Assembly: GCA_947628135.1 (NCBI GenBank)
Contig: CANQYT010000003.1
Span: 3,387 to 67,386 of the forward strand
DNA length: 64,000 nt
Source: an uncultured Clostridia bacterium
GTDB lineage: Bacteria; Bacillota; Clostridia; Christensenellales; CAG-314
Direction: 5' to 3'
In this document: piece after piece, positions 1-64,000 of the stretch
How the letters are laid out: each line of letters starts with the position of its first letter
How positions within the stretch are numbered: position 1 is the stretch's first letter
Position numbers and translations under genes: made by a program
The notes under the pieces: model-generated
Database searches by the model: none
Seen by the model: the letters and a program-made list of their open reading frames with translations, nothing else
What the model was told of the DNA's origin: nothing

Positions 1-37
1 GTGAAAGTTTGTCAAATCGAAACTTTCGGAGGCTCAT

Positions 38-1354
38 TTGAAGTACTTTATCCACACCTACGGCTGTCAGATGAACATACATGATTCGGAGAAGATAGCC
101 GGCATATTGGAAAATATGGGTTATGTAAACTGCGACGACGTAAGCCAAGCCGACGTGGCAGTCTTCAACACCTGCTGTATACGCGAAACGGCGGAGAAGA
201 AAATTTACGGACATCTCGGCGCTTTGAAAAAAATCAAACGCGACAGACCCGATATGACGGTGGTCGTGTGCGGTTGTATGTCGCAACAAGACGGCGTAGC
301 GGAAAAGATACGGGAAAGTTACCCCTTTGTTGACGTCGTATTGGGTACTGGCAATTTGAATTTGCTGCAACAGGCAATTGAAACGGCGCAAAACAGAAAG
401 AAGTTCAGCAACATCGAATTTCTTCAATACCGGGAAGAGGATTTTCCGCAGTCCCGTACAAGTTACCCCAACGCTTGGGTAAACATCAATTACGGCTGCA
501 ACAATTTCTGCACCTACTGCATTGTGCCTTACGTTCGCGGCCGCGAGCGCAGCAGACCTTTCGGCGACGTCATTGCGGAAGTGAACAAACTGCTTGCCGA
601 AGGTTACAAAGAAATTACGCTGTTGGGGCAAAACGTCAACTCCTACGGTCACGATCTGGACGGTAACGTCTCTTTTGCCTCGCTTCTTCGCGAGATAGGC
701 AAATCGGAGGGCAAGTTCCGTTTGCGCTTTATGACGTCGCACCCCAAGGATCTTTCCGACGATGTGATCGACGCGATTTCCGAATACCCCAATATTTGCA
801 ACAACATTCATCTGCCCGTACAAAGCGGCAGTACGGAAATTCTGCGTCGAATGAACCGCCGTTACACGCGCGACGACTATCTTGCGCTCATCGACAAGAT
901 CTACGCAAAACTTCCCGACGCGGGGATCACCACGGACATAATGGTGGGTTTCCCCGGAGAAACGGAGCGCGACTTCGAGGACACGCTGGATCTGGTACGC
1001 CGCGTAAAATACAGTTCGGCGTTTTGCTTCGTTTATTCGCGCCGAAAGGGCACTCCCGCCTACTCTATGGAAGATCAGATACCCTATTCCGTCAAGAAAG
1101 AGCGTATAACACGCCTTATTTCCTGTCAGAACGAAGTTACCAAGCAAATCAGCGCAACAATGGTGGGCAAGCGGTACGAGGTATTGGCGGAGGGTGCTAA
1201 TCCGAGTTATCCCGACACGATGTGCGGACGCACCGAAAGCGGACGCCTTGTCAATTTCAAATACGACGCGTCTCTTACGGGGCGTTTCGTAACGGTATAT
1301 ATAGAACGCGCAAGTTCCGCAACGTTGTGGGGCAGCGTGGTGGAGGAAGAATAA
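38..1354 (+). CDS. miaB: tRNA-i6A37 methylthiotransferase MiaB (radical SAM)
   Basis: 438-aa ORF with an N-terminal TYGCQMN motif and the radical-SAM cluster NYGCNNFCTYC. TTG start at 38 sits 5 nt after GGAGG. The stop overlaps the mutS ATG (TAATG). Confidence 0.93.
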   Translation: MKYFIHTYGCQMNIHDSEKIAGILENMGYVNCDDVSQADVAVFNTCCIRETAEKKIYGHLGALKKIKRDRPDMTVVVCGCMSQQDGVAEKIRESYPFVDVVLGTGNLNLLQQAIETAQNRKKFSNIEFLQYREEDFPQSRTSYPNAWVNINYGCNNFCTYCIVPYVRGRERSRPFGDVIAEVNKLLAEGYKEITLLGQNVNSYGHDLDGNVSFASLLREIGKSEGKFRLRFMTSHPKDLSDDVIDAISEYPNICNNIHLPVQSGSTEILRRMNRRYTRDDYLALIDKIYAKLPDAGITTDIMVGFPGETERDFEDTLDLVRRVKYSSAFCFVYSRRKGTPAYSMEDQIPYSVKKERITRLISCQNEVTKQISATMVGKRYEVLAEGANPSYPDTMCGRTESGRLVNFKYDASLTGRFVTVYIERASSATLWGSVVEEE

Positions 1355-3948
1355 TGGACGTTTCACCGATGATGAAAAATTACCTGCAAACAAAAGAGCA
1401 GTACAAGGATTGTATTTTGCTGTACCGTCTCGGAGACTTCTACGAGATGTTTTTCGATGACGCGGAAAAGGCAAGTAAAATACTCGACCTCACTCTCACG
1501 GGTAAAAATTGCGGATTGCCCGAACGCGCGCCTATGTGCGGAGTTCCCTATCACGCGGTTGATACCTACATAGCGAAACTCATCGCCGCGGGAGAAAAGG
1601 TGGCGATATGCGAGCAGTTGAGCGAGCCAAGCGGCAGACAGTTGGTAGAACGCGACGTGGTGAGGGTAATTACCGCAGGCACTGTTATGGAAAGCGATAT
1701 CCTCGAAGGCGGCAAAAGCAACTTTATCGCCGCCGTCTGCGCGGAAAACAAAGTGGGCGTGGCGCTTTGCGACCTGAGCACGGGCGATATGTTCGTGTCG
1801 GAGTTCGACGGAGCGGGCTACATCAAAGATTTGCAGGAATTTTTGGTAAGTTACAAACCAGCCGAGGTGCTTGCCGACAGCGCGGGCAAAAAGTTATCCG
1901 CAATGCTGGAATGCGTCCACGCAGGCTACGTGCCCGAATTTTCCCTCTATTCGGACGAGTACTTCGACAAACGCTTTGCCAAGGAAAAGGTTTTGCAGCA
2001 CTACAAGGTAAACACGTTGGACGGCTTCGGTTTGCAGGGCAAATCGGCTGCGGTGTGCGCTTGCGGCGCGCTTTTGCAGTATCTCGGCGAAACGCAGAAA
2101 CGCGATCTGCCCCATCTCAAACCCGTGCGCTACGTTGAAAAAAGCAAATATATGTCCATCGACGTGAAAACCCGAAAAAATCTCGAATTGACCGTTTCCT
2201 ACCGCGAGGGCAAGCGCAAGGGCAGTTTGCTGTGGCTGCTGGACAAAACGCAAACGAGTATGGGCGCGCGTTTGCTGTGCGATTGGATAGACCGTCCGCT
2301 GCAAAAGTCGTCGCAAATAAACGCGCGGCTGGACGGCGTGGACGAACTGTTCAAGGGATATGTGCTTCGTTCGGAACTGAACAAGCAACTGCACCGTATA
2401 GGCGACGTGGAACGACTTGTCGGCAAGATCGCCTACAACAATGTGACGCCAAAAGATTGCGTTGCGCTTCGGGATTCACTGGAAGCGCTGCCCGACGTAA
2501 AAAATCTTATTTCCCGTTGCCAAAGCAAAATTCTGCGCGACGTAAACGATTCGATTTCCGCTTTGCCGGAAGTTGCCGATTTGTTGCGCAGAGCAATCGT
2601 CAAAGACGCCCCCGCGATAATAAAAGAAAACACCGACTTTATATGTAAGGGGTACAACGCCGAATTGGACGAATTGTACGATCTTGCGGAAAACGGCAGT
2701 TCGCGCATAGCCCAATTGGAAGCGTACGAGCGCAACAGGACGGGCATAAAAAACCTAAAACTCGGATACAACAAAGTTTTCGGTTACTATTTCGAGATAA
2801 CAAGTTCTATGCTGGATCTCGCCCCCGCCAACTTCATTCGCAAGCAGACGCTCACAAACGGCGAACGTTTTGTCAGCCCCGAATTGAAAGAATTGGAAGA
2901 AAAAATGTTGACGGCGGTGGAGCGCAAGGGCAGACTGCAAAAGAAACTCTTCGAGGAACTTCGCAATCTGTTGCTTCCCTACATACCCGTTATGCAGCAG
3001 ACGGCGCAGGCTGTCGCCGCGCTGGACTGTCTCAACTCTCTTGCCAACGTGGCGCAGACCAACGGCTACTGCAAACCGAAGATAAACACTTCGACCTCGC
3101 AGTTGAGCATAGTCGATGGCAGACACCCCATCGTCGAGTGCTACATCAAGAGGGAGAATTTCATCGCAAACGACGTTCGTCTTGACACGGACGAAAACCG
3201 CACGATGATTATCACCGGACCGAATATGGCGGGCAAAAGCACCTATATGCGGCAAGTTGCCCTCATTACGCTGATGGCGCATATAGGATCGTTTGTGCCT
3301 GCAAAAAGCGCGGAGATACCGATTGTGGACAAAATCTTCACCCGAGTGGGGGCAAGCGACGACATCGCGTTCAACCAAAGCACCTTTATGGTGGAAATGG
3401 TGGAAGTCGCCAACATACTCAACAACGCCACAAAAAACAGTCTTGTCATTCTGGACGAAATAGGGCGCGGAACTTCCACGTTCGACGGTCTGTCCATAGC
3501 GTGGGCGGTAATGGAGTACGTTTCGCAAAAAATTTGCGCAAAAACGCTTTTCTCCACACATTACCACGAATTGACGGATCTGGAAGGGCGCGTTGACGGC
3601 GTGAAGAATTACCGCATAACGGTAAAAGAATTGAACGGTTCGGTGGTATTTTTGCACAAGATCGCGCGCGGCGGGACAAACAAAAGTTTCGGCATAGAGG
3701 TGGCTTCGCTTGCGGGAGTACCCGACGAGGTGTGCAAACGCGCCAAGGAAATAGTCACTTTGCTGGAAAACAGCAACGTCAGCCTCAACCTTGACAAGGT
3801 GGAACAACTCAGTTCCTCCAAACAGGTCACAAAAACCTCTCAGGAAGTAGGTTCTATCCTGCGCGACCTCGATATGAACAGAATATCCCCCATTGAGGCG
3901 TTCGACATTTTGAATACTTTGGTAAAAAAGGTAAAAGAAAATGGGTAA
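1354..3948 (+). CDS. mutS: DNA mismatch repair protein MutS
   Basis: The ORF frame opens at 1222, but the ATG at 1354 (MDVSPMMKNYLQTKEQYKD) is the MutS-like N-terminus. Walker A GPNMAGKST and the STHYHELT motif are present. Confidence 0.95.
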   Translation: MDVSPMMKNYLQTKEQYKDCILLYRLGDFYEMFFDDAEKASKILDLTLTGKNCGLPERAPMCGVPYHAVDTYIAKLIAAGEKVAICEQLSEPSGRQLVERDVVRVITAGTVMESDILEGGKSNFIAAVCAENKVGVALCDLSTGDMFVSEFDGAGYIKDLQEFLVSYKPAEVLADSAGKKLSAMLECVHAGYVPEFSLYSDEYFDKRFAKEKVLQHYKVNTLDGFGLQGKSAAVCACGALLQYLGETQKRDLPHLKPVRYVEKSKYMSIDVKTRKNLELTVSYREGKRKGSLLWLLDKTQTSMGARLLCDWIDRPLQKSSQINARLDGVDELFKGYVLRSELNKQLHRIGDVERLVGKIAYNNVTPKDCVALRDSLEALPDVKNLISRCQSKILRDVNDSISALPEVADLLRRAIVKDAPAIIKENTDFICKGYNAELDELYDLAENGSSRIAQLEAYERNRTGIKNLKLGYNKVFGYYFEITSSMLDLAPANFIRKQTLTNGERFVSPELKELEEKMLTAVERKGRLQKKLFEELRNLLLPYIPVMQQTAQAVAALDCLNSLANVAQTNGYCKPKINTSTSQLSIVDGRHPIVECYIKRENFIANDVRLDTDENRTMIITGPNMAGKSTYMRQVALITLMAHIGSFVPAKSAEIPIVDKIFTRVGASDDIAFNQSTFMVEMVEVANILNNATKNSLVILDEIGRGTSTFDGLSIAWAVMEYVSQKICAKTLFSTHYHELTDLEGRVDGVKNYRITVKELNGSVVFLHKIARGGTNKSFGIEVASLAGVPDEVCKRAKEIVTLLENSNVSLNLDKVEQLSSSKQVTKTSQEVGSILRDLDMNRISPIEAFDILNTLVKKVKENG

Positions 3949-5839
3949 CATAAAACTGCTTACTCCGCAGGTCTACAACAAAATTGCCGCGGGCGAAGTG
4001 ATAGAAAGACCTTGCGGCGCGGTAAAAGAATTGGTAGAAAACAGTATCGACGCAGGAGCAACTCGTATCGCCATAGAGGCGGTAGGGGGCGGTTTTCAAC
4101 TGATTTCCGTCACCGACAACGGCTGCGGTATCAGAGAGGACGACATAGACCTCGCCTTTGTAAAACACGCCACAAGCAAATTGAGCAGCGAACAGCAACT
4201 TAACGCCATAGATACGCTCGGTTTCCGCGGCGAGGCGCTTTCCAGCATAGCGGCGGTGGCGCGAGTAACGCTTACCACCCGTACGAGGACGTCGGACGCA
4301 GGGCTTTGCGTTACGTTGGAAGAGGGCAAGATAGCAGACAAAAAATACGTTTCGGCAAACGTCGGTACGAAAATCGAAGTTCGCGACTTGTTTTACAATA
4401 TGCCCGCCCGTAAAAAGTTTTTCAAATCGGACGCGCACGAGAGCGCGGAAATAAGTAAATTCGTATCCAAGTTGATACTCACCAATCCTACGCTCGACAT
4501 TACCTATTCTTTGGATGGGACAACGGTTTACGCCAACAAAGGGGAGGGCTTGCAGGAGGCTGTGTTCAATATTCTCGGCAACGAATGTCTGCGCAACTGC
4601 ATAAAGATAGATTTTGCGCGGGACGGAATGCGTATCTTGGGGTATATTTGCAGTCCCGAATACACAAAGGCAAACAGAAACTATCAAACGCTTTCGGTAA
4701 ACAACAGATACGTGCAGGATGCGGGCGTATCCGCGGCGATTATGCAAGCGTACAAACCCTATCTTATGACGAGGAAATTTCCCGTGTACGTGTTGGATCT
4801 GTACGTTGACTGCGACCGCGTAGATGTAAACGTCCACCCGAAAAAGAGCGAAGTGCGTTTTGCCGACTCGCGCGCCGTATGCGCTGCCTTTTACACTTGC
4901 GTAAAGGACGCTTTGCAAAAGTTTACGAAGGAACGGGTGGAACGAACGTTTCTCGGCGAACCGGACGAAACGGAAACGCAAACCGAAAAGCGCTTCACTC
5001 AGCAGGATTTTTTGGACTACTTCAACAAAAAGGCGCAAGAGGGAACGCTTGACGTGATGAACAGCGGACAGGCGGAAGCGGTGCGCGCAATGGAGAAGTC
5101 CACCGATGAAGCGGACGAGGAAAGGAATATCCGCGAACTCGGCAGTTATCTGGAAAAGGAACTAAGCGTCAAAAAGGCTCGGCAGAATCTTGGATTGGAC
5201 AGCGAGCCGACGCTGCGCAGCGCGTCGGTGGTGTTGGAAGCGCAACCTGCGCCTTTCGTTGCTCCGCCGCCGACCGTGTATCCCCAAGCCAAATTGCTCG
5301 GAGTCGCTTTCGACACCTATCTGATAGTGCAGATCGAGGACAGAATTATTTTTATTGACCAACATGCGGCGCACGAAAGAATACTCTTCGACAAATTTAT
5401 GGCGGAGAAAACGCACGATATGCAGACTGTGATACCGTACGTGTTCCACGTCACCGACGAGGAAGCGCTGTTTCTCGAAGAAAACAAGGAAAACATATTG
5501 GCTGCGGGCATAGAATTGGGCAATTTCGGTCCTAATTCCTACCGCATAAACGCCGTTTCAACTTTGCTCACCGACCTCAAAATGGAAGAATTCGTGCGTT
5601 ATATGCTGTCGTCGATAGATGAATTTAAGTTGGACGATAGAAATCTGTTTGCGGAAAGACTTGCAAAAAAAGCGTGCAAGGCGGCGGTAAAGGCGGGTTA
5701 TTCGCTGAACAAATACGAAATCGACTACATCGTAACAGAAGTGTTGGAAAACCGCGTTTTGCAATGTCCGCACGGCAGACCGGTAACAGTGGTGTTTACA
5801 AAAACGCAGATAGAAAAAATGTTCAAGAGGATCGTTTAA
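3941..5839 (+). CDS. mutL: DNA mismatch repair protein MutL
   Basis: 632-aa ORF. The N-terminal GHKL ATPase motifs are present (IAAGEVIERPCGAVKELVENSIDAG, DNGCGI). It overlaps the mutS end by 8 nt. Confidence 0.95.
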   Translation: MGNIKLLTPQVYNKIAAGEVIERPCGAVKELVENSIDAGATRIAIEAVGGGFQLISVTDNGCGIREDDIDLAFVKHATSKLSSEQQLNAIDTLGFRGEALSSIAAVARVTLTTRTRTSDAGLCVTLEEGKIADKKYVSANVGTKIEVRDLFYNMPARKKFFKSDAHESAEISKFVSKLILTNPTLDITYSLDGTTVYANKGEGLQEAVFNILGNECLRNCIKIDFARDGMRILGYICSPEYTKANRNYQTLSVNNRYVQDAGVSAAIMQAYKPYLMTRKFPVYVLDLYVDCDRVDVNVHPKKSEVRFADSRAVCAAFYTCVKDALQKFTKERVERTFLGEPDETETQTEKRFTQQDFLDYFNKKAQEGTLDVMNSGQAEAVRAMEKSTDEADEERNIRELGSYLEKELSVKKARQNLGLDSEPTLRSASVVLEAQPAPFVAPPPTVYPQAKLLGVAFDTYLIVQIEDRIIFIDQHAAHERILFDKFMAEKTHDMQTVIPYVFHVTDEEALFLEENKENILAAGIELGNFGPNSYRINAVSTLLTDLKMEEFVRYMLSSIDEFKLDDRNLFAERLAKKACKAAVKAGYSLNKYEIDYIVTEVLENRVLQCPHGRPVTVVFTKTQIEKMFKRIV

Positions 5840-6751
5840 ATGCGTACGGTTATCGGTATCGCAGGGACTACCTCTGTGGGGAAAAGTGCGGTTGCAGTGA
5901 ATTTGGCGCAACTGCTCAAAACGGAAGTGATTTCCGCCGATTCTATGCAGGTATACAAAGGTATGGACGTCGGCACTGCAAAACTCACGCAAGAGGAAAT
6001 GCAGGGCGTAAAACACCGTATGCTGGACGTTGCAGAGCCGAACGAGCAGTTTTCTTCATTCTTGTATCAGCAGATGGCTTCGCAAATAATAGACGAAATG
6101 ACGACCGTCCCCGTAATAGTGGGTGGAACGGGATTTTATTTCGAAAGTTTGCTTTATCCTCCCGAATACGGAGACGCTCCGTCGGAAAGACGGGAAAGTC
6201 TGCGCAAAATTTACAAAGAGCAAGGTTTGGATGCGCTTCGCCGTATGTTGGCGGAGGAGGACGAAAAGGCGTACCGAACCGTCGATCTCAACAACTACAA
6301 ACGGGTAGTTCGCGCGATAGAGATTGCCGAAAGCGGTTTCAGCAGGGCGGAAGGAACGCACAAAAACGTTCAACCGCGATACGATATGAAATTTTTTGTT
6401 CTGCAACTTGACAGACAGCGGCTGTACGAAAGGATAAACGACCGCGTGGATACAATGGTGCAGCGCGGGCTGGTGGAGGAAGTTCGCGGCTTGATCGAGC
6501 GGTACGGCGTTTGCAAAACGCCCGCATTCGAGGCAATAGGCTACAAGGAAATAGTGCGCTATCTGCAAGGGGACTGTACATTGCAACAGGCAATTGAGGA
6601 AATAAAGATAAACACCCGTCACTATGCCAAGCGGCAAATCGCGTTTTTCAAGCGGTTGAACGTTGCCGAATATATAGACGTTGATGGTAAAGACTCGTCC
6701 GAAATTGCTTTTCACATCTACAATACCGTGCGAGAATGTATCGATATATGA
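5840..6751 (+). CDS. miaA: tRNA dimethylallyltransferase MiaA
   Basis: 303-aa ORF with P-loop GTTSVGKS and IISADSMQVYKGMDVGTAK. The ATG directly follows the mutL stop. Confidence 0.95.
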   Translation: MRTVIGIAGTTSVGKSAVAVNLAQLLKTEVISADSMQVYKGMDVGTAKLTQEEMQGVKHRMLDVAEPNEQFSSFLYQQMASQIIDEMTTVPVIVGGTGFYFESLLYPPEYGDAPSERRESLRKIYKEQGLDALRRMLAEEDEKAYRTVDLNNYKRVVRAIEIAESGFSRAEGTHKNVQPRYDMKFFVLQLDRQRLYERINDRVDTMVQRGLVEEVRGLIERYGVCKTPAFEAIGYKEIVRYLQGDCTLQQAIEEIKINTRHYAKRQIAFFKRLNVAEYIDVDGKDSSEIAFHIYNTVRECIDI

Positions 6752-6840
6752 GATTTTGATGTAATTTTCGGTCAAATTACTCTCTAAAACGTCAAAATAC
6801 AGAATACTATTACAGACATAATAGTAAAAAGAGGAAAAAT

Positions 6841-8049
6841 ATGAACAAAGAAATAGCGGAAGCATTAGACAATACTCGGCAAATTTTTGCGGAATTGGAT
6901 GAAATCTCTCTCTACAACGAAAAAAAGGTTATCGACGCGTTTTGCAAAAACAACGTGGCTTTGAGGCATTTCAACGGGACGACCGGATACGGTTCGGACG
7001 ACGTAGGCAGAGAAACGCTTGGCAAGGTGCTTGCCGATATTTTCGAGGCGGACAAAGCGATAGTAAGTCCGTTGATTGCGTCGGGAACTGCGGCAATCAG
7101 TCTGGCGCTGTTCGGAGTGCTTCGTCCCAAAGATCGCGTTCTTTCCGTTACGGGGTCGCCTTACGATACGCTTTCCGACGTTGTTTTCGGAGAGGGAATA
7201 GGCAGTCTGAAAGATTTCGGAATTGATTTCGACGCGATAGACTTGGTGGACGGAGGGTTCGATTACCCTAAAATTGAACGTTATCTCAAAACCAACACCG
7301 TCAAAATGATTTACGTACAGCGTTCCAAGGGGTATGCGCTACGTCCCGCGCTTTCCGTAAAGCAAATAGGGCAACTGTGCGCATTCGTAAAGGAATATGC
7401 TCCCAACGCAGTTATTTTCTGCGACAATTGCTACGGCGAATTTGTCGAGAAAACCGAACCCACGTCGGTTGGAGCAGATTTATGCGCAGGCTCGTTTATC
7501 AAAAATATCGGCGGCGGGATCGCTCCTACGGGCGGATACGTAGTCGGGCGTGCCGATTTGGTGGATCTGGTCGCCGGAAGGCTTACCGCGCCATCCGTCG
7601 GAATGGAAATCGGAAGTTATCAGGCGGGTTACCGTTTGTTTTATCAGGGACTTTTCCTCGCGCCGCACACTGTCAATCAGGCACTGAAAACCGCAACGCT
7701 GTTTTCCTACGTTCTGTCTGAAAGAGGTTACGACGTAATTCCGAAAAGGGGCGATCATCTCGGGGATATCGTTTGTTCCATTCGCCTCGGGTCCCCGGAT
7801 TCGATGATAAAATTCTGCCGCGCAATTCAATCCGTGTCGCCCGTTGACGGGTTTGTAAAGCCCGAACCTTGGCGTCAGGCGGGTTATGCGGACAAAGTCA
7901 TTATGGCGGCGGGGTGTTTTGTTGAGGGCGCGTCCATCGAATTAAGTTGCGACGGTCCGATACGACCGCCCTATACGGTGTATTTGCAAGGCGGTTTGAC
8001 GCTGGAACACGGCATTTTGGCATTGGAAAAGGTGTTGGAAGAACTATGA
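6841..8049 (+). CDS. aluminium-resistance / methionine gamma-lyase family PLP enzyme (YnbB-like)
   Basis: 402-aa ORF with a good RBS (aaagagga). The N-terminal region and overall length match the family that neighbours hflX in Bacillus (ynbA-ynbB). Confidence 0.8.
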   Translation: MNKEIAEALDNTRQIFAELDEISLYNEKKVIDAFCKNNVALRHFNGTTGYGSDDVGRETLGKVLADIFEADKAIVSPLIASGTAAISLALFGVLRPKDRVLSVTGSPYDTLSDVVFGEGIGSLKDFGIDFDAIDLVDGGFDYPKIERYLKTNTVKMIYVQRSKGYALRPALSVKQIGQLCAFVKEYAPNAVIFCDNCYGEFVEKTEPTSVGADLCAGSFIKNIGGGIAPTGGYVVGRADLVDLVAGRLTAPSVGMEIGSYQAGYRLFYQGLFLAPHTVNQALKTATLFSYVLSERGYDVIPKRGDHLGDIVCSIRLGSPDSMIKFCRAIQSVSPVDGFVKPEPWRQAGYADKVIMAAGCFVEGASIELSCDGPIRPPYTVYLQGGLTLEHGILALEKVLEEL

Positions 8050-8304
8050 CAACAAGCTAATTTTTTCCGCTAAACTTCGATTTGTAAAACTAATTTTGCG
8101 CAATTGACAAAAAGATTAGGTGAATTTTGTTCAATTACAATAAAATTTTATTGTCGCACAAGGTAAGGCAAGATAGATTTTGCAACAAACGCAATTTTTG
8201 TCCGTAATCGAACGGTGCGAAATTATGTAACGAAGAAGTCGGCTGCGCGCGGCAAATTTGCGGTTTGCGCATAGGAAGGTTGCCTTGCGCAAAAGGAGAG
8301 GGCA

Positions 8305-8853
8305 ATGAAATTCGGAAACAGACTTGTCGAATTACGCGAAAAGCGCAACTTGTCGCAGGAGGAACTTGCCGACAAACTGCACGTATCGCGGCAAACCGTA
8401 TCCAATTGGGAGAATGACAAAGTAAGTATCGATGTTGACAAGGCGGCGGAAATATGCCGATTTTTCGGCGTGGATATGAATTATCTTTTTATGGAAAGCG
8501 GAAACGAGAGTTTGCGTGAAGATACCGTTTTCAATACAAGTCAACTCGACGCGCAAAACAGAGCAACCGGGTATACACGTTCGCAGTCACCTACCAAAAT
8601 CTGGCTTACGGCAATCATAATCAGCGTCGTAATGTGCGTCGTATTTACCGTGTTCGAAACGGTCGTTTTATTGCGGGGCGATATTGGAAATGCGGCAACG
8701 GTATTGACTTCGACGTTGTTGCTCTGCGCGGTCATATTCGGCGGTTTGGCGCTGTTGATGTCCCTTTTTATGCTTGTTTTGTCCGCTGTGATGTACCGCA
8801 GATCCAAACAAAAAGACAGCGCAGAGACCAATTGTGACGGCACAAAACAATAA
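8305..8853 (+). CDS. XRE-family HTH regulator with C-terminal transmembrane segments
   Basis: 182 aa. The N-terminus LRE-KRNLSQEELADKLHVSRQTVSNWEN is a classic HTH_3. The C-terminal half has 2-3 hydrophobic helices. RBS aaaggagag. Confidence 0.85.
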   Translation: MKFGNRLVELREKRNLSQEELADKLHVSRQTVSNWENDKVSIDVDKAAEICRFFGVDMNYLFMESGNESLREDTVFNTSQLDAQNRATGYTRSQSPTKIWLTAIIISVVMCVVFTVFETVVLLRGDIGNAATVLTSTLLLCAVIFGGLALLMSLFMLVLSAVMYRRSKQKDSAETNCDGTKQ

Positions 8854-9025
8854 GGTCGACGAATTTTCGACTGATTTTTATAGTTGACTATCGCAAACGA
8901 AAAAAAACTTAAAGCCGTGATTAGATTTTTGATTGCAATCAACAAGTCTGCGCGCATTGCCTCCTCCAACACAGTAGATTTTTTTGCGTAAATAAAATAC
9001 GGGAGATTACAACGAAATTGATTGT

Positions 9026-9100
9026 CGGAAAAATACAAAAAAGTGGTGAGTTCGGTACGTGAAAATAGGGAAAGACCTACGAACATTCAACACAGGGGAT
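9026..9100 (+). repeat. copy 1 of a duplicated ~75-bp module (SD-like GGTGAG plus GTG start)
   Basis: 'cggaaaaatacaaaaaagtggtgagttcggtacgtgaaaat...' aligns without indels to 9490-9530 at an offset of 464 nt. Confidence 0.8.
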
Positions 9101-9489
9101 TACAACGAAAAAGAATCGCTCATAAAATATAAATTCAAAAGGATTCAACGGACATTTTTTTTACAGCGCAAAGACAATTTTTTCGGTTTCAAAATGCGGT
9201 TTGTCGCTCAGTTACTACAATATGAAAAAACTTTGGAAGCTATTACCGACAGTTTTTCTCGTATGGTTAATAGCCAGGAAAACCTGTATTTCAAGACTAT
9301 CTGCTGAATAATAAGAGATGTAAACTTTCCGAAAATATTTTTGTAATCGAGTCAAAATTGATTGATTTAACAAATCAACTTAAAAAATCGTAAAATAAAG
9401 TGTAACCAACTAACGAAATCTCTGCCCAAAATTTATATTATAAAAAAATGCAAACTTTTAATTTCCATTTTTTAGTAATAATTAATTGG

Positions 9490-9565
9490 CGGAAGAATAC
9501 GAAAATGGGGTGAGTTCGGTGCGTGAAAATTGGAGAATTACGACGAATATTCAACTTTGATTACG
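9490..9565 (+). repeat. copy 2 of the duplicated ~75-bp module
   Basis: 'cggaagaatacgaaaatggggtgagttcggtgcgtgaaaat...'. The downstream reading frame stops after 22 codons. Confidence 0.8.
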
Positions 9566-10329
9566 TCCGTTTCAGAAGTATCTTAGCATAGCGAGACATA
9601 AAAAATCAGTCGCAAACTACACAGCGACTTGTCAATTTTATTTATCACTTCGACAATTGAATAGTGCGTTACAGCGGAAATATTCTTCATACAAATTATG
9701 CTTTCAAACTAAGAAAAAAGAATTAGAGATTTTCAAACTATCTCCCCAATATGATTCTGATTACTGTTTTGTTCTATGCTTTTAATACGATTAAAAAAGC
9801 GCCGAATTCGTAATTAAAAAAAATTGAAGTTTTTCTTATGTCTCTAAAAGAGGTTTAGCGGAACTTTTAACAAAATTTTTAAGTTATAAAGAAAGTCGTA
9901 TTTACATTTTTATGAAAACCGTCGATAAAGACCGTTACAAGTTTTTTTGATTTCGTCGAATCGTTGTTTCACTCGGAGTCGCGACAAAAATTTATCAAAA
10001 ATATCTTAGCATTCAATTTACTCAAAAAAAGTGATGTAATTAATTTCGTAAATGCTTTACGTCCTTTTTAGCATTAAAAAAACAACGTTGTGATTTTATA
10101 AGATTATTTGGCTAAGCAAAAGCGCGAGAAGAATCAAGATTTTAAAAGAAGTTTTCAGCTTTCCAAACTGTCTCACAAAGACGTTTTAACAGAATTTTGT
10201 ACTAAGTGCGAGAAGAAGTTGATGATTTTTCGAAGCGTCGCTTTAACGGCAGCGAATAAATTTTTTGTTACGGATATTTTTATTAAACATAAAATTCAAA
10301 CGGATTAAAATGATAACAAAGCAGCACAA

Positions 10330-10457
10330 AATAAAATCAGATAAGTCGTTAGAGCGCAGTAAATCGACAATAAAGATTTGAACACGAAATAATTGTTTTG
10401 TTTAAGAGTAATAAAGTGAATTACATAGAATTATCAAAATTTGAAGGCGAGGCAGTT
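10330..10457 (+). repeat. left arm of an imperfect inverted repeat (best-conserved core 10416-10457)
   Basis: 'gtgaattacatagaattatcaaaatttgaaggcgaggcag' matches the reverse complement of 10979-11020. Weaker similarity extends ~125 bp outward ('aaaataaaatcag', 'tagagcg'). Confidence 0.8.
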
Positions 10458-10556
10458 CATAGTCCGTTGTAAAGGAATATTTGATAATTTATTTTATAAA
10501 GAATAATTTCGGACGTTTCAGAAGCAAAACCACTCTCAAAAATCGCTTTTTTACCC

Positions 10557-10594
10557 ATATCTATTCGCAAAAGCTGCCTTTTGCGAATAGATAT
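10557..10594. other. perfect 17-bp stem / 4-nt loop hairpin
   Basis: 'atatctattcgcaaaag' ctgc 'cttttgcgaatagatat'. It lies inside the inverted-repeat-flanked unique core. Confidence 0.85.
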
Positions 10595-10867
10595 GTATTA
10601 GTGTGCTTATGCCTCATACATCAAAAAACTATTCGCGCCGCATCTTTTGCCGTTGAAATTCTTGTCAATACAGAGCCGTGCTGTAACCATTAAGAGAGAT
10701 AAATTTTGGCAACGACATTGCCGTCAAAGAGCAATCAGCTGAGATTCTCGCCCCACCAAATGTGAAACTCTTTGTAACAACAGCAACCGAATTGCACCGC
10801 CCCTAACAGAATTTTCAGTCAGACCGAGCAAAAAAGTTCAAACTCGAATTTTCAGCGTGACACATCA

Positions 10868-10905
10868 GCGCTTCCGGAGGAGATAATATTCGGTAGCGCC
10901 TTTTT
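10868..10905 (+). terminator. candidate intrinsic terminator inside the unique core
   Basis: Stem gcgcttccg / cggtagcgc with one internal mismatch and a 14-nt loop, followed by cTTTTTg. Confidence 0.4.
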
Positions 10906-10978
10906 GCACTACATTTACGGCGATCGGTTCTTAGCCGGTGTTAATATAAGTTAATAGTCATTCTATAAAAGGTGTACG

Positions 10979-11100
10979 ACTGCTCGCCTTCAAATTTTGA
11001 TAATTATAGTAATTTCACGTACTACTTAACAAAATAATTAGTACGCAATCTCATTTGAAGATTACGCTCTACTAAGACGTCTCTGATTTTATTTTCAATC
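10979..11100 (-). repeat. right arm of the imperfect inverted repeat
   Basis: The reverse complement reads 'gtgaaattactataattatcaaaatttgaaggcgagcag', matching the left arm apart from a few mismatches and indels. Confidence 0.8.
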
Positions 11101-11114
11101 AGCGAAGAAATAGA

Positions 11115-11326
11115 GAGTACGTTTTGGAACGTGTACTTGCATTTACAAACTAACTCGTAATAGTTCCTCGCGGGAAGTTGCTCAAAGCATATTCAATACT
11201 AAACTTTATTTTAAGTTTTATTCTCGGCAAAAACTTTTACCTTGTAAAAAACTCTTTTCAAAGAGAACAGTAGCACCCCGGAAAACAAAAAATTGACTTC
11301 TATTAGCACAGACTTTGAAAAAAAAG
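11115..11326 (-). repeat. repeat-family copy L (inverted relative to 14956-15170)
   Basis: It aligns along its full length to the reverse complement of 14956-15170. Roughly four of five positions are identical by eye. Confidence 0.85.
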
Positions 11327-11694
11327 CAGCAAATAAAGACTTGTTTAAGATTCGTTGACTTTATTGTTTTGTACCGTTCAATTGCTCTTTATGCAGTCTC
11401 ATTGCTTGGATATGCTTTGTACACCACAACGGGCAAAACACACATAACAAGGGATATCAAAGCGCCAAACCTCCGAATATTTTGCGCGAGCAATGCGGTT
11501 ATGCTCAATCGCTATCTGTAAACTGGCGACATATTTGTTTTGAAACTTCCAAAAGCCATATTGCACTATTCCTTTTGACAATTTCAAACGTGATTGTTTT
11601 GCAAACAGTGTGACAAAATGATGTTTCAATGTCAACCCTGCTACACCACCCTTTGATACCGTCAAATTTTATGTAAAAATTATTCGCAAAATAT

Positions 11695-11723
11695 TTGCTT
11701 TACGAATAGATTAGCGTTATAAT
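11695..11723 (+). promoter_or_regulatory. candidate sigma-A promoter ~200 nt upstream of the recombinase gene
   Basis: TTGCTT, 17-nt spacer, TATAAT. Confidence 0.4.
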
Positions 11724-11923
11724 ATAGTTGACAACAAACAAAATATATAAAATTAGACGAAAATACGGGCGAAAAGGCAGAATTTCAATCAATTTCTCAC
11801 CTGCAAACCGCATTTCAAACAGAAAATTTTTTGCGACGTAGAAAAAACGGGCATTCGCGTTTCGTTGAATCCCCTGTTACACCGCCGCTCGCCGTCAGAA
11901 CATATAAAAAGGAGAACAACACC

Positions 11924-12991
11924 GTGAGTCAAACCTATTTCAACAACAGAGACGCCGAAAATCTCGAAAAATTGGACAAAATACTCGATGAGGATCTGCC
12001 CGACTTCTGTCGTGAATACTTCGTCGGTATATCCGCTAACACAACAACGCTTACGAGGTTGAACTACGGCTACGACATACGCACGTTTTTCAACTATCTC
12101 GTGACGAAAATTTCCCGTTTCAAGGGCAAATCGTCCAAGGAAATCACTCCTCACGACATCGAATCGCTGTCCCCCTTTGAAATCGAGGCGTATCTTAGTT
12201 ACGTCGAGATATACCGCAAGGACGGCAACATTGTCAAAAACGGCGCGCGCGGAAAAAGCAGAAAACTTGCCGCTATACGCTCTATGGTGAAATATTTCGA
12301 AAAGAAGCAAATAATTCGCTACAACCCCACCGCATCCGTAGACACTCCCAAATTGCGCGAGAAAGAAATTATCCGACTTGACGGCAACGAAATAGAAACT
12401 ATGCTCGACGTCGTGGACACAGGCGAAGGGCTCACCGAACGCCAGCAAAAATACCAGGAAAACACCCGTATTCGCGATCTGGCAATGGTAAGTCTGCTCC
12501 TCGGGACGGGCATACGCGTAAGCGAACTTGTCGGAATAGATATAGACGACGTCAATTTCGACGATCTGAGTTTTGTCGTTACGCGCAAAGGCGGCGCGAG
12601 GGTTATTTTGTATTTTTCGGAAGAAATTGCCGGATACTTGTACGATTACTACTGCCGCCGCGTTGCCGACAGCACTGTAAAAGACGAGCCCGCGCTTTTC
12701 CTTTCCCTGCAAAAAAGGCGCATAACCACTCGCGCGGTAGAAAACATTGTAAAAAAATACAGCCTTGTCGCTACGCCGCTGAAACATATCACGCCTCACA
12801 AACTGCGCTCCACTTTCGGTACGCAACTCTACCGCAACACGGGGGACATTTACGTAGTTGCCGACGTTCTCGGACACAAGGACGTCAACACTACCAAACG
12901 CCACTATGCGGCGATCACCGAGGACATTCGGCGCAATGCAAGTACGAAAATCAGTCTCAGGCGCACGCCGACGGACGACGACGGAGAATAA
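11924..12991 (+). CDS. Xer-like tyrosine site-specific recombinase
   Basis: The ORF opens at 11831, but GTG at 11924 follows aaaaGGAG. An N-terminal SAM-like domain is present. The catalytic region carries GIRVSEL, HKLRSTFGT, LGHKDVNTT and the nucleophile Tyr in TKRHYA. Confidence 0.88.
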   Translation: MSQTYFNNRDAENLEKLDKILDEDLPDFCREYFVGISANTTTLTRLNYGYDIRTFFNYLVTKISRFKGKSSKEITPHDIESLSPFEIEAYLSYVEIYRKDGNIVKNGARGKSRKLAAIRSMVKYFEKKQIIRYNPTASVDTPKLREKEIIRLDGNEIETMLDVVDTGEGLTERQQKYQENTRIRDLAMVSLLLGTGIRVSELVGIDIDDVNFDDLSFVVTRKGGARVILYFSEEIAGYLYDYYCRRVADSTVKDEPALFLSLQKRRITTRAVENIVKKYSLVATPLKHITPHKLRSTFGTQLYRNTGDIYVVADVLGHKDVNTTKRHYAAITEDIRRNASTKISLRRTPTDDDGE

Positions 12992-12993
12992 AT

Positions 12994-14241
12994 ATGGATA
13001 TAAAGATAGAAAACGTTGCGTTGATGTACGTGGAATTACCGGACAGCAATGCCGAACAGGATATTTACGAACTTACCGAACTTATCCGTACCGCGCAAGG
13101 TGAAGTAAAACTGCAATGTACGCAAAAGCGCAGCAGCGTCGACCCCGAAACAGTAGTTGGCAAAGGCAAACTCGAAGAGTTGAAAAGCGCGTTGGATTGC
13201 CGTGACGATATCGACGTGGTGATTTTTTCCTGTCGGTTGAGCGCAACGCAGCGCACCGTCCTCAAAAAGGAATTGAACTGCGACGTAATAGACAAAATCG
13301 ACTTGATATTGGACATCTTCGCGCTGCGCGCCACCTCCGCAGAAGGAAAAAAACAGGTGGAATTGGCTCAACTCACCTACAACCTCGCCACCAAGCCGAG
13401 CGGCGACTTTTCACGGCAGGGCGCAGGAATAGGCACGCGAGGTCCGGGCGAAACCAAGTTGGAAACAAACAAGCGCGTCGCCCGCGAACGAATTTACCGA
13501 TTGCGCAGAGAATTGAACGAGATAGAAAAACGGCGCGAGTTAACTCGTAAACGCCGCGAGGAAAACGGAGTGTTTACAGTGGCTCTCGTCGGCTACACCA
13601 ATGCGGGGAAATCTACCCTTTTCAACCGTCTGACACAGGCGCAAGTTTATGCGGACGACAAACTTTTTGCAACGCTCGACACCACCGTCAGACGTATAAA
13701 AATGGATAATGGGGTGGAAATTTTGCTTTGCGACACGGTCGGGTTTATCAACGATTTACCGCACGCATTGCTCAATGCTTTCAAGTCAACGTTGGAGGAG
13801 GCAACGCGCGCAGATTTGTTGCTGAACGTATGCGACGCCTCCGACGAAAACGTTGCGCAGCACATAGAGGTCACCGAGCGCACCCTCGCCGAGATCGGCG
13901 CTTTTGCACCGCTTGTGCGCGTTTACAACAAGTGTGACAAACTGACATCCGAAGCGATGGGCAGGGCAGCCTTCGGCGATTCGGTAACGTCCGTATTCGT
14001 GTCCGCGCTCACGGGGAAAAACGTTGACGTGCTTTCGGAAATTATCGCTCGGTACGTTTCGGAAAAATATGCCGTCGTGTCGCTTCGTGCCGCTCACACG
14101 GAAAGCGCAAAACTGCTGTCGGAACTGAACAAATACGGTGCGAACTGCCTTGACGTGTCGTACGATGACGCAGGCGTAAGGATAAAAGCCGTTCTGTCGA
14201 AAAAATACGTCGGAGCGATAGCAAAATACGTCTCTTTGTAA
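12994..14241 (+). CDS. hflX: GTPase HflX
   Basis: 415 aa with the HflX N-domain (GKGKLEELK...), G1 GYTNAGKST, G3 DTVGF and G4 NKCD. Confidence 0.93.
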   Translation: MDIKIENVALMYVELPDSNAEQDIYELTELIRTAQGEVKLQCTQKRSSVDPETVVGKGKLEELKSALDCRDDIDVVIFSCRLSATQRTVLKKELNCDVIDKIDLILDIFALRATSAEGKKQVELAQLTYNLATKPSGDFSRQGAGIGTRGPGETKLETNKRVARERIYRLRRELNEIEKRRELTRKRREENGVFTVALVGYTNAGKSTLFNRLTQAQVYADDKLFATLDTTVRRIKMDNGVEILLCDTVGFINDLPHALLNAFKSTLEEATRADLLLNVCDASDENVAQHIEVTERTLAEIGAFAPLVRVYNKCDKLTSEAMGRAAFGDSVTSVFVSALTGKNVDVLSEIIARYVSEKYAVVSLRAAHTESAKLLSELNKYGANCLDVSYDDAGVRIKAVLSKKYVGAIAKYVSL

Positions 14242-14255
14242 GCGGAAACATTTTT

Positions 14256-14269
14256 AGAACAATTGTTTG
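14256..14269. promoter_or_regulatory. LexA (Cheo/SOS) box upstream of lexA
   Basis: 'aGAACaattGTTTg' differs at one position from the Firmicute GAAC-N4-GTTC consensus. It lies 44 nt upstream of the lexA ATG. Confidence 0.6.
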
Positions 14270-14277
14270 TTTTTGTA

Positions 14278-14306
14278 TTGCGCAAAAAGAAAAAACGTGC
14301 TACAAT
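14278..14306 (+). promoter_or_regulatory. candidate lexA promoter (extended -10)
   Basis: TTGCGC, 17-nt spacer, TGcTACAAT. The -10 hexamer ends 7 nt before the A of the lexA ATG, and no SD lies in between. Confidence 0.5.
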
Positions 14307-14312
14307 AAACGT

Positions 14313-14915
14313 ATGAAAAAAGGGGAGATCCGAGTAGAGAAAATATACAAATTCATCAGAAGATTCGTCGATGACAACGGTTTTCCGCCCTCCGTGCGTG
14401 AGATTGGACAGAAATTCGGAATTAAATCCACCTCCACGGTACACTACTATCTGGAAAAATTGCGTAATCGCGGTCTCATTTCGCAGGACGCCAACAAGAA
14501 ACGCGCCTTTTCCGTCACGCAATCGCGGGTACAATCCAACTATGTGCCGCTTGTCGGCAACGTAAGCGCAGGCACAGGCATACTTGCCGTGGAAAATATC
14601 GAGGGCGAATTTCCATTGCCTCAGGATATTTTTTCCGGCAAAGACCTGTTTATGTTGCGCGTGGAAGGGGACAGTATGATCGACGTCGGTATCTCCGACG
14701 GTGATTTTGTGGTCGTACAATCGCAGAGTTCTGCCGACGTAGGCGACTTAGTCGTGGCGTTGTGGCAGGAGAAAGCCACCGTAAAACGCCTCGCCGCACT
14801 ATCGCCCAATCTTGTGTTGCACCCGGAAAACAGTCGGCTGGACGACATAGTGATTCCTCCCGACGAAGATCCCGCCATTATCGGTAAGGTAGTCGGTTGC
14901 ATAAAACGTTTCTGA
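14313..14915 (+). CDS. lexA: LexA repressor
   Basis: 200 aa with an N-terminal winged HTH (PSVREIGQKFGIKSTSTVHYYLEKL). The S24 peptidase core carries GDSM and VKRL. Confidence 0.95.
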   Translation: MKKGEIRVEKIYKFIRRFVDDNGFPPSVREIGQKFGIKSTSTVHYYLEKLRNRGLISQDANKKRAFSVTQSRVQSNYVPLVGNVSAGTGILAVENIEGEFPLPQDIFSGKDLFMLRVEGDSMIDVGISDGDFVVVQSQSSADVGDLVVALWQEKATVKRLAALSPNLVLHPENSRLDDIVIPPDEDPAIIGKVVGCIKRF

Positions 14916-14932
14916 TATTGTTTACGTAAACG

Positions 14933-14962
14933 CAGTCCCGTTTGTTTTCGGGACTGTTTTTT
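14933..14962 (+). terminator. intrinsic terminator of lexA
   Basis: cagtcccg tttgtttt cgggactg followed by TTTTTT. Confidence 0.85.
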
Positions 14963-15170
14963 CAAAGTCTGCGAGAACAAAAGTCAAATTTTTGTTTTCG
15001 GGTGTTCTACTGCCGCTCTTTTGAAACGAGTTCTTGCAGAGTGAAGTTTTTGCCGAGAATAAAACGCAAAATAAAGTTTAGTATTGGAATTATGTTTTTA
15101 ACAACTTCCCGCAAGGAACTAACACAAGCAGAGTTTGTAAATGCAAATACACGTATTCCAAAACGTACTC
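14956..15170 (+). repeat. repeat-family copy R (inverted partner of 11115-11326)
   Basis: See copy L. It starts at the U-tract of the lexA terminator. Confidence 0.85.
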
Positions 15171-15500
15171 TTTTTTTTTGACTCGAAGTATGTGCTAAAA
15201 GTTTAGTATTGTAATTTAGCTTTGAACAATGTCCCGAATAGCAATTACGCGCGAAATTTGTTAATATAAACATACGTTTCTCAAAACGCACCCTATTTCT
15301 TCACTCGAAGTACGTGCTATACGTTGAAATTTGTGCGAATTTTAGTGATTTTTCAAAACCAAATTTAGTATTGGAATTATGCTTTTAACAACTTTCCGCA
15401 AGGAACTAACACAAGCAGAGTTTGTAAATGCAGATAGACGTATTTCAAGACATACTCGGTTTCTTCGCTCTAAGTCACGGGCTATGTTGGAATTTGTACG
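15073..15500 (+). repeat. three tandem diverged units (about 125-165 bp each) of the same repeat family
   Basis: Units start at 15073, 15197 and 15361 ('aaagtttagtattggaattatg...'). Units 1 and 3 are very similar, and unit 2 is more diverged. Confidence 0.85.
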
Positions 15501-15504
15501 TATT

Positions 15505-16335
15505 TTACAGATTTTTTAATATGCTGTATTTTTCCAAAAGACGGTCGCACTCGCGATAGTCTGGAACTGCATTCGAAACAAACTCCCAAAAACCTTCGTC
15601 GTGCAGCGTATGTTCGAAATGTGCAAATCCGTGCGCAATCACGTATCGCCGCAAATCGGGCGGAAGTTGCGCCAGACGAAAGTCAAAGCAAAGGGATCTG
15701 CTCGCCGCAAGCGAGCACTTCACCCAAAAGTCGGCGTTGTCTCTGAATTCTATTTTTACGGGACAAAGGGAAACGGCGCTTCCAAATGCCGCAACTTCCT
15801 CAGCCACACGCTCCTCTGCAACTCTTTTCAAAAAATTTTTGACGGCTTTTAGGCGCGCGTCCCTGTCGGAAAAATGCTTTTCGGAAATGAACAACACGTC
15901 TTTTTCCAGGTAACTTTTGTTTCCAATCGCCGAACGCACGTTTACGACGTTGCCGTTCAAAATGGTCTTGTATCCGTTTATTATGTCTTTTTTGTCGTCG
16001 CGTACGGGCAGATTCCTTTCCTCGGCAATAGGTTTTACGTAGCGACCCGCTTGCGCGTAATTTACTTCGGGTTTGTTGTTTTGCGTCAATACGGGCGGAT
16101 TCTCCTTTTTTTGCGACTTTATCCAGCCCATATTGTCGGCGATAACTTGTTTTATGCGCTTGTCTGACATAAAGGCGTACGCCGTCACTTTCAGCACGCC
16201 CGCCTCTACTTTCAGTTTTACCACGCGCCTGAGCGTCCTTGTCAACTCCACTTTCATAGTCAAAAGTGTAACGTCCTTTTGCTGAAAATATTTGATTTCT
16301 TTTACAAATTCTGCAATTTTATTGTCAAAAAGCAC
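15505..16335 (-). CDS. DUF45/YgjP-like (M48-type) metallopeptidase homolog with a degenerate HExxH motif
   Basis: 276 aa with a GTG start after gaaagg. The C-terminal region IAHGFAHFEHTLHDEGFW aligns with the family HELxHxxxxNH motif, but Glu is replaced by Gly. Confidence 0.7.
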   Translation of the reverse strand: MLFDNKIAEFVKEIKYFQQKDVTLLTMKVELTRTLRRVVKLKVEAGVLKVTAYAFMSDKRIKQVIADNMGWIKSQKKENPPVLTQNNKPEVNYAQAGRYVKPIAEERNLPVRDDKKDIINGYKTILNGNVVNVRSAIGNKSYLEKDVLFISEKHFSDRDARLKAVKNFLKRVAEERVAEEVAAFGSAVSLCPVKIEFRDNADFWVKCSLAASRSLCFDFRLAQLPPDLRRYVIAHGFAHFEHTLHDEGFWEFVSNAVPDYRECDRLLEKYSILKNL

Positions 16336-16354
16336 CTTTCGGCTGTTTATTTTT

Positions 16355-16377
16355 AATACTATGTCACAAATAGTATT
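16355..16377. promoter_or_regulatory. palindromic motif site S1 (aATACTAT-gtcacaa-ATAGTATt)
   Basis: 7-8 bp perfect arms with a 7-nt spacer. It lies 20 nt upstream of the DUF45 start and 8 nt from the -35 of the padR-like promoter. The 24-mer is identical to 48802-48825. Confidence 0.6.
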
Positions 16378-16385
16378 TTAAAATA

Positions 16386-16414
16386 TTGACATTTTTGTAC
16401 ATATATTCTACAAT
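16386..16414 (+). promoter_or_regulatory. sigma-A promoter of the PadR-like gene
   Basis: TTGACA, 17-nt spacer, TACAAT. An AGGAGG RBS and the ATG at 16433 follow. Confidence 0.65.
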
Positions 16415-16432
16415 ATTCGCAAGGAGGTCAAT

Positions 16433-17788
16433 ATGAGCGGTGATTTTACCTTTTTGAAAGGCAACATCGAAACCATAATTTTGTGTTCGCTGTACAACGG
16501 CAACAAATACGGTTACGAAATTGCAAAAGAAATCAAGGAACGCACAAGCAACCGTTACGAAATAAAACAACCCACGCTCTACTCCTACCTCAAAAGGTTG
16601 GAGGAAGATGACCTGATCGTATCCTATTGGGGCGAAAATTCCAACGGCGGCCGCCGCCGCTACTACGCTCTCACCAAGACGGGCAAAGCCAACTGCGAAC
16701 AGTTTATTTCCGAATGGCAGTATCAACGCAGCGTGCTGAGCGATCTTGTGGACGGCACGGCGGAAGGTTCGGAAATATCGCAGGAAGAAGCCACACCGCT
16801 GTTCGGGCGCAGAAGTCCGAAGCGCGCAAAGAACGATCGCTATCGCGAGGAGATGGAAGAACAGGACGAGATATCTCGCCGTCTCAAAGAACTTTCGGGA
16901 ATAAGCGAAGAGACTTCGGAAGAAGCCGCCCCCGCGCCTCAACAAACGGTTCAGCAGACCGTCTCCGACAGCGTTGCCGAGGAAGAGGACGAGGACGTTC
17001 TCGAACAACTCGACGAAGAGGAAGAGCCGCCCGTTCAAACCGAAACGGAAACTCAAACGGTATCGCAAACGCAGGACGATCTTTCTCGTTTCGAAGTCAA
17101 TCAGGACAACGCGGATGTTTTCATTCAGGATTTCGACGAGCGTGCGCGCGAAGTATCCGAGAGACAATCGGCAAACGACGGCGAAAACTATCAGCACGTT
17201 CTCAACAACATAATCGGCGATCAACTCGACGGTATGCAGCAGGAAACGACCGAAACCGTCGTCACCACCGCTTACTACGAGGACAGACACGCCGCATTGG
17301 AGGACGTAGCCGACAGCCTTGCCAAAGAGGGAATACGGCTTCGCATTTACAACCACGCAACGGCAACTTACAAGTCAAAGATGCTTATACCTATGACGAA
17401 AGTACTCTGCGAGACTTCTTGGCTTACTTACGCGGTAGCCTTCGTCTACTTCGGGATATTTGCGCTTTGTTCTATGTCGGGCGGGCTTTGGATACCTTTT
17501 GTGGTGACGCTTGCCGTGTTGGCGCTCGTACCCATTGGGTTCACAATTTACGCAATTGTCGATCCCACCCGCAAAAACAAACCCGCATTCAACTTTAAGT
17601 TGTCAATGATCATCGCCTGCACCGTCTGCGCGATAATCATTCTCGGTTCGGTCGGTATAAGCGCGCTTTGCAACGTCGAATTTATTGACTTCGCTCAAAC
17701 TTCGCGCAGCATATTCATTCCGATGGGTATCGCTATACTTGTTCCGTTGTTCGTGGGCTTTTACGACGTTTTGTACAGACAGTATTAA
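16433..17788 (+). CDS. PadR-family regulator fused to an acidic linker and a C-terminal multi-TM domain
   Basis: 451 aa. The N-terminus ETIILCSLYNGNKYGYEIAKEI...PTLYSYLKRLEEDDLI is a PadR winged HTH. The middle is D/E/Q/T-rich. The last ~130 aa form about 4 hydrophobic helices. Confidence 0.85.
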   Translation: MSGDFTFLKGNIETIILCSLYNGNKYGYEIAKEIKERTSNRYEIKQPTLYSYLKRLEEDDLIVSYWGENSNGGRRRYYALTKTGKANCEQFISEWQYQRSVLSDLVDGTAEGSEISQEEATPLFGRRSPKRAKNDRYREEMEEQDEISRRLKELSGISEETSEEAAPAPQQTVQQTVSDSVAEEEDEDVLEQLDEEEEPPVQTETETQTVSQTQDDLSRFEVNQDNADVFIQDFDERAREVSERQSANDGENYQHVLNNIIGDQLDGMQQETTETVVTTAYYEDRHAALEDVADSLAKEGIRLRIYNHATATYKSKMLIPMTKVLCETSWLTYAVAFVYFGIFALCSMSGGLWIPFVVTLAVLALVPIGFTIYAIVDPTRKNKPAFNFKLSMIIACTVCAIIILGSVGISALCNVEFIDFAQTSRSIFIPMGIAILVPLFVGFYDVLYRQY

Positions 17789-17812
17789 GAGATTGCAATT
17801 AGCAAATTTGAC

Positions 17813-17843
17813 GAGTCGCCGTTTTCGGCGGCTCTCTTTTTTT
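17813..17843 (+). terminator. intrinsic terminator of the PadR-like gene
   Basis: gagtcgccg tttt cggcggctc followed by tcTTTTTTT. Confidence 0.85.
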
Positions 17844-18082
17844 GAATAGTTATCGGCGTGCTTGCCGTAAAAATTTTGCTACGGACAGGAAAATAATTAA
17901 ATCGTCGATTTTGCTTCCGCTTAACGTAATGGAGACATTTTATTGAAAATTATAATGCGCGCGCCGTTGATCGGCAGAAAACTGATTTTTCTTGGAAACG
18001 GCGCAATATTTTCGTCGTTTGTGCCAAATTGGGCGCAACGTACGGACTTCGCATCACTATCTATAAAAATATTGGCGATGTA

Positions 18083-18916
18083 TCATACTTCAATCCACTT
18101 TGCATATAGAGAAATACCGCTGTAATCTATCTTTACATAATGCTCGATAAACGCTTCGTAATTAAAGGCTTCACTTCGGTCAACTAAAATTTCCTTTCCC
18201 GTAATATCCGTATCAAAATTCCAGATATCGGTACATTCCGAATCCTTATACCATCCGCCAAACGTATAACCGTCTCTTGTCGGTTCGGGCGGTATAAATG
18301 TTATTAGGCTTTCATCATAACTATCCACCCAATAATATCCGTCATTCGGTGCATTGTCATAATTGTACATATAAGACACATTGGCAATCGAAAATTTCAG
18401 ATTGATTTGTATAAGAAATTCGTATTTTTCAACATACAAATTATATCCGTAAATAGGATTGGAGGCATCTAATAAGCTACTATTTCCAAAACTATTACCC
18501 CAATAAACAATTCTTATATCATCTTCTATGCTACCGACTGTTCCGAGTACACGCCCCATTTCTATCGGTTCAGTCGGCATAAAAAATTTTTGCAAATTAT
18601 CGCTATAAATTTCGCCGACGGAAATTTGAAAAAACCCCGTATCGAACTCATATCCAATGCCGTAAACCGCGTAACCATCTATCGTGTCGGGATAAATAAG
18701 TTCGGTTTGCTGCATTCCGCTTTCCGTAAGCCCAATCAAATATGCTTTTTGTTTGCCGCTCGGCCATGTATCCACGGCATATCTGAAATACCCGCTTTCA
18801 TATTCCGGTAATCTTTTGCGTGGAAGATCGTCTTCTGTTCTTTGACAACCCGCAAAAACTACCACACCTAAACAAAATATTATTAAGAGAATTATTGCCG
18901 AAATTATTTTTTTCAT
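18083..18916 (-). CDS. surface lipoprotein with a Listeria-Bacteroides (Flg_new-type) repeat
   Basis: 277 aa with a signal peptide plus lipobox (VVFAGC). The C-terminal DGYTFGGWYKDSECTDIWNFDTD repeat signature is present. Confidence 0.8.
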   Translation of the reverse strand: MKKIISAIILLIIFCLGVVVFAGCQRTEDDLPRKRLPEYESGYFRYAVDTWPSGKQKAYLIGLTESGMQQTELIYPDTIDGYAVYGIGYEFDTGFFQISVGEIYSDNLQKFFMPTEPIEMGRVLGTVGSIEDDIRIVYWGNSFGNSSLLDASNPIYGYNLYVEKYEFLIQINLKFSIANVSYMYNYDNAPNDGYYWVDSYDESLITFIPPEPTRDGYTFGGWYKDSECTDIWNFDTDITGKEILVDRSEAFNYEAFIEHYVKIDYSGISLYAKWIEV

Positions 18917-18953
18917 TATTTATCTGCTAACTCCTTAATCACTTAGTAACTCT

Positions 18954-18985
18954 ATTATACCCCCCCCCCTCTGTAATTTTGTCAA
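18954..18985 (-). promoter_or_regulatory. consensus sigma-A promoter whose spacer contains a G10 homopolymer
   Basis: The minus strand reads TTGACA-aaattacagaGGGGGGGGGG-TATAAT. The spacer is 20 nt, and the C10 run on the plus strand is 18960-18969. Confidence 0.65.
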
Positions 18986-19075
18986 TAATTTTTGTTTTTT
19001 TCGGTATCTTTTTTATTGCCGCCGGCATAACCGTTTACGCATTGGCGCAAATCAAAGAAAATCGCACAAAACCCT

Positions 19076-20224
19076 CTACACGGTAATTGTTTCGACGTTT
19101 GCAAGCGCCTCGTCAATAAGTGCCGACACGTTCAAGGCGCTTTCCACCTTCAATACGTTTTCGATTCGCGGCTTTGTCACCGGACGTTTGGGCAAAAATA
19201 TCGTACAACAGTCCTCGTAGGGCAATATGGACGTTTCAAACGTGCCGATTTTTTGCGCGATTTCGATTATCTCGTCTTTGTCGAAGCCGATAAGCGGACG
19301 AAAAACGGGTATAGTTGCTACGGAATTGGTGCTGGTGATGCTTTCCAACGTCTGACTTGCCACCTGTCCGAGGCTTTCTCCCGTGATAACTGCGCCCGCA
19401 CCGTGCATTCTTGCAATACGCTCCGCTATGCGCATCATAAAACGGCGCATAATGGTTATCATATATTCCTCAGGACATTTTTCGTGTATGGCTGTTTGTA
19501 TTTCGGTAAAACGTACCACGTCCACCGTCAAATGCAAGGCGTACTTTTTGACTATGCGCGCAAGATCCAGCACTTTTTGCTTTGCTTGCATACTCGTATA
19601 CGGAAAACTGTGAAAGTGTATCGCGCGCAACGTCATTCCGCGTTTTGCCATCATATACGCGGCTACGGGGCTGTCGATACCTCCGGAAAGCATCACCACT
19701 CCTTTGCCGCCAGTGCCCACGGGCATACCGTTTACCGCTTTTATTGTGTCCGCGTACACGAAAGTTTTGCCGTTTTCGCGAATATCCACGGAGACAACGT
19801 TGTCGGGTTCGTACAAATCCACTTTCAAATCGGGGTGCGCCTGCAAAATGTCTCCGCCCACCTCCGCCGAAACCTGCATAGAGGTCATCGGAAAACGTTT
19901 GTCGGCGCGGTTGGTGTTCACTTTGAAAGTGCCGCTTACCGGCGCGATATTTACCGCCGCGGCGGAAATAAATTTCAGGTCGGACGGAACTTCTTCCGCA
20001 ACGCTAAGCGAATGTACGCCGAAAACGTTTTTTATTGCGTCTATCATATCTTCCAAACGCGTTTCGTCGAAATTGCGTATTACGTAACGCGCGTTACTGC
20101 GAGAAAATTCGTATTGGAAATCTCGCAAAACCGTCTTGATATTGGATACAAGCGCGCTTTCGAAAAATTCTCTGTTGTTGCCTTTGAGATGTATCTCTGA
20201 GTATCTGATGATGATAACTTTCAT
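19076..20224 (-). CDS. thiI: tRNA 4-thiouridine synthase ThiI
   Basis: 382 aa with an N-terminal ferredoxin-like/THUMP region (IIRYSEIHLKGNNR). The PP-loop is MLSGGIDSPVAA. Confidence 0.93.
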   Translation of the reverse strand: MKVIIIRYSEIHLKGNNREFFESALVSNIKTVLRDFQYEFSRSNARYVIRNFDETRLEDMIDAIKNVFGVHSLSVAEEVPSDLKFISAAAVNIAPVSGTFKVNTNRADKRFPMTSMQVSAEVGGDILQAHPDLKVDLYEPDNVVSVDIRENGKTFVYADTIKAVNGMPVGTGGKGVVMLSGGIDSPVAAYMMAKRGMTLRAIHFHSFPYTSMQAKQKVLDLARIVKKYALHLTVDVVRFTEIQTAIHEKCPEEYMITIMRRFMMRIAERIARMHGAGAVITGESLGQVASQTLESITSTNSVATIPVFRPLIGFDKDEIIEIAQKIGTFETSILPYEDCCTIFLPKRPVTKPRIENVLKVESALNVSALIDEALANVETITV

Positions 20225-20250
20225 TTTGCCCTCTTTTTTTGTCCGTTTTG

Positions 20251-21429
20251 CTAACCGAGCATAGTGCTGCGCAGTTCTACAACGTATTTAGCCAACTTTT
20301 CGGCGAGCAAGCGCACTTCTTCCTCGGTGTTGTATTTGGAAAAACTGATACGCACTATTCCTTCCGCATAATTGTCGTCGAGACCTATTGCTTTTGCGAT
20401 TCGGCTTTGTTTTTTCTTGGAACTGCAAGCCGAACCCGTGCCTATCACAATGCCGTCGCTTTCGAGCATACGCAATAGCACTTCGCCTCTTATGTCGGCA
20501 AACGCCAACGACATAATCGCAGGCGACGCGTCGCGCTGGCAGTTTTCCCTCCAAGAAGTTATACCGCTCAGTCCGTCGCGTATTATTTGCTTGTACCGCG
20601 TAAAAGTTTCGGCGTTTCGCTCAACGTTTGCCACCGCTCTCTCAACGGCAACGGACAACGCCGCAATGCCGCCCACGTATTCCGTGCCCGAGCGAATGCC
20701 TTTTTCCTGTCCGCCTCCGAAAACAGTCGGCGCAAGTCTGAATCCGTCGCGCACATACAATGCGCCTATACCTTTGGAACAATGAATTTTGTGTCCCGCA
20801 AATGAATACAGATCCACGCCCAGATGCCGCAAATTGACGGGAATTTTTCCTACCGCTTGCACTCCGTCGGAAAATGTCACGGTTTTCGGATTGCGCGCTT
20901 TTACAAGAGTGTTTAGGAGTCGCACGTCGTTGATCGCACCCGTCTCATTGTTTACGTGCATAAAACACGCAAGCAACGTTTCGCCGTCCACTTTGGAAAC
21001 AAAGTCGTCTTTATCAATATGTCCGTCCGACAAAACGCGCGCATATCTGACTTCGTATCCGCGATTGGAAAGTTCGGATACCGCATTGTACACCGCCGCG
21101 TGTTCGGAAGCGGTCACAACAACGTTGCCGCGCTTGGCACGCAACGACCCGAAGATAGCAAGATTGTCCGCCTCCGTGCCGCCCGAAGTGAAGAATATCT
21201 CGCCGCCGCCTGCGTTGAGCGACTTGGCAATTTTTTTGCGTGCCGCCGTTATCTCGTTTGCAATTTGCAAACTGTACGTACTACGTGCCGACGGATTGAA
21301 GTAGTCCGTCGTATGAAACCGAACGATAAGTTCCGCTATGTCGTCGTCAACTCTCGTCGTTGCGCAGTTGTCGAAGTAATGTACTGCCGTCAATTTCTTT
21401 TCCCCTCTATTTGCCGCAATAATGCCCAT
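20251..21429 (-). CDS. nifS: cysteine desulfurase (NifS/IscS family)
   Basis: YFDNCATT, the PLP-Lys region SFAGHKIHCSKG and the active-site loop GSACSS are present. The ATG at 21429 lacks an SD. A TTG at 21393 preceded by agaGGGGAA is an alternative start. Confidence 0.9.
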   Translation of the reverse strand: MGIIAANRGEKKLTAVHYFDNCATTRVDDDIAELIVRFHTTDYFNPSARSTYSLQIANEITAARKKIAKSLNAGGGEIFFTSGGTEADNLAIFGSLRAKRGNVVVTASEHAAVYNAVSELSNRGYEVRYARVLSDGHIDKDDFVSKVDGETLLACFMHVNNETGAINDVRLLNTLVKARNPKTVTFSDGVQAVGKIPVNLRHLGVDLYSFAGHKIHCSKGIGALYVRDGFRLAPTVFGGGQEKGIRSGTEYVGGIAALSVAVERAVANVERNAETFTRYKQIIRDGLSGITSWRENCQRDASPAIMSLAFADIRGEVLLRMLESDGIVIGTGSACSSKKKQSRIAKAIGLDDNYAEGIVRISFSKYNTEEEVRLLAEKLAKYVVELRSTMLG

Positions 21430-21466
21430 TTCAAAGGCATTTTCGACTTATGTTGTGTCTGAAACT

Positions 21467-21487
21467 ATACTATGTTTGAAATAGTAC
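21467..21487. promoter_or_regulatory. palindromic motif site S3 (ATACTAT-gtttgaa-ATAGTAc)
   Basis: It has the same arms as S1/S2 with a different spacer. It lies about 40 nt upstream of the nifS ATG. Confidence 0.5.
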
Positions 21488-21519
21488 TCTCTATTTTGCC
21501 GATTTTTGTAGTAATTCCG

Positions 21520-23892
21520 TTATTTCAACGTAATAACGGTCACGCCGCTTTCACCCTCGCCGTATACCCCAAGACGAAATTCAGCAACGTTTGGATGATG
21601 ACGGAAGTGTTCGTGTAATCCCGTGCGCAGTCTGCCCGTTCCGTTGCCGTGTATCACGGTGATTTGTTTCAGTCCCGAAGTCACCGCCGCGTCGATAAAT
21701 TCGTCTACTTCCGCTACCGCTTCGCCCACCGTTTTGCCTATCAGGTTGATTTCCGTCCCGATCGTGCGTGTATTCAGTTGCGTTTTCGAGTTGGTCCAGC
21801 CGTAAACGCGATTCTTTTTTGCGGGTTCGGCAACGCAGTAGTACAGATCGTCGCATTTGACTTCCGTCGTTATTCCCCCGCAACGGATCTTTATTCGATT
21901 TTTGTCGCGTATTTCTTCAACGCGCGCCTGTACGCCCAATCGGCGGGAATACACCGCGTCGCCCGTTTTCAGTTTGTCGAAGTCGATTTTATCTCCCGTA
22001 AAAATTACGTTTTCCTCTGCCTGTTCTTTCGTGACTACGTTGTCAAGTTGTTTTGCGGCGTTGCGCGCGGCAAACAAGTCTCTGTCGGAAATATTCTCTT
22101 TCGTTAGCAGCGATTTGATTTCGTCCACTATTTCCGCCGCGTCCGCTTTTGCCTTGGCGACGATTTTTTTCGCTTCCTCGCGAGAGCCTGCAAGCAGTTT
22201 TTCTCGTTCGTCCCGCAAACTGCCGTTGAGTTTTGTCGTTTTTTCCTTCTCCGCTTGCAACTCTTTATATTCTTCGGCGACTGCGGCAGACTTGGCTTCG
22301 TATTCTTTACGTATTTCGTCCGCGTTTTGCAAAACGCGCTCAAACGCAAGTTTTTCCTCCGATACGTTTGCCCGCGCAAATTCTATCACGTCTTGACGCA
22401 GTCCCAGTTTGGAGGCTATCGCTATCGCGTTGGAACTACCGGGAACGCCCATTATCAGGCGGTAGGTGGGAGCAAGCGTTTGCAGATCGAACTCCATAGA
22501 GGCATTTTCCACGCGAGGCGTAGAAAGCGAATATTCTTTGAGCGCGCCGTAGTGAGTGGTTATCACGCATTTTGCGCCGCTCTTCCTCAAACAGTCCGTG
22601 ATAGCAAGCGCCAAAGCCGAGCCTTCGTTAGGTTCTGTTCCCGCGCCTACTTCGTCTATCAGCACGAGGTCTCCCTTGCCGCAGGTGTTGAGAATATCCC
22701 TCAGATTGGATATATGCCCCGAAAACGTGGACAGATTTTGCTCAATGCTTTGCTCGTCGCCTATGTCGCAAAGAACGTCCTCGAAAAAGGACGCGACGCT
22801 TTCTTCGCGGCAGGGCAGAAAAAGTCCGCTCATTGCCATAAGGCACAACAGCCCCACTGTTTTGAGCGTAACGGTTTTGCCGCCCGTATTCGGACCTGTC
22901 ACCACTATCACGTCGTAGTCGTCGCCTAATTTCACGGAGATAGGCACAACGCGGCGTTTGTCCAAAAGCGGGTGTCTCGCGTCCTTGAAGTCCACAACGC
23001 CCCTGTCGTTAAGTATCGGCAAAGCGCATTTGTTTTCCAATGCGTATTTTACCTTGGAAAAAATCACGTCAACGTCCGTTACCGTGTCCACAGAAGCCGC
23101 GATACGGTCGGCAACGGGAGAAATTCTGTCCGTAAAAGCCTGCAAAATGCGTTGAATTTCCGCCCGCTCGTCCAACATCGCTTCTCTGAGCGAATTGTTC
23201 AACTGAACGATAGCCAACGGCTCTATGAACACCGTCGCGCCCGTGGCGGATTGGTCGTGTACGATTCCCGCAACAAAACTTTTGAATTCCTGTTTGACGG
23301 GAATGACGTACCTGTCGCCGCGCATTGTCACAATGGCGTCCTGCAAGTACTTGGACATTTCGCCGTTTTTCGTGTAACTTTGAAGTTTTTGCTTTATGTC
23401 GGCGTTTATGCCTTTGATACGCTTACGTATTGCAAACAGTTCGTCGGAGGCCTTGTCGTTCATTTCCTCATCGGATAGTATCGCAAAGTCGATGTCCTCT
23501 TCCAACTGCTTGTCGGTATACAGCGCGTAAGCCTTTGCTTGCAGCAGAGAAACGTCTATTCCGTAGTCTTTCAACAGCGACGCTTGCAAGTACCGCGCCG
23601 TACGCAGCACACGCATAACTTGCAGTAACTGTTTCATAGACAGGCAAGCGCCCACGCGTGCAAGCGCGCAGGTTTCCGAAACGTCGTCTACCGACAGATC
23701 GAAGGACGTTTCGAAACGAAACAGATCGTACGCCTGCTTAGTCTCTTCCATCAATTGTTGCGCCGTTGCAAAATCGTTTGCGGGCAACAGTTTTCGCGTT
23801 TTCTCCTTGGCAAGACTGCTTATGCAAAACGCAGAGATGTCCTGCAAGATGTCGAAATATTGAAGTTTGTAAAGCGTTTTTTCGTTTATCAT
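21520..23892 (-). CDS. mutS2: endonuclease MutS2 (with Smr domain)
   Basis: 790 aa with Walker A GPNTGGKT, a long coiled-coil and a C-terminal Smr (VIHGNGTGRLR). Confidence 0.95.
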   Translation of the reverse strand: MINEKTLYKLQYFDILQDISAFCISSLAKEKTRKLLPANDFATAQQLMEETKQAYDLFRFETSFDLSVDDVSETCALARVGACLSMKQLLQVMRVLRTARYLQASLLKDYGIDVSLLQAKAYALYTDKQLEEDIDFAILSDEEMNDKASDELFAIRKRIKGINADIKQKLQSYTKNGEMSKYLQDAIVTMRGDRYVIPVKQEFKSFVAGIVHDQSATGATVFIEPLAIVQLNNSLREAMLDERAEIQRILQAFTDRISPVADRIAASVDTVTDVDVIFSKVKYALENKCALPILNDRGVVDFKDARHPLLDKRRVVPISVKLGDDYDVIVVTGPNTGGKTVTLKTVGLLCLMAMSGLFLPCREESVASFFEDVLCDIGDEQSIEQNLSTFSGHISNLRDILNTCGKGDLVLIDEVGAGTEPNEGSALALAITDCLRKSGAKCVITTHYGALKEYSLSTPRVENASMEFDLQTLAPTYRLIMGVPGSSNAIAIASKLGLRQDVIEFARANVSEEKLAFERVLQNADEIRKEYEAKSAAVAEEYKELQAEKEKTTKLNGSLRDEREKLLAGSREEAKKIVAKAKADAAEIVDEIKSLLTKENISDRDLFAARNAAKQLDNVVTKEQAEENVIFTGDKIDFDKLKTGDAVYSRRLGVQARVEEIRDKNRIKIRCGGITTEVKCDDLYYCVAEPAKKNRVYGWTNSKTQLNTRTIGTEINLIGKTVGEAVAEVDEFIDAAVTSGLKQITVIHGNGTGRLRTGLHEHFRHHPNVAEFRLGVYGEGESGVTVITLK

Positions 23893-23915
23893 AGTTTTTT
23901 ACGGCAACAGTAATT

Positions 23916-26174
23916 TCAGTTTACTTTGTCAAAAAGTCTGCCTTTTGTGTATGGCGCGCGTTCAACGTAACCGTCGTCTGTGCCCGCATTGATATTGGCA
24001 TAATGACGGGCAACCGCCTCGTCGCAATCTATCAGATACCTGCCCGGGCGTTTCAGCCTGCCCGCCGCGGATAACTTTTTCCCGTTCGTCAACTCGAAAG
24101 TACACGTTTGACCTTTGCGCCGCACTATCGCAAATTCGTTGCCCTGCTCGTCGCGGTAGCGTATGGGCGGAACTTTCTCGCAATCCCCGCAGCGGAACGC
24201 TCTCCCGCTCGTTTCGCCGTACAGCAATTTGTACGGACAGTGGACCAATTTCATCAAAGTAATACTTCCGTCCACGAAAATCAGCCCGTCTCTTCTTGCG
24301 AAACGCGACGTTTCCGCAACAGTCAGTTCCTGCGAATATACAAACGTTTCCGCGTCGGAGAATTGTTCCGCTATCCAATCGTTGTAGATGTTGAGTCCGC
24401 TTCCCGCGACGTACTTCGAACCGAATACTCTTGCAAGTTCCACCTGCCCCACGTTGTGACACACGACCGACGGACGAAACTTTTCAAACAGATCTCGCAC
24501 GTATTGCGAACGGTAAAAACTCGGCAGATCCACGTACGCTTTGTAGCGCGCCGCCGTGCGAAATTCCTTTTCCGACAATTCGGACGGTTTGTATATAAGC
24601 AATTGAGCAAACTCTTTCGCCTTTTCAAGTTCTTGTTCCGTCTTGCAGATGACGGCAACCATCGGCTCGCCGCCTTTTGACGCGGGCGCGCTCGGCTCGA
24701 CGACGGACAAATTTGCATTGCGGCGACAAGTAAATCGTTCGTTGTAGCGTCTTACCACAGCCCGTTTCAATTCGTTCAACACCTGCCTGCGCAGAGCGTT
24801 TATTTGCGACTTTGCAAGGAAAATCTTGCCGATTTTTATATCTATGTCACAAATAGTAAAACACGAATCGCCGCTTTTTCGTAGTTGTTCGGCTATTTCC
24901 GATTGCGTTGACGGGCTGTTCACAGCGGACGGTATTTTGTAATCGGAGAATATTTCCGCTTGCGCACCGCCGCATTCGGCAAACACTCGCGCGTATTCGT
25001 TCGGTTGCGCCTCGAAAACAACCTTTGCAGACAACGTTCTGCGCCGAGAAAGTATTTCCGCGTTTAGTTTGACGGAAGTCGTCCTACGCGCTTCCAAGCC
25101 GTCCCGCACCGCTTTGCCGAACTCCGCCGTCACGTATTCCGTTCCGCTTGACGTTGCCACTGCGCCGCACACTTCCGAGCCGTTGTCGAAAATTTTGAAA
25201 CAGTCGCCCTTGCACACGGGGACTCTGCACCGCAGTCCTTTGCCCTGCACCGTTGCCGCGGCAACTCCCGCGTGACTCTGACAGAGGGGCGAAATTATTT
25301 CCGTGTTGCCCCCTGCAAGGTAACTCAATCGGGACATATCTCTGTTGTAAATTTCCGCAAGGTCGCGCTCGTTGGTTTCGTCGCACCGAAAACCGTTGTC
25401 AAACAGTTCTCTGTAAACCTTGGAAGTCACTCCCGCATATTCCGCACGGCGGTTTCGTCCCTCTATTTTGTAAACGGACACGCCCGCTTTGTCCAACAGA
25501 GGGGCTACGGTCGCGCCGCACAGATCACGCGCGGACAGAAAATATCCCTTTTTCCCGTCGGCAAAATACAATTTGCGGCAGGGTTGCGCGCACAAACCTC
25601 TGTTGCCGCTGTTGCCGCCCACCATTGCGGAAAACAGGCACTGCCCCGATTGGCAAACGCACGTTGCGCCGTGAATGAAAAATTCGGTGTTTATACCCGT
25701 TGCGACTACCTGCTCTATGTCGTCCAGCGAACTCTCCCTTGCGCACACGACTGTCGTCGCGCCGCACTTTTTCACAAACTCCGCGCCGTATCCGTCGTGA
25801 ACGTTCAGTTGGGTGCTTGCGACAACGTCGAAAGGTTTCGGCAAACGCGCGGCAAGCGCCATCAGCGCAAGATCCGTCACAATGACCCCGTCGGCGTTGC
25901 TTACGTAAATTTTTTTAAGCAAATCGACTGCGCTTGAAAATTCGTCGTTTTTTACGGACGTATTGAGCGCGACGTACACTTTTACGCCGTACAAATGGCA
26001 ATAGTCGACCCATTCCGCAAGATTTTCCTGCGTAAAATTGGGCGCTTTCATTCGGGCGTTGAAACTTTCCAGCCCCAAGTATACCGAGTCACAGCCGTTG
26101 TTGACGGCGGCAACCAACTGTCCCGCATCCCCTGCGGGAGCAAGTATTTCTCTGTGTTTTTCCGGCATTGACAT
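23916..26174 (-). CDS. U32-family peptidase, long form
   Basis: 752 aa. The N-terminal U32 signature region is EILAPAGD...DSVYLG...FNAR...YVALNT. Confidence 0.85.
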   Translation of the reverse strand: MSMPEKHREILAPAGDAGQLVAAVNNGCDSVYLGLESFNARMKAPNFTQENLAEWVDYCHLYGVKVYVALNTSVKNDEFSSAVDLLKKIYVSNADGVIVTDLALMALAARLPKPFDVVASTQLNVHDGYGAEFVKKCGATTVVCARESSLDDIEQVVATGINTEFFIHGATCVCQSGQCLFSAMVGGNSGNRGLCAQPCRKLYFADGKKGYFLSARDLCGATVAPLLDKAGVSVYKIEGRNRRAEYAGVTSKVYRELFDNGFRCDETNERDLAEIYNRDMSRLSYLAGGNTEIISPLCQSHAGVAAATVQGKGLRCRVPVCKGDCFKIFDNGSEVCGAVATSSGTEYVTAEFGKAVRDGLEARRTTSVKLNAEILSRRRTLSAKVVFEAQPNEYARVFAECGGAQAEIFSDYKIPSAVNSPSTQSEIAEQLRKSGDSCFTICDIDIKIGKIFLAKSQINALRRQVLNELKRAVVRRYNERFTCRRNANLSVVEPSAPASKGGEPMVAVICKTEQELEKAKEFAQLLIYKPSELSEKEFRTAARYKAYVDLPSFYRSQYVRDLFEKFRPSVVCHNVGQVELARVFGSKYVAGSGLNIYNDWIAEQFSDAETFVYSQELTVAETSRFARRDGLIFVDGSITLMKLVHCPYKLLYGETSGRAFRCGDCEKVPPIRYRDEQGNEFAIVRRKGQTCTFELTNGKKLSAAGRLKRPGRYLIDCDEAVARHYANINAGTDDGYVERAPYTKGRLFDKVN

Positions 26175-26183
26175 ATCGGGAAA

Positions 26184-28565
26184 TCACTGTTCGCGCAGTG
26201 TAACGCCGTATTTCTCTTTGAGGGAACGCAGCGCTCTGCCGCACTGCTTTTCTATGTCGGAGTCCTGCAAGGTCTTGTTTTTGTCGCGAAGCACCACCGT
26301 TACGGCGAGACTTTTCTTGTTTGCGCCGAGTTTTTCTCCGCGGTACACGTCAAACAACCGCGCGCTTTCCACAGAGGGCAGTGCGAGAAATTCGTTCAAA
26401 ACGTCCTGCGCCGCGATATCCTCATCGCACAGCAACGCGAAATCTCTGCTGACGGAGGGATATTTTGCTATCGGTTGATATTTTATCTCATTCCGCGCCA
26501 ACTCAAACAGTTTGTCCAAATTCAATTCGGCGTACATACATTCCGCAGCGATGTCGAAATTTTCGGCGATCTGCGGGTGCAATTTTCCGAAATGACCGAT
26601 TTCCTGCCCGTCTACAAATACGTCCGCGCTCACACCGGGGTGAAGCAACTCGCATTGAGAGCGGACGAGGCGAATTTCGCCGTCCGTGACGGAACGCACC
26701 GCTTGCAAAATATCCTCGCGGAACGCGTCAAAGCCGCGCTCGGTGGCGCACACCGAAAGACGTTTTTGCTCAACGGGCAACTCCGTAAGGGGCAACTGTT
26801 TCGCCAGATACGCTTTGCCCACTTCGAACAATCTCAACTCGGCATTGTTGCGCGCGAGATTCATCGCCGCGCATTGAAGCATATTCGGCGCAAGCGATAT
26901 GTTCATAAGGGACAGTTCTTCGCCTATCGGATTCAACAATCTGATATATTTCGTTTCGTCCACGGGCGAAAGGCTTGCCTTGTCGAACAGCGCTTTGCCC
27001 GCAAAGGGGTAAAACACACATTCGTTGTAACGCAGACCGCGCATAACTTCTTTCAGCGCGTCGATACGCTTGCTTTCCGCCGTTTTGCCTCCGCAAGTTA
27101 TCCGCGCCTTGTCCATAAGCGTCCCCGAAATGTTGTCGTAGCCGTAGACGCGTATCAGTTCCTCAACTACGTCGCAGTCGCGCGAAACGTCGTCGCGATA
27201 GGGAGGAATGACGCAATTTACGAGGTTGCCCTCAATTGAGGTTTCGATGTTGAGCAGGCGCAATATGGAAAGAATACGTTCGTCGGGTATCTTTATGCCC
27301 AACAATTTGGCTATGCGGCGTTTGTCAAAAGAAACCGAGCGGCTTTGCGCCACCTCTCCGACAGAGATACGACCGCGCGTAATTTTGCCGCAGCCGAGCG
27401 CTTGCACAAGGTGCAGCGCGCGGGACAAACCGAGATCATTCGTGTAGGTCTCTATACCCTTTTCGAAACGCGCCGACGAATCGGAACGCAACCCGAGACG
27501 GTGTCCCGTACGGCGTACGTTCATACGCGCAAACGTAGCGGATTCGAACAAAACGCAATTGGTGTCCCATTTGATTTCGGAATTTTCTCCGCCCATAATT
27601 CCCGCAAGACCCACCGCGCGCTCTTTGTCGGCAATTACAAGATCGTCGTTGCAAAGTGCGTACTCTTTGCCGTCCAGCAAAACGATTTTCTCCCCGTCAA
27701 ATGCTCTGCGCACCGCTATTTGTCCGCCGTTTATATCTTTGCGGTCGAACGCGTGCATAGGCTGTCCTATTTCAAACAACACGTAGTTGGTGATGTCTAC
27801 GATGTTGTTGATTCCGTGCAAGCCCACTTTCGCAAGCCGCGACGTAAGCCAAACGGGAGATTTGCCGATAACCACGTCCGTTACGCCTTGCATAAAGTAG
27901 CCCTTGCAGATATCCGTTGCTTCAACGCTTACGGACACGAGGTCGGACGTGCAAACGCTCTCTTCCGTGTAGTCGGTTTGCGGTTCGCGGCAGGTTTTTC
28001 CGAGGGCGACGGCAACTTCGCGGGCAAGTCCCAGCACGCTGTTGCAATCCTGCCTGTTGGCGGTGACGCTTACGTCCAGCACGTAGTCGTCGATACCCAC
28101 TTCGCCGCGTATATCCGCTCCAACGACTGCGTTTTCGCTGAGGACAAGCACTCCGTCGCGTTCGGCGTTGGGATACATATCGCCGTTTATGCCCAATTCT
28201 TCCGCTCCGCAAAACATTCCCCACGATTCTTCGCCGCGCATTTTGTCCTTTGTGATGTGCAAGCCGTTGGCAAGGTTTGCGCCGTGCAAAGCGACGGGCA
28301 CTTTGTCGCCGACCTTTACGTGGTGATCGTTGGTAACTATGGGAATGATTTCGCCGCCGACGTCTACTTTGCAGCAAAGCAATCTTTCCGCGTTGGGGTG
28401 CTGAACGATTTGCTCGATTCTGCACACTTTTACGTTGGTAACGTGTTCGCCGAGATAGGTAACGCTCTCGATTTCCAAACCGATATTTACCATTTTGTCG
28501 CACAACGTCTGCACGTCTACGTCAACGTCCACGAAATCTTTTATCCAAGAAAGAGGTATTTTCAT
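26184..28565 (-). CDS. pheT: phenylalanine--tRNA ligase beta subunit
   Basis: 793 aa starting MKIPLSWIKDFVDV, with tRNA-binding, B3/4, B5 and C-terminal FDX-ACB regions. Confidence 0.96.
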   Translation of the reverse strand: MKIPLSWIKDFVDVDVDVQTLCDKMVNIGLEIESVTYLGEHVTNVKVCRIEQIVQHPNAERLLCCKVDVGGEIIPIVTNDHHVKVGDKVPVALHGANLANGLHITKDKMRGEESWGMFCGAEELGINGDMYPNAERDGVLVLSENAVVGADIRGEVGIDDYVLDVSVTANRQDCNSVLGLAREVAVALGKTCREPQTDYTEESVCTSDLVSVSVEATDICKGYFMQGVTDVVIGKSPVWLTSRLAKVGLHGINNIVDITNYVLFEIGQPMHAFDRKDINGGQIAVRRAFDGEKIVLLDGKEYALCNDDLVIADKERAVGLAGIMGGENSEIKWDTNCVLFESATFARMNVRRTGHRLGLRSDSSARFEKGIETYTNDLGLSRALHLVQALGCGKITRGRISVGEVAQSRSVSFDKRRIAKLLGIKIPDERILSILRLLNIETSIEGNLVNCVIPPYRDDVSRDCDVVEELIRVYGYDNISGTLMDKARITCGGKTAESKRIDALKEVMRGLRYNECVFYPFAGKALFDKASLSPVDETKYIRLLNPIGEELSLMNISLAPNMLQCAAMNLARNNAELRLFEVGKAYLAKQLPLTELPVEQKRLSVCATERGFDAFREDILQAVRSVTDGEIRLVRSQCELLHPGVSADVFVDGQEIGHFGKLHPQIAENFDIAAECMYAELNLDKLFELARNEIKYQPIAKYPSVSRDFALLCDEDIAAQDVLNEFLALPSVESARLFDVYRGEKLGANKKSLAVTVVLRDKNKTLQDSDIEKQCGRALRSLKEKYGVTLREQ

Positions 28566-28577
28566 CTTTGCGCTCTC

Positions 28578-29597
28578 CTATTTTCCGAATTGTTTGAGAA
28601 AACGCTGGTCGTTTTCAAAAAACAGTCTGATGTCGGGTATTCCGTACTTGATCATAGCCACGCGGTCCATACCGATACCGAAAGCGTATCCGCTGTATTT
28701 GCCGCTGTCGATACCGCAGTTTTCCAACACGTTGGGGTGCACCATTCCCGCGCCGAGCAGTTCTATCCAGCCCGTACCCTTGCAGAGGGAACAGCCTTTT
28801 CCGCCGCAGTTACTGCAAGTTACGTCCACCTCTACACTCGGTTCGGTAAAGGGGAAGAACGAGGGACGGAAACGCACCTTCGTTTGCGGTCCGAAAAGAT
28901 TTTCGGCGATGTAACTCAACGTCCCTTTCAAGTCGCACAGCGTGATGTTTTTGTCCACAGCCAAGCCCTCTATCTGATGAAACACGGGCGAGTGAGAAGC
29001 GTCGTTGTCCGAGCGAAACACCTTGCCGGGGCAAACGATCTTCAACGGGGGTTTGCGGCGTTCCATCACTCTCGCCTGCATTGCCGAAGTCTGCGTGCGC
29101 AGCAAAATGTTTTCCGTCACGTAGAAAGTGTCCTGCATATCCCGCGCGGGGTGATCTTCGGGAATGTTCAGCGCGCGGAAATTGTAGTAGTCCGTTTCTA
29201 TTTCAGGACCGCTCAGCACTTCGAAGCCCATCGCTTCCATCAGGTCGCATATCTGCTTTTCCACAAGGGTAACGGGGTGCAGCGCGCCGCGCGACGGGCA
29301 GGACGTGAGACTTATATCCACGCGCTCCCTTTGCAAACTCAGGCGCATTTCTTCCGCCTTGCTTTCCTCGGCTAACGCGGCAAACCTGTCTTCCAGATAT
29401 TTGCGCAGTTCGTTCACCTTTGCGCCGAACGCGGGGCGTTCTTCGGGCGGCAGGTCCTTGATTTTTTTCAACAAATCAGTAACCTCTCCCGACTTGCCGA
29501 GGTATTTTGCTCTCATTTGCTGCAATTCCGCTCCGCCGAGACTGCTCTTCGACGCAAGATCGAATTTCAGTTTGATCGCTTCAATCAAATCTTCCAT
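28578..29597 (-). CDS. pheS: phenylalanine--tRNA ligase alpha subunit
   Basis: 339 aa with class II aaRS motifs (FRxE-like PGKVFRSD, GAGMVHPNV). Confidence 0.96.
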   Translation of the reverse strand: MEDLIEAIKLKFDLASKSSLGGAELQQMRAKYLGKSGEVTDLLKKIKDLPPEERPAFGAKVNELRKYLEDRFAALAEESKAEEMRLSLQRERVDISLTSCPSRGALHPVTLVEKQICDLMEAMGFEVLSGPEIETDYYNFRALNIPEDHPARDMQDTFYVTENILLRTQTSAMQARVMERRKPPLKIVCPGKVFRSDNDASHSPVFHQIEGLAVDKNITLCDLKGTLSYIAENLFGPQTKVRFRPSFFPFTEPSVEVDVTCSNCGGKGCSLCKGTGWIELLGAGMVHPNVLENCGIDSGKYSGYAFGIGMDRVAMIKYGIPDIRLFFENDQRFLKQFGK

Positions 29598-29853
29598 ATT
29601 TATCTCCTAAAAAAAGCCCCAAGCGAAATGCTTAGGGCGATAAAATTTGTCGCGGTACCACCTAATTCAAGAGACAGAGTCTCTCCTTTGATGTTTGCTA
29701 ACGGAAACAACCCGCAAGCGGCTACTTTGCTTTCACCGTTTGAACTCGGAAGGGAATATCTTTTTGCGCGCATACGGGGCTTGCACCATCCCCCGTTCGC
29801 TGAAAATGCGTTGATCGCAAACTCTTGTGCTTCGTCAACGTTTGTATTTAGTA
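29598..29853 (-). promoter_or_regulatory. T-box leader (Phe, specifier UUC) controlling pheST
   Basis: The minus strand carries the T-box 'gaattaggtggtaccgcgac' (29649-29668). A terminator cccuaagc/gcuugggg plus U7 follows. A candidate specifier 'gagUUCaaa' is at 29742-29744. Confidence 0.88.
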
Positions 29854-29859
29854 TAGCAA

Positions 29860-29888
29860 AAAATATTGCGTTTGACAACAGTTTTTGA
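29860..29888 (-). promoter_or_regulatory. promoter of the pheST T-box leader
   Basis: The minus strand reads TTGTCA, 17-nt spacer, TATACT. Confidence 0.55.
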
Positions 29889-29950
29889 GTTAAATATAGC
29901 GCAAAACAATTGTATCCGCAGCAAATTTTTGCGCGGCAGCGTCAATACCG

Positions 29951-30000
29951 AAAGCGACGGCTGCTTCGGCGCAACGTGGGCGCTCGCAAGCCGTCGCTTT
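29951..30000 (-). terminator. long GC-rich hairpin downstream of the first YccF-domain gene
   Basis: 11-bp outer stem aaagcgacggc/gccgtcgcttt enclosing a GC(UUCG)GC hairpin. There is no clear U-tract, so the terminator role is tentative. Confidence 0.35.
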
Positions 30001-30023
30001 GACAAGTTCTGTTACTATTACAA

Positions 30024-30953
30024 TTACTTGTTTTCTTTTGCGTACAGTTCCCTGTATACTCCTGCCCATACGTTGTCGGAACTAAACCTGTAACCGCCGC
30101 TGATGGTATACTTTTTTATGCTTCCTGCGGACATATTCCCCTCAAAATAGTGAGTCAACGGCGCTATGTATTGATTGTCCAATTTGCAGAAATCTGAAAA
30201 TTGTGATATAAATTTATTGTGGCCTATCAATAATACAATCATACACAAAATCAAAGCAAAGAGTGCATACAGCATAATGCTATCATATTGCTGTTGCTCT
30301 ATGATTTCCTGCCCCAGCAAATAATCCATCGTAGTGAGGAAAACAATTGCCAAAATCAACATAATAATACCGAAGATGAATCCAACTATGTTATATTTCA
30401 CGTATTTTTTGTATACAGGCAAAAAATTGTTGTACTTTTCGGCTAACGGAGCAAAATATTCTCTCGCGGTTAAGGACGTGCCGTCCTCTTTTTGAACGAG
30501 GACCACGTCCGGATTGGCGACAATTCTTCGTCCCACAAGCAGGCAGTCGTGATTCGTGTTACGTTTGGAAGTAAATTCGTTTTCTCCCACTATTTCCACG
30601 CCAAACGGTGCGAAATTAAATTTGGCGATTTTCAACAGTTGAGACGCCAAAGGTATACCTATTATTGTTATCCCGCAAACAAGGCTCAACAAAATGTACA
30701 AAATGCTTGTTGCCAGCCCTCCGAACAACAACCAAAAAGTATTCATAACGGGGTGCGAGCCGTAATGATTTATTACCGTTTTTCCCGCGGGCGCAAATAC
30801 AAGCGGAATAAACTTGAAGTGCTGCAAACCGAAAGGTATGCCGACGATAGTCACCAGGCAAGCGACTCCCGTAAGCGCGCTGGATATAGCGGAGGATATC
30901 CCCACTATCAGCACCCAGAAGAAATTGAAAACAAATTGCAGAAATTTTTTCAT
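30024..30953 (-). CDS. YccF (DUF307) domain membrane protein with a long uncharacterised C-terminal extension, paralog 1
   Basis: 309 aa. Two YccF-like hairpin repeats are present (GIPFGLQHFKF..., GIPLASQLLKIAKF...), followed by a soluble linker, 2 TM helices and a conserved tail DNVWAGVY. Confidence 0.8.
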   Translation of the reverse strand: MKKFLQFVFNFFWVLIVGISSAISSALTGVACLVTIVGIPFGLQHFKFIPLVFAPAGKTVINHYGSHPVMNTFWLLFGGLATSILYILLSLVCGITIIGIPLASQLLKIAKFNFAPFGVEIVGENEFTSKRNTNHDCLLVGRRIVANPDVVLVQKEDGTSLTAREYFAPLAEKYNNFLPVYKKYVKYNIVGFIFGIIMLILAIVFLTTMDYLLGQEIIEQQQYDSIMLYALFALILCMIVLLIGHNKFISQFSDFCKLDNQYIAPLTHYFEGNMSAGSIKKYTISGGYRFSSDNVWAGVYRELYAKENK

Positions 30954-30968
30954 AATTTTTCCCTCTTT

Positions 30969-31847
30969 TTAATCGCTTTTGTTGTCGTAAAATTTCTTAT
31001 AGATTCCCGCCCAGACGTTATCCGTCTTGTAAACGGTAAATTTTTGTACCCTTCCTTTGGACATATCGCCCTCGAAATAATTCATCAACGAAGGCAGATA
31101 AAGACTGTCAAATTGTTTGTATTCTTTTAACGGTGGCATATATTTTTTATTTAACACATAAGTGGGTATTAAAATTGCCACTGCAAAAAGAATCGGCAAT
31201 GCGTAGATAAAAAGGAAATTAGCATAATATAACGTACCGGCGACCATAAACACCACAAAATCCAACACAGGCAGAATGACAGTATGAAGTTTGAAGTATT
31301 TACTCCATTTGGCGGAAAAATCACCGTATTGATTTGCAAATTGAGCAAAATATTCTTTTATCGTGAGGGGTGTTCCGTCCTCTTTTTGACCGACTGCGAC
31401 GTCGGGATTGGCGACGATTTTTTTACCCAACAGGAGATAATCGTAATAAGTGTTTCTGTTGGAAGAAAATTGATTTTCTTTCACTATTTCCACGCCAAAC
31501 GGCGCAAAATTGAAACCTGCAATTTTGAACAACTGCAATCCCAAAGGTATACCTATCACGGTGATTATGCAAACACAGCCCAGCAATCCGTACAAAAGGG
31601 TCATCGCCAAGCCTCCGAACAACAACCAAAGGGTATTCATAACGGGGTGCGAGCCGTAATGATCTATTACCGTTTTCCCCGCGGGCGCAAATACAAGCGG
31701 AATAAACTTGAAATGCTGCAAACCGAAAGGTATGCCGACAATCGTCACCAGGCAAGCGACTCCCGTAAGCGCGCTGGATATTGCGGAGGATATCCCCACT
31801 ATCAACACCCAGAAGAAATTGAAAACAAATTGCAAAAATTTTTTCAT
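30969..31847 (-). CDS. YccF (DUF307) domain membrane protein, paralog 2
   Basis: The ORF opens at 32030, but the ATG at 31847 gives MKKFLQFVFNFFW..., nearly identical to paralog 1 over the first ~80 codons. The upstream extension would overlap the divergent XRE gene. Confidence 0.8.
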   Translation of the reverse strand: MKKFLQFVFNFFWVLIVGISSAISSALTGVACLVTIVGIPFGLQHFKFIPLVFAPAGKTVIDHYGSHPVMNTLWLLFGGLAMTLLYGLLGCVCIITVIGIPLGLQLFKIAGFNFAPFGVEIVKENQFSSNRNTYYDYLLLGKKIVANPDVAVGQKEDGTPLTIKEYFAQFANQYGDFSAKWSKYFKLHTVILPVLDFVVFMVAGTLYYANFLFIYALPILFAVAILIPTYVLNKKYMPPLKEYKQFDSLYLPSLMNYFEGDMSKGRVQKFTVYKTDNVWAGIYKKFYDNKSD

Positions 31848-31878
31848 AAGTTTTTCCAACCGTACATACAGTATTATA

Positions 31879-31895
31879 TCCCACGTTTTGTGGGA
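31879..31895. promoter_or_regulatory. candidate operator in the divergent yccF-like/XRE intergenic region
   Basis: Perfect palindrome TCCCAC-gtttt-GTGGGA. A third half-site TGTGGGA lies at 31907-31913. Confidence 0.45.
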
Positions 31896-31935
31896 AGTCA
31901 ACAAAATGTGGGAAAATTGAGGTAATTTTCTTTTT

Positions 31936-32148
31936 ATGAAAAACAATGAACTCGGAACAAAAATCAAAGAACTTAGGTTGGAGCAAAGAATATCCCAACG
32001 CCGTCTCGGAGAGATATTGGGATTCAGCAATCAGGCGATAAGCGCTTGGGAATCGGGCTTACGCGAGCCGGACTGCGATTCGATAGTAAAGATAGCGAAA
32101 TATTTCAACGTTACGGCAGACTACCTGTTGGGGCTGAGTCAGATTTGA
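31936..32148 (+). CDS. small XRE-family HTH regulator
   Basis: 70 aa: LRLEQRISQRRLGEILGFSNQAISAWESG. It is divergent from paralog 2. Confidence 0.85.
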   Translation: MKNNELGTKIKELRLEQRISQRRLGEILGFSNQAISAWESGLREPDCDSIVKIAKYFNVTADYLLGLSQI

Positions 32149-32176
32149 TTTCAACGTTTTCAGCACAAATTTCAAC

Positions 32177-32212
32177 GCTCTGCAACTCAAAACAGTTGCC
32201 GAGCTTTTTTTT
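32177..32212 (+). terminator. intrinsic terminator of the XRE gene
   Basis: gctctgcaact caaaac agttgccgagc followed by T8. The U-tract overlaps the yunB stop. Confidence 0.75.
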
Positions 32213-32891
32213 ACGACGAGCCGAGTAGCAACCCTCCCTGCAAAAAAGTATTGGGGACTTTTCCGAGAATCAGACTTTCGCAAAGCAATATGGGCGTATT
32301 CGTTTCCACCTCGGCGTGCATCGTCGGCATAATGAGGTCCACTTTGCACACCACGTTTATGTAAATTCGGTGCAGAGTCTGATTTATCCCCGCCGTTTCG
32401 AATGCGGAAGTAAACGTGCAGTTTACGTTTCCGATTGGAGAAACCGTTACGCATACGGAGTCGCCCAATTCCGACAAAAGAGGTATCCCCGACAGCGTAC
32501 CGATGGGAATATCGACTACAAACGATTTCAGTTGCTCGATTTTCTTTTGGGTGAGTATCGCGGTACTGCGCGCAAGCGTATTTACGAGGGCGCTGTTTGC
32601 GGAAAGCATCACAACGTCGTTTTGGTCGTTTTTTTCCACAGTGACGAAGCGCGAGTAGTCCGTTTCATCGGCAAGCACGGCGCATACCGCCTCGTTTACC
32701 GCGAGCGTCGTCTCCGCTTTGAGCCTTGTTTGCGCAATGTCGAGAATGATTGGATTCATCGATCGACGGTAAAAGTACAAGGCAAAGAGTATCGCGCACA
32801 ACGCGAGCAAAGTCAGCGCAATTGCGAATTTGCGCCGTTTGCTACCCTTTTTGTATTTTGTTTTTGCGCCGACAACGGAATACTTTGCCAT
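32211..32891 (-). CDS. yunB: sporulation protein YunB
   Basis: 226 aa with an N-terminal TM helix and a conserved YunB core (IILDIAQTRLKAET..., GIPLLSELG, PIGNV...). Confidence 0.8.
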   Translation of the reverse strand: MAKYSVVGAKTKYKKGSKRRKFAIALTLLALCAILFALYFYRRSMNPIILDIAQTRLKAETTLAVNEAVCAVLADETDYSRFVTVEKNDQNDVVMLSANSALVNTLARSTAILTQKKIEQLKSFVVDIPIGTLSGIPLLSELGDSVCVTVSPIGNVNCTFTSAFETAGINQTLHRIYINVVCKVDLIMPTMHAEVETNTPILLCESLILGKVPNTFLQGGLLLGSS

Positions 32892-32937
32892 ATTCTGCCT
32901 TTTTTAGCATTATATTCCCGTCGGCAGACAAAAGTTA

Positions 32938-33309
32938 CTATTTCTTTTTCGTTCGCGGGCGGAACAGCACCGCCACAAGATACCCCGAAACAATGGCTAT
33001 GCTAACCCCCGTTGCGCACGCGGCAAGACCTCCCGTAAGCGCGCCGTAAACGCCGTCCTGTTTTGCCGCCTGCACCGCGCCTCTCACAAGCGCATACCCG
33101 AACCCGGAAATGGGAACGCTCGCGCCCGCCCCTGCAAATTCCACAAGTTTGCCGTACAGACCGAAGCCTTCGAGTACCGCCCCCGCGATAAGGAACAACA
33201 CGAGAATTTTCCCGTTTGTAAGGTGAGTAAAATTGATGATTATCTGCCCTATCAGGCATATCGCGCCGCCGACAACGAACGCTTTTACAAACATCAGAAA
33301 CATTTCCAT
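32938..33309 (-). CDS. spoVAE: stage V sporulation protein AE (SpoVAEb)
   Basis: 123 aa with FVVGGAICLIGQ and AGAGASVPISGFG motifs. The start overlaps the spoVAD stop. Confidence 0.9.
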   Translation of the reverse strand: MEMFLMFVKAFVVGGAICLIGQIIINFTHLTNGKILVLFLIAGAVLEGFGLYGKLVEFAGAGASVPISGFGYALVRGAVQAAKQDGVYGALTGGLAACATGVSIAIVSGYLVAVLFRPRTKKK

Positions 33310-34310
33310 CAGGCTGTTACCTCCACAAGATGCGTTATGGCGGGGATACTGTCCCCTTGGAAAGCGGTAGTCGGGCTCATCAGCGCGCCCGTCCCCGCAA
33401 GCAGAATTTTTTTATACTCTCCGCGCCGAAGTCTGCCCAACAGCACCGCGTTGAACACCAACGCCGAGCAAGCCGCGCCGCTGCCGCCTTGGTAAGTTTG
33501 CTGTTCGTCCCAATAGAGCGACGCGCCGCAGTCGTGAAGTTGCTCGGATACGTCGTAGCCCTCCTGCGCGGTCAAGTCCATCAGAATGTCGCTGCCCAAC
33601 TTGCCGAGGTCGCCCGTGTAAATTACGTCGTAATCGGACGGTTGAGTCTGCGTATCTTTGAAAAACGTAACCAGCGTATCGCACGCCGAAGGCGCCATTG
33701 CCGCGCCCATATTGTTTACGTCCATAACGCCGTAGTCTATCACGCGCCCGATCGTGCCGCGCGTCACTCGCGGAACACGCCTGTCCGAACGGTTTGAAAG
33801 CACCGTCGCGCCCACACCCGTAGCCGTCCACTGCGTCACGGGGGAACGCAGCACGCCCAACTCCAACGGGTAACGGTACTGCCTTTCCGCCGTGGAAAAG
33901 TGACTGCCCGCGGCGCACAACACGTTTTCCAATCCGTTGTTGAGCATAGCCGAGCCGACAAGCAAACTTTCGGCGAACGTCGCGCAGGCGTTGTATATCC
34001 CCAAAAATCCCGTGTGGCATTTCTTTGCGGCAAAGGACGCGGATACGATTTGATTGAGCAGGTCTCCCGCGATCAACGCGTCTATGTCCCTCTCGTTGAG
34101 GTTGGCTTTGGCTATTGCGCCCTCTATCGCGTGTTCGAACATTTTGCGCTCCGCCCGCTCAAACGTGTTTTGCGCAAACATATCGTCCTCCAACGCGAAG
34201 TCGAAAAAGCCCTTGTATCGACCGTCGTTTTCTTTCGGACCTGCTACCGTGTAGCCCTCCGTCACAAAGGAATTGGCAAAAACAAGCGTTCGTTTTTTGT
34301 AGTATTCCAT
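33309..34310 (-). CDS. spoVAD: stage V sporulation protein AD
   Basis: Thiolase-like fold protein. The ATG at 34310 (MEYYKK) follows GGAGG. The ORF track start at 34322 is a TTG inside the spoVAC end. Confidence 0.9.
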   Translation of the reverse strand: MEYYKKRTLVFANSFVTEGYTVAGPKENDGRYKGFFDFALEDDMFAQNTFERAERKMFEHAIEGAIAKANLNERDIDALIAGDLLNQIVSASFAAKKCHTGFLGIYNACATFAESLLVGSAMLNNGLENVLCAAGSHFSTAERQYRYPLELGVLRSPVTQWTATGVGATVLSNRSDRRVPRVTRGTIGRVIDYGVMDVNNMGAAMAPSACDTLVTFFKDTQTQPSDYDVIYTGDLGKLGSDILMDLTAQEGYDVSEQLHDCGASLYWDEQQTYQGGSGAACSALVFNAVLLGRLRRGEYKKILLAGTGALMSPTTAFQGDSIPAITHLVEVTA

Positions 34311-34311
34311 T

Positions 34312-34761
34312 TTATCCTCCAAACAGCAGCGTAAGCAACGCCACGATCACGGAAATAGTAACGCCGTTTACGATGACAGGACCTGCAACAAGAAACATCT
34401 TTGCACCCACGCCGTAAACGTACCCCTCCGCGCGAAATTCCAACGCGGGCGACACCACCGCATTGGAAAACCCCGTAATAGGTATCGTAGAACCCGCGCC
34501 CGCAAATCTTCCGATAACGTCGTAAACGCCGAATCCCGTAAGCATTGCGGCGATAAACACCAACGTCGCCGACGCCAACACCGACGCGTCCTGCAAGTTG
34601 AACCACAGCGAGTAAAGGTAAATAAACGCCTGTCCTATCGTGCATATCGTTCCGCCCACCACAAACGCCCACAGCATATTTTTCCAATGGGAACTTTTGG
34701 GCATTTTTTCGAAAACGTACGCTTTGTAGTTTTCTCTGGTAATTTCTTTGTTCGCTTCCAT
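34312..34761 (-). CDS. spoVAC: stage V sporulation protein AC
   Basis: The ATG at 34761 follows AGGAGA. FVVGGTICTIGQ and AGAGSTIPITGF motifs are present. Confidence 0.9.
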   Translation of the reverse strand: MEANKEITRENYKAYVFEKMPKSSHWKNMLWAFVVGGTICTIGQAFIYLYSLWFNLQDASVLASATLVFIAAMLTGFGVYDVIGRFAGAGSTIPITGFSNAVVSPALEFRAEGYVYGVGAKMFLVAGPVIVNGVTISVIVALLTLLFGG

Positions 34762-35268
34762 ATTTCTCCTATTTCTTGGCAATTTCGCCGTTTTTGTTTT
34801 CCAAATCGAACGCCGACGGAAAAAGCGTCTCCTTTTCGTCGCTGTTGCTTCCGAATTTTCTTTCCTTTGGATATTTCATACAGTCATTGTTGACAACAAA
34901 AGGAACGTTTATTCACGACGCGGGGCAATGGAAAACACGCCGTTGCAAAAACCTTTCAGTTTCATTACAGCCTGTAAACTGAGTTGGAAAAACAGCCCAA
35001 TCACGTAGCATATCGGTAAACGTCCCGAACTATGTAATAAATTTTAATTTCATCGCCTCGTGCATTTTGATTGGTGTTGAGATTTTTATTATGGTGAATT
35101 TATTTGAGAATTGTCGATGTATTTCAATGTGTGACTTCTTTTATCGGGAAAAGATATCGCTGTCACGCTGCTCATTTTTTGTCCAATTTCTTTTGATTAA
35201 ACAATAGTGATTTCATTATCTTGAAAGAAATTTTTCGGTTTTCGAAAGCAAATAAATTGCCTTTTTGG

Positions 35269-35289
35269 ATACTATGTGTGTAATAGTAT
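35269..35289. promoter_or_regulatory. palindromic motif site S4 (ATACTAT-gtgtgta-ATAGTAT)
   Basis: Perfect 7-bp arms with a 7-nt spacer, in the ORF-free region upstream of the spoVA operon. Confidence 0.5.
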
Positions 35290-35439
35290 TTTATAAATTG
35301 CCGAAAAACGGTATAGTTTAACTGAAAATAAGCGCAAATTCTTATAGAAAAAAAGTAGGATTTCTTTAATCAGACTATACAATATAAGAATGTTTTTATT
35401 GACCACAATTTTATTGTATCAAAATATTTATAATATAAC

Positions 35440-35815
35440 TCAATGGAGAAAACGTTCACAATGCAAAACCCTTGATTGTGATTTGAACACAAAGTTATAT
35501 TCAAAATTATTTATATGATTTTTAACCAGAGGTTAACTGCGATGCAAAATCGTTAATTGCAGGTTACCAAAAATTTTGCGCAATCACTTCATTATGCTTT
35601 TAATGAAATATCGTCATTTCACAAATATATAAAATTTCTTTAATTAGAGATTACACACAAAGAAAACTAGTTTAATTATGCCTTGAACGATATTTTACGT
35701 ATTATAAAATTCGTTTAACCAAAGATTCTATGCAATGTAAAATCGTTATTTCAGATTACCCACAATGCGACGTGAAAGTGTTTGATTATGCTTTGACGAA
35801 AATCATCGTAGTATA
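35440..35815 (+). repeat. degenerate tandem modules (~95-190 bp period)
   Basis: The recurrent pattern is 'atgcaa..aaaatcgtta.tt.cag.ttacc...attatgcttt.a.g.aa.atc.tc'. Modules start near 35521 and 35712, with partial copies at 35446 and 35641. Confidence 0.65.
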
Positions 35816-35861
35816 AATAATTTATTTTTTGCTACAAGCAAAATTATTTTATCTGTCGATA

Positions 35862-35892
35862 ACAAAATAAAAACCCGCCGAATATCGGCAGG
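35862..35892 (-). terminator. intrinsic terminator of glgA
   Basis: The minus strand reads ccugccg auauu cggcggg followed by UUUUUAUUUU. Confidence 0.8.
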
Positions 35893-35915
35893 TCGAATAA
35901 AACTTTTTACGTAAT

Positions 35916-37337
35916 TCACTCCATCGCCTCGTCGTACAATTTGTCGTACTTTTCGGCGGAGACTTTCCAAGTGAAGTCGGTGCGCATCGCTTTGCTTACA
36001 AGCGCTTTCCATCGAGTTCGATCGCGGTACACCTCCATTGCCTGACGCAGTACGTACAGCATATCGTGCGCGTTGTAGTCGGCAAAAGTAAATCCGTTGC
36101 CGCCGTTGCCGTAGGGGGTGATGCTGTCTTTAAGTCCGCCCGTTTCCCGCACTATCGCCACCGTGCCGTAGCGGGAAGCAATCATTTGCGAAAGTCCGCA
36201 AGGCTCGCTGCGCGACGGCATAAGAAACATATCCGCCCCGGAGTAAATTTGCCGCGACAAAGCCGAATTGAATGCAATCACCGCCGCTACTTGCTGAGGG
36301 TGACGCAACGCCAATTCCGTAAAGAAATGTTCGTAGTAACCGTCGCCCGTTCCGAGGATAACAAACTGCACGTCGTCCTGCAACGCCTCGTCGATAACAG
36401 CCGTCACCAGATCCAACCCTTTGTGCGCCACCAAGCGCGAGATCATCGCGACAACGGGCGTGTTCGGGCGGACGGGAAGATTGAACATACGTTGCAACTG
36501 TTCCTTGCACACCGCCTTGTTTTGCGGCTTTTTCGCGTCGTATTTGGCGTAAAGAGCGTTGTCAGTCGCAGGGTCGTAGTAGTCGGGATCTATGCCGTTC
36601 AGTATTCCGCGCAATTTGGATTCGTTTCGACGTATAATAGAATCCAACCCGTGCGAAAAATAGGGAGTTTTTATCTCCTCGGCGTAACTTGGCGACACGG
36701 TGGAAAGACGGTCGCAGCACTCTATCGCGCCCTTCATCAGATTTATACAGCCGTTGTATTCCACCAAGCCCTGATAGTAAGCGTCAATTCCGAAAAGCCA
36801 TTGCAGATTGTCCAACGAATATTTTCCCTGATATTCTATGTTGTGAATGGTAAACACCGTGCGAACGTTGCAAAAACGCGAATCTCTGCAATAAATCGTT
36901 TTCAGATAAATTGCGGCAAGCGCGGCTTGCCAATCGTGACAATGTATTACGTCGGGCGTAAAATCTACAAGGGGCAGAATTTCCAACGCGCTCCGACAGA
37001 AGAAAGCGAACCTTTCCCCGTCGTCGAAATGTCCGTAACACCCTTTGCGCTTGAAATAGTACTCGTTGTCCGTAAAGTAGAACGTTACGCCGTCTTTTTC
37101 GTAGCAAAAAACGCCGCAGTATTGATTTCTCCACGCAACGGGAACGTTCACACTGCCGATAAACCGAAATTTTTCGCGCCACTTTCCCTCTATATCCGAG
37201 TACAGCGGCAGCACCACACGCACGTCGCAGCCGCGTTCCGCCAACGCTTTGGACAGCGAGCCGACAACTTCCGCCAAACCGCCCGTTGCTACAAAGGGCG
37301 CGGCTTCCGAAGCTACAAACAATATCTTTTTCATCAT
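35916..37337 (-). CDS. glgA: glycogen synthase GlgA
   Basis: The ATG at 37337 (MMKKILFVASEAAPFVATGGLAEVVG) follows aaaGGTGAG. The ORF track start at 37391 is an upstream extension. Confidence 0.94.
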   Translation of the reverse strand: MMKKILFVASEAAPFVATGGLAEVVGSLSKALAERGCDVRVVLPLYSDIEGKWREKFRFIGSVNVPVAWRNQYCGVFCYEKDGVTFYFTDNEYYFKRKGCYGHFDDGERFAFFCRSALEILPLVDFTPDVIHCHDWQAALAAIYLKTIYCRDSRFCNVRTVFTIHNIEYQGKYSLDNLQWLFGIDAYYQGLVEYNGCINLMKGAIECCDRLSTVSPSYAEEIKTPYFSHGLDSIIRRNESKLRGILNGIDPDYYDPATDNALYAKYDAKKPQNKAVCKEQLQRMFNLPVRPNTPVVAMISRLVAHKGLDLVTAVIDEALQDDVQFVILGTGDGYYEHFFTELALRHPQQVAAVIAFNSALSRQIYSGADMFLMPSRSEPCGLSQMIASRYGTVAIVRETGGLKDSITPYGNGGNGFTFADYNAHDMLYVLRQAMEVYRDRTRWKALVSKAMRTDFTWKVSAEKYDKLYDEAME

Positions 37338-37347
37338 CTCACCTTTA

Positions 37348-38460
37348 TCAAAGCATTTTTCCCTTGGAAACGAAGTAGGGAAGTTCCTCACAGCCGCAAA
37401 GTTGTCTGCCGTCGCGTATCACGGCGTTTTTGTCCGTTATGACGCAATCGAGTTTGACAAGCGCACCTATCACCGTGTCCTGCATAAGCACGGAATTGCG
37501 CACCACGCTGCCTCTGCCCACTTTTACCCCGCGGAACAATATGCTGTTTTCCACCGTACCCTCGATTATGCACCCGTCGGAAATGAGCGAATTTTTCACC
37601 ACCGCGCCCTCGATGTACTTGGACGGGGCGGAGTCGCGCACCTTTGTGTAGATGTCACGTGCGCCGAACAGTTCGTCGCGGACATTCTTGTCCAGCATTT
37701 CCATATTTGCTTTGAAATACGCCGCAAGAGACGCCATTCCCGCATAATAGCCGTCGAATCTGTATCCGAAAATACGCATCGTATCCACGTTTTTTGACAG
37801 AATGTCCCTGCCGAAACTTGAAAAACCACTTTGTACCGCGTTTTGAATGATGTTCAGCAGATATTCGCGATGGACCACCATTACGTTTATGTAAAGTTTT
37901 TCCTTGCCCGCACCCAATTTCGGATTTATCTTGACTGCGGTCACGCGAGAGTCGCCGTCCGTTTCCACCGTCATATAGTAGCGAGAGGGCGTGCAGTGAC
38001 ACTCGTGGTACACCAATGTGATGTCCGCTTGCGATTCCTCGTGGAAGCGCACAATGTCCGACACGTCCAGCCGCGCCACCGTTTCGCCGTCGCACAGCAC
38101 GACATACTCTTCGTTTCTGTGCCGCAAAAAATCGGTAATTCCTTTCAACGCCTCCAACCTGTTGGTATAGGGAGCGTCCGTTTCGTTGCTGTACGGCGGA
38201 AGCAAAATGATACCGCCGTCCTTGCGCGCCAGATCCCAATCCTTACCGCTGCCCAAGTGGTCGATAAGCGATTGATAATTGTTTTTCGTCACAATTCCCA
38301 CCGCCGTTATGCCTGCGTTTACAAGGTTGGACAGCGCAAAGTCTATCAAACGGTAACGTCCCGCAAAAGGTACGGACGCGATGGCTCTGCGCGCGGATAG
38401 TTCGGGAATATTTTTGTCTTGAATATTTGAAAAGATAACGCCTACTGCCGAGTTTGCCAT
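37348..38460 (-). CDS. glgD: glucose-1-phosphate adenylyltransferase regulatory subunit GlgD
   Basis: 370 aa. It resembles GlgC but lacks the GGxGxRL motif (VGVIFSN...RAIASVPFAGRYRLIDF). Confidence 0.9.
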   Translation of the reverse strand: MANSAVGVIFSNIQDKNIPELSARRAIASVPFAGRYRLIDFALSNLVNAGITAVGIVTKNNYQSLIDHLGSGKDWDLARKDGGIILLPPYSNETDAPYTNRLEALKGITDFLRHRNEEYVVLCDGETVARLDVSDIVRFHEESQADITLVYHECHCTPSRYYMTVETDGDSRVTAVKINPKLGAGKEKLYINVMVVHREYLLNIIQNAVQSGFSSFGRDILSKNVDTMRIFGYRFDGYYAGMASLAAYFKANMEMLDKNVRDELFGARDIYTKVRDSAPSKYIEGAVVKNSLISDGCIIEGTVENSILFRGVKVGRGSVVRNSVLMQDTVIGALVKLDCVITDKNAVIRDGRQLCGCEELPYFVSKGKML

Positions 38461-38463
38461 CGT

Positions 38464-39660
38464 TTATTCCCCCTTGTAATCCTTGTCAACTATTTCTCCG
38501 CTCGGCACTGACGCGCCCTTTGCAACGGTTATGTTCCGTCCGAGAACAGTAATTCCGACGGCGTTTTCCTTCGGTGCGCCGACGGTTGCATTTTCCTCCA
38601 CCGTGACGTTTTCGTCGATTACGGAGTAGTATATCTTTGCGCCTTTTTTGATTACAGCCGAGGACATAATCACGCTGTCCGAAACTATCGCGCCCTCTTC
38701 TACGGTGACGTTGCTCGACAAAACCGACCGCCGCACACTGCCGCTTATTTCACAGCCGAGCGCCACCATCGAATCATCTACCTTGCCCGTCTCGCTGATA
38801 TATTCCGGCGGAGCAAGGGGGTTGCGCGAGTGAATCTTCCAAGAGGCGTCCCCCACGTCGAACGCGGGCTCTGCGCCCAACAAATCCATATTGGACTGCC
38901 ACAGCGCGGGTATCGTCCCCACGTCTTTCCAATATCCTTCGAACCGATATGAGAACATCTTTTCCCCCGCGCCGAGCATTGCGGGCAAGACGTTCTTTCC
39001 GAAATCTTTTTCCGAATTGGGATCTCGGTCGTCCTCTTCCAGATATTTGTACAACTTGTCGGCGGAAAAGACGTATATGCCCATTGAGGCGAGGTTGCTT
39101 TTCGGACGCTTGGGCTTTTCTTCGAATTGATAGATAGAGCCGTCCTCATTGACGTTGAGTATTCCGAATCGGGAAGCTTCTTCCGGCAGCACCTCGATTG
39201 CGGCAACGGTACACGCCGCGCCCGTTTCGATGTGCGCGCGCAGCATTTTCGCATAGTTCATCTTGTAGATGTGATCCCCGGAAAGTATAAGCACGTAATC
39301 GGGGTTGTATTTTTTCATAAACCCCATATTCTGAAAAATAGCGTTTGCAGTGCCTTCGTACCAGGACGATTTCTTTTTGGCTTGGTAGGGCGAAAGAATA
39401 TGCACTCCGCCGAAACTGCGGTCAAGATCCCAAGGCTGTCCGTTGCCTATGTACTCGTTGAGTTCCAACGGCTCGTATTGCGTAAGCACTCCAACGGTAT
39501 CTATACCGGAGTTTACGCAATTGCTCAGCGGAAAATCTATTATGCGGTATTTTGCGCCGAACGCTACCGCAGGTTTCGCGATATTGTTGGTGAGAGCGTA
39601 CAATCTGCTTCCTTGTCCGCCCGCAAGCAACATTGCCACGCATTCTTTTTTTCTTTGCAT
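38464..39660 (-). CDS. glgC: glucose-1-phosphate adenylyltransferase GlgC
   Basis: 398 aa with [27 protein letters not shown] and a left-handed beta-helix C-terminus. Confidence 0.95.
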
Positions 39661-39782
39661 AAGTTCCTCCCGTCAGACGGTTTTTGTTCACTGCGTCCGC
39701 CTTTCAATGGAATTATATCATAGAAAATTTCACTTTTCCATATTTATACGCAAATTTTTCGGGCAAAAACGGTTTTTTTTAC

Positions 39783-39811
39783 AAAAAAAAAGCGGCGGAT
39801 TGCTCCGCCGC
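39783..39811 (-). terminator. intrinsic terminator of scpB
   Basis: The minus strand reads gcggcgga gcaa uccgccgc followed by U9. Confidence 0.85.
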
Positions 39812-39821
39812 AAAGTATACC

Positions 39822-40445
39822 TCAGTCTACTTTTTTTACGTCCTCTCCTTGAAGAAAATCGGGAACTTCCTCCACCTTGTCGAACATCGGTTTCTCCACC
39901 GTTTCGACATTTGTCCCGGAGTCTATCTGCTGCAACTTGTCCAGCAGCGATTCGTAGTCGGGCAGATCCTTTATGTCGCTTATGGAAAAACGTTTGAGAA
40001 ATTCGTCCGTGGTGGCAAAGAGCAAAGGTTTGCCTATCGTTTCCTTTCTGCCTACGCACTCCACCAAGCCCAAACGTACAAGGTTCTGCACGGAATACGT
40101 GCAGTCTACGCTGCGAATTTCCTCCACTTCTATACGCGTTACGGGTTGCTTGTACGCGATGATAGCCAACGTTTCCAACATAGCGTTGGTCAGTTCCTTT
40201 TCCTTTATCGGGTTGAGGACCGCCTCCACCTCTTTGGCATAATTGGGGTTTGTGGCAAATTGCAATTTTTTGTTGAATCGCAGCAGATGTATACCGCTTT
40301 CGCCGCTGTACTTGGCAAGCAGTTCGGATACCGCCTCGGTAAAATCTTTGTCGCTTGCGGCAAGTTTTTCTTTGATGAATTTTTCTTCGACAGCCTTGCC
40401 CGAAACAAACAGTACGGACTCTATCTGATTACTCAAAAGACTCAT
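39822..40445 (-). CDS. scpB: segregation and condensation protein B
   Basis: 207 aa with IESVLFVSG, LETLAIIAYKQPVTR.EVE.IR and G...TT..FL..F signatures. Confidence 0.92.
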   Translation of the reverse strand: MSLLSNQIESVLFVSGKAVEEKFIKEKLAASDKDFTEAVSELLAKYSGESGIHLLRFNKKLQFATNPNYAKEVEAVLNPIKEKELTNAMLETLAIIAYKQPVTRIEVEEIRSVDCTYSVQNLVRLGLVECVGRKETIGKPLLFATTDEFLKRFSISDIKDLPDYESLLDKLQQIDSGTNVETVEKPMFDKVEEVPDFLQGEDVKKVD

Positions 40446-41238
40446 ATTCGTCTCCTATCACCGCCTCGATACCGTCGCTGTCGGGGCGTTTTTCAATGAT
40501 TATTTCTTCAAACAGACCGTTTTGGACAACGCGTATGATTTGCAATTTCATCAATTCCAACACAGCCAAAAAGGTCGTAACTATCTCGTTTTTATCGGCG
40601 TCGGCGTCAAACAGTTCGCTCATCTTGAAGCGGTCTTCCACCAGCAGGATTTCGCGGATATAGGCAATTTTCTGCGGCACTGAAAAACTTTCCCTCACGA
40701 TGGCGCGGGATACGTTTTCGGCGGCGTTTTTCACCTGCATTCGCATCAAAAATTTGCCGAACGCTTCGATAAAACCTTCTATACTTAGGTTTTCTTTGAC
40801 AACCGTCACTTCCTTGCCGACGGTTTTGTCCGGTTCGCGGTAGAAACGGTCCACGTTTTCCTGCTCTTTGAGTTCGGGAATAACTTCCTTTATCAGGCGG
40901 TATTCCTCCAACTGCCGTATAAGCATTTTTTCGGGAGTTTCATCGTTGGAATCGGTTTCTATCAGTATCGGCAACAGCGCGCGGGATTTTATTTCCAGCA
41001 ACATCGCCGCCATAGCCATATATTCGCTTGCCTGCTCCACGTCCAACTCCGACACTTGGTTCATAAACTGCAAAAATTGCTCGGTGACCTGCGAAACGAA
41101 GATATCCTTTATCTCTATCTTATTTTCTTTCACCAGCGCCAAAAGTAGATCCAACGGTCCGTCGAAATTGCTCAGTTTGAGTTCCAACACCGATTTTTGC
41201 TCGTCGAATATGTACTGTTGTTGCAATTCCTCAGACAC
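40429..41238 (-). CDS. scpA: segregation and condensation protein A
   Basis: 269 aa with FDGPLDLLLALVKENKIEIKDI. It overlaps the scpB start. Confidence 0.92.
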   Translation of the reverse strand: MSEELQQQYIFDEQKSVLELKLSNFDGPLDLLLALVKENKIEIKDIFVSQVTEQFLQFMNQVSELDVEQASEYMAMAAMLLEIKSRALLPILIETDSNDETPEKMLIRQLEEYRLIKEVIPELKEQENVDRFYREPDKTVGKEVTVVKENLSIEGFIEAFGKFLMRMQVKNAAENVSRAIVRESFSVPQKIAYIREILLVEDRFKMSELFDADADKNEIVTTFLAVLELMKLQIIRVVQNGLFEEIIIEKRPDSDGIEAVIGDEYESFE

Positions 41239-41953
41239 GGAAAATCAACCTCCAAAAACTTTCAAAGCCGTAACATATACGACCGCCGACCCAGCCGATG
41301 TACAAATTGAACGGAGAGTAAACTCTTACGATCGGAATGTAATCGAGTACGATCAGCCCCAGCATAATGTACAGACTGTACTTACGCATAAATCTCATAA
41401 ACCCGTTCCGTTCGTCGACAAAACAACTCAACAAACGGTAGCCGTCCAGCGGAAACAGCGGCAGAATGTTGAACAGCGCAAAGTTTACGTTCAGTTGCAT
41501 CGTCAACGCGCACAATTCGTAGCAAAAGAATACGAAATAGTACATCGACGACCCCGCCGTCTGTTGAAAGTACAAATTGTAAAACAGCGTCGAGCCCATC
41601 GCAAACAGAAACGCCAACAGCAAATTCGTAACGACGCCCGCAACGGACACAGTTATGCAGCCGAGTTTGCGCTTTTTGAAGTTGTTCGGATTTATCGGGA
41701 CGGGTTTTGCCCAACCGAAGCCCACCAACACCATCATCACAAGTCCGACAATGTCGAAATGTTTCAGCGGGTTGAGACTCAGCCTGCCGTATACTTTGGC
41801 GGTGCTGTCGCCGTTCCACAACGCCACAAGACCGTGAGCGATTTCGTGCAGGATAAGCGCCGTAAACAAAGCGGGTATAAAGGCGACCACGGTAAGCAAG
41901 CCCTCGCGGGTCACGCCTCGTCCGCCGTTTGTGAGCAAGCGGTAAATCAGCAT
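41231..41953 (-). CDS. site-2 protease (M50) family membrane metalloprotease
   Basis: 240 aa with HEIAHGL, a second-site NILPLFPLDG motif and multiple TM helices. Confidence 0.85.
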   Translation of the reverse strand: MLIYRLLTNGGRGVTREGLLTVVAFIPALFTALILHEIAHGLVALWNGDSTAKVYGRLSLNPLKHFDIVGLVMMVLVGFGWAKPVPINPNNFKKRKLGCITVSVAGVVTNLLLAFLFAMGSTLFYNLYFQQTAGSSMYYFVFFCYELCALTMQLNVNFALFNILPLFPLDGYRLLSCFVDERNGFMRFMRKYSLYIMLGLIVLDYIPIVRVYSPFNLYIGWVGGRICYGFESFWRLIFRV

Positions 41954-42044
41954 AAAATTATTTTAACAAAATATTTCAGTAATGTCAATATAATATGTTA
42001 TATTTATGTAATTTATCCGACGGTGCATTTGACTGTGGGACGTC

Positions 42045-42075
42045 AAAAGGCGGCGACCCTGTTGAGGTCGCCGCC
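42045..42075 (-). terminator. intrinsic terminator after the carboxypeptidase gene
   Basis: 10-bp GC stem ggcggcgacc/ggtcgccgcc followed by UUUU on the minus strand. Confidence 0.6.
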
Positions 42076-42091
42076 CGTAAAATGCGGACGT

Positions 42092-43225
42092 TCAGCCGAC
42101 GATGTCTTTGACGTAGTCCCAATAAGTTTTGGCGGCGACGTCCGTCTTTGCCACAAGTTGCACTTCGCCCACCACTTTGCCGTCGCGAATAAGTTGAGCG
42201 CTGCCCAATGCGTCCCCCGCTTTTACAGGCGCTTTGACGTACTCGGGGAGAGTAACGGACAGTTCGCACTCCGTTTCGCCCTTTTTGCCGAACAAAGCAA
42301 GTTTGCCGTTTGCACGTACTTCCACCGTGTCGTTTCTTCCGCCCGACACCGTTACGCCGTCAATAGGAGAATTTTCGTCCAGAAACACCTTGCTCTCGAA
42401 GTTTGCGAAAGCGTAATTGAACATTTCGCTCACCTCTCTGAAACGCGTTTTACTGTCCGGCGCGCCTACCACCACGGCTATCACACGCGTGCCGTTGCGT
42501 TTGGCTGTTGCCGCAAGGCAATGCATTGCCTCCGATGTGTATCCCGTTTTTCCGCCATCGCACCCGTCGTAGAAGCGTATCAGTTTGTTGGTGTTGGTCA
42601 TACCCGTCACACGTCCTGACGGGTGAACGAAATCTTCCGTCCACACCTTTGCACACTCAAAGTAATGAGGATGCCGAATAAGTTTCGACAGCATCACGCC
42701 CACGTCGCGGGCGCAGGAAAACTGACTTACCGCGGGCAGACCCGTGCAGTTTTCGAAATGAGTAGCGACAAGCCCCAATTCTTTCGCTTTGTCGTTCATT
42801 TTGTCCACGAACCCCTCAACGCTACCGCTTACGTGTTCAGCGACGGCAACGCAACTGTCGTTTGCGGAACACACCACGATGGATTTTATCAGATCGTTGA
42901 GTTTATAGGTCGCGTTTGCGTCCAGAAACACCTGCGAACCGCCCATAGAAGCCGCGCGTGCGCTTGCCACCACGTCGTCCGACAAGGAAATTTTTCCGTT
43001 GTCGATTGCGTCGTAGGTACAAAGCAAAGTCATAATTTTCGTCATACTCGCAATGGGACGTTTTTCCGTTGCGTTATGCTCGAACAAAACTTGTCCGTCC
43101 TCCGACATCAGCACCGCCTCTTTGGCGGAAATTTGCAATCCCGATTGTTCGGCGCAAGCCGCCACCGGCACAGTCGCCGCTATCAGAAGAAATGCGGCAA
43201 ATACAAACAAAAAGATTTTTTTCAT
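42092..43225 (-). CDS. D-alanyl-D-alanine carboxypeptidase (S11, DacB/DacF-like)
   Basis: 377 aa with a signal peptide, the active-site SMTK, then SAND and KTGYT motifs. Confidence 0.92.
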   Translation of the reverse strand: MKKIFLFVFAAFLLIAATVPVAACAEQSGLQISAKEAVLMSEDGQVLFEHNATEKRPIASMTKIMTLLCTYDAIDNGKISLSDDVVASARAASMGGSQVFLDANATYKLNDLIKSIVVCSANDSCVAVAEHVSGSVEGFVDKMNDKAKELGLVATHFENCTGLPAVSQFSCARDVGVMLSKLIRHPHYFECAKVWTEDFVHPSGRVTGMTNTNKLIRFYDGCDGGKTGYTSEAMHCLAATAKRNGTRVIAVVVGAPDSKTRFREVSEMFNYAFANFESKVFLDENSPIDGVTVSGGRNDTVEVRANGKLALFGKKGETECELSVTLPEYVKAPVKAGDALGSAQLIRDGKVVGEVQLVAKTDVAAKTYWDYVKDIVG

Positions 43226-43319
43226 ATTTCACCCCTGTCCTTTGCCGTTAGTATTTGCAGAAAAGGGGCAATTATACCGCGGAACATCTTCGCAAACAAA
43301 ATAAACCGTCTCGATGTTG

Positions 43320-43472
43320 CGTAAGTGAAATTTATCTTATTTGCGAGAACAAGTTTTCAGTCCAAAAAAATAAACGCCGAATCACACTCACACTAAACGG
43401 AATGAGCCCGGTACAATACCGAACTCATTCACAAACAACTTAGTAATTTTAATGTCTAACTTTTGGGGTTCA
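43320..43472 (+). mobile_element. relic 3' end of an IS3-family element (transposase C-terminus plus terminal repeat)
   Basis: The frame ending at 43443 reads ...NKRRITLTLNGMSPVQYRTHSQTT*. This resembles the conserved YNxxRIxxxLxGxSPxxYR tail of IS3 OrfB. The sequence ends ...ggggttCA at 43472 (reverse complement TGAACCCC...), like an IS3 terminal inverted repeat. No intact ORF remains. Confidence 0.5.
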
Positions 43473-43507
43473 TAGCAAAATCGCAGAGGCGTTTTCTTGT
43501 AAAAAAG

Positions 43508-44656
43508 TTATCTTGTAATTTTTTCCCAAACGGATTTCGGTCCGCCGCCGATACCGAGTTGGTCGCGTATCGTGTCGCAAATAACGTCGAAACCTTTGAT
43601 AGTGCCGAGATTGGTGGGAACAACGTCGCACCCGTAGATAAGCAGCGGCGTATATTCGCGAGTATGGTCGGTGTGCGCCTTGTGAGTGGGGTCGCAGCCG
43701 TGGTCGCCCGTGATGTACACCACGTCGTCGTGCCGCATAGTTGCGATAAGTTCCGCGACCTTGCCGTCTATCTCCTCCAACGCTTCCGCGTAACCGAACA
43801 CGTCCCGTCTGTGACCGTACTTCATATCCGTGTCCACAAGGTTTACGAACACAAGTCCGTCGAAACGTTCCTTGGCGATCTGTATCGTCTGATTCAGTCC
43901 GTCGAGGTTGCTGACGGTGTGCGTACTGCGCGTGATACCCTGACCGTTGAAAATGTACTCTATCTTGCCGACGGCTACGCTTTCCATACCTGCGTCCTTG
44001 ACGTAGTCGAGAATAGTCTTTGCGGGCGGATTGAGCGAGAAGTCCTTTCTGTCCGCGGTGCGCGTAAAGGGATATGCTCCCGTAAAGGGACGGGCTATCA
44101 CTCTGCCGACGGCATATTTGCCGCTGCAAAGTTTGCGCGCTTTCTCGCACATATCGTAAAGTTGCTCTATCGTGTATCTGTCGGTGTGCGTTGCGATTTG
44201 CAAAACGCTGTCTGCGGAGGTGTAAACTATCGGGTAGCCCGTTTTGAGATGTTCTTCTCCGTAGTCCTTGATAACTTCCGTGCCGCTGTACGGTTTGTTG
44301 CAAAGTATCTTCGTGCCCAATTCTTTTTCCAATCGAGCGATGAAACTTTGCGGGAAGCCGTTGGGGAATGTGGGCATAGGTTCGTTGGTGATTACTCCCG
44401 CCATCTCCCAATGTCCTACGGTCGTGTCCTTACCCTTGGACAGTTCTTCCAACCGTCCGTATGCGCCTATGGGCTGTCTGTCGTCGTTGTAAGTTCCGTC
44501 TATGTTGTACAATCCCAAATCGGACAGTACGGGCAGATTGAGGTCGTATGCGGCGCGCACGTTTTTGAGAGTGTTCGCACCGAAATCGTTGAATTTTTTG
44601 CAATCGGGCATTGCTCCGATACCGAATCCGTCAATAACGAGAATAAATGCTCTCAT
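43508..44656 (-). CDS. deoB: phosphopentomutase DeoB
   Basis: 382 aa starting MRAFILVIDGFGIG, with TGDHGCDP and a metal-binding core. Confidence 0.94.
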   Translation of the reverse strand: MRAFILVIDGFGIGAMPDCKKFNDFGANTLKNVRAAYDLNLPVLSDLGLYNIDGTYNDDRQPIGAYGRLEELSKGKDTTVGHWEMAGVITNEPMPTFPNGFPQSFIARLEKELGTKILCNKPYSGTEVIKDYGEEHLKTGYPIVYTSADSVLQIATHTDRYTIEQLYDMCEKARKLCSGKYAVGRVIARPFTGAYPFTRTADRKDFSLNPPAKTILDYVKDAGMESVAVGKIEYIFNGQGITRSTHTVSNLDGLNQTIQIAKERFDGLVFVNLVDTDMKYGHRRDVFGYAEALEEIDGKVAELIATMRHDDVVYITGDHGCDPTHKAHTDHTREYTPLLIYGCDVVPTNLGTIKGFDVICDTIRDQLGIGGGPKSVWEKITR

Positions 44657-44706
44657 AGTTTTTCTCCTTGTATATCAAGTATAACAAAAAAAAATTTTTT
44701 AAGCAA

Positions 44707-45282
44707 TCAAATGACGGCAGTTAGTAGCCGCAATATGACGAAAAAAGCGATTATTTTGACTGCAAATGCAACTGCAAGCAGGGCAAACGAGAGTTTTGTA
44801 TCGCAAATTGCCTCCCTGAACGTGCGTCGGCAGCAAACAGTACCGCAAGCGGTTATACAGGCAAGCAGCAGCCCCGCCACTTCCGCTACGGAAACGAGCA
44901 AAGCGAAAAGTATCCCCCACACCGATATGCACACGATGACAGCCGCGGCGGTAGCACCGCAATAGAAACAGGCGACGAACAGCGCAAGACAACTCAGATA
45001 CTTGATTTGCGGCAGAGTCTGACAAAACGCTATGCACACATAGTAAACCGACGTCCACAGCAGAAAAGAGAAAAACAGTCCTAACCCGCCCTCAAACAGC
45101 CGATAAGCGTAGTTGCATCTGTTTTCGTACCACCAACTGTATTCGAAAACGTTTACAAGAATAACGCCGAGAACAACTCCCGCCACCGCCACCGCCGTGC
45201 AAACCAACGACAGCCACTTGTGATCGCACACCGTTTGCCACAGGTCCTCCGCGGCGAAACGCACCTTCCGAAACAGTCTCAT
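44707..45282 (-). CDS. polytopic membrane protein, possibly SpoIIM-like
   Basis: 191 aa with about 5 TM helices. The first helix, ...GVVLGVILVN, resembles the SpoIIM N-terminus. The gene sits between spoIVB and deoB. The family assignment is tentative. Confidence 0.45.
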   Translation of the reverse strand: MRLFRKVRFAAEDLWQTVCDHKWLSLVCTAVAVAGVVLGVILVNVFEYSWWYENRCNYAYRLFEGGLGLFFSFLLWTSVYYVCIAFCQTLPQIKYLSCLALFVACFYCGATAAAVIVCISVWGILFALLVSVAEVAGLLLACITACGTVCCRRTFREAICDTKLSFALLAVAFAVKIIAFFVILRLLTAVI

Positions 45283-45356
45283 ATCAATTGTTATGAAACG
45301 AAAGGGCGAATTATGTCAAAAAAAGTTGCAACGGGGCAAATGCTCCGTCGCTTTTA

Positions 45357-46451
45357 TCAGTTTGTCAACATCCACTTGGCGTACATTCCGTAGCCGCGCG
45401 TCGGGTCGTTGACAAATACGTGAGTAACTGCGCCCACAAGTTTGCCATTTTGCACAATGGGACTGCCGCTCATTCCCTGCACTATTCCGCCCGTTTTGTC
45501 CAACAGCGTTTTGTCCGTGACGTGCAGTACCAAGCCTTTGTCGTCGCGCGAGGTCTGCGGAACGGCTTTAACAATCTCCACTTCGTAACAACGGCGTTCA
45601 TTGTCGTCAAGCGTGCAGTATATATGCGCTTTGCCGGGACGAACTTCGTTTATATCGGCGACGGACACCGTTTCGGTGCAATATTGCGGAATGGTATTGA
45701 AACTGCCGAACGCGCCGAATTTGTTGTTGGCATAGATGTTGCCGATGCGTTTGTCGAAGCAAAAACCGCCTTTCAGTTCGCCAGCCGCGCCTTTTTGTCC
45801 CTTTTCCACTCCGTCGATCGTGCAATCGAACACGCCGCCGTTTTTGCAGGAGATTATTCCGCCTTTGGCGTCGCATATCGGGTGACCGAGACTTCCGAAA
45901 TTGAGATTTTTGCGCACGTAAGTCAACGTGCCGATACCGCTGGACGAATCTCTCGTCCACAAACCGAGCCTGTACTGTTTGGTAGCAAGGTCTCTGCACG
46001 GCGTGATAGTCGTTTCTTTCAAAACGCCGTTACGCAAATATTTTACGTCGAGAGTTTTCCCCTCCGACGCGCCTGCGATTTCAGCAAGTTTTGACGAGCC
46101 GTAAATTTTTCTGCCGTCAAGTTCCACTATCACGTCGTTTATCTCTATTCCTGCGTTGAGCGCGGGGCAGCAAAGTTTGCCGCTTTCTCCAATAAATTCG
46201 TTCAAGCCTATCACCGTTACGCCGTCGCCGTCAATCGTGATACCCAGCGGATAGCCCCCGAGATACACTTCCTCGTCTATTTTAGCCGAGGTCTGCCCGC
46301 AGAAAAGATCTCCTATATCGTCAAAAAAATCCCCAACGTCATCGCCGCTGAATTGGAAATTGCCCGCAGTCTGCGCAAAAGTGCGAATGGGGCAGGCGAA
46401 AATTACCTGCAAAATTATTATCAGCGCCAACAAAAAAAGAGATTTTTTCAT
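45357..46451 (-). CDS. spoIVB: SpoIVB signalling serine peptidase (S55)
   Basis: The ATG at 46451 (MKKSLFLLALII) follows GAGGTGG. A PDZ region and the catalytic GMSGSPI motif are present. The ORF track start at 46565 is an extension. Confidence 0.92.
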   Translation of the reverse strand: MKKSLFLLALIIILQVIFACPIRTFAQTAGNFQFSGDDVGDFFDDIGDLFCGQTSAKIDEEVYLGGYPLGITIDGDGVTVIGLNEFIGESGKLCCPALNAGIEINDVIVELDGRKIYGSSKLAEIAGASEGKTLDVKYLRNGVLKETTITPCRDLATKQYRLGLWTRDSSSGIGTLTYVRKNLNFGSLGHPICDAKGGIISCKNGGVFDCTIDGVEKGQKGAAGELKGGFCFDKRIGNIYANNKFGAFGSFNTIPQYCTETVSVADINEVRPGKAHIYCTLDDNERRCYEVEIVKAVPQTSRDDKGLVLHVTDKTLLDKTGGIVQGMSGSPIVQNGKLVGAVTHVFVNDPTRGYGMYAKWMLTN

Positions 46452-46580
46452 ATCCACCTCTGAATAACTAAGCGTAGTTTGTGAATTTGAACGGGTATTA
46501 TACGCGATGAAAATCACAAAAAAAACGCTCCGCCCGACAGGGTGAAGCAAGAAATTCATTTGCAAGATGAAGCAAGAAAC

Positions 46581-48293
46581 TCATTTACGAGAGGATTTGT
46601 ATCTGTCCGACCAATCCAACAGTTCTTTCGCGTTTACAATAGCGTGTTCTCCTACGCTGCCCATCAGCCGCGCCACTTCCGCCGCGCGCTGTTCGCGATC
46701 GGAAAGGACGTGCGTAGCCGTGTAGGTCTTTCCGCCTTTCTCGTATTTTTCTATGTACAAATTTACATCCGCCATAGCGGCAATTTGCGGCAGGTGCGTT
46801 ATCACGATACATTGGTAACCGTTTTGCGCGTTTGACGACACGTTTGCCAATTTGTTAGCCACCATTTGCGCCATCACTCCGGAAATACCCGCGTCTATCT
46901 CGTCGAAAACCATCGTGGGAATTTTTTCCGCGAGCGCGGTGATATTCTTCACGGCAAGCATAAAGCGCGACATTTCGCCACCGGAAATAACCTTTGCAAG
47001 GGGTTTAAGCGGTTCGCCCGCGTTTGCCGACATCAAAAATTCCACTTTGTCGAAACCGTCTGCGGAGGGTGAGGCGCAATATTCTTCAAAGGAAGGACGA
47101 TTGTTGAACTGCACGCAAAAACTCGTTCCGCGCATTCCGAGGTCGTCCAACTCGTTCATTATTTTTTGCGCAAGACGTTCCGCTGTGCGTTTGCGTTCGG
47201 CGGATTTTTCCTCGCAAAGCGCGTACATTTCTTTCAGAACGGTTTGCTTTTGCCCGTTGAGAATTTCTATACGTTCCGCGGCGTTGCTCAACGTTTCGTA
47301 TTTCTGTTGAGCCTCCCGCAAAAATTTCAGCACTTCCGCTATGCTTCCGCCGTATTTGCGTTTGAGTTGACGTATTTTTTCCAGACGTTCCTCAATCCTG
47401 TCCACTTCCGCAGGGCTGAACTCCACCTCGGCGAGCGTCTCACGCAGCAGAGAACAAACGTCGTCCGCTTCCAGCCGCGCCGAAACAAGTCTGTCGCAGA
47501 GAGTTTGCGCGCTCTGTTCGAGACTGGAAATACCGCGCAATTGACTTGCCGCGTGCGACAACTCGGAGATAGCCCCCTGTTCGCCGTCAAGACATTGCAA
47601 CGCTTGACCTATTGCGGCGGACAACTTTTCGGAATTGACGGCACGCTTGTGCGCCAAAAGCAACTGTTCTTCCTCGTTTTCGTCAAGTTGGGCGGAGGAA
47701 ATTTCCTCTATCTGAAATTGCAGTATGTCCGTCAGACGAGCGCGCTCTGCGTCGTCTCCGCCGAGCGATCTCAATTCTTTGTTGACAGCGGTCAATTTCG
47801 GATAGAGTTCGCCGCGCAATTTGCTGTCCACGTTGCGATGATCGCAAAACGCGTCCAACACCTGCAACTGATTTTTTTCGTTGAGCAATGCGAGATGCTG
47901 TCCCTGCCCGAAAATATCCGCAAGTTCCGCGCAAACGTCTTTGAGTATGGCAAGGGTCGCGGTCTTGCCCTGAATACGTATCTCGTTTTTGCCCGTTACG
48001 GACATTTTACGATACAGCAATATCTCCGTTTCGTCGCCGTAGCCGTATTCGGCAAGCCTTTTCAGCACGGGACTGTCCTGCTGCACTTCGAAAAGCGCCG
48101 TCACTTCCGCCGCCTCTTCGCCGTATTTGATGAGCGTTTTGTCCGCACGTTCGCCCAATACGAAAGCAAGCGAATCGATTATTATCGACTTGCCGCTGCC
48201 CGTTTCGCCGCTGAGGACCGTCAGTCCCTCGCTGAAATCGATGTCCAGACTGTCTATCAAGGCTATGTTGTTTATCGTAAGTTTCCGTAACAT
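46581..48293 (-). CDS. recN: DNA repair protein RecN
   Basis: 570 aa with Walker A GETGSGKS, a coiled-coil middle and a C-terminal signature FDEIDAGISG. Confidence 0.95.
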   Translation of the reverse strand: MLRKLTINNIALIDSLDIDFSEGLTVLSGETGSGKSIIIDSLAFVLGERADKTLIKYGEEAAEVTALFEVQQDSPVLKRLAEYGYGDETEILLYRKMSVTGKNEIRIQGKTATLAILKDVCAELADIFGQGQHLALLNEKNQLQVLDAFCDHRNVDSKLRGELYPKLTAVNKELRSLGGDDAERARLTDILQFQIEEISSAQLDENEEEQLLLAHKRAVNSEKLSAAIGQALQCLDGEQGAISELSHAASQLRGISSLEQSAQTLCDRLVSARLEADDVCSLLRETLAEVEFSPAEVDRIEERLEKIRQLKRKYGGSIAEVLKFLREAQQKYETLSNAAERIEILNGQKQTVLKEMYALCEEKSAERKRTAERLAQKIMNELDDLGMRGTSFCVQFNNRPSFEEYCASPSADGFDKVEFLMSANAGEPLKPLAKVISGGEMSRFMLAVKNITALAEKIPTMVFDEIDAGISGVMAQMVANKLANVSSNAQNGYQCIVITHLPQIAAMADVNLYIEKYEKGGKTYTATHVLSDREQRAAEVARLMGSVGEHAIVNAKELLDWSDRYKSSRK

Positions 48294-48306
48294 AATTTCT
48301 CGCGTA

Positions 48307-48759
48307 TCACAATAGTTCGTTTATCTTCTTCTGCACGAAACTTGCGTCGCGCGCGTCGGCGCAAACTATAAGTATCGTACTCTTGTCCGCAACCACGCCC
48401 AACGTTTCCGAAAGCGCCATCTGTTCCACCGCCGCCGAAACTACGGACGCACCGTCGCCGATTGTCTTTACCACTACAAGATTGTTTGCCGTAACAACGG
48501 AAATGACCGACTCGCGCACAACGTTTTTCAATTTGACGGAAATGTTGGAGTCCATCGTTTCCTTGGTGACGTACTTGTATTTGTTGCCGACGGTCAACGT
48601 CTTGATAAGCCCCAATTCCTTTATGTCTCGGGAAATAGTTGCTTGCGTTATGTCGTGTCCCTGCCGACGAAGTTCCGAAACCAATTCGTCCTGTGTTTCA
48701 ATGTCTTTGGCGGCGATTATTGCCATTATTGCCGATTGTCTTGCTTTGCGCGAAGTCAT
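48307..48759 (-). CDS. argR: arginine repressor ArgR/AhrC
   Basis: 150 aa with the winged HTH QDELVSELRRQGHDITQATISRDIKEL and a C-terminal hexamerisation domain with GTIAGDD-like GDGASV. Confidence 0.92.
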   Translation of the reverse strand: MTSRKARQSAIMAIIAAKDIETQDELVSELRRQGHDITQATISRDIKELGLIKTLTVGNKYKYVTKETMDSNISVKLKNVVRESVISVVTANNLVVVKTIGDGASVVSAAVEQMALSETLGVVADKSTILIVCADARDASFVQKKINELL

Positions 48760-48801
48760 CTGTTCCTCACCGTGATTAGTTCGATTTTTTCAATAATTCA
48801 G

Positions 48802-48824
48802 AATACTATGTCACAAATAGTATT
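48802..48824. promoter_or_regulatory. palindromic motif site S2 in the argR leader
   Basis: It is identical to S1, including the asymmetric spacer gtcacaa. It lies 43-65 nt upstream of the argR ATG. Confidence 0.6.
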
Positions 48825-48879
48825 TGTTTTTCACACAAAATCGTGTCTTTTTCGACTATTTGTTCTAATAGACGAAATA

Positions 48880-48908
48880 ATTATACACCATTGCTAAAAG
48901 TTTTTCAA
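48880..48908 (-). promoter_or_regulatory. sigma-A promoter of argR-recN
   Basis: The minus strand reads TTGAAA, 17-nt spacer, TGtTATAAT (extended -10). The -35 overlaps the dxs stop. Confidence 0.6.
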
Positions 48909-50710
48909 CCCTTTGAAAGCATTTCGGAAACGGCGGCGTCGATACCCTCCTCGTCCAAGCCGAATTGAGTAAGTTGTTCGGATACGGAGGCGTGCTTGAC
49001 AAACGCGTCGTCAACGCCGAGACAGCGTATACGCGCATTGGTTGCCGACAGGTATGCCGTCACACTTTGCCCGAAGCCGCCCGAAAGTACGTTTTCTTCC
49101 AAAGTAAGCAGGGCAGCGCCGTTGCTGGCGATCTCGTCCAACAAAGCGTGATCGAGCGGTTTCACGGTGGTCACTTCCACCGCTGCAACGCCGTCGTTAC
49201 GCGCGGCGACCGCTTCGGCAAAGCGGGAAAGCCTCGCCCCCACCGCGAGAATATACAACTTCGGCTCGGCGCAGGTTTTCAGCACGTTCCATCTGCCGTC
49301 GAAACCGCGTTCGTCGTGCGAGAGTAATTTGGAATATCGTATTGCGACGGGCGATTCCGTCCTGTACGCTTTTTCTATCATCATTGACAACTGTTTGTAG
49401 GTTGCGGGCGTCCATACGGCAACGTTGGGAATTTGCGAAAGGTAGGACAGGTCAAACAGACCCTGATGCGTTTTTCCGTCCTCGCCGACAAACCCCGCTC
49501 TGTCCAGCAGAAAGGTCACGGGCAGATTTTGCAACGCCACGTCGTGCAGTATCTGATCGTAACTGCGCTGCAAAAAGGAGGAATAGATCGCAACAAACGG
49601 GTGTAAGCCGCCTTTCGCCATTCCCGCGGCGAAAGTGACGGCGTGTTCTTCGGCTATCCCCACATCGAAAAAGCGATCGGGAAACTGTTTTTGAAAAGTT
49701 GACAACCCCGTTGCTTTTGCCATAGCGGCGCACACGGCTACAACGTTTTCGTGCGATTCCGCCAACGTGCAAAGCGTATCGCCCGCCACCGCGGAACTTT
49801 CCAACACGTCCGACGGCGCGTCTGCGGGAAGCACGGAATGGTAACTTTCCGGGTCGTCCTCGGCAGGTTTGTAACCTTTGCCCTTTTTTGTCACTATCTG
49901 CATAACCGTAGGCTTCTTTACGTTGTTTTTTATCTTGGTAAAGTAGTACACCAGGTCTTTGATTTCGTTGCCGTCGATTATGCCTATGTATTTGAGGTCG
50001 AAATTGTCGAAGTACCCGTTGCGAACGTAGCCGAGTTTGGCGCGGCGTTTGCACCACCGCAAAAATTTATAAGTAGGTTTGCCCAAAAGAGGAATTTTGA
50101 GCAGAAACTTTTTGAGACGTTCCTTGTTGCGGTCGTATTTTCCGACGCGCAGTTTGGACATATTGAGCGTTGCCGAACCGACGTTTTTGCCGATGGACAT
50201 ATTGTTGTCGTTGAGCACAACGAGCAATTCGGTATTCTTGACGTTGTTCAGCGCCTCGTAAGTCATTCCGCACGTCATCGACCCGTCGCCCACAACGGCG
50301 ATCACCTTGTAATCGTCGCCCAAGGCGTCGCGCGCGTGAGCCAAGCCCAACGCCGCGGAAATAGCCGTTCCCGCGTGTCCCGTATTGAAGCAATCGCGTT
50401 CGTCCTCTTCGCAATCGGGAAAACCGCTTACGCCCCCTTTGCGGCGCAACGAAGAAAAATTCTCACCCCGCGAGGTAAGAATTTTGTGAACGTAACTCTG
50501 ATGCCCGACGTCCCACACTATCTTGTCGCGCTCGTCGAAAACGTAATGCAATGCGACGGTAAGTTCCACAACTCCGAGATTGCTCGCCAAATGTCCGCCG
50601 TTTCTGCCGACGTCGGCAATCAATTTCTCCCGAATTTCCGCACAAAGCTGCGGAAGTTGTTTTACGTCGAGTTTTTTTAGGTCTGCAATCGATTTTATCT
50701 GTTCCAGCAC
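48905..50710 (-). CDS. dxs: 1-deoxy-D-xylulose-5-phosphate synthase
   Basis: 601 aa with GGHLASNLG, the TPP-binding motif GDGSMTCGMTYEALNN and a transketolase C-domain. Confidence 0.95.
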   Translation of the reverse strand: MLEQIKSIADLKKLDVKQLPQLCAEIREKLIADVGRNGGHLASNLGVVELTVALHYVFDERDKIVWDVGHQSYVHKILTSRGENFSSLRRKGGVSGFPDCEEDERDCFNTGHAGTAISAALGLAHARDALGDDYKVIAVVGDGSMTCGMTYEALNNVKNTELLVVLNDNNMSIGKNVGSATLNMSKLRVGKYDRNKERLKKFLLKIPLLGKPTYKFLRWCKRRAKLGYVRNGYFDNFDLKYIGIIDGNEIKDLVYYFTKIKNNVKKPTVMQIVTKKGKGYKPAEDDPESYHSVLPADAPSDVLESSAVAGDTLCTLAESHENVVAVCAAMAKATGLSTFQKQFPDRFFDVGIAEEHAVTFAAGMAKGGLHPFVAIYSSFLQRSYDQILHDVALQNLPVTFLLDRAGFVGEDGKTHQGLFDLSYLSQIPNVAVWTPATYKQLSMMIEKAYRTESPVAIRYSKLLSHDERGFDGRWNVLKTCAEPKLYILAVGARLSRFAEAVAARNDGVAAVEVTTVKPLDHALLDEIASNGAALLTLEENVLSGGFGQSVTAYLSATNARIRCLGVDDAFVKHASVSEQLTQFGLDEEGIDAAVSEMLSKG

Positions 50711-50711
50711 G

Positions 50712-51374
50712 TTATCCTTCTTTGCGGAAAATACTCAGCACTTTTGCAACGCCGAGGATAATACCGTTGGCATTTTTTACGGCGAGATTTTTTCCTATCG
50801 CCTTGAAAGTGATGGTAAGGGTGGAAATTACCGAATAGATAACCACCTTTATCACAACGTTCCACACCGTGCCGAGGTCGAGTCCGCTTATCGCTTCTAC
50901 GGCAAGCGCCGCTCCGCAAACGCCGGAAACGATACCGCAAATGTCGCCCACTATGTCGCAGCAAATCGAAGAAACGATATCCCTCTTCATCGCAAGACGG
51001 ACGGCTGTTTTTCCTCCGCGCACGCGTCTGCTCGCCATAGAGTGGAACGGTCCTACGTCGCAAGCCGTCGCGGCAGTTCCGATAACGTCGAACACCACGC
51101 CCAGCAGCAGTATCACCACCGTAAGAATTGTCGCCAGCCACCACTGCGAATCGGTAAGCACCAATTCCGAACCGGTGTTTACCGCCGCCGCCAACAGCAA
51201 AGTGATAAAAAACGCTTTCACCGGCCAAAGGTTGCGCTTTTTCTTCTTTTTTTCCGACTTGTCTTTGTCCTTTTTCTTTGCAGCCGCTTCCGCAGACGTT
51301 TCTTCGGACATTGCGCCGTCGCATAAAACCGTTTCGTCGTCGCTACTTCGCGGCACGGTATCAGTATTTTTCAT
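50712..51374 (-). CDS. oapA: OLE-associated membrane protein OapA
   Basis: 220 aa with a K/E-rich N-terminal tail and about 4 TM helices containing buried Asp (FDVIGTA, CCDIVGDICG). It lies immediately between the OLE-like RNA and dxs, the diagnostic position of oapA. Confidence 0.7.
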   Translation of the reverse strand: MKNTDTVPRSSDDETVLCDGAMSEETSAEAAAKKKDKDKSEKKKKKRNLWPVKAFFITLLLAAAVNTGSELVLTDSQWWLATILTVVILLLGVVFDVIGTAATACDVGPFHSMASRRVRGGKTAVRLAMKRDIVSSICCDIVGDICGIVSGVCGAALAVEAISGLDLGTVWNVVIKVVIYSVISTLTITFKAIGKNLAVKNANGIILGVAKVLSIFRKEG

Positions 51375-51434
51375 ATCTCTCCGTAATATATTTTTAGCAG
51401 AAAATGTTTGATAGGTTTTCTGCTCGAAGTAACA

Positions 51435-52052
51435 AAAAAAGGTGGTGACTCGTCGGATAAACCTTACGGCATAGGTTCAGTAGGGTTTCCCAAGCAAAAA
51501 CTTCCCGTCGCCGAAGAAGCAGTTTCCTCTTAGTTTCGCCTGTGCGGCATCACTGCTCGCACAACTGAATCGCCACTTAGTCCGTACTATAATCTCCGAC
51601 AAGCCTGAATTGCAGTCTAGAAGATTTCCTTTGCAGATGCCGACGTATTTTAGTTTCTTTTGCAGAATTCATTTCGTAAAGCATTCGAGCGCGCGCCGTA
51701 GGCCAACGGATACGCGTCGTTCAGTACTCCCAAAATTCCACTCAAAACAAGCTACACTGTACACAGCTTCGTATTCACCGCATAGCAGGTTTAACCTCAG
51801 AGAGTAATTGCTTATCTATTAGGCAACCACCCCGTAGAGTCTCCGCGACTGATGGGGATAGAGCGTATGCCGTTACGCCTTACCCACCAATCTTAACTTC
51901 CAGCACCAGCCCCCGTTTGGGCAACGAAAGCAAGCACAAGAAACTTCATCGTTGTGCCCGTCGACGGTCTTTTAGGCCCGCCTTCAATACGTCGATTTCT
52001 GACTAGAATACTGCACCACCGATTTTATTTAGTTGTATCGGGTTCTCACCCG
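51435..52052 (-). ncRNA. ole: OLE (ornate, large, extremophilic) RNA
   Basis: ~620-nt ORF-free, GC-richer, helix-dense segment between ispA and oapA, with its own promoter. The 5' GGUGGUG (52014-52020) pairs with 3' CACCACC (51442-51448), which is followed by a U-run. GNRA and UUCG-type hairpins are present. The synteny nusB-folD-xseAB-ispA-[RNA]-oapA-dxs matches the described OLE locus. Confidence 0.75.
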
Positions 52053-52058
52053 TATTTT

Positions 52059-52087
52059 ATTGTAGCACAAATTTTGCAAAAATGCAA
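52059..52087 (-). promoter_or_regulatory. promoter of the OLE-like RNA
   Basis: The minus strand reads TTGCAT, 17-nt spacer, TGcTACAAT. Confidence 0.55.
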
Positions 52088-52131
52088 ACGGTTTAGTATA
52101 TGCGCGATTTTTAACGACCGTTCGTAAAGGA

Positions 52132-52941
52132 TTACTTCTTCCGAGCGGCGTTGCGGTCGCAAAATTCCTTGATGTAATTCAAGTCGTAAGGCAGCGAATC
52201 GCATATCGCCTTGACCTCGCCGTTGAGCGTTTCGACGTGTTCCAGCAAGTCGCTTTCGGTGTAGACGTCGAGGAAAGACCTTTCGCACTTTTGCGAGTCG
52301 AGAATATCGTCGATTATCTGATAGCACACTCCGAGTTTGCACGCTATCTCGTCGAAAAGAGCGATTTCTTCCTCCGTCGCGCCACCTACTGTCGCGCCGC
52401 ACACCAAAGCCGCGCGGATAAGCGTGCCCGTTTTCGCAACGGCAAGTTCGGTGGCGTCCTCAACGTTTTCCGTCGCGGAAAACAGATCCAACGACTGTCC
52501 GTGTACCAAACCGCGTATTCCGCTCATTTCAAACAGAAACGCGCACGCGTTGCGGTACGCCTTGTTGGACATCGGTCCGCGAAGCGCCGTTTCGAAGGAC
52601 AGGTTGAGCAATGCGTCGCCCGCAAGCACCGCGGAAGCCTCGCCGAATTGCATATGGCAGGAACGCTTTCCCCTACGCATATCGTCGTTATCCATACAAG
52701 GCAGATCGTCGTGAATGAGCGAATAGGTATGCACAAACTCCAACGCCGCCGCCAAGGTCCTCGCGCCCTCGGAAATATGTTTGCCCACCGCCTTTGCCGT
52801 GTTCAGCAACAGCATAGGACGGAAACGCTTTCCGCCGCTGAACAAACTGTACTCCATTGCTTGCAGTACCTTGTCGTGACTTTTCGGCAAAAATTCTTTA
52901 AGTATGCCGTCGATGTACTCCGTCGTGATTTCAGTTTTCAT
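52132..52941 (-). CDS. ispA: farnesyl diphosphate synthase (polyprenyl synthetase)
   Basis: 269 aa with the first DDxxD motif in LIHDDLPCMDNDDMRRG and the second in IIDDILD. Confidence 0.93.
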   Translation of the reverse strand: MKTEITTEYIDGILKEFLPKSHDKVLQAMEYSLFSGGKRFRPMLLLNTAKAVGKHISEGARTLAAALEFVHTYSLIHDDLPCMDNDDMRRGKRSCHMQFGEASAVLAGDALLNLSFETALRGPMSNKAYRNACAFLFEMSGIRGLVHGQSLDLFSATENVEDATELAVAKTGTLIRAALVCGATVGGATEEEIALFDEIACKLGVCYQIIDDILDSQKCERSFLDVYTESDLLEHVETLNGEVKAICDSLPYDLNYIKEFCDRNAARKK

Positions 52942-53125
52942 CCGTCAATTTCCTCACTTTTTCCTGCAAGACGGTAAGTTTACCCTTGCAATCTTTGAGC
53001 GCGACCATACATTCGTCCGCAAGACGCACGCCTTCCTCAAACATTTTGAGGGATTCTTCCAACGACGCGCCGTCGATCGCGTCCGCGATCTCGTTCAATT
53101 TGGCGATTTTTTCCTCCAAAGTCAT
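52931..53125 (-). CDS. xseB: exodeoxyribonuclease VII small subunit
   Basis: 64 aa with SLEESLKMFEEGVRLADEC. It is flanked by xseA and ispA. Confidence 0.9.
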   Translation of the reverse strand: MTLEEKIAKLNEIADAIDGASLEESLKMFEEGVRLADECMVALKDCKGKLTVLQEKVRKLTDEN

Positions 53126-54298
53126 TTATTTTGCCTCCTTTCGCGTAACTTTCGCTTCCACCTTGCCGTCTGAAAGATTTACCGTGATCTCGCCGCCCAC
53201 GTCCAACTGCGCGACAGAGTTGACGACCTTTCCCTCCGACGTAACGTAGCCGAAACCGCGTTTGAGAATATTTGCCGGGTTGAGACTTGCCAATCTGTCC
53301 GTCAGTTTGTCCAGCGCGGCGGCGTATTTTTCCGTCTTGTCGGAAAAGGCGCGCTCCGCTTCTCTGAGCGAATATTTCAAGTCCGCTTGCAGTTTGTCCA
53401 GCCTGCGTCCCACAACGCCGTGAAGAATACGGCAATCGTTTTGAACGTCCTGATAGTTTTGCGTGATGAGCGAGAGTACTGCGTTGCCTATCTTGTCGAG
53501 GTGAGCGGTTATGCGCACGCGTTCGCGCGCTACGTCCAACGTGACGAATTCCGCCGCTTCGCTGGGCGTAACCGCCCTCTTGTCCGCCGCAAAGTCGGAC
53601 AGCGTAAAATCAACTCCGTGCCCAACGGCAGACACCGTAGGCTTGGGGCATCTCGCAAGCGCGCGCACCACGATCTCGGAATTGAATGCGGACAGATCTT
53701 CGTTTGAGCCGCCGCCTCTGCCCACTATCACCGCTTCCACGTCGCTGCCGGCAAAGTAATCGATTCCTTGCGCTATCTCTATGTCGGCGTGTTCGCCCTG
53801 CACCTTTACGGGATACAGGAAAATTTCTGTGAAAGGCTGTCTGCGCAGCGCAACGTTTTCTATGTCGTGTATCACCGCGCCCGTTTCGCTTGTGACGACG
53901 CCCAATTTGCGCACGCTGTGCGGAACGGTTTTTTTACGCGCCTCGTCAAACAGTCCCTCTTTGACAAGTTTGTCCCGCAATTCCACGAACTTTCGGTAAG
54001 CCTCTCCCTTGTCGGACGTGGAAGTGAGTTTGCGCACGAAAAAGGACAAACTGCCCGTTCTCGCGAAATAGTTCAACTGTCCTTCCGCAACCGCCATTGC
54101 ACCCGTAACGGGTTCTGTCGCGTTTGCGTAGCAAAAACAATTGACCGCCGATTCCTCGTCTTTCAGCGAAAAATACCAACCGTTGTAGGAACGTTTTACG
54201 TTGGTAACTTCGCCGCAGACGGACAAATCGTTGAGTACACCGTCCATTTCGATAAGTCCGCGTATGTAGTTGTTGAGTTGCGTAACGCTGATAGTCAT
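53126..54298 (-). CDS. xseA: exodeoxyribonuclease VII large subunit
   Basis: 390 aa with an N-terminal OB fold (VSQLNNYIRGLIE...GEVTN) and the catalytic region RGGGS.EDL.AFN. Confidence 0.94.
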   Translation of the reverse strand: MTISVTQLNNYIRGLIEMDGVLNDLSVCGEVTNVKRSYNGWYFSLKDEESAVNCFCYANATEPVTGAMAVAEGQLNYFARTGSLSFFVRKLTSTSDKGEAYRKFVELRDKLVKEGLFDEARKKTVPHSVRKLGVVTSETGAVIHDIENVALRRQPFTEIFLYPVKVQGEHADIEIAQGIDYFAGSDVEAVIVGRGGGSNEDLSAFNSEIVVRALARCPKPTVSAVGHGVDFTLSDFAADKRAVTPSEAAEFVTLDVARERVRITAHLDKIGNAVLSLITQNYQDVQNDCRILHGVVGRRLDKLQADLKYSLREAERAFSDKTEKYAAALDKLTDRLASLNPANILKRGFGYVTSEGKVVNSVAQLDVGGEITVNLSDGKVEAKVTRKEAK

Positions 54299-55110
54299 TT
54301 ACTTTTCACTGCTTTTAGCATATTTTCCAACAAAACGGCGCGCGTAACAGGACCGACTCCTTTCGGAACGGGCGTAACGGCGCGGCATTTGCCGTATACG
54401 GACGTATCGACGTCGCCGCACGCCTTGCCGTTTACGAAACTGAGTCCCACGTCTATTACCGTAGCGCCGTCGGCGACAAAGTCGCTCTTTATCAGCGCGG
54501 GTACGCCGCAAGCGGAAACGAGAATATCCGCTGTACTGCAAATCTGCGCCAGATCAACCGTCTTGGTGTGGCATACGGTGACCGTCGCGTCCCGACTCAG
54601 CATCATCAACGCGAGCGGTTTGCCCACAGCGTTGCCCCTGCCCACTATCACAGCGCGTTTGCCGCGAATCGGGATACGGTAGAAGTCCAACAACCTGATG
54701 ACTGCGCTTGGCGTAGCGGGACGAAATCCGTTTTCTCCGCGGTACAAAGCCGCAACGGACAAGGGGGAAAGGCAATCGACGTCCAACGACTTGTCTATAT
54801 CGTTGACGACGTCGGCAAACCGAGCGGGCAGAGGCTGTTCAACAAGCACTCCCGCCGCGTCCTTTGCCGCGCACGCTTTGCGCACTTTTTCCCTCATAGC
54901 CTCAACTTCCGCGTCGGAGTCGAGGTAAACATTGTTCATCGCGAAACCGCACTGCGCTGCGCTCTTTGCGAGAGCCTGCGTGTACTGTTTCCATTGCGGA
55001 TCACCGAAACCCACCGTATACAGCGTTGCGCTTTTTCCCCGCATTTCCTTTTCCGTTTCGCGAAGAATTTCTTCGGCGCAAGGCGTTCCGTACAACAGTT
55101 CCGCACTCAT
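54295..55110 (-). CDS. folD: bifunctional methylenetetrahydrofolate dehydrogenase/cyclohydrolase FolD
   Basis: The ATG at 55110 (MSAELLYG...) overlaps the nusB stop (ATGA). GRGNAVGKPLALML and PVPKGVGPVT are present. The ORF track start at 55245 is an extension. Confidence 0.93.
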   Translation of the reverse strand: MSAELLYGTPCAEEILRETEKEMRGKSATLYTVGFGDPQWKQYTQALAKSAAQCGFAMNNVYLDSDAEVEAMREKVRKACAAKDAAGVLVEQPLPARFADVVNDIDKSLDVDCLSPLSVAALYRGENGFRPATPSAVIRLLDFYRIPIRGKRAVIVGRGNAVGKPLALMMLSRDATVTVCHTKTVDLAQICSTADILVSACGVPALIKSDFVADGATVIDVGLSFVNGKACGDVDTSVYGKCRAVTPVPKGVGPVTRAVLLENMLKAVKSK

Positions 55111-55496
55111 TTTTCGCTCCTGACGTATGCGGCGAGTATACCGTTGACGTAGCCGACGCTCTTTTCGGTGGAATACTTTTTGACGATAGTGACCGCTTCG
55201 TTTATCACCACGGGCTGCGGAGTATCGCTGAATTGCAACTCCCACAACGCCATTTCCAACGCCGCAAGGTCGGGTCTGTAAATACGCGAAAGTTTGAAAT
55301 CTTTGGAAAAACGGCTTACGGCGGCGTCCAATTCGGACTTTCTTTCCGCAACTCCGCGCACGAGTTTATCCACAAACGACTTGTCCTCGTCGGTAAGTTT
55401 GTCCGTTTCGAATTGGGAAAAATCGTCATCGATATTGCCGCTGACGATAAAGGCATATATTTTGCAAAAGGCAACTTCTCTTGCGTAACTTCTCAT
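55107..55496 (-). CDS. nusB: transcription antitermination factor NusB
   Basis: The start at 55496 gives MRSYAREVAFCKIY..., the usual NusB N-terminus. The ORF opens 16 codons earlier. Confidence 0.88.
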   Translation of the reverse strand: MRSYAREVAFCKIYAFIVSGNIDDDFSQFETDKLTDEDKSFVDKLVRGVAERKSELDAAVSRFSKDFKLSRIYRPDLAALEMALWELQFSDTPQPVVINEAVTIVKKYSTEKSVGYVNGILAAYVRSEK

Positions 55497-55556
55497 AACT
55501 GTGCACCTGTCGCAAACAAACGCGGAAAACCCTTTGAAAAACAAAGGGTCAGCGCG

Positions 55557-55886
55557 CTAATTTTCTTCGAATTCCACTTCGATCACGTGGACGTTGACGT
55601 CTTTGACTTTGAACTCCGTCATACTTTCCACGGTATTCTTGACAGTGCTTTGTATCGTGCTTGCGACGTCGCTCACTTCCACGTTGTAAGCCAACTTTAC
55701 GTATACGTCCACATACACTTCGTCGTCTACGTATTCCGTTTTGATGGACTCGCGCGACTGCTTGGAATTGGCGGGATATCTCACCACGCCCTCCACTTCG
55801 CTCAACGCGCAGTCCACAATGTCGCGCAGAATTTCACTGCTGTACACAAGCCTTCCCGTTTCATCGAATCTGTTTACTACCTTCAT
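55557..55886 (-). CDS. Asp23/Gls24-family protein
   Basis: The start at 55886 gives MKVVNRFDETGRLVYSSEILRDIVDCALSEVEGVV, an Asp23 signature. Confidence 0.85.
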   Translation of the reverse strand: MKVVNRFDETGRLVYSSEILRDIVDCALSEVEGVVRYPANSKQSRESIKTEYVDDEVYVDVYVKLAYNVEVSDVASTIQSTVKNTVESMTEFKVKDVNVHVIEVEFEEN

Positions 55887-55915
55887 AGGGTCGCTCCTGA
55901 CGTATCTTTTGTATG

Positions 55916-55944
55916 ATTGTACCACATTTTTCGGAAAATTACAA
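55916..55944 (-). promoter_or_regulatory. sigma-A promoter of the asp23-nusB-folD-xseAB-ispA cluster
   Basis: The minus strand reads TTGTAA, 17-nt spacer, TGgTACAAT. Confidence 0.55.
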
Positions 55945-55946
55945 GA

Positions 55947-56423
55947 CTATACGGATACTATTCTTACGTAATCGGGCTCTATCGACGCTTCGGTGGCGAC
56001 AATGTTGTAGATACGGACGGTATCTTCGTGCGTAAGTTCGTCTTTATCCACTATTACGCTGACGTTGTCCAGCCCGGCGTTGACGGTAACAAGCACTTCG
56101 TCGAAGCCCTGCGCTTTGAGCAAGGTTTCCAACAGCAATTCCGTTTCCATAGCGTTGACTATCTGCTGTTTCTGAATAAGCGCGTTCTGTCTGGCTTCGG
56201 CGTATTCGTCGCCCTCCATTTCGAGTATAGCGTTCAACTCGGCAATTTCGTAGTCGCGCGTAGTCTGTCTGTCCAGACGGGACGTTGCGAAAAAACTCGT
56301 TTGCACGCTCTCGCCCTCTTGATCACCCTGCTTGTTGGTAAGCAGCGTAACGTTGAGCACGGCAGCAACCACCAACACCGCCACCATCGAGACGATAAGA
56401 GCAATTTTCTTTCCTTTTGACAT
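55947..56423 (-). CDS. spoIIIAH: stage III sporulation protein AH
   Basis: 158 aa with an N-terminal TM helix and a YscJ/FliF-like C-domain. It is the last gene of the spoIIIA operon. Confidence 0.85.
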   Translation of the reverse strand: MSKGKKIALIVSMVAVLVVAAVLNVTLLTNKQGDQEGESVQTSFFATSRLDRQTTRDYEIAELNAILEMEGDEYAEARQNALIQKQQIVNAMETELLLETLLKAQGFDEVLVTVNAGLDNVSVIVDKDELTHEDTVRIYNIVATEASIEPDYVRIVSV

Positions 56424-56435
56424 TCTTAGTCCTCC

Positions 56436-56927
56436 CTAACTTTTATATGTTAACACCTGAACGTCTTTTTCGGGGACGTCGAGCAGTGTCACAACCACCT
56501 TTACTATCCGAAACCTGACGATGGGGTCGTCTGCGCCTTCCGCAACCACCACAACGCCGAGAATCTTCGGCGGAAGCGTCGTTGACACAAGCGGTTCGCC
56601 CTTGACAGAGACAAGACTTTGCGTTTGTTTGGTTACGCCGCCGGAAGTAGTCGTTTCCGTTTCGTAGGCGTACACCTTTTCCTCGTCGCTTGCATAAGAT
56701 ACTGCAACCGAAACTTTGCCGCAACCCTCTATCTTTTCTACTACGCTACAAATCTTATGCTCCATAGCGTCGATATATGAGTCGTCCGCAACGGAATTTT
56801 CCGTTTTTTCACGGGCGTTGCCCGCAAACACGGCGACAAGCACTATCACAGCCAGCACAAGCGCCGCGTAAAGTTCTATGTTTTTTACCGATTTTATTTT
56901 TTCAAAAAATTTCCTTACGCCTTTCAT
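56436..56927 (-). CDS. spoIIIAG: stage III sporulation protein AG
   Basis: 163 aa with an N-terminal TM helix and a conserved C-terminal GVVVVAEGADDP region. Confidence 0.85.
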   Translation of the reverse strand: MKGVRKFFEKIKSVKNIELYAALVLAVIVLVAVFAGNAREKTENSVADDSYIDAMEHKICSVVEKIEGCGKVSVAVSYASDEEKVYAYETETTTSGGVTKQTQSLVSVKGEPLVSTTLPPKILGVVVVAEGADDPIVRFRIVKVVVTLLDVPEKDVQVLTYKS

Positions 56928-56966
56928 TTTTCACTCCCGCCGCAACCTACTGAATTTATCGCGTAT

Positions 56967-57392
56967 TTACACCCACACGGTATTTATCGGACTATTCGGA
57001 AAAAATACTCCCGCTATCGCCGCTATGCGCGCTTCCGTTTCCGCAGAGGGCACGCCCTCCGCCCGTACTGTCACCTCGCCGTCGGATACGGTCACGTCCC
57101 GCACGCATATGCCGTTTGCCCTGAGAGACAGCGCCGCTTTATCGGCAATTTCCGCCTGCGCCCTGTTCTCCGCATTGTCCAGATACTGCTGTTGCAGTGC
57201 GGGCGTTGTAAAAGAATCCGAAATTGTTATATCTCCGCCTAAAAATCCGAACAAGGGTTGGACTATCGCAAACGTTATCACGACGCCCATCACCGTTTTT
57301 ACGTATTTTCGCGTTTGTCCTTGCGGCAAAACAATGTCGCACAGCACGGATAAAACGGCTATCCCCGCCACGGTCAAAACCCATTGTCCCAT
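56967..57392 (-). CDS. spoIIIAF: stage III sporulation protein AF
   Basis: The ATG at 57392 follows GGAG and sits 1 nt after the spoIIIAE stop. Two N-terminal TM helices are present (...DIVLPQGQTRKYVK...). Confidence 0.82.
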   Translation of the reverse strand: MGQWVLTVAGIAVLSVLCDIVLPQGQTRKYVKTVMGVVITFAIVQPLFGFLGGDITISDSFTTPALQQQYLDNAENRAQAEIADKAALSLRANGICVRDVTVSDGEVTVRAEGVPSAETEARIAAIAGVFFPNSPINTVWV

Positions 57393-57393
57393 A

Positions 57394-58527
57394 TTACGCT
57401 CCGTTTGTGGTACATATTGCAATCAGTATCAATATGCAAAACATAAAAGCGACCGCAATCGTCAGCACTGACAAAAAGGTCAACGTTTTGCTTATACCGC
57501 TGAGCAGACTCACGAACTTACTTTCCGCGATAGGCTCGCATATCGCCGCAACTGCTTGCAAGCCGATATTGAGGCACAACGTACCGACGAGAGGTTTCAT
57601 AACGGCGAACAGAAGCACGAGCAGTACTACTACGCCGAACGCGTTTTTTATCAGCGAAGTGCTTGCCGCAACCATATCGAAACCGTCCGCGAGGTAACCG
57701 CCGAGTATGGGAATGTAACTTTTCGTAGCGAATTTTGCCGCGCGGTAAGATACGCCGTCAATAGAAGCGGCGGAAATTCCCTGCACCGTCGTCACCGCCG
57801 AAAAAAGCATAAACAGCACGCCCAACACCCAACCCGACGCATTTGTGAAAAACGACGACGCTTTACCAACCCGAACGTTGGACGAGATGTTACCCACCGC
57901 CGAGAAAACCAGCGCAAAGACGGACAGCGGCAGAACCACCGACCTGATGAGTTCGATGACCGCTGTCGAGAACATCACCATAGAGGGCTGACAGACCGAC
58001 GCGGTAACGTTGCCGCCGTTTGCGATCATAAGCGTAAGCAATATGGGCGCGGCGACTTCCGAAAGGGTGGCAACCTGATTCAGCATCGAATAAATTTGTA
58101 TATAAACGTTCGTCAGCATAGCCAAAACCGAAGCAAGAATGACGGTTACGCCCACGAAAGACAAGACGCTCTGCGTACTGTCGGAGATGAAACCGCCCTC
58201 CGTTTTGCGGATAAGCCCCAACACGACCATTACCGCAAATATGGAGACGAGTTCCGGCAAAAGCGTTTTTATTCCCTCCCCGAACAACGAAGCAAGTACG
58301 TTCCAAAAACTTGCCGCGCTGTCGAATTCGCCGTTGATTATGCTTTTCACCTTGTCCGCAACGCTGCCGAAAAATCCCGACGCAACGCCGTCCACCGCCG
58401 AGAAATCTATGTTTCCGAGCCCTTCGTTTACGTTTTCGTTGAGGTCGTCTACCACGTCTGCGTGCGCGTAAACGGGGCAAAATACTATCGCAACGAGAAA
58501 CACTATGCACAAGATACGTTTTTTCAC
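57394..58527 (-). CDS. spoIIIAE: stage III sporulation protein AE
   Basis: 377 aa with a signal peptide and a polytopic membrane domain. Confidence 0.9.
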   Translation of the reverse strand: MKKRILCIVFLVAIVFCPVYAHADVVDDLNENVNEGLGNIDFSAVDGVASGFFGSVADKVKSIINGEFDSAASFWNVLASLFGEGIKTLLPELVSIFAVMVVLGLIRKTEGGFISDSTQSVLSFVGVTVILASVLAMLTNVYIQIYSMLNQVATLSEVAAPILLTLMIANGGNVTASVCQPSMVMFSTAVIELIRSVVLPLSVFALVFSAVGNISSNVRVGKASSFFTNASGWVLGVLFMLFSAVTTVQGISAASIDGVSYRAAKFATKSYIPILGGYLADGFDMVAASTSLIKNAFGVVVLLVLLFAVMKPLVGTLCLNIGLQAVAAICEPIAESKFVSLLSGISKTLTFLSVLTIAVAFMFCILILIAICTTNGA

Positions 58528-58910
58528 ACAACCAGCCCCACGATCGTTTCAAACAACTTTTCCACTATCGGCAACGCGCAAAACAATATCGCCACCTTTG
58601 CCGCAAGCAAAACCTTGTCGCCCACGCTCTTGCAATTTGCGTCAACGCAGATATTGTTGCTGAATTCGGCAAGATATCCAATCCCGACCACCTTTATGAC
58701 ACAGCCTATCGCTTCGCCGTCCACGTTGGCACGGTCGGCAAAATTGTACAGAGTGTATACAACGTCGTACAGCGCGTCGCATATCATAAGAAGCAACACC
58801 ACCGACGCGCCAACTGTAAGCGGAACGGCAAACTCCGATTTAAGCTGCCGCACCAAAACTATCCCCACTGCGCACAGCAACGCCAGCAAAGCGATCTTCA
58901 AAAAATCCAT
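58524..58910 (-). CDS. spoIIIAD: stage III sporulation protein AD
   Basis: 128 aa, 4 TM helices, operon position. Confidence 0.88.
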   Translation of the reverse strand: MDFLKIALLALLCAVGIVLVRQLKSEFAVPLTVGASVVLLLMICDALYDVVYTLYNFADRANVDGEAIGCVIKVVGIGYLAEFSNNICVDANCKSVGDKVLLAAKVAILFCALPIVEKLFETIVGLVV

Positions 58911-58911
58911 A

Positions 58912-59106
58912 CTACAAATCGAAAAGCGCGCGCAACGTGTCGTAGAGTTGCACGATCACGTCCAACATCATCACGAGCGCAACGACCAATCCCACTACGG
59001 AAACCACCGTCGCGATCTCCTCTCGCCCCGATCGTTTCAGCAACATCGTTGCTATGGCGGTTATGATGCCGACGGCGGCAATTTTCAATATGATAGCAAT
59101 GTCCAT
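58912..59106 (-). CDS. spoIIIAC: stage III sporulation protein AC
   Basis: 64 aa, 2 TM helices, with KIAAVGIITAI...LLKRSGREE. Confidence 0.88.
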   Translation of the reverse strand: MDIAIILKIAAVGIITAIATMLLKRSGREEIATVVSVVGLVVALVMMLDVIVQLYDTLRALFDL

Positions 59107-59115
59107 TTTCTACCT

Positions 59116-59562
59116 TCAAATAAGCACTATTCCCGACATCGCGCCGAGCAACGCTCCCAATTTGGGAAAGATTGCCGCCTTGCCTGCCTCGGCGGTATAT
59201 TTCGCCGAAAGTTCTCCGAAACGCTGCGAATAAATGTCCATCTGTTTGAGCAGTTCCGCCGATGAAACGGCTTTGAGACAGTTGAAGAAATCTTCCAGCA
59301 GGTGTTTTTCCGCAGCATTCAGCGCGCAAACAGGTTTACCGCCGTTCAGATACGCTCCGAATTCCTTTCCGCAGTTTTCGGCAAATTGAGAGTTGAACAA
59401 ATCCGCTTCCAACTGCCGTCCTTGCACGTTCACCCGAAAAAGCGCCGCATATCTGTTGAGATCGTCGAAGAACCTTGCCTTGCCGCGAATCCGCCTTTCA
59501 AAGTACTTTCCTATGGCAAATCCGCACGCAGAACACGCCAAAATTACTATTATGTCTGTCAT
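59116..59562 (-). CDS. spoIIIAB: stage III sporulation protein AB
   Basis: 148 aa with an N-terminal TM helix, a GspF-like soluble domain and a C-terminal TM helix. Confidence 0.85.
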   Translation of the reverse strand: MTDIIVILACSACGFAIGKYFERRIRGKARFFDDLNRYAALFRVNVQGRQLEADLFNSQFAENCGKEFGAYLNGGKPVCALNAAEKHLLEDFFNCLKAVSSAELLKQMDIYSQRFGELSAKYTAEAGKAAIFPKLGALLGAMSGIVLI

Positions 59563-59574
59563 ATTAGTCTATAT

Positions 59575-60417
59575 TCAGCCGTTTTTCGCTATGGTTGAGC
59601 CGCAAAGCGGAACTATGCGATACGGTCTGCCGACGCGTTCGAGAACAACCGCGTTTGCAAAAACACCTTTCAAATCGAACTTTCCGTAAAAGTCCTCAAC
59701 GCTTCGCCCGTGCGAACTGCAAGCAACGCTTACTCCGCTGTTTGCCGCTTTACGCAACGCGGCAACATCCTCCGCTGCAATTTCATCGCATACTATCCAT
59801 TGCGGAGACATAGCGCGAACACCCGTTTCGAAGGCATAGTCTTTCGACGACCATTTAAGTACGTCGCAATCGACGCACTCCGCAACTTCGTCGTAAAACA
59901 ATTCGCCCCTTTCGTCCACTGCAAGAACGTTGTACTTTTGGGAAAGTTTCACCGCAATATCTCGCAACATTGTCGTTTTACCGCTGCAAGGCGGTCCTAT
60001 CACCACCACGTTTCCCGAAGAGCAACAGTCGAGTATTCGTTTGTCCGCCGTAGAAACGTAATGAGGGATACGGAAACAAAGCGATGAGTAACTGCGAAAA
60101 ACAGGTTCGCTTGCTCCCGCAAGTTCGCCGCAAACGCCCACACGGACGCCGTCTTCCAATGTGAAGAATCCGCGAGCCAACATTTTTTCGTAGGCGTATA
60201 CGGAATTGTTGCACGCACGTCGCACGATCTCGTCGCAAGCGTATCCCGAAACAATGCCTCCCCGACCGTTTGTCAAGCCTTTTTCACCCAATACGTACCA
60301 ACTGCCGCCCACGTTTATGCGTATCGGCTTGCCGTTGCGTATGCGTATTTCTCTGACGTCGGCAACGTTGTGCAGTCTCTGCCCCACTTCGTCAGGGAGA
60401 CACGCCCAAATCTTCAT
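59575..60417 (-). CDS. spoIIIAA: stage III sporulation protein AA (secretion-type ATPase)
   Basis: Walker A GPPCSGKTT and Walker B-like IVCDEI are present. The ATG at 60417 (MKIWACLPDEV) is preferred over the ORF opening at 60492. Confidence 0.88.
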   Translation of the reverse strand: MKIWACLPDEVGQRLHNVADVREIRIRNGKPIRINVGGSWYVLGEKGLTNGRGGIVSGYACDEIVRRACNNSVYAYEKMLARGFFTLEDGVRVGVCGELAGASEPVFRSYSSLCFRIPHYVSTADKRILDCCSSGNVVVIGPPCSGKTTMLRDIAVKLSQKYNVLAVDERGELFYDEVAECVDCDVLKWSSKDYAFETGVRAMSPQWIVCDEIAAEDVAALRKAANSGVSVACSSHGRSVEDFYGKFDLKGVFANAVVLERVGRPYRIVPLCGSTIAKNG

Positions 60418-61480
60418 ACAATAAAATATTGGACAAGCATTTGTTTTATGCCTGATATCGGCGATAATAAAACGCGTTGCGAACGTTGCCAATTTCCTGC
60501 ATAAAGGACTAAGAAATCACCGCCGGATAAAACACGAAAATTTTTACAGCAAAATTAACCGTCGAATTATCCGACGGCTCTGCAAGTAATTACAACTGTT
60601 TCTCCTTGACTCCGAAAATTACACGTTTCAAAAATGTGCTTTCCTTTAACAACACAGAATTTTTCTATGAAAAGATTTATTTTCCACTCAATTTTTTGCG
60701 TGTTTCTCCCCTTTCGCTCACACGCTTATATTCTTTTATGCAAGTTGGCGGCGAAATAATTTCGCTTGTTTTACTTTAACATTTCGACACAAAACACGTC
60801 GCAATATTCGCTGTCAGTGCCACCGCTTTTTATGCAATTACTCCAATCAAATGCACTTTCGCTATCTCATCTATTGTCAAACCCGGTGGACTTTTACACG
60901 TACAATAAATACCCGCCGACAAAGTTGTCTCTATTAAAAAATGTATACGTTAAAAATGAGGTAAGATATGTTTAATTACAAGTTAAAAACCCTTGATTAA
61001 ATCAAACGCAGAATTTTCAGCAAATATAAATCGATGTTTGCGCGTATACACACGCTTGCAACTCGATAAAACCGCAGATATACTGACTTTTATTGTTGAC
61101 ATTGGCAACAAAGAAAATTATCAACAAGAATGTATTAAGAAAATTGAATGGTGATCTTCTTTTTTATAAAATGATTGTCTTTGTTTTTCCATAAAATAAT
61201 CTTCGTTGCTTTTGCATAGTATAAGTTTCCTTTTTTTGATATTTCCTAAAAATAAACTTTTTGCTTTCTTATAAAAAATTTTATAATAAAAATTTTCTCT
61301 CGTTCTTAGGGGCAAAGCAAGGACTGAGTACGTTTCTACATACTATATTCCTGTATTGTTCAATTGACTATAACGCTCGCAATGTTGCGGCGACGTTTTT
61401 TCAAAAAAAGCCGACCGCTTCGGAAACCTCCAAAGGGATCGGGCAAGCCGTCGCATATTACGAAAATCGGAGTACTCAGT

Positions 61481-62608
61481 TCAACCTTTCAACAATCTGT
61501 ACAGCGTTTGCTCGAAACGATACTTTTCAATTAGTTCCTTTATGCGAGGAGCGTTGCGGTCGGAGGGTTTACCCGTCTTTACGCAACGCAGCATAACGTT
61601 TTTGGGCGTGTGAGCCAAATCGACAAATTCCAAAACGTCCACTTTGTAGCCCGCATCCTCCAACAGCATAGCGCGTATCGTATCGGTAAGCAACGCGGAA
61701 ACACGCTCCTTTACGATGCCGTATTTGAGCAAAACGTCCAAATCGCCACCTCCCGCTGAAATGCCGCCGTTTACTTCGTGCTGACAGCAGGGAACGGAAA
61801 AAACGTACGGAACGTTGTGTTTTACCGCAAACGCCAGCGCGTGGTCCGTTGCGGTGTCGCAAGCGTGCAAAGACAGCACCGCGTCTATATGCTCCTCGTA
61901 CAGTTTGTCGCGGGAAACGTCCGCGACGGCGAAATGCAGATTTGCATATCCGTACTTTGCCGCAAGCGCGTTGCAGTCCTCTACCACGTCGGCTTTGAGA
62001 TCGTAACCGATGACTTTTGCGTCTATTTTACGAACGTTGGTGAGATAATGGTAAACGATAAACGTAAGATAAGATTTGCCGCAACCGAAATCCAGCAAAG
62101 TGAGGCTTCCGACGTGATTTTTAAGTACGTCGTCCAGTTCGGTAAAACGATTGATTTGACGGAATTTATCGTACATACCCGCAACGACTTTGCCCTCTTT
62201 GGTGAAGATACCGAGGTCTACCATTGCAGGTACGTCGTCTCCCTCGTTGAGTATGTATTTCTTTACGCGGTTGTGCTGTTCGGGACGGACGTTTTTCGCC
62301 GCGGTTGCACGCACAATACGAGTGGTTACGCCCTTTTTCGAAGTGAGATACGTGACGTCACACGTCGGCTGAGACACGCATATTTGTTTGTAATTCCCTT
62401 CCAAACGCGAAGCCCAACTTGCCGCGTCCGTCAATTGTACGTTGCTGTGAAAAACCTGCGTTGACGTGTACATTTCCGCCTGAAAAACCGTTTTGCCGCG
62501 AACGACAGTTTTGCGCAGAACTATTCGATTGTACGGACTGTCCTTCGAAAGCGGTCCGCTTGCGGTAACTTTCAAAACGCCGTCCGGCTGTTGCAATTCC
62601 TTTATCAT
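61481..62608 (-). CDS. class I SAM-dependent methyltransferase
   Basis: 375 aa with motif I LLDFGCGKSYL and an acidic post-I residue in VIGYDL. The N-terminal ~150 aa are uncharacterised. Confidence 0.8.
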   Translation of the reverse strand: MIKELQQPDGVLKVTASGPLSKDSPYNRIVLRKTVVRGKTVFQAEMYTSTQVFHSNVQLTDAASWASRLEGNYKQICVSQPTCDVTYLTSKKGVTTRIVRATAAKNVRPEQHNRVKKYILNEGDDVPAMVDLGIFTKEGKVVAGMYDKFRQINRFTELDDVLKNHVGSLTLLDFGCGKSYLTFIVYHYLTNVRKIDAKVIGYDLKADVVEDCNALAAKYGYANLHFAVADVSRDKLYEEHIDAVLSLHACDTATDHALAFAVKHNVPYVFSVPCCQHEVNGGISAGGGDLDVLLKYGIVKERVSALLTDTIRAMLLEDAGYKVDVLEFVDLAHTPKNVMLRCVKTGKPSDRNAPRIKELIEKYRFEQTLYRLLKG

Positions 62609-62645
62609 AATTCCGACTGAAATTTTCCGCCGAAAAGCGGTCTGT

Positions 62646-63353
62646 TTACACTATTTTGTCCGACTTGCCCCGCAACGCTTTGCGTATCCCCGTGCGGTTT
62701 TCCGTACCCTTGAAAATACGTATGATGTTGTGTCTGTGAGCGAAGATTACCAACGAGAACATCAACGTGGTCATCAGACAGCAAAACGCGTCCACGTTTA
62801 CATACATCACTTTCCACGGATATTCGTACCGCCAAGCGACCCAACACCAGACTATCTCGAATGCGGACAAAAACAGACTGACAATTGACGTCCGGTCGCA
62901 TATCAGCAGAATTATCACGCAGGGAAGAATCAGACACACCGAAAGCATAGGCTGCAACGTGAAACTTACGCCTATCGCCGTGGCAACGCCCTTGCCGCCC
63001 TTGAAATGGTAAAACACGGGGAATATGTGCCCGACGACGGCAAACAGCCCCGCCAAATACCCTGCCTGAATGGCGACGTCCGTTCCGCACACGTTGAAAA
63101 ACGCGTATCTTGCCAGCACGCAGGGAATTACGCCTTTCAAAACGTCGCACACAAAGGTGATCGCGCCCATACGCAGCCCGTACACGCGAAACATATTAGC
63201 CGCGCCCGCATTGCCGCTACCATAATCGCGCACGTCGCTTTTTTTGAATATTTTGCTGAACAGTACGGCAAAGTTTACGTTTGCAAAAGCGTAACTACCT
63301 ACCGCAAGCAGTAAAAACTGCCACCAATACCGAGTGAAAATTTCAAACATCAT
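62646..63353 (-). CDS. plsY: glycerol-3-phosphate acyltransferase PlsY
   Basis: 235 aa with GSGNAGAAN and HIFPVFYHFKGGKGVAT motifs. The start overlaps the der stop by 4 nt. Confidence 0.93.
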   Translation of the reverse strand: MMFEIFTRYWWQFLLLAVGSYAFANVNFAVLFSKIFKKSDVRDYGSGNAGAANMFRVYGLRMGAITFVCDVLKGVIPCVLARYAFFNVCGTDVAIQAGYLAGLFAVVGHIFPVFYHFKGGKGVATAIGVSFTLQPMLSVCLILPCVIILLICDRTSIVSLFLSAFEIVWCWVAWRYEYPWKVMYVNVDAFCCLMTTLMFSLVIFAHRHNIIRIFKGTENRTGIRKALRGKSDKIV

Positions 63354-64000
63354 TCATCCTTTTCGCTTCCGTCGCGAAACACAAGTTTTATCGGAGTGCC
63401 GTCCAGAGAGAAAGCCTTGCGCAAATAGTTTTCGAGATACCTGCGGTAGGAAAAATGCACCAGATCGGCGTTGTTTGTGAAAAACACAAACGTGGGAGGT
63501 TTTGTTGAAGCCTGCGTGGCGTACTTGATTTTCGCGCGCCTGCCGTTGCGTGAAGGGGGTTCTACCGCGCGTATCGCGTCCGTCACTGCGTCGTTGAGTA
63601 CGCCCGTACTGCAACGGAAAGTAGACTTTGCATAAACGTAATCCACCTCGTCCATAAGTTTACCTACGCGCTGTCCCGTCAGCGCCGAAACGGTGACGTA
63701 ACGGAAATAGTCCATAAACGCCAGATCGCAGGAAAGTTTCTTTTTGAAAAGTTCCACCGTGTGTTCGTCCTTTTCTATCAGATCCCACTTGTTTATCACC
63801 ACGACGGAGGGCTTGCCCTCTTCGTGAATGAACCCCGCTATCTTTACGTCCTGTTCGGAAAGTCCCTCGTTTGCGTCCATAACTATCAGACAAACGTCGG
63901 CGCGACGAACGGCGTTAAGGGCGCGAAAAACACTGTACTGCTCTACGCTGTCCGCCTCTATCGAACGCTTTTTGCGCATTCCCGCGGTGTCTATTACCAC
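63350..64000 (-). CDS. der: ribosome-associated GTPase Der/EngA (C-terminal part; the N-terminus lies beyond the window)
   Basis: Second GTPase domain with DTAGMRKK and NKWDL, followed by a KH-like C-terminal domain. The gene is truncated by the window edge. Confidence 0.92.
   Translation of the reverse strand: MVIDTAGMRKKRSIEADSVEQYSVFRALNAVRRADVCLIVMDANEGLSEQDVKIAGFIHEEGKPSVVVINKWDLIEKDEHTVELFKKKLSCDLAFMDYFRYVTVSALTGQRVGKLMDEVDYVYAKSTFRCSTGVLNDAVTDAIRAVEPPSRNGRRAKIKYATQASTKPPTFVFFTNNADLVHFSYRRYLENYLRKAFSLDGTPIKLVFRDGSEKDE

Follow-up and report, generated by a model that had tools for sequence, protein, structure and literature searches.

A putative replication-terminus region with a dif-like site and a cassette slot in a gene-free interval of a Clostridia chromosome

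The gene-free interval at 8854–11923 of the 64-kb stretch of DNA analyzed here (the window) is proposed to be the replication-terminus region of a Christensenellales-like Clostridia chromosome, a reading that, judged from the sequence, we rate at roughly 80%. As proposed, the region comprises a dif site, a second site embedded in a promoter, a cassette slot between the two, and filler. The interval lies between a gene for an XRE-HTH protein (8305–8853) and a gene for a Phage_integrase-family recombinase (11924–12991), the neighbors named in an initial annotation of this DNA, in the gene neighborhood mutL-miaA-ynbB ... hflX-lexA. An ORF scan bears out that annotation's statement that no ORF in 8854–11923 exceeds 88 codons, the ends of the flanking genes being the only exceptions. 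The reported AT-richness is also real: GC content is 0.31–0.36 over 9001–12000, versus about 0.48–0.52 in most of the window (31–36% GC versus about 50% around). The annotation further held the interval to be odd for a core-gene neighborhood. A replication terminus, as read from the GC-skew switch and the Xer-type recombinase recognized here, would account for this.

If the proposal is right, a gene desert becomes an interpretable landmark, one that predicts the terminus and the dimer-resolution site in a large set of gut Clostridia that have not been cultured and whose genomes come from metagenome bins alone. It would help to finish genomes, to estimate replication rates from coverage, and to annotate a recombinase that at present bears only the label 'tyrosine recombinase/integrase'. 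Single-recombinase Xer/dif modules would be extended beyond the Streptococcaceae, Epsilonproteobacteria, Legionellales, and Archaea. In addition, a natural, narrowly targeted integration slot together with matching small replicons is a candidate genetic tool for these organisms. A search of open-access papers found neither Xer/dif nor IMEX elements described in this lineage.

For comparison, 559 related stretches were found in GTDB genomes, and 80 loci were kept. Sister species, with core genes about 76% identical, share only two short islands of the interval, 10526–10596 and 11676–11730. These islands are analyzed first.

The putative dif island and the GC-skew switch

The first island (10526–10596, no strand assigned) has at its core a 28-bp site, 10562–10589, with the sequence TATTCGCAAAA-GCTGCC-TTTTGCGAATA. 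The arms are perfectly palindromic, in an 11+6+11 arrangement, and the site sits within an extended perfect palindrome, 18+4+18, at 10556–10595. The dif pattern is matched twice in the 64 kb, by the perfect site and by the imperfect site 2 described below, versus an expectation of 0.02. Of 81 related loci, 59 have a site matching in at least 17 of 22 positions upstream of the recombinase ortholog, with recombinase identity among them as low as 50%. Across these 59 loci, the inner arms, CAAAA and TTTTG, are near-invariant, and the 6-bp center is variable. Outer arm positions co-vary symmetrically, as in TATGCGTAAAA..TTTTACGCATA and TTTGCGCAAAA..TTTTGCGCAAA. The symmetric arms suggest that a single protein species binds the site. 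Where core genes are about 76% identical between species, identity of the island is 84–88%, and its right edge coincides with a breakpoint of strain-level homology.

Published dif sites are about 30 bp long, AT-rich, palindromic, and non-coding, lie near the skew maximum, and have variable flanks (PMC9765430). The site at 10562–10589 answers to this description. That is, two inverted arms of about 11 bp surround a center within the usual 6–8 (11) bp, in a total length within 28–31 bp; the site is non-coding and conserved, with flanks that vary among relatives; and it is located at the cumulative GC-skew maximum of the 64-kb window, relatives being compared over 21-kb loci. In the window, cumulative GC skew climbs to 10–11 kb and declines over the remaining 53 kb; on a fine scale, and for the 64-kb window only, the cumulative G−C maximum is at 10524. 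Among relatives, 45 of 53 loci have positive skew on the left of the site and negative skew on its right, with the maximum no more than 60 bp from the site in several. In the window, genes to the left of the site are on the + strand, and those past 15.5 kb are mostly on the − strand.

A conserved palindromic hairpin could instead be an RNA or terminator element; the terminator scan finds the dif-island palindrome to be without a T-tail. The window also contains strongly polar 7-mers, such as GCGGTGG (20:0). These were rejected as FtsK-guiding sequences, as 64 kb is too short to tell their polarity from a bias in gene orientation, and the FtsK-guiding motifs of Lactococcus and Bacillus are uninformative in this window.

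The recombinase and site 2

The recombinase (11924–12991, + strand, 355 aa) is an Xer-type tyrosine recombinase (Pfam Phage_integrase, 1.6e-32) closest to XerS. Its best NCBIfam match is XerS NF003462, at 173 bits, followed by XerA, XerC, and XerD, and the XerS alignment is full length (residues 14–344 against profile positions 7–357 of 360). Because 173 bits is below the 267-bit equivalog cutoff of NF003462, the protein is filed as XerS-like and not as XerS. Its PDB matches are XerA, XerD, and XerH. The catalytic signature of tyrosine recombinases, R, H-x-x-R, H/W, and a nucleophilic Y, is present: GIRVSEL, HKLRSTF, GHKD, and RHY line up with motifs of XerA and XerD. Among the 120 homologs listed, identity declines without a gap from 100% to 78%, and hflX and/or lexA is downstream of the recombinase gene in more than half of the 80 kept loci. 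The distance between gene and dif is 1.3 kb here and 30–400 bp in many relatives, with an overall range of 30 bp to 4.6 kb.

This site-to-gene layout matches the xer-adjacent module described for XerS and XerH (PMC1914069, PMC5357621). In the XerS type, a recombinase of about 356 aa adjoins its own site at the skew shift, and the present protein has 355 aa. By analogy with XerS/difSL and XerH/difH, the XerS-like recombinase would bind both dif arms and resolve chromosome dimers, probably acting alone and perhaps in dependence on FtsK.

The second island contains site 2 (11681–11708, + strand), which reads TATTCGCAAAA TATTTG CTTTACGAATA and matches the dif arms at 20 of 22 positions. The recombinase promoter, as read from the sequence, has a −35 element TTGCTT at 11695–11700, a 17-bp spacer, and a −10 element TATAAT at 11718–11723, and site 2 overlaps the −35 element. 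Site 2 and TATAAT stand at a fixed spacing in 8 loci (the window, L001, L208–L210, L212, L008, and L009); the sequence of site 2 is the same in all of them, apart from a C-to-T change of a single base of the left arm in L212 and L009. In L010, L011, and L013, the left arm alone adjoins the equivalent promoter. The site 2 region is 92–96% identical across sister species. The rest of the promoter and a 5′ leader of about 200 nt, likewise read from the sequence, occupy 11709–11923 (+ strand), with an RBS, AGGAG, at 11910–11914 and a GTG start at 11924. This segment is 94–95% identical in strain L001, and the length of the leader varies among relatives, site 2 being 49–407 bp from the start codon. 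Site 2, lying on the −35 element, probably serves in repression of the recombinase gene by its own product.

The centers of dif (GCTGCC) and site 2 (TATTTG) share almost nothing. Because the centers differ, direct recombination between dif and site 2 is not expected, and direct excision of the DNA between the two sites is doubtful.

Several known systems resemble the present one. XerS/difSL of streptococci and lactococci (Le Bourgeois et al. 2007, PMC1914069) likewise uses a single long recombinase (355–356 aa), its gene and site form one linked module at the GC-skew shift, and its arms share an inner TTCnnAAAA/TTTT flavor with those described here. In contrast, the arms here are perfect inverted repeats of 11–15 bp around a 6-bp center, whereas difSL is 31 bp long with unequal arms and a longer center (PMC5357621). 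Also unlike XerS/difSL are the gut Clostridia host, a recombinase score below the XerS cutoff, a spacing of 30 bp to 4.6 kb in place of immediate adjacency of gene and site, and the second, promoter-embedded site. XerH/difH of Helicobacter and Campylobacter (PMC3325230, PMC5241119) has a single recombinase of about 355–360 aa near its site and highly symmetrical arms with a GAAAA-type inner motif, but it belongs to another phylum, and its sequence is only weakly similar (32 bits for PDB 5jjv, lower than for XerA and XerD). The XerL/dif system of the Legionellales (PMC9765430) has a site near the skew maximum, built of long inverted repeats without interruption, and this site was similarly revealed by an integrase-less mobile element carrying a dif mimic, LME-1. 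However, more than 400 kb separate xerL from dif, in contrast to the linkage of gene and site here; the recombinase belongs to another clade; and the present elements are gene cassettes and small rolling-circle replicons of the Rep_OBD kind.

We consider it an even question whether the lineage has an XerS-like but distinct single-recombinase system, so far undescribed and widespread in gut Christensenellales-like Clostridia. Such a system would have a dif with perfectly palindromic arms and a second site, embedded in the promoter, that both autoregulates the recombinase and forms with dif a fixed landing pad at the terminus, where small rolling-circle replicons and gene cassettes are swapped within and between species.

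The slot between the two sites

Comparison of loci shows that site 2 marks the far end of the cassette slot, which extends over 10590–11680 (no strand assigned) and in this genome holds a decayed, gene-less cassette of 1.1 kb. L208 and L209 are loci of near-identical strains. They are 99.95% identical over 6.7 kb up to the dif edge, carry unrelated DNA of 868 and 1458 bp, respectively, from dif to site 2, and resemble each other once more, at 2–3% divergence, from site 2 through lexA. The right end of the exchange tract is about 100 bp past lexA and not at site 2, which fits homologous recombination for that end. Homology between L212 and L213 also breaks at the dif edge; L213 ends before site 2. 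Cassettes are shared across species as well: the type C cassette is 90–93% identical in L209, L212, and L009, versus 69–75% for the core genes. From such comparisons, we infer recombination at the slot. Turnover of cassettes may need a site carried by the element or homologous recombination in the flanks.

Some of the slot elements encode replication proteins. Rep_OBD genes lie directly to the right of dif in L013, L213, L215, L216, and L218, and the Rep element of L013, 2.2 kb in size, lacks an integrase. The L216 element is flanked by dif (5565) and by a degenerate second site (8142). L219, a contig of 3.4 kb whose ends overlap by 121 bp, corresponds to a circle of about 3.3 kb; it encodes a Rep of the same family as the relatives' elements and carries a dif mimic, TATTCGCAAAG-N7-TTTTGCGAATA. 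Thus, hallmarks of IMEX elements, i.e., an element without an integrase directly at dif, flanked by dif and a dif-like junction or existing as a free circle with a dif mimic, are seen in relatives (the latter in L216 and L219, respectively), and the window holds no intact element. In the window's slot, 10612–10772 is 76% identical to the DNA downstream of dif and ahead of the Rep_OBD gene in L213/L214 and so resembles the start of a Rep-encoding element. No element genes are found there: tblastn of the relatives' Rep, 230-aa, 156-aa, and other ORFs against the gap was negative, and the 88-aa ORF at 11399–11665 (− strand) has no homolog.

We suggest that small integrase-less elements with dif mimics insert, are replaced, and decay in the slot in the manner of IMEX, that they include rolling-circle Rep replicons, and that the slot of this genome is a gene-less relic of them. 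As in the IMEX elements CTXphi, TLCphi, and the gonococcal island (PMC5357621, PMC4246890), integrase-less elements adjoin dif, with a degenerate dif-like flank in L216; a rolling-circle Rep and a small XRE-type repressor are carried, and a circular contig bears the dif mimic. Those elements, however, use XerC/XerD in Proteobacteria, whereas here the slot is delimited by a second site that is fixed in the chromosome, within the recombinase promoter, and cassettes unrelated to each other take turns between one pair of sites. The pdif modules of Acinetobacter (PMC12907356) are also discrete DNA modules bounded by Xer sites and exchanged between replicons, but they are mostly plasmid-borne, XerC/XerD-dependent, and arranged in multi-site arrays, unlike a single chromosomal slot at the terminus.

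With two related sites bounding a slot beside a recombinase gene, it might be argued that the recombinase mainly captures, exchanges, or inverts DNA between sites, as an integron or a switch does, and that dimer resolution is not its role. A 119-bp slot segment, 11267–11385, is in fact inverted in strain L001, and inverted repeats of 226 bp bracket xer-hflX-lexA. We consider this account improbable. Flanking the inverted segment are only AAAGAG/CTCTTT and no Xer-type sites; dif coincides with the skew switch in most loci, as given above; and many lineages have a single site, with ordinary genes such as serS, or nothing, between it and the recombinase gene. Similarity is to the Xer families, and the integron integrase models score only 56 and 43 bits, versus cutoffs of 265 and 435. 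The 119-bp segment was also considered as an invertible promoter and rejected, as it has 6-bp flanking repeats only and no convincing promoter.

The filler and the local repeats

The 1.7 kb to the left of dif (8882–10525, no strand assigned) is AT-rich, species-specific DNA with no recognizable gene and no similarity to sister-species loci. Identity with strain L001 is 100% as far as about 10250. In L210 and L212, XRE and dif are separated by about 427 bp, and in L208 by 1085 bp. We suggest that this segment, together with the inverted patchwork in the slot, is unconstrained filler without a function of its own, assembled from local partial duplications and old insertions.

The initial annotation offered two interpretations, a graveyard of decayed genes or mobile DNA and a dedicated non-coding locus. 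The former describes most of the bases well. About 95% of the interval's bases are not conserved among sister species, its length ranges from 291 bp to 5.6 kb among relatives, and the part to the right of 10589 is, in relatives, a slot for mobile cassettes. Fragments of XRE and hflX and a local repeat copy lie inside, and no ORF has a homolog. Taken to its limit, this evidence would make the interval plain gene decay, that is, pseudogenes and dead mobile DNA without any functional element. That limit is quite unlikely to apply, because it leaves out the two islands, which are 84–96% identical where core genes are about 76% identical. The first is kept at the skew switch across the range of relatives given above, and site 2 keeps a fixed register with the −10 box. 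Nor was a recognizable series of pseudogenes found in the interval. The relics that the annotation proposed to look for amount to short fragments: tblastn of all window ORFs against the gap returned nothing beyond the 3′ end of XRE, a small part of hflX, and the '15-kb' repeat, and the relatives' cassette proteins added none. Two gap ORFs gave no Pfam match, and eight gap ORFs plus one from the lexA-ygjP repeat region gave no PHROGs match; blastn against phage and plasmid collections found no match to the interval, and the interval has no tandem repeats.

The latter interpretation holds narrowly, for two conserved sites that appear to be of the protein-binding type, dif and site 2; two sites do not make the protein-binding array that was envisaged. 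The other form suggested, an sRNA cluster, or else a large structured RNA, fits a long ORF-free stretch with internal duplicated modules, and promoter-like matches are somewhat numerous (23 versus 15.0 ± 3.6 in shuffled sequence, 8000–15600). We give such an RNA locus very little credence. No Rfam family reaches its gathering threshold, E-value mode giving two chance-level eukaryotic matches; the folds of the duplicated modules and '15-kb' units are no more stable than those of shuffled sequences (z between −0.83 and +0.64), with no stable conserved structure; and nothing outside the two sites is conserved. A GC content of 31% within a 50% GC genome is, moreover, atypical of structured RNAs.

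The '15-kb' repeat has its source copies at 14954–15475 (+ strand), 3′ of the lexA terminator, in units of about 115–125 nt (15067–15190, 15198–15310, and 15354–15475); these, too, gave no Rfam match. The initial annotation described diverged copies in both orientations within the interval. An inverted copy is present, as 11101–11326 is the reverse complement of 14954–15177 (81% over 226 bp), and no direct copy was found. These units and the inverted copy bracket xer-hflX-lexA. A fork trap, in which the units of about 120 nt (inverted at 11101–11326 and three at 15067–15475) would be Ter-like sites opposed around the terminus, has hardly any chance of being correct, for although opposed repeats do occur within 5 kb of the skew switch, both groups are on the same side of dif, the repeats are missing from sister species, where ygjP abuts lexA, copy number (like the sequence) differs in strain L001, and no candidate termination protein was identified. 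A metagenome scan with a 17-mer from the repeat unit gave 120 matches, from unrelated environments; these were rejected as chance, since none extends past the seed.

Returning to the filler, two of the duplications described by the initial annotation are real. The module of about 75 bp is a 76-nt module at 9016–9091 and 9480–9555 (80% identical), and the repeat bearing GATTACAACGAAA is a 31-nt module at 8987–9017 and 9080–9110. The repeats cgtttcagaag and atcttagcat, 10–11 nt in length, lie within 18–19-nt matches of 84–89%, which by a rough estimate is near chance level in 3 kb of AT-rich DNA. The hflX fragment is 31 nt long, 8940–8970, and is the reverse complement of 13791–13821 at 29 of 31 positions. 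This fragment, the GC-skew switch within the interval, the palindrome at 10556–10595, its imperfect twin at 11681–11708, and the inverted XRE 3′ end at 11333–11480 are additions to that annotation.

In the slot, three inverted copies are contiguous: 10979–11095, 11101–11326, and 11333–11480, which correspond to 10328–10456, 14954–15177, and the XRE 3′ end at 8734–8881, respectively. The first of these forms an inverted repeat that straddles dif, with its left arm at 10328–10456. The XRE gene was considered as part of a recently inserted element, an idea rejected because the gene is syntenic, though fast-evolving, in sister species. Directly 3′ of its stop codon, at 8854–8881 (+ strand), the terminator scan places a terminator-like hairpin, GGTCGACGAATTTTCGACT, followed by a T-run, GATTTTTATA, and an inverted, diverged copy of this hairpin region lies in the slot at 11333–11377.

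Two conserved islands in the ORF-free gap

The gap at 8854–11923 lies in a Firmicute-type chromosome segment that also contains an OLE RNA and a T-box. To its left, the gene order is mutL, miaA (5840–6751), a YnbB-like methionine gamma-lyase gene (6841–8049) and a gene for an XRE-HTH protein with a hydrophobic tail (8305–8853). To its right are the gene for a Phage_integrase-family recombinase (xer, 11924–12991), hflX, lexA, a repeat-rich spacer, ygjP on the minus strand and padR. The initial annotation described the gap as ORF-free and AT-rich, and it is both: the longest ORF inside has 88 aa, and the GC content is 0.31–0.36, versus ~0.5 elsewhere in the window. Of the recurring modules also described, those of 76 nt and 31 nt and one inverted copy of the post-lexA repeat are confirmed, whereas the 10–11-mers occur at about the chance level.

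Two sister species were found through homologs of the recombinase and the XRE protein, one represented by loci L208–L211 (recombinase 95% identical) and the other by L212–L214. Across xer-hflX-lexA, the DNA identity to the window is ~76–77% for L208–L211 and ~74% for L212. The only gap segments that align to the sister species are 10526–10596 (84–88%) and 11676–11730 (92–96%). The comparison with relatives that had been proposed thus reveals two short functional islands amid non-conserved DNA, and since ynbB and the recombinase gene are anywhere from 291 bp to 5.6 kb apart in the closest species, the gap is not a conserved locus as a whole. Between the alternatives offered earlier, a dedicated non-coding locus and a graveyard of genes or mobile DNA, the former applies to the two islands but not to the rest of the gap.

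A probable dif site and its linked recombinase

When the gap was compared by blastn with 80 related loci, a perfect palindrome at 10556–10595 was singled out; near relatives also match at ~11664–11731. The palindrome reads as 11+6+11, TATTCGCAAAA GCTGCC TTTTGCGAATA, at 10562–10589 (site 1), and the second spot (site 2) reads TATTCGCAAAA TATTTG CTTTACGAATA, at 11681–11708. These are the only two pattern matches in the 64-kb window, where 0.02 would be expected. A site scoring at least 17/22 is found upstream of the recombinase ortholog in 59 of 81 loci, and several of the site-less loci have almost no sequence upstream of the ortholog. In the 59 sites, the inner arm bases vary little or not at all, the central 6 bp are variable, the outer arm bases co-vary symmetrically on both arms, and conservation reaches ~15 bp per arm (tATC...GATa). 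Such an arrangement of bases is that of a tyrosine-recombinase core site, at which one protein species would bind both arms.

The cumulative G-C maximum of the window is at 10524, 38 bp from site 1, and the switch in gene orientation coincides with the switch in skew. Among the loci with at least 3 kb on either side of the site (n = 53), the skew changes in 45 from positive on the left of the site to negative on its right, with a local maximum within 60 bp in several. Published bioinformatic hallmarks of dif are a length of ~30 bp, AT-richness, palindromy, a non-coding position near the skew maximum and varying flanks (PMC9765430; also PMC3025954); the segment at 10562–10589 displays those of PMC9765430. 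In many loci, whatever the cassette type, a GTGTG-rich motif follows dif at a distance of 9–15 bp on its right side (10600–10606 in the window); this motif may represent either a one-sided extension of the site or an end common to the cassettes.

Among the 120 recombinase homologs listed, which come from Clostridia metagenome bins, identity declines from 100% to 78% without a break, and there are 559 related stretches in the GTDB species set. The recombinase behaves as a resident gene rather than a mobile-element integrase, because hflX and/or lexA follow it in more than half of the 80 loci kept. Among NCBIfam models, XerS fits best, with a full-length match of 173 bits against an equivalog cutoff of 267 bits, followed by XerA, XerC and XerD. 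The closest solved structures are those of XerA, XerD and XerH; the catalytic residues (R, H-x-x-R, H and Y) are in register. At 355 aa, the protein falls in the size class of XerS (356 aa) and XerH (354–362 aa), unlike XerC/XerD at ~298 aa (PMC5357621). The linkage of the gene to its own site at a skew shift is likewise the layout of XerS/difSL and XerH/difH (PMC1914069, PMC5357621). Given the best but sub-cutoff XerS match, the size class and the site linkage, we file the recombinase as XerS-like and not as XerS.

In the window and L001 (another strain of the species), as in the related loci L208–L210, L212, L008 and L009, site 2 has the form TTATTCG(C/T)AAAA tatttg CTTTACGAATA, with TATAAT following at a fixed distance. 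A -35-like TTGCTT covers the centre and right arm of site 2, with a spacer of 17 bp. The predicted recombinase promoter of the window, as read from these bases, is on the plus strand, with its -35 at 11695–11700 and its -10 at 11718–11723. Three further loci (L010, L011 and L013) keep the left arm of site 2 beside an equivalent promoter, and in many outgroups dif itself lies 30–400 bp upstream of the recombinase gene. The simplest reading is that the recombinase would bind its own promoter. In outgroup lineages the dif-xer-hflX-lexA block is oriented oppositely relative to mutL-miaA-ynbB and ygjP.

The oddity of the gap is real and, on sequence grounds, most likely explained by known biology, namely a terminus with dif, a linked Xer-type recombinase, and a landing slot for IMEX elements together with their debris. 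The recombinase would act on these sites, suffice as the single recombinase and regulate its own expression, and it may depend on FtsK. What seems to be new is a variant, in which an XerS-like enzyme of gut Clostridia is combined with a dif whose palindrome is perfect and with a second site, embedded in the promoter, by which the cassette slot is fixed; no description of this combination was found in the searchable open-access literature. A recombinase whose main role is integron-like or switch-like is unlikely, as the skew position, the single-site lineages and the similarity to Xer proteins favour dimer resolution as the primary role, although such a role is possible as an additional activity.

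A cassette slot between the two sites

L208 and L209, strains of one species, show no differences across at least 6.7 kb, as far as the right-hand dif edge. There, unrelated DNA begins (868 versus 1458 bp), and the alignment resumes at the left edge of site 2; from site 2 to ~100 bp past lexA the strains differ by 2–3%, and beyond that they are identical again. Dif is therefore one end of a natural exchange tract (8726 to ~13090 in the L208/L209 comparison), which starts at the right edge of dif and comprises a different cassette and a diverged xer-hflX-lexA. The position of its right end points to a contribution from homologous recombination. Similarly, L212 and L213 share 98.7% identity as far as the dif edge, beyond which they part: L213 has a Rep_OBD gene there and L212 has ORFs of 230 aa and 156 aa. 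The 230-aa/156-aa cassette is 90–93% identical among L209, L212 and L009, versus 69–75% for their core genes; thus, it has crossed species boundaries and landed in the same slot.

In L013, L213, L215, L216 and L218, a Rep_OBD (rolling-circle) gene immediately follows dif on its right side, frequently accompanied by a small XRE-type repressor. In L216, dif and a degenerate second site delimit the element. L219, a 3.4-kb contig, is probably a 3.3-kb circle, since it begins and ends with the same 121 bp; on it are a Rep belonging to the same family and a dif mimic, TATTCGCAAAG-N7-TTTTGCGAATA. IMEX elements have no integrase of their own, carry a dif mimic and integrate beside dif (PMC5357621, PMC9765430), and the Rep elements, the L216 boundaries and the L219 mimic together show these features. 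The centres of sites 1 and 2 differ (GCTGCC versus TATTTG); cassettes could be replaced through a site carried by the element, through homologous recombination between flanking sequences, or through a combination of the two.

The window's own slot (10590–11680) has no intact gene. Its first part, 10612–10772, matches the stretch that separates dif from the Rep gene in L213/L214 at 76% identity and looks like the stump of a Rep-bearing element. Further on are three contiguous inverted copies: 10979–11095 (from 10328–10456), 11101–11326 (from 14954–15177) and 11333–11480 (from the XRE 3′ end with its terminator). Taken in reverse, the three copies are the mirror image of a left flank in which the XRE end, the repeat and the dif-adjacent sequence follow one another. 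Diverged inverted repeats, unrelated in sequence, straddle dif in two species (10328–10456/10979–11095 in the window and ~8191–8303/8786–8896 in L208), which suggests that mirror-image duplication across the terminus site may recur. The 226-bp inverted repeats at 11101–11326 and 14954–15177, 81% identical, flank the whole xer-hflX-lexA block. Within the slot, 119 bp (11267–11385) are inverted in L001 (12995–13125; 91% identity, opposite strand). This segment is flanked solely by AAAGAG/CTCTTT, no convincing promoter was seen in it, and it may represent either a switch or a small polymorphic inversion.

Left filler and neighboring features

The left filler (8882–10525, 1.7 kb) is unique to the species among the loci compared; its equivalent measures 1085 bp in L208 but ~427 bp in both L210 and L212. 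The filler holds a 31-nt hflX fragment and two duplicated modules and gives no sign of RNA structure or coding. We read it as probably unconstrained, its low GC being in keeping with DNA that is non-coding or was acquired, given the 50% GC of the genome. Pure decay of the whole gap would account for this filler but fails to account for the two conserved islands, and is quite improbable. An RNA locus, unsupported by the Rfam searches, the folding comparison and conservation in the sister species, is very doubtful. Equally hard to credit are the repeat units as a Ter-like fork trap, as the ~115–125-nt repeats after lexA (14954–15475) are absent from the sister species and both repeat groups lie on one side of dif.

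Six of the seven same-species metagenome contigs with the XRE protein are essentially identical to the window. In the seventh, L001, the genes are ~97–98% identical, and 10250–11500 is much more diverged. The window's 8251–10250 is 100% identical to L001 over 2 kb, flanking genes differing by 2–3%, which indicates a putative recent recombination tract spanning the XRE gene and most of the left filler. The XRE protein is fast-evolving, with 63% identity in the species whose recombinase is 95% identical. Its sub-threshold NCBIfam matches, to RstR of CTXφ and the VC1465 Xer activation factor, probably reflect the resemblance common to HTH proteins.

The OLE (ornate large extremophilic) RNA is full-length (51426–52035, minus strand, 438 bits), in what is apparently a gut Clostridia metagenome genome, and the T-box leader is at 29630–29847 (minus strand). 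A palindromic motif, ATACTAT-N7-ATAGTAT, has five copies in the window (6804, 16356, 21467, 35269 and 48803; 0.07 expected). Set against the ORF list, the copies fall between ORFs, one of them between ygjP and padR, and the motif looks like a candidate operator of a multi-target regulator. Two more AT-rich stretches without long ORFs lie at 34783–35915, which holds one copy of the motif, and ~60500–61260; the GC content is 0.30 in 35001–36000.

Follow-up and report, generated by a model that had tools for sequence, protein, structure and literature searches.

A palindrome of two 7-bp arms around a 7-nt spacer recurs between and within the genes of an uncultured gut Clostridia bacterium. As far as sequence comparison can tell, it is the core of a real, conserved and clade-specific cis-regulatory DNA module of about 51 bp. 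The DNA analysed was a single stretch of 64,000 nucleotides, referred to below as the window. We conclude that the core probably acts as double-stranded DNA and that its reader is most simply a dimeric protein, and we see an even chance that the module represents an operator family for a candidate dimeric regulator, with a PadR-like protein as the top candidate. A first-pass annotation of the same DNA had raised two ideas, an unassigned regulon and an RNA hairpin family. The regulon stands in outline, on the strength of conserved orthologous sites, but the hairpin falls for lack of covariation.

The palindromic core and its oriented flank

A search of the window found the pattern ATACTATNNNNNNNATAGTAT exactly at 16356-16376, 35269-35289 and 48803-48823, as compared with no match in 100 dinucleotide-preserving shuffles. 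When up to three mismatches were allowed, there were 9 matches in the window versus 0.96 expected, and N7 alone recurs as the spacing between the arms. The G+C content of the window is about 50%, and therefore AT-richness does not explain the pattern. A fourth core, at 21467-21487, carries one mismatch (its final base is C). The first-pass annotation had assigned 7-bp arms to all four sites; the palindromes are present, three of them exact, but the arms at 21467-21487 are imperfect and two of the intervals (16355-16377 and 48802-48824) had been drawn one base too wide on each side. It had also described the spacers as different. They do vary by locus, but they follow a rule, T-n-n-n-r-A-C on the strand of the downstream gene, and the GT said to begin each spacer is what this rule looks like on the reverse strand. 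Its broader claim, that a cis element recurs here non-randomly, is conserved and has dimeric-site symmetry, is borne out by the three exact cores versus none in shuffles and by conservation among orthologs. A literature search on the two heptamers returned unrelated papers only.

An oriented module of about 51 nt is built on this palindrome as its core. When the non-coding copies are anchored on the core, about 30 extra positions are conserved, on one side only, and the consensus (flank first, then core) is A.TAY..CR-RAAAT-ygGCA-wwwT.AgA / ATACTAT-T-w-C-A-r-A-C-ATAGTAT. The flank consists of an A.TAY..C box, an A/T-rich stretch and an A.AAT that abuts the left arm, and it confers direction on the module; the A at position -3 is found in 41 of 42 copies. 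For comparison, 80 loci around NifS homologs were collected, about 38 of them (57-76% NifS identity) from bins of uncultured gut Clostridia, and were scanned with a 51-nt weight matrix at a clade threshold of at least 28 bits. In the window, six copies score above 30 bits, whereas 20 shuffles give nothing above 12 bits. The 44 clade sources, 825 kb in total, contain 72 copies of at least 28 bits, with scores up to 60 bits. In contrast, 646 kb of outgroup loci contain one weak match of 22.6 bits and none at the clade threshold. Among the matches listed, those in low-GC metagenome and viral contigs have the core without the flank, and metagenome matches at 46-51% G+C have the flank. Homologs of the RecA N-terminus, used as a route to more regulon members, retrieved genomes outside the clade. 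Judged from these scans, the element is confined to one lineage of uncultured gut Clostridia.

The flagged copy (16356..16406, minus strand, 47.4 bits), with its exact core at 16356-16376 and a 30-nt flank extending to 16406, separates the divergent ygjP-like and padR-like genes and is read on the ygjP strand. The padR-like promoter (TTGACA-17-TACAAT, 16386..16414, plus strand, 11/12 in the promoter scan) stands back-to-back with it, the -35 box overlapping the flank. The second copy (21467..21517, minus strand, 60.1 bits) occupies the mutS2-nifS intergenic region, and its core at 21467-21487 reads GTACTATTTCAAACATAGTAT on the minus strand. The third (35269..35319, minus strand, exact core, 55.6 bits) is located about 490-510 nt upstream of spoVAC, in a 1.1-kb AT-rich stretch free of ORFs (34783-35915) between glgA and spoVAC; no Rfam match was found at E<=1 near this copy or in the ORF-free stretch.

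The fourth copy (48803..48823, exact core) is found in the 5' leader of argR, where the ATG follows after 44 nt. It has an ambiguous orientation, since the spacer suits the argR sense strand and the flank the antisense strand, and the matrix gives 30.9 bits on the minus versus 43.1 bits on the plus strand. A canonical argR promoter (TTGAAA-17-(TG)TATAAT, 48880..48908, minus strand, 11/12 in the promoter scan) lies upstream of the copy, which is thus part of the transcribed leader. This promoter is invariant among strains, and TGTATAAT is found upstream in the relatives too. The first-pass annotation had placed the site between transcription start and start codon for three genes, which is true of argR only. 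The same leader contains a small hairpin, ACACgattttGTGT (48833-48846, minus strand), that shows strain differences on both sides (CACG...CGTG) and seems to have been inserted into the fourth copy's flank.

Two looser relatives had been suggested as well. The one at 6805-6826 is a true member of the family, with its core at 6804-6824 and a full flank (6774..6824, plus strand, 54.6 bits). It lies at the junction of miaA and the ynbB-like gene, followed by GAGG and then by an ATG 16 nt past the core; its right arm is ATAATAG at N7, and the earlier 8-6-8 reading describes the same DNA. The other, near 48855 (48854..48873, minus strand), does not belong to the family: the matrix misses it, and its palindromy is gone in the relative L250. 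Two further copies, both absent from the first-pass annotation, were found. One (59547..59597, minus strand, 37.3 bits; core 59547-59567) lies at the spoIIIAA/spoIIIAB junction, with the spoIIIAB ATG (59562-59560) within its left arm. The second is a weak copy, TTACTATTTGTGACATAGATA (24839..24859, minus strand), inside a gene for a 752-aa U32-like protein, where it encodes F-T-I-C-D-I-D. The flank, the orientation rule, the copies inside ORFs or overlapping start codons and the clade restriction are likewise new. On the identity of the neighbouring genes (YgjP-like/DUF45, PadR-like, ArgR, NifS-ThiI, SpoVAC/AD and the YnbB-like lyase) the two analyses agree.

Conservation and placement of the copies

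The element is conserved in orthologous leaders, the point on which the first-pass annotation had let its idea stand or fall, and so it survives that test. The nifS leader carries a copy in about 30 of 38 related genomes; in five relatives nifS abuts mutS2 and there is no copy. The argR-leader copy shows no change among 10 strain variants, and three of four relatives (L250, L252 and L253) have it. At the spoIIIAA/spoIIIAB junction all four relatives have it, the spoIIIAB ATG always falling on core positions 5-7, and no Shine-Dalgarno sequence precedes spoIIIAB in the window or in these four. The miaA/ynbB junction has a copy in L256 and L257 and none in L255, and the ygjP/padR divergent region has one in 7/7 species (the window, L037, L041, L056, L255, L256 and L257). 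Further copies precede pheS, thiI, the U32-like gene, recA, a rluD-like gene and spoIVB; the recA copy, seen in L096, is absent in L255 and L256.

Spacers and flanks cluster by locus and not by genome. Orthologous copies share spacers and paralogous ones do not, which suggests that the copies are old, vertically inherited and under selection. Purifying selection on them is evident across species at 57-76% protein identity and includes synonymous sites. This is best seen in the U32-like gene (23916-26174, minus strand, in the window). The copy lies inside an ORF of about 750 aa in most relatives, where the position scores 21-37 bits, and the codons TAT (16/16 species), ACT (22/23), ATT (20/22), GAC (20/20) and ATA (21/22) are fixed. 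At equally conserved residues nearby, synonymous sites vary freely. The in-frame copy specifies the peptide Y-T-I-T-D-I-V, with synonymous sites frozen in more than 20 species. Together with spoIIIAB, the gene offers a clean case of a regulatory DNA signal overlapping coding sequence.

Among the 72 copies, 47 lie between co-directional genes with the same polarity, 8 within the U32-like ORF on the sense strand and 4 in the ygjP/padR divergent region. Nine form a class of 'same/opposite' settings, mostly in the convergent region after thiI, where copy orientation varies between species, and 4 are antisense or ambiguous, including the argR copies of the window and L250. The settings thus comprise divergent promoters, positions 16-80 bp before start codons in operons or 5' leaders (nifS-thiI, ynbB, argR-recN, pheS and recA), the start codon itself (spoIIIAB) and the interior of an ORF (U32-like). 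Many copies lie 16-18 nt before the ATG and end 6-7 nt before the Shine-Dalgarno sequence. The module is usually the gene-proximal signal, with another one distal to it: TTGAAA-17-TGTATAAT at argR, a Cheo-like box at recA, and at pheS in L037 a T-box, the copy lying between T-box and pheS.

Competing explanations

The hairpin idea, an AU-rich RNA family whose stem of 7 bp closes a loop of 7 nt, starts from the complementary arms of the four sites in the window. Over 42 copies, however, RNAalifold predicts 0 pairs, and the stem is 84.4% paired versus 83.5% in shuffles. The central C-G pair is broken in 17/42 copies and the outer pair in 17/42, and only 3 cells are changed on both sides. With pairing at the shuffle level and no compensatory change, we regard this explanation as scarcely tenable. 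Breakage of the central pair is mostly a G-to-A change in the right arm that retains the half-site ATAYTAT. Such changes, which break pairing yet keep ATAYTAT, suggest that the element acts at the DNA level. A long-range helix that would pair the right arm with the upstream box fares no better (63.4% paired versus 63.6% in shuffles, no covariation). At gathering and E-value thresholds, Rfam matches in the window are limited to OLE and T-box, and the nifS leader yields nothing at E<=5. The module could instead be an unstructured sense-strand mRNA motif of about 50 nt, bound by a protein, an sRNA or the ribosome and affecting translation or stability near the start codon. About 59 of the 72 copies have the sense orientation of the genes around them, the ORF-embedded series included, many end just short of the Shine-Dalgarno sequence as noted above, and in spoIIIAB of five species the module replaces that sequence and contains the ATG. 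Nevertheless, inverted-repeat symmetry without pairing is left unexplained by such a motif, the ygjP/padR copy is upstream of the padR -35 and probably also of the ygjP -35 and is likely untranscribed, some copies are antisense or past terminators (position 1171 in L040, position 8289 in L256, and L019), and there is no match to any Rfam family. We therefore consider an mRNA motif improbable. In addition, the 300-450 nt located 3' of the pheS-distal copies are not conserved, giving no sign of a conserved RNA there, and neither a tRNA nor an Rfam gene was found after the orphan copies.

The main rival to an operator is a promoter. A canonical sigma-A promoter was rejected, since its -35 is missing from the module: the best alignment over 42 copies reaches 6.5/12, with the -35 at most 2.5/6, and canonical sigma-A promoters are normal elsewhere in the same genomes. 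A promoter built into the module thus remains a conjecture. SigmaH, sigmaD, sigmaF and sigmaG, compared by their consensus spacings and with C. difficile Table S6, have similar boxes, but their spacing fails. We think it rather unlikely that the module is a gene-proximal secondary promoter for an alternative sigma factor of the sporulation mother-cell type (sigmaK/sigmaE) and that housekeeping and repair genes are thereby expressed independently of a distal LexA box, T-box or operon promoter, with no separate repressor. Each arm plus one flanking base gives AATACTAT and CATAGTAT, and these 8-mers are identical to mapped sigmaK -10 boxes of C. difficile (CD1891; CD0896, CD1067 and CD3569; PMC3789822 Table S7). 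Boxes of this CATA..AT class are frequent in the module: AATACTAT is found in 28/42 copies and CATAGTAT or CATAATAT in 18/42. In the same C. difficile promoters transcription starts 6 nt after the 8-mer (PMC3789822 Table S7), a distance that would set +1 on an A conserved in 39/42 copies of the module. C. difficile mother-cell promoters also serve the housekeeping genes glmS, murE and ssb (PMC3789822). The gene-proximal position of the module relative to a canonical promoter, Cheo-like box or T-box suits such a role, as does the linkage of copies to spoIIIA, spoVA and spoIVB. Moreover, the nifS ATG of L048 and L030 lies 6 nt past the second box without a Shine-Dalgarno sequence, and the spoIIIAA ATG of the clade likewise follows a sigmaE-like -10. 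On the other hand, the -35 (ATA or AC, 15-18 nt upstream) is weak: ATA at a suitable spacing occurs in 20/42 copies, which is near chance level for AT-rich sequence, and the conserved C is 1-2 nt too far. Unlike the C. difficile promoters, the module has two -10-like boxes in inverted symmetry, both conserved and left unexplained by a sigma factor, and an additional box upstream. The module is missing from the clade's bona fide sigmaE-type promoter at spoIIIAA, and copies are found in convergent regions, in a few antisense positions and, in one case, between two divergent -35 boxes. Since boxes and +1 fit while the -35 is weak and the spoIIIAA promoter does without the module, we retain a sporulation-type promoter as the chief alternative, and the operator reading may optionally include a weak built-in promoter. 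If the sporulation-sigma reading were right, the motif would mark housekeeping genes that are kept on during spore formation. The spoIIIAA start itself (60406-60438, minus strand; also in L250, L252 and L254) is preceded by GCTTGTCC-AATATTTTATTGT-ATG with no Shine-Dalgarno sequence and looks like a sigmaE-type promoter with a leaderless mRNA; a SpoIIID-like GGACAAG box is on the opposite strand.

A selfish or once-mobile miniature repeat of the REP or MITE kind, with copies that share no regulatory function, would account for an information content that is high for a binding site (45-60 bits). It would also fit the variable presence of copies at orthologous junctions, such as mutS2-nifS, the different orientations at the same locus (L040 versus L030/L033, and L012/L022 versus L019) and the weakly inverted ends, ACTATGTC...GACATAGT. 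We consider it very unlikely, because there is no target-site duplication at any boundary, the similarity of paralogs in the same genome does not exceed that of orthologs in different species, and purifying selection across species is strong, synonymous sites included. A phage origin was also rejected: viral contigs contain no copy and yield chance matches only. A chromosome-level polar site, that is, a Ter-like replication-fork trap or an organiser of the terminus domain, is highly improbable. The sign change of GC skew near 10 kb, with the plus-strand copy to its left and five minus-strand copies to its right, would suit it, and ORF-embedded sites are typical of such systems. However, the orientation in the convergent region after thiI differs between species, copies have fixed positions relative to start codons, and 6 copies in 64 kb with conservation at gene junctions suit gene regulation better. 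A dif-like site was not found.

Candidate regulator and genomic setting

In all seven species with the ygjP/padR copy, the core is 9-10 bp upstream of the padR -35, and in three of them there is also TTTTGACA on the ygjP side, with the core upstream of it too; the core there is therefore probably untranscribed DNA. The PadR-like protein (16433-17788, plus strand, 451 aa) combines a winged helix at its N-terminus with an acidic linker of about 200 aa and membrane segments at its C-terminus, and its full-length homologs (46-81% identity) are common across the clade. The YgjP-like gene (DUF45; 15505-16257, minus strand) is always divergent from it in the window, L037, L041, L056 and L255-L257. 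Its product has H[GACT]xxH in place of the catalytic HExxH in 7/7 species checked, and a look-up of this shortened protein returned no record. The layout is typical of an autoregulated repressor, and this clade-wide, membrane-anchored PadR-like protein may be regarded as the best lead to the regulator.

Operators of the PadR family have the consensus ATGT-N8-ACAT, which the core ATACTAT-N7-ATAGTAT does not match. The general features are similar: an inverted repeat is present in the candidate regulator's own promoter region, where a padR-family gene diverges from its neighbour, at a fixed 9-10 bp from the padR -35, and the 11-bp centre-to-centre spacing of CTAT-N7-ATAG compares with 12 bp for ATGT-N8-ACAT. 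The element differs in its half-site sequence, in its one-sided 30-bp flank and in its distribution, about one copy per 11 kb at unrelated genes as opposed to a local regulon. The candidate itself departs from the family by its long acidic linker and C-terminal membrane segments. Among other known systems, CIRCE/HrcA of the Firmicutes (9-9-9) shares equal arm and spacer lengths, a position just upstream of start codons and the presence in several operons. However, CIRCE has GC-containing arms, serves heat-shock genes and is widely distributed, whereas the element is 7-7-7, AT-rich and clade-specific, with an asymmetric flank and no sign of an RNA role. Rok's winged-helix domain prefers AACTA/TACTA and reads the minor groove (PMC6212790). 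Either AACTA or TACTA is present in each of the module's three boxes, but the sites of Rok, a nucleoid silencer of Bacillus, are loose and unspaced, in contrast to the strict spacing and orthologous conservation of the element.

LexA was rejected as the regulator; the first-pass annotation had already seen no match to its consensus. The element has no GAAC/GTTC, and lexA has a separate Cheo-like box upstream, AGAACAATTGTTTG, at 14256-14269; an exact GAAC-N4-GTTC does not occur in the window. A sequence similar to this Cheo-type box, AAACCATTGTTTAT, is found upstream of recA in L096. In L256 an extra, antisense copy of the element (8269-8289) lies between hflX and lexA with its AGA flank facing lexA, as it faces the gene at padR and at argR of the window. 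Known ArgR boxes are unlike the core, and the usual consensus sequences of Spo0A, CodY, ArgR, NrdR, SpoIIID, ScoC, FapR, the Deinococcus RDRM and B. subtilis Ter bear only partial resemblances to the element.

On the operator reading, a regulator, most likely a dimeric one, would recognise two ATAYTAT half-sites 14 bp apart in double-stranded DNA, and the asymmetric 30-bp flank would extend the site on one side and give it direction. The bound protein would co-regulate the neighbouring genes; both the binding and the direction of regulation are presumed here. It may do so by occluding a weak promoter within the module, which would have the -10-like AATACTAT and the conserved A at its predicted +1, or alternatively by blocking RNA polymerase arriving from upstream. 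The best candidate for the binder is the PadR-like protein, whose own -35 box is 9-10 bp from a conserved copy. Several points weigh against an operator. About 30 bits of one-sided flank cannot be explained by a symmetric operator alone, and neither can the polarity that most non-coding copies share with neighbouring genes. The targets span tRNA modification, DNA repair and sporulation, an unusual mixture of functions for a PadR-type regulon, and a membrane-anchored factor is awkward for about one site per 11 kb unless it is released. Taken to its extreme, the operator reading would imply a previously unseen global regulon, in which a membrane-tethered PadR-type regulator acts with an altered YgjP-like metallopeptidase (H-x-x-x-H) on sites of about 50 bp that double as promoters; this is possible but doubtful. 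If true, genes of tRNA modification, DNA repair and sporulation would be linked, and selection would write the sites into coding sequence, as exemplified by the U32-like gene and by the opening codons of spoIIIAB.

The lineage is known solely from metagenome bins (rabbit, ruminant, chicken and human gut). A 51-bp motif found across about 40 species-level genomes may open direct access to one of the main regulatory circuits of the lineage, with a clear candidate regulator (PadR-like) to express and a usable marker for annotating operon-internal control points.

Other features of the region are worth recording. A full-length OLE RNA (51426-52035, minus strand, 438 bits) lies among dxs, an ispA-like gene and xseAB, that is, among isoprenoid and DNA-repair genes, and the region is syntenic in the relatives. 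A T-box leader (29630-29847, minus strand) precedes pheS, with a canonical promoter TTGTCA-17-TATACT at 29850-29878. At about 8000-12000, GC skew changes sign, and an island of 31-36% G+C with few ORFs lies beside a gene for a Xer-like tyrosine recombinase (11831-12991); this could be a terminus region or an inserted element. Finally, with regard to the relatives (L028, L044 and L046), NCBI taxonomy places Candidatus Fimimonas in the Myxococcaceae, and some related bins are labelled Corallococcus, but their gene content, with spoIIIA, spoVA, T-box and OLE, is clostridial.

Follow-up and report, generated by a model that had tools for sequence, protein, structure and literature searches.

What occupies the long gap between ispA and the gene for an unnamed 220-amino acid (aa) membrane protein, on the minus strand of the 64-kb stretch of DNA analysed here (the window)? 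The initial annotation proposed that this gap is free of open reading frames (ORFs) and encodes an OLE RNA, with the membrane protein as its partner OapA, and it named 2 tests: a match to the OLE covariance model and similarity of the protein to OapA. OLE RNA is an abundant and stable transcript that is localised at the membrane as an RNP; OapA binds the RNA (2:1) and is needed for this localisation. Hosts of OLE RNA are Bacillota, typically anaerobic or extremophilic. In the window, ispA stops at 52134-52132 and the 220-aa protein gene has its ATG at 51374, which gives a spacer of 757 nt (51375-52131) instead of the approximately 690 nt stated originally. The absence of coding sequence was described correctly: there is no minus-strand ORF of at least 50 aa in the spacer, and its only ORFs are 2 short ones on the plus strand, of 65 and 57 aa.

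To identify the element, we scanned the whole window against Rfam 15 at the gathering threshold. Two matches were obtained, one of which is OLE (RF01071), at 51426..52035 on the minus strand. Its score of 438.2 bits (E 2.4e-125) is almost nine times what the gathering threshold of 50 demands, and the match runs from position 1 to position 616 of the 616 model positions, i.e., it is not truncated, with only 3 small deletions in an RNA gene of 610 nt. The OLE RNA is thus present in the interval and on the strand that had been predicted, and at full length. A survey of the class across GTDB has returned 2,822 hits, and full-length RNAs have been distinguished from the reduced variants 1 and 2 by Fernando and Breaker in 2024 (PMC11332333). 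The features of the full-length type are all present here: P7-P9 without large deletions, a P13 with a GNRA tetraloop and a single-nucleotide bulge, and the strands of the k-turn. What is missing is a small, optional OLE hairpin (model positions 424-435). When the Rfam consensus structure is mapped onto the sequence, 153 pairs are obtained, of which 16 are non-canonical and mostly located in the variable, distal P7-P9 stems; the stems with non-canonical pairs are also the least well paired ones family-wide (helices 11 and 12, 75 homologues). In terms of identity there is nothing new: the class is known, and the RNA is one of its ordinary full-length members.

The GC content of OLE is 47.9%, compared to 31-38% in its own 2 short flanks and 25-30% in another ORF-free spacer of 0.9 kb at 35.0-35.9 kb. 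The region therefore stands out from ordinary spacers, as had been noted by eye. Its GC content equals, and does not exceed, the window average of 48.3%.

To assess structure and conservation across the family, we aligned the OLE of the window with 74 upstream RNAs from loci of OapA homologues (75 sequences). We counted pairs in the Rfam structure, to which a P1 of 6 bp was added, amounting to 20 helices, 160 pairs and 11,785 cells. Standard pairs occupy 90.0% of the cells, versus 39.5-47.7% when the 3' partner is slid by 1-3 columns. For 122 of the 160 pairs, compensatory changes on both sides are found among the 75 RNAs, and none of 500 shuffles was as high as any observed measure. With 20 helices, P1 included, the RNA has the ornate and covarying structure of OLE (about 20-25 helices). 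Conservation at the nucleotide level is likewise high: of the 610 positions, 141 (23%) never vary in the 75 homologues, and conservation reaches 97% or more at 186 (30%). For the class, an RNA of approximately 600 nt, roughly 25% of the nucleotides have been reported to be >97% conserved (PMC12265935). Towards the nearest MAGs, the RNA is 91-93% identical while OapA is 77-79% identical, indicating purifying selection on the RNA.

The helix that closes the structure deserves particular attention. The 5' strand of P1, GGUGGU (52015..52020, minus strand), pairs with ACCACC at 51441-51446; this helix is 98.9% paired in the alignment, and 5 of its 6 pairs change on both sides (e.g., UA 37, CG 28, UG 8). 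The long-range closing pair of the initial annotation, GGUGGUG (52020-52014) with CACCACC (51447-51441) followed by a U-run, is therefore real and corresponds to P1, a stem that is part of the published OLE model (PMC3413148). The 3' strand (51446-51441) leads directly into 7 U residues (51440-51434), so that strand and U-run together occupy 51434..51446 on the minus strand. A U-run after P1 is also a feature of the Rfam consensus, and CACCACC-U7 is kept in close relatives. Judged from the sequence, the U7 is likely the 3' end of OLE or a processing site, generated by termination or by processing.

Among the smaller elements, 2 are of interest as putative protein-binding sites. GNRA loops are present, as had been claimed, with GUGA at 51553-51550 and GCGA in the next hairpin. 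The first of these caps P13 (GUGCG-A-GCA GUGA UGCCGCAC; 51542..51562, minus strand, from the Rfam alignment), which has a single bulged A at 51557 and in which the pairs of helices 17 and 18 covary. Binding of OapB requires a GNRA loop and a 1-nt bulge (PMC7936274), and by analogy P13 is the putative OapB-binding site of full-length OLE RNAs. The second element consists of the J4a/5 strand CGAUGAAG (51944..51951, minus strand) and its J5/6 partner GUUAAG (51897-51892), which flank P5 and both match the Rfam consensus. These strands have been described as able to refold into the k-turn bound by OapC (PMC9723947), making the alternative k-turn a putative OapC/YbxF site. We also looked in the 64-kb window for OapB (KOW), OapC (L7Ae), bS21 and MpfA, and no Pfam match was obtained among 10 small ORFs.

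One helix of the initial annotation did not survive. For GGGCA..ACGA and UCGUUGCCC, the conserved pairing differs from the proposed one: the 3' half of the proposed helix is part of a hairpin that covaries around a GCCCA loop (helix 3). In this conserved helix, UUUCGUU pairs with AACGGGG around the invariant loop, and the pairs covary; variation between GGGC and GAGC upstream has no compensation in the GCCCA loop. We have therefore discarded the GGGCA..ACGA/UCGUUGCCC helix.

Upstream of the RNA, a consensus scan and direct reading of the sequence both reveal a sigma-A-type promoter motif (52059..52087, minus strand), with TTGCAT as the -35 element (52087-52082), a spacer of 17 nt and an extended -10 element TGcTACAAT (52067-52059), precisely as first described. 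Of 23 close relatives, 21 keep the pattern TTGCAw-17-(TG)nTAnAAT, always equally far from OLE and with divergent sequence on either side. An active promoter close to OLE has been established in B. halodurans (PMC3413148), and by analogy the motif at the present locus would be active as well, with a predicted start at about 52053-52051. The mature RNA is predicted to extend from approximately 52052 to approximately 51434, i.e., for roughly 620 nt; these ends are predictions, and the transcription and stability of the RNA are carried over from published work on other species. Such a transcript would open with a stem-loop, CGGGU-GAGA-ACCCG (52039..52052, minus strand; -8.2 kcal/mol by RNAfold), that lies upstream of the start of the Rfam model. 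This 5' hairpin, spotted from the beginning, recurs in 16 of the 23 relatives at 2-10 nt past the -10 box. Since its sequence differs between relatives, it is the structure that is kept and not the sequence. The extra 5' hairpin thus appears to be a feature of this clade, and it may stabilise or protect the 5' end of the RNA.

Is the protein encoded downstream OapA? The gene (oapA; 50712..51374, minus strand) has a Shine-Dalgarno sequence, GGAGAG, upstream of the ATG. According to published work, OapA proteins have 4 TM helices, a DxxxD motif that is absent from CNNM domains and a weak relation to CNNM, and the top structural match of the predicted Halalkalibacterium halodurans OapA model is the archaeal CNNM protein MtCorB, 7M1U (PMC11332333). 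Our 220-aa protein has hydrophobic segments at approximately residues 50-72, 78-100, 132-163 and 167-190, with which the helices of the AlphaFold2 model agree. That model has a moderate mean pLDDT of 70.5, and its N-terminal 48 or so residues are disordered, with a Lys-rich end. The DxxxD motif is found in the third segment as D140-IVG-D144 (codons 50957-50943), and both Asp residues are invariant in 40 homologues. The only Pfam match is CNNM/DUF21 (PF01595), which at 19.6 bits (E 8e-4) stays below the gathering threshold of 28.4. A search of NCBIfam with the 220-aa protein gave no matching model, and a sequence search of the PDB returned neither an OapA nor a CNNM chain, with a spurious coat protein (E 0.095) as the only match; the CNNM link therefore rests on the weak Pfam match and on the fold search. 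In the latter, ranks 1-4 of the Foldseek PDB results are MtCorB chains (7m1t/7m1u; probability 0.97-1.0, TM score 0.37-0.46, E 0.02-0.3), and none of the PDB matches ranked below these 4 is credible. The protein hence displays every sequence-level property published for OapA (position, 4 TM helices, DxxxD, weak CNNM relation, MtCorB as closest fold), supporting its assignment, by these published properties, as the OLE RNA partner.

Further support for this assignment comes from gene linkage. OapA has 593 detectable homologues, one of them identical and present on 7 metagenome contigs. Using an alignment of 40 homologues, we scanned one genome per prokaryotic species, which yielded 585 relatives, and took the best 80 loci of the 585. 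With the OLE of the window as nhmmer query, 78 of these best 80 loci prove to have an OLE-like sequence directly upstream in the same orientation, and Rfam confirms OLE in 8 sampled loci (382-452 bits). Locus L059, negative by nhmmer, has a shortened OLE of 481 nt according to Rfam (228 bits), bringing the total to 79 of 80. The sole exception, locus L065, has no OLE at any threshold; it comes from a Bacilli MAG of low GC content and encodes a protein of 32% identity, with coding sequence extending up to the start codon. The near-obligate linkage of OLE and OapA has already been published, and our result reproduces that pattern (PMC11332333). In some relatives, the spacer between OLE and the oapA Shine-Dalgarno sequence measures 12-20 nt. 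This is too short for a separate promoter, and oapA must therefore be transcribed through OLE in these relatives.

The wider neighbourhood agrees with the assignment. The gene order on the minus strand, asp23-nusB-folD-xseA-xseB-ispA-ole-oapA-dxs-argR-recN, including the ispA-OLE-oapA-dxs core, is exactly the one originally claimed. Pfam and NCBIfam models match SpoIIIAH, Asp23, FolD, XseA, XseB, an FPP-synthase-type IspA, Dxs, ArgR, RecN and the SpoIVB peptidase on this strand, and nusB is confirmed by precomputed Pfam matches of an identical metagenome contig. Between ispA and dxs, and flanked by xseAB, folD, nusB, argR and recN, ole-oapA thus lies in the neighbourhood of isoprenoid, DNA-repair and folate genes that is typical of OLE. 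The upstream neighbour ispA (farnesyl diphosphate synthase; 52132..52941, minus strand) is supported by Pfam polyprenyl_synt (150 bits) and by NCBIfam FPPsyn with 215.8 bits, a score that sits below the cut-off of 275. Downstream, dxs (48905..50710, minus strand; TIGR00204, 603.9 bits) has a GTG start codon that is located 1 nt past the oapA stop codon, and this spacing makes it likely that dxs forms one transcription unit with ole-oapA. A host within the Bacillota is indicated by the spoIIIA operon and spoIVB nearby, and also by the relatives. With one genome per prokaryotic species scanned, the nearest are MAGs of uncultured Clostridia that come from the gut of rabbits, and more distant relatives are MAGs of Christensenellaceae, Candidatus Fimimonas and Oscillospiraceae. 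The identical locus, with the same gene order, occurs on 7 independent metagenome contigs. Both tests named at the outset, the OLE model and the similarity to OapA, are therefore positive, and we are highly confident that this is an ole-oapA locus, with a spore-forming, uncultured Clostridia bacterium of the gut as its host and with the mechanism proposed below as its most likely mode of action.

Might the region instead serve chiefly as a leader or attenuator acting in cis on the oapA-dxs mRNA, in which P1 and the U-run decide on read-through, and not primarily a free-standing RNA? The U7 comes directly after the 3' strand of P1 and only 59 nt before the oapA ATG, and in relatives with a spacer too short for a promoter, expression of oapA passes through the element, as expected for a leader. 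However, the closing helix spans approximately 570 nt, unlike that of an intrinsic terminator, and a terminator scan called neither P1 plus U-run nor any other minus-strand terminator between OLE and oapA. Moreover, 30% nucleotide conservation and about 20 helices are far beyond what an attenuator needs, and the OLE RNA of B. halodurans is a very abundant, exceptionally stable and discrete RNA (PMC3413148). A leader as the main function is thus very unlikely, although attenuation could add to the OLE function without replacing it.

Given that metagenomes are the only source of the uncultured gut Clostridia lineage to which the host belongs, and that the related locus L059 has a shortened OLE, one might also suspect a reduced RNA of genome-reduced gut lineages, i.e., variant 1 or 2 of Fernando and Breaker 2024, without the OapB site or without P7-P8. 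Such a reading can be rejected and has only a marginal chance of being correct: all 616 model positions are matched with no more than the 3 small deletions, the length is 610 nt, and the P7-P9 helices are present, as are the GUGA loop and the bulge of P13. Least probable of all, to the point of being negligible, is a decaying and non-functional OLE remnant or a chance resemblance. The 16 non-canonical pairs of the variable stems are all that would speak for it, and it is refuted by the Rfam E-value, by the purifying selection evident from the higher identity of the RNA compared to OapA, by an intact oapA with invariant motifs and by the recurrence of the identical locus on 7 metagenome contigs.

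For the full-length OLE RNA with its partner OapA, we propose the following course of events. The sigma-A-type promoter just downstream of ispA would drive a transcript that opens with the short stem-loop and runs into the approximately 610-nt full-length OLE, closed by P1 and followed by the U-run; transcription would then read through oapA and probably dxs too. The OLE part would fold into its conserved multi-domain structure and accumulate as a stable RNA. Its partner OapA, CNNM-like with four helices and a DxxxD motif, would bind OLE and anchor the RNA at the cell membrane. By homology with H. halodurans, the resulting particle would aid tolerance of stress by excess Mg2+, short-chain alcohols, cold and poor carbon sources. 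Anchoring at the membrane and the stress role are carried over from published work on other species, which for the stress role means one distant model species, and both should be regarded as probable by analogy. More speculatively, this clade's ole transcript might have two regulatory additions to the described OLE model: the 5' stem-loop would guard against 5'-end-dependent decay, and P1 with the U-run would, depending on folding, terminate part of the transcripts or signal their processing, such that correct closure of the whole 570-nt fold sets the ratio of free OLE to oapA-dxs mRNA. We consider this elaboration improbable; if it were true, the P1-gated ratio would tie the assembly of the RNP to the initial step of isoprenoid synthesis.

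What is gained from this locus? The OLE class stays interesting as one of the largest conserved bacterial RNAs lacking a known biochemical function, and we know of no biochemical activity, catalytic or sensing, for any of its members; the present locus is one more member. Its mildly new points are the 5' hairpin, apparently specific for the clade, and the possible control of the OLE to oapA-dxs ratio by P1 and the U-run. For annotation, the benefit is more direct: the 757-nt "empty" spacer becomes ole, and the unnamed 220-aa protein, which has no NCBIfam match, becomes oapA. In addition, the 75 OLE/OapA pairs from gut Clostridia, with their promoter, 5' hairpin and covarying P1, could be a resource for work on OLE expression in non-model anaerobes.

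How, finally, does the locus compare with known systems? Its membrane protein shares a related TM-domain fold with the CNNM Mg2+ transporters MpfA, CorB and CorC, as judged from the weak PF01595 match and the Foldseek matches 7m1t and 7m1u. It differs from them in its size, ending at residue 220, in its CNNM score (19.6 vs 28.4 bits), in having no match to a CBS pair or CorC_HlyC, and in carrying DxxxD, which CNNM domains are reported not to have (PMC11332333). Because the CBS and CorC domains are missing, and with the CNNM match below threshold, we rejected the identification as an MpfA/CorB transporter. By contrast, the protein resembles OapA of the BH2780 family: its gene is directly downstream of ole, and it is approximately 200 aa long with 4 TM helices and DxxxD in TM3. 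Its similarity to CNNM/DUF21 is weak, CBS and CorC domains are missing, and MtCorB is the solved fold that comes closest. What sets this clade apart is an invariant N-terminal MKNTDSVPR peptide, which precedes a variable acidic linker and a poly-Lys stretch ahead of TM1; more distant homologues align only from about residue 40. The RNA, for its part, is like H. halodurans OLE in its length of approximately 610 nt, in having all consensus helices and conserved nucleotides, P1, the P13 loop and bulge and the k-turn strands, in its own predicted proximal promoter, in the oapA gene directly downstream and in a neighbourhood of isoprenoid, DNA-repair and folate genes. Unlike H. halodurans OLE, it belongs to an uncultured anaerobic gut Clostridia host and not to an alkaliphilic Bacillus, and it departs from the OLE model in the short stem-loop and A-rich linker that this clade places between the predicted start and P1.

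The window carries a T-box leader (29630-29847, minus strand; Rfam RF00230) directly upstream of pheS (28578-29597, minus strand; Pfam tRNA-synt_2d) and pheT (26184-28565, minus strand; B3_4/B5/FDX-ACB). At 95.8 bits it scores just above the gathering threshold of 93, and it is an ordinary leader of these genes, predicted to sense Phe-tRNA. A probable prophage remnant or integrated mobile element occupies 8305-14241, with an HTH_3/CI-like repressor (8305-8853), a phage-type integrase (11831-12991) and, next after the latter, a second ORF, of 415 aa (12994-14241). Several small ORFs in this region have no Pfam match, Rfam gave no match at E<=0.1 in two stretches poor in ORFs (9308-10107 and 10694-11398), and no tRNA was detected across the entire 64-kb window. 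On the plus strand, a 583-aa candidate ORF (40868-42619) without a Pfam match at E<=0.001 may be a genuine gene or only a shadow ORF; next to it, a 500-aa ORF (43463-44965) appears to shadow a metalloenzyme-family gene of the minus strand that is seen on the identical contig (L001).

The 0.9-kb spacer at 35009-35915, located upstream of the gene for a glycogen/starch synthase (35916-37391, minus strand), contains no ORF of at least 50 aa and gave no credible Rfam match (top, anti-hemB at 19.7 bits, E 0.085). Its GC content is only 25-30%, whereas that of the spacer holding the OLE RNA is 48%. Probably, 35009-35915 is an AT-rich regulatory or promoter region.

OapA, the membrane partner of OLE, begins with the peptide MKN(T/S)D(S/P)VP(R/L), which is invariant within the clade in the alignment of 40 homologues (A1). 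A variable, acidic low-complexity linker follows, and then a poly-Lys tract (KKKDKDKSEKKKKKRN) directly before TM1. Residues 1-48, encoded at 51231-51374 on the minus strand, are modelled as disordered (AlphaFold), and for more distant homologues the alignment starts only at approximately residue 40. It is plausible that the Lys tract contacts RNA or the membrane.

Among the 80 OapA-homologue loci fetched from other genomes, a single one lacks a nearby OLE RNA. This locus (L065; CANQIS010000020.1, an uncultured Bacilli MAG) encodes a 200-aa OapA-like protein with 32% identity (5001-5609), the upstream gene stops 19 nt short of its start, and even with the cutoff relaxed to E<=1, Rfam found nothing in this 8.4-kb locus. 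The protein could be a paralogue of OapA that needs no neighbouring ole; alternatively, ole could lie elsewhere in that genome. In uncultured Clostridiales RUG727 (L059), an OapA homologue is preceded by a shortened, 481-nt OLE RNA (4510-4990; 228 bits). This RNA went undetected by single-sequence nhmmer and presumably belongs to the reduced "variant" OLE RNAs that have been described from gut lineages.

Oscillospiraceae OLE RNAs (e.g., at loci L083, L051 and L044) have additional sequence inserted into the loops of both P7 and P8 in A2, the alignment of the window OLE with 74 upstream RNAs. They also carry an extra covarying hairpin in J5/6 (A2 columns 146-180), occupying the site where the window RNA has GUUAAG, and their J4a/5 reads ACUGUGAA as against CGAUGAAG (A2). 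Because of this hairpin insertion and the change in J4a/5, the region able to refold into the OapC k-turn differs in Oscillospiraceae.
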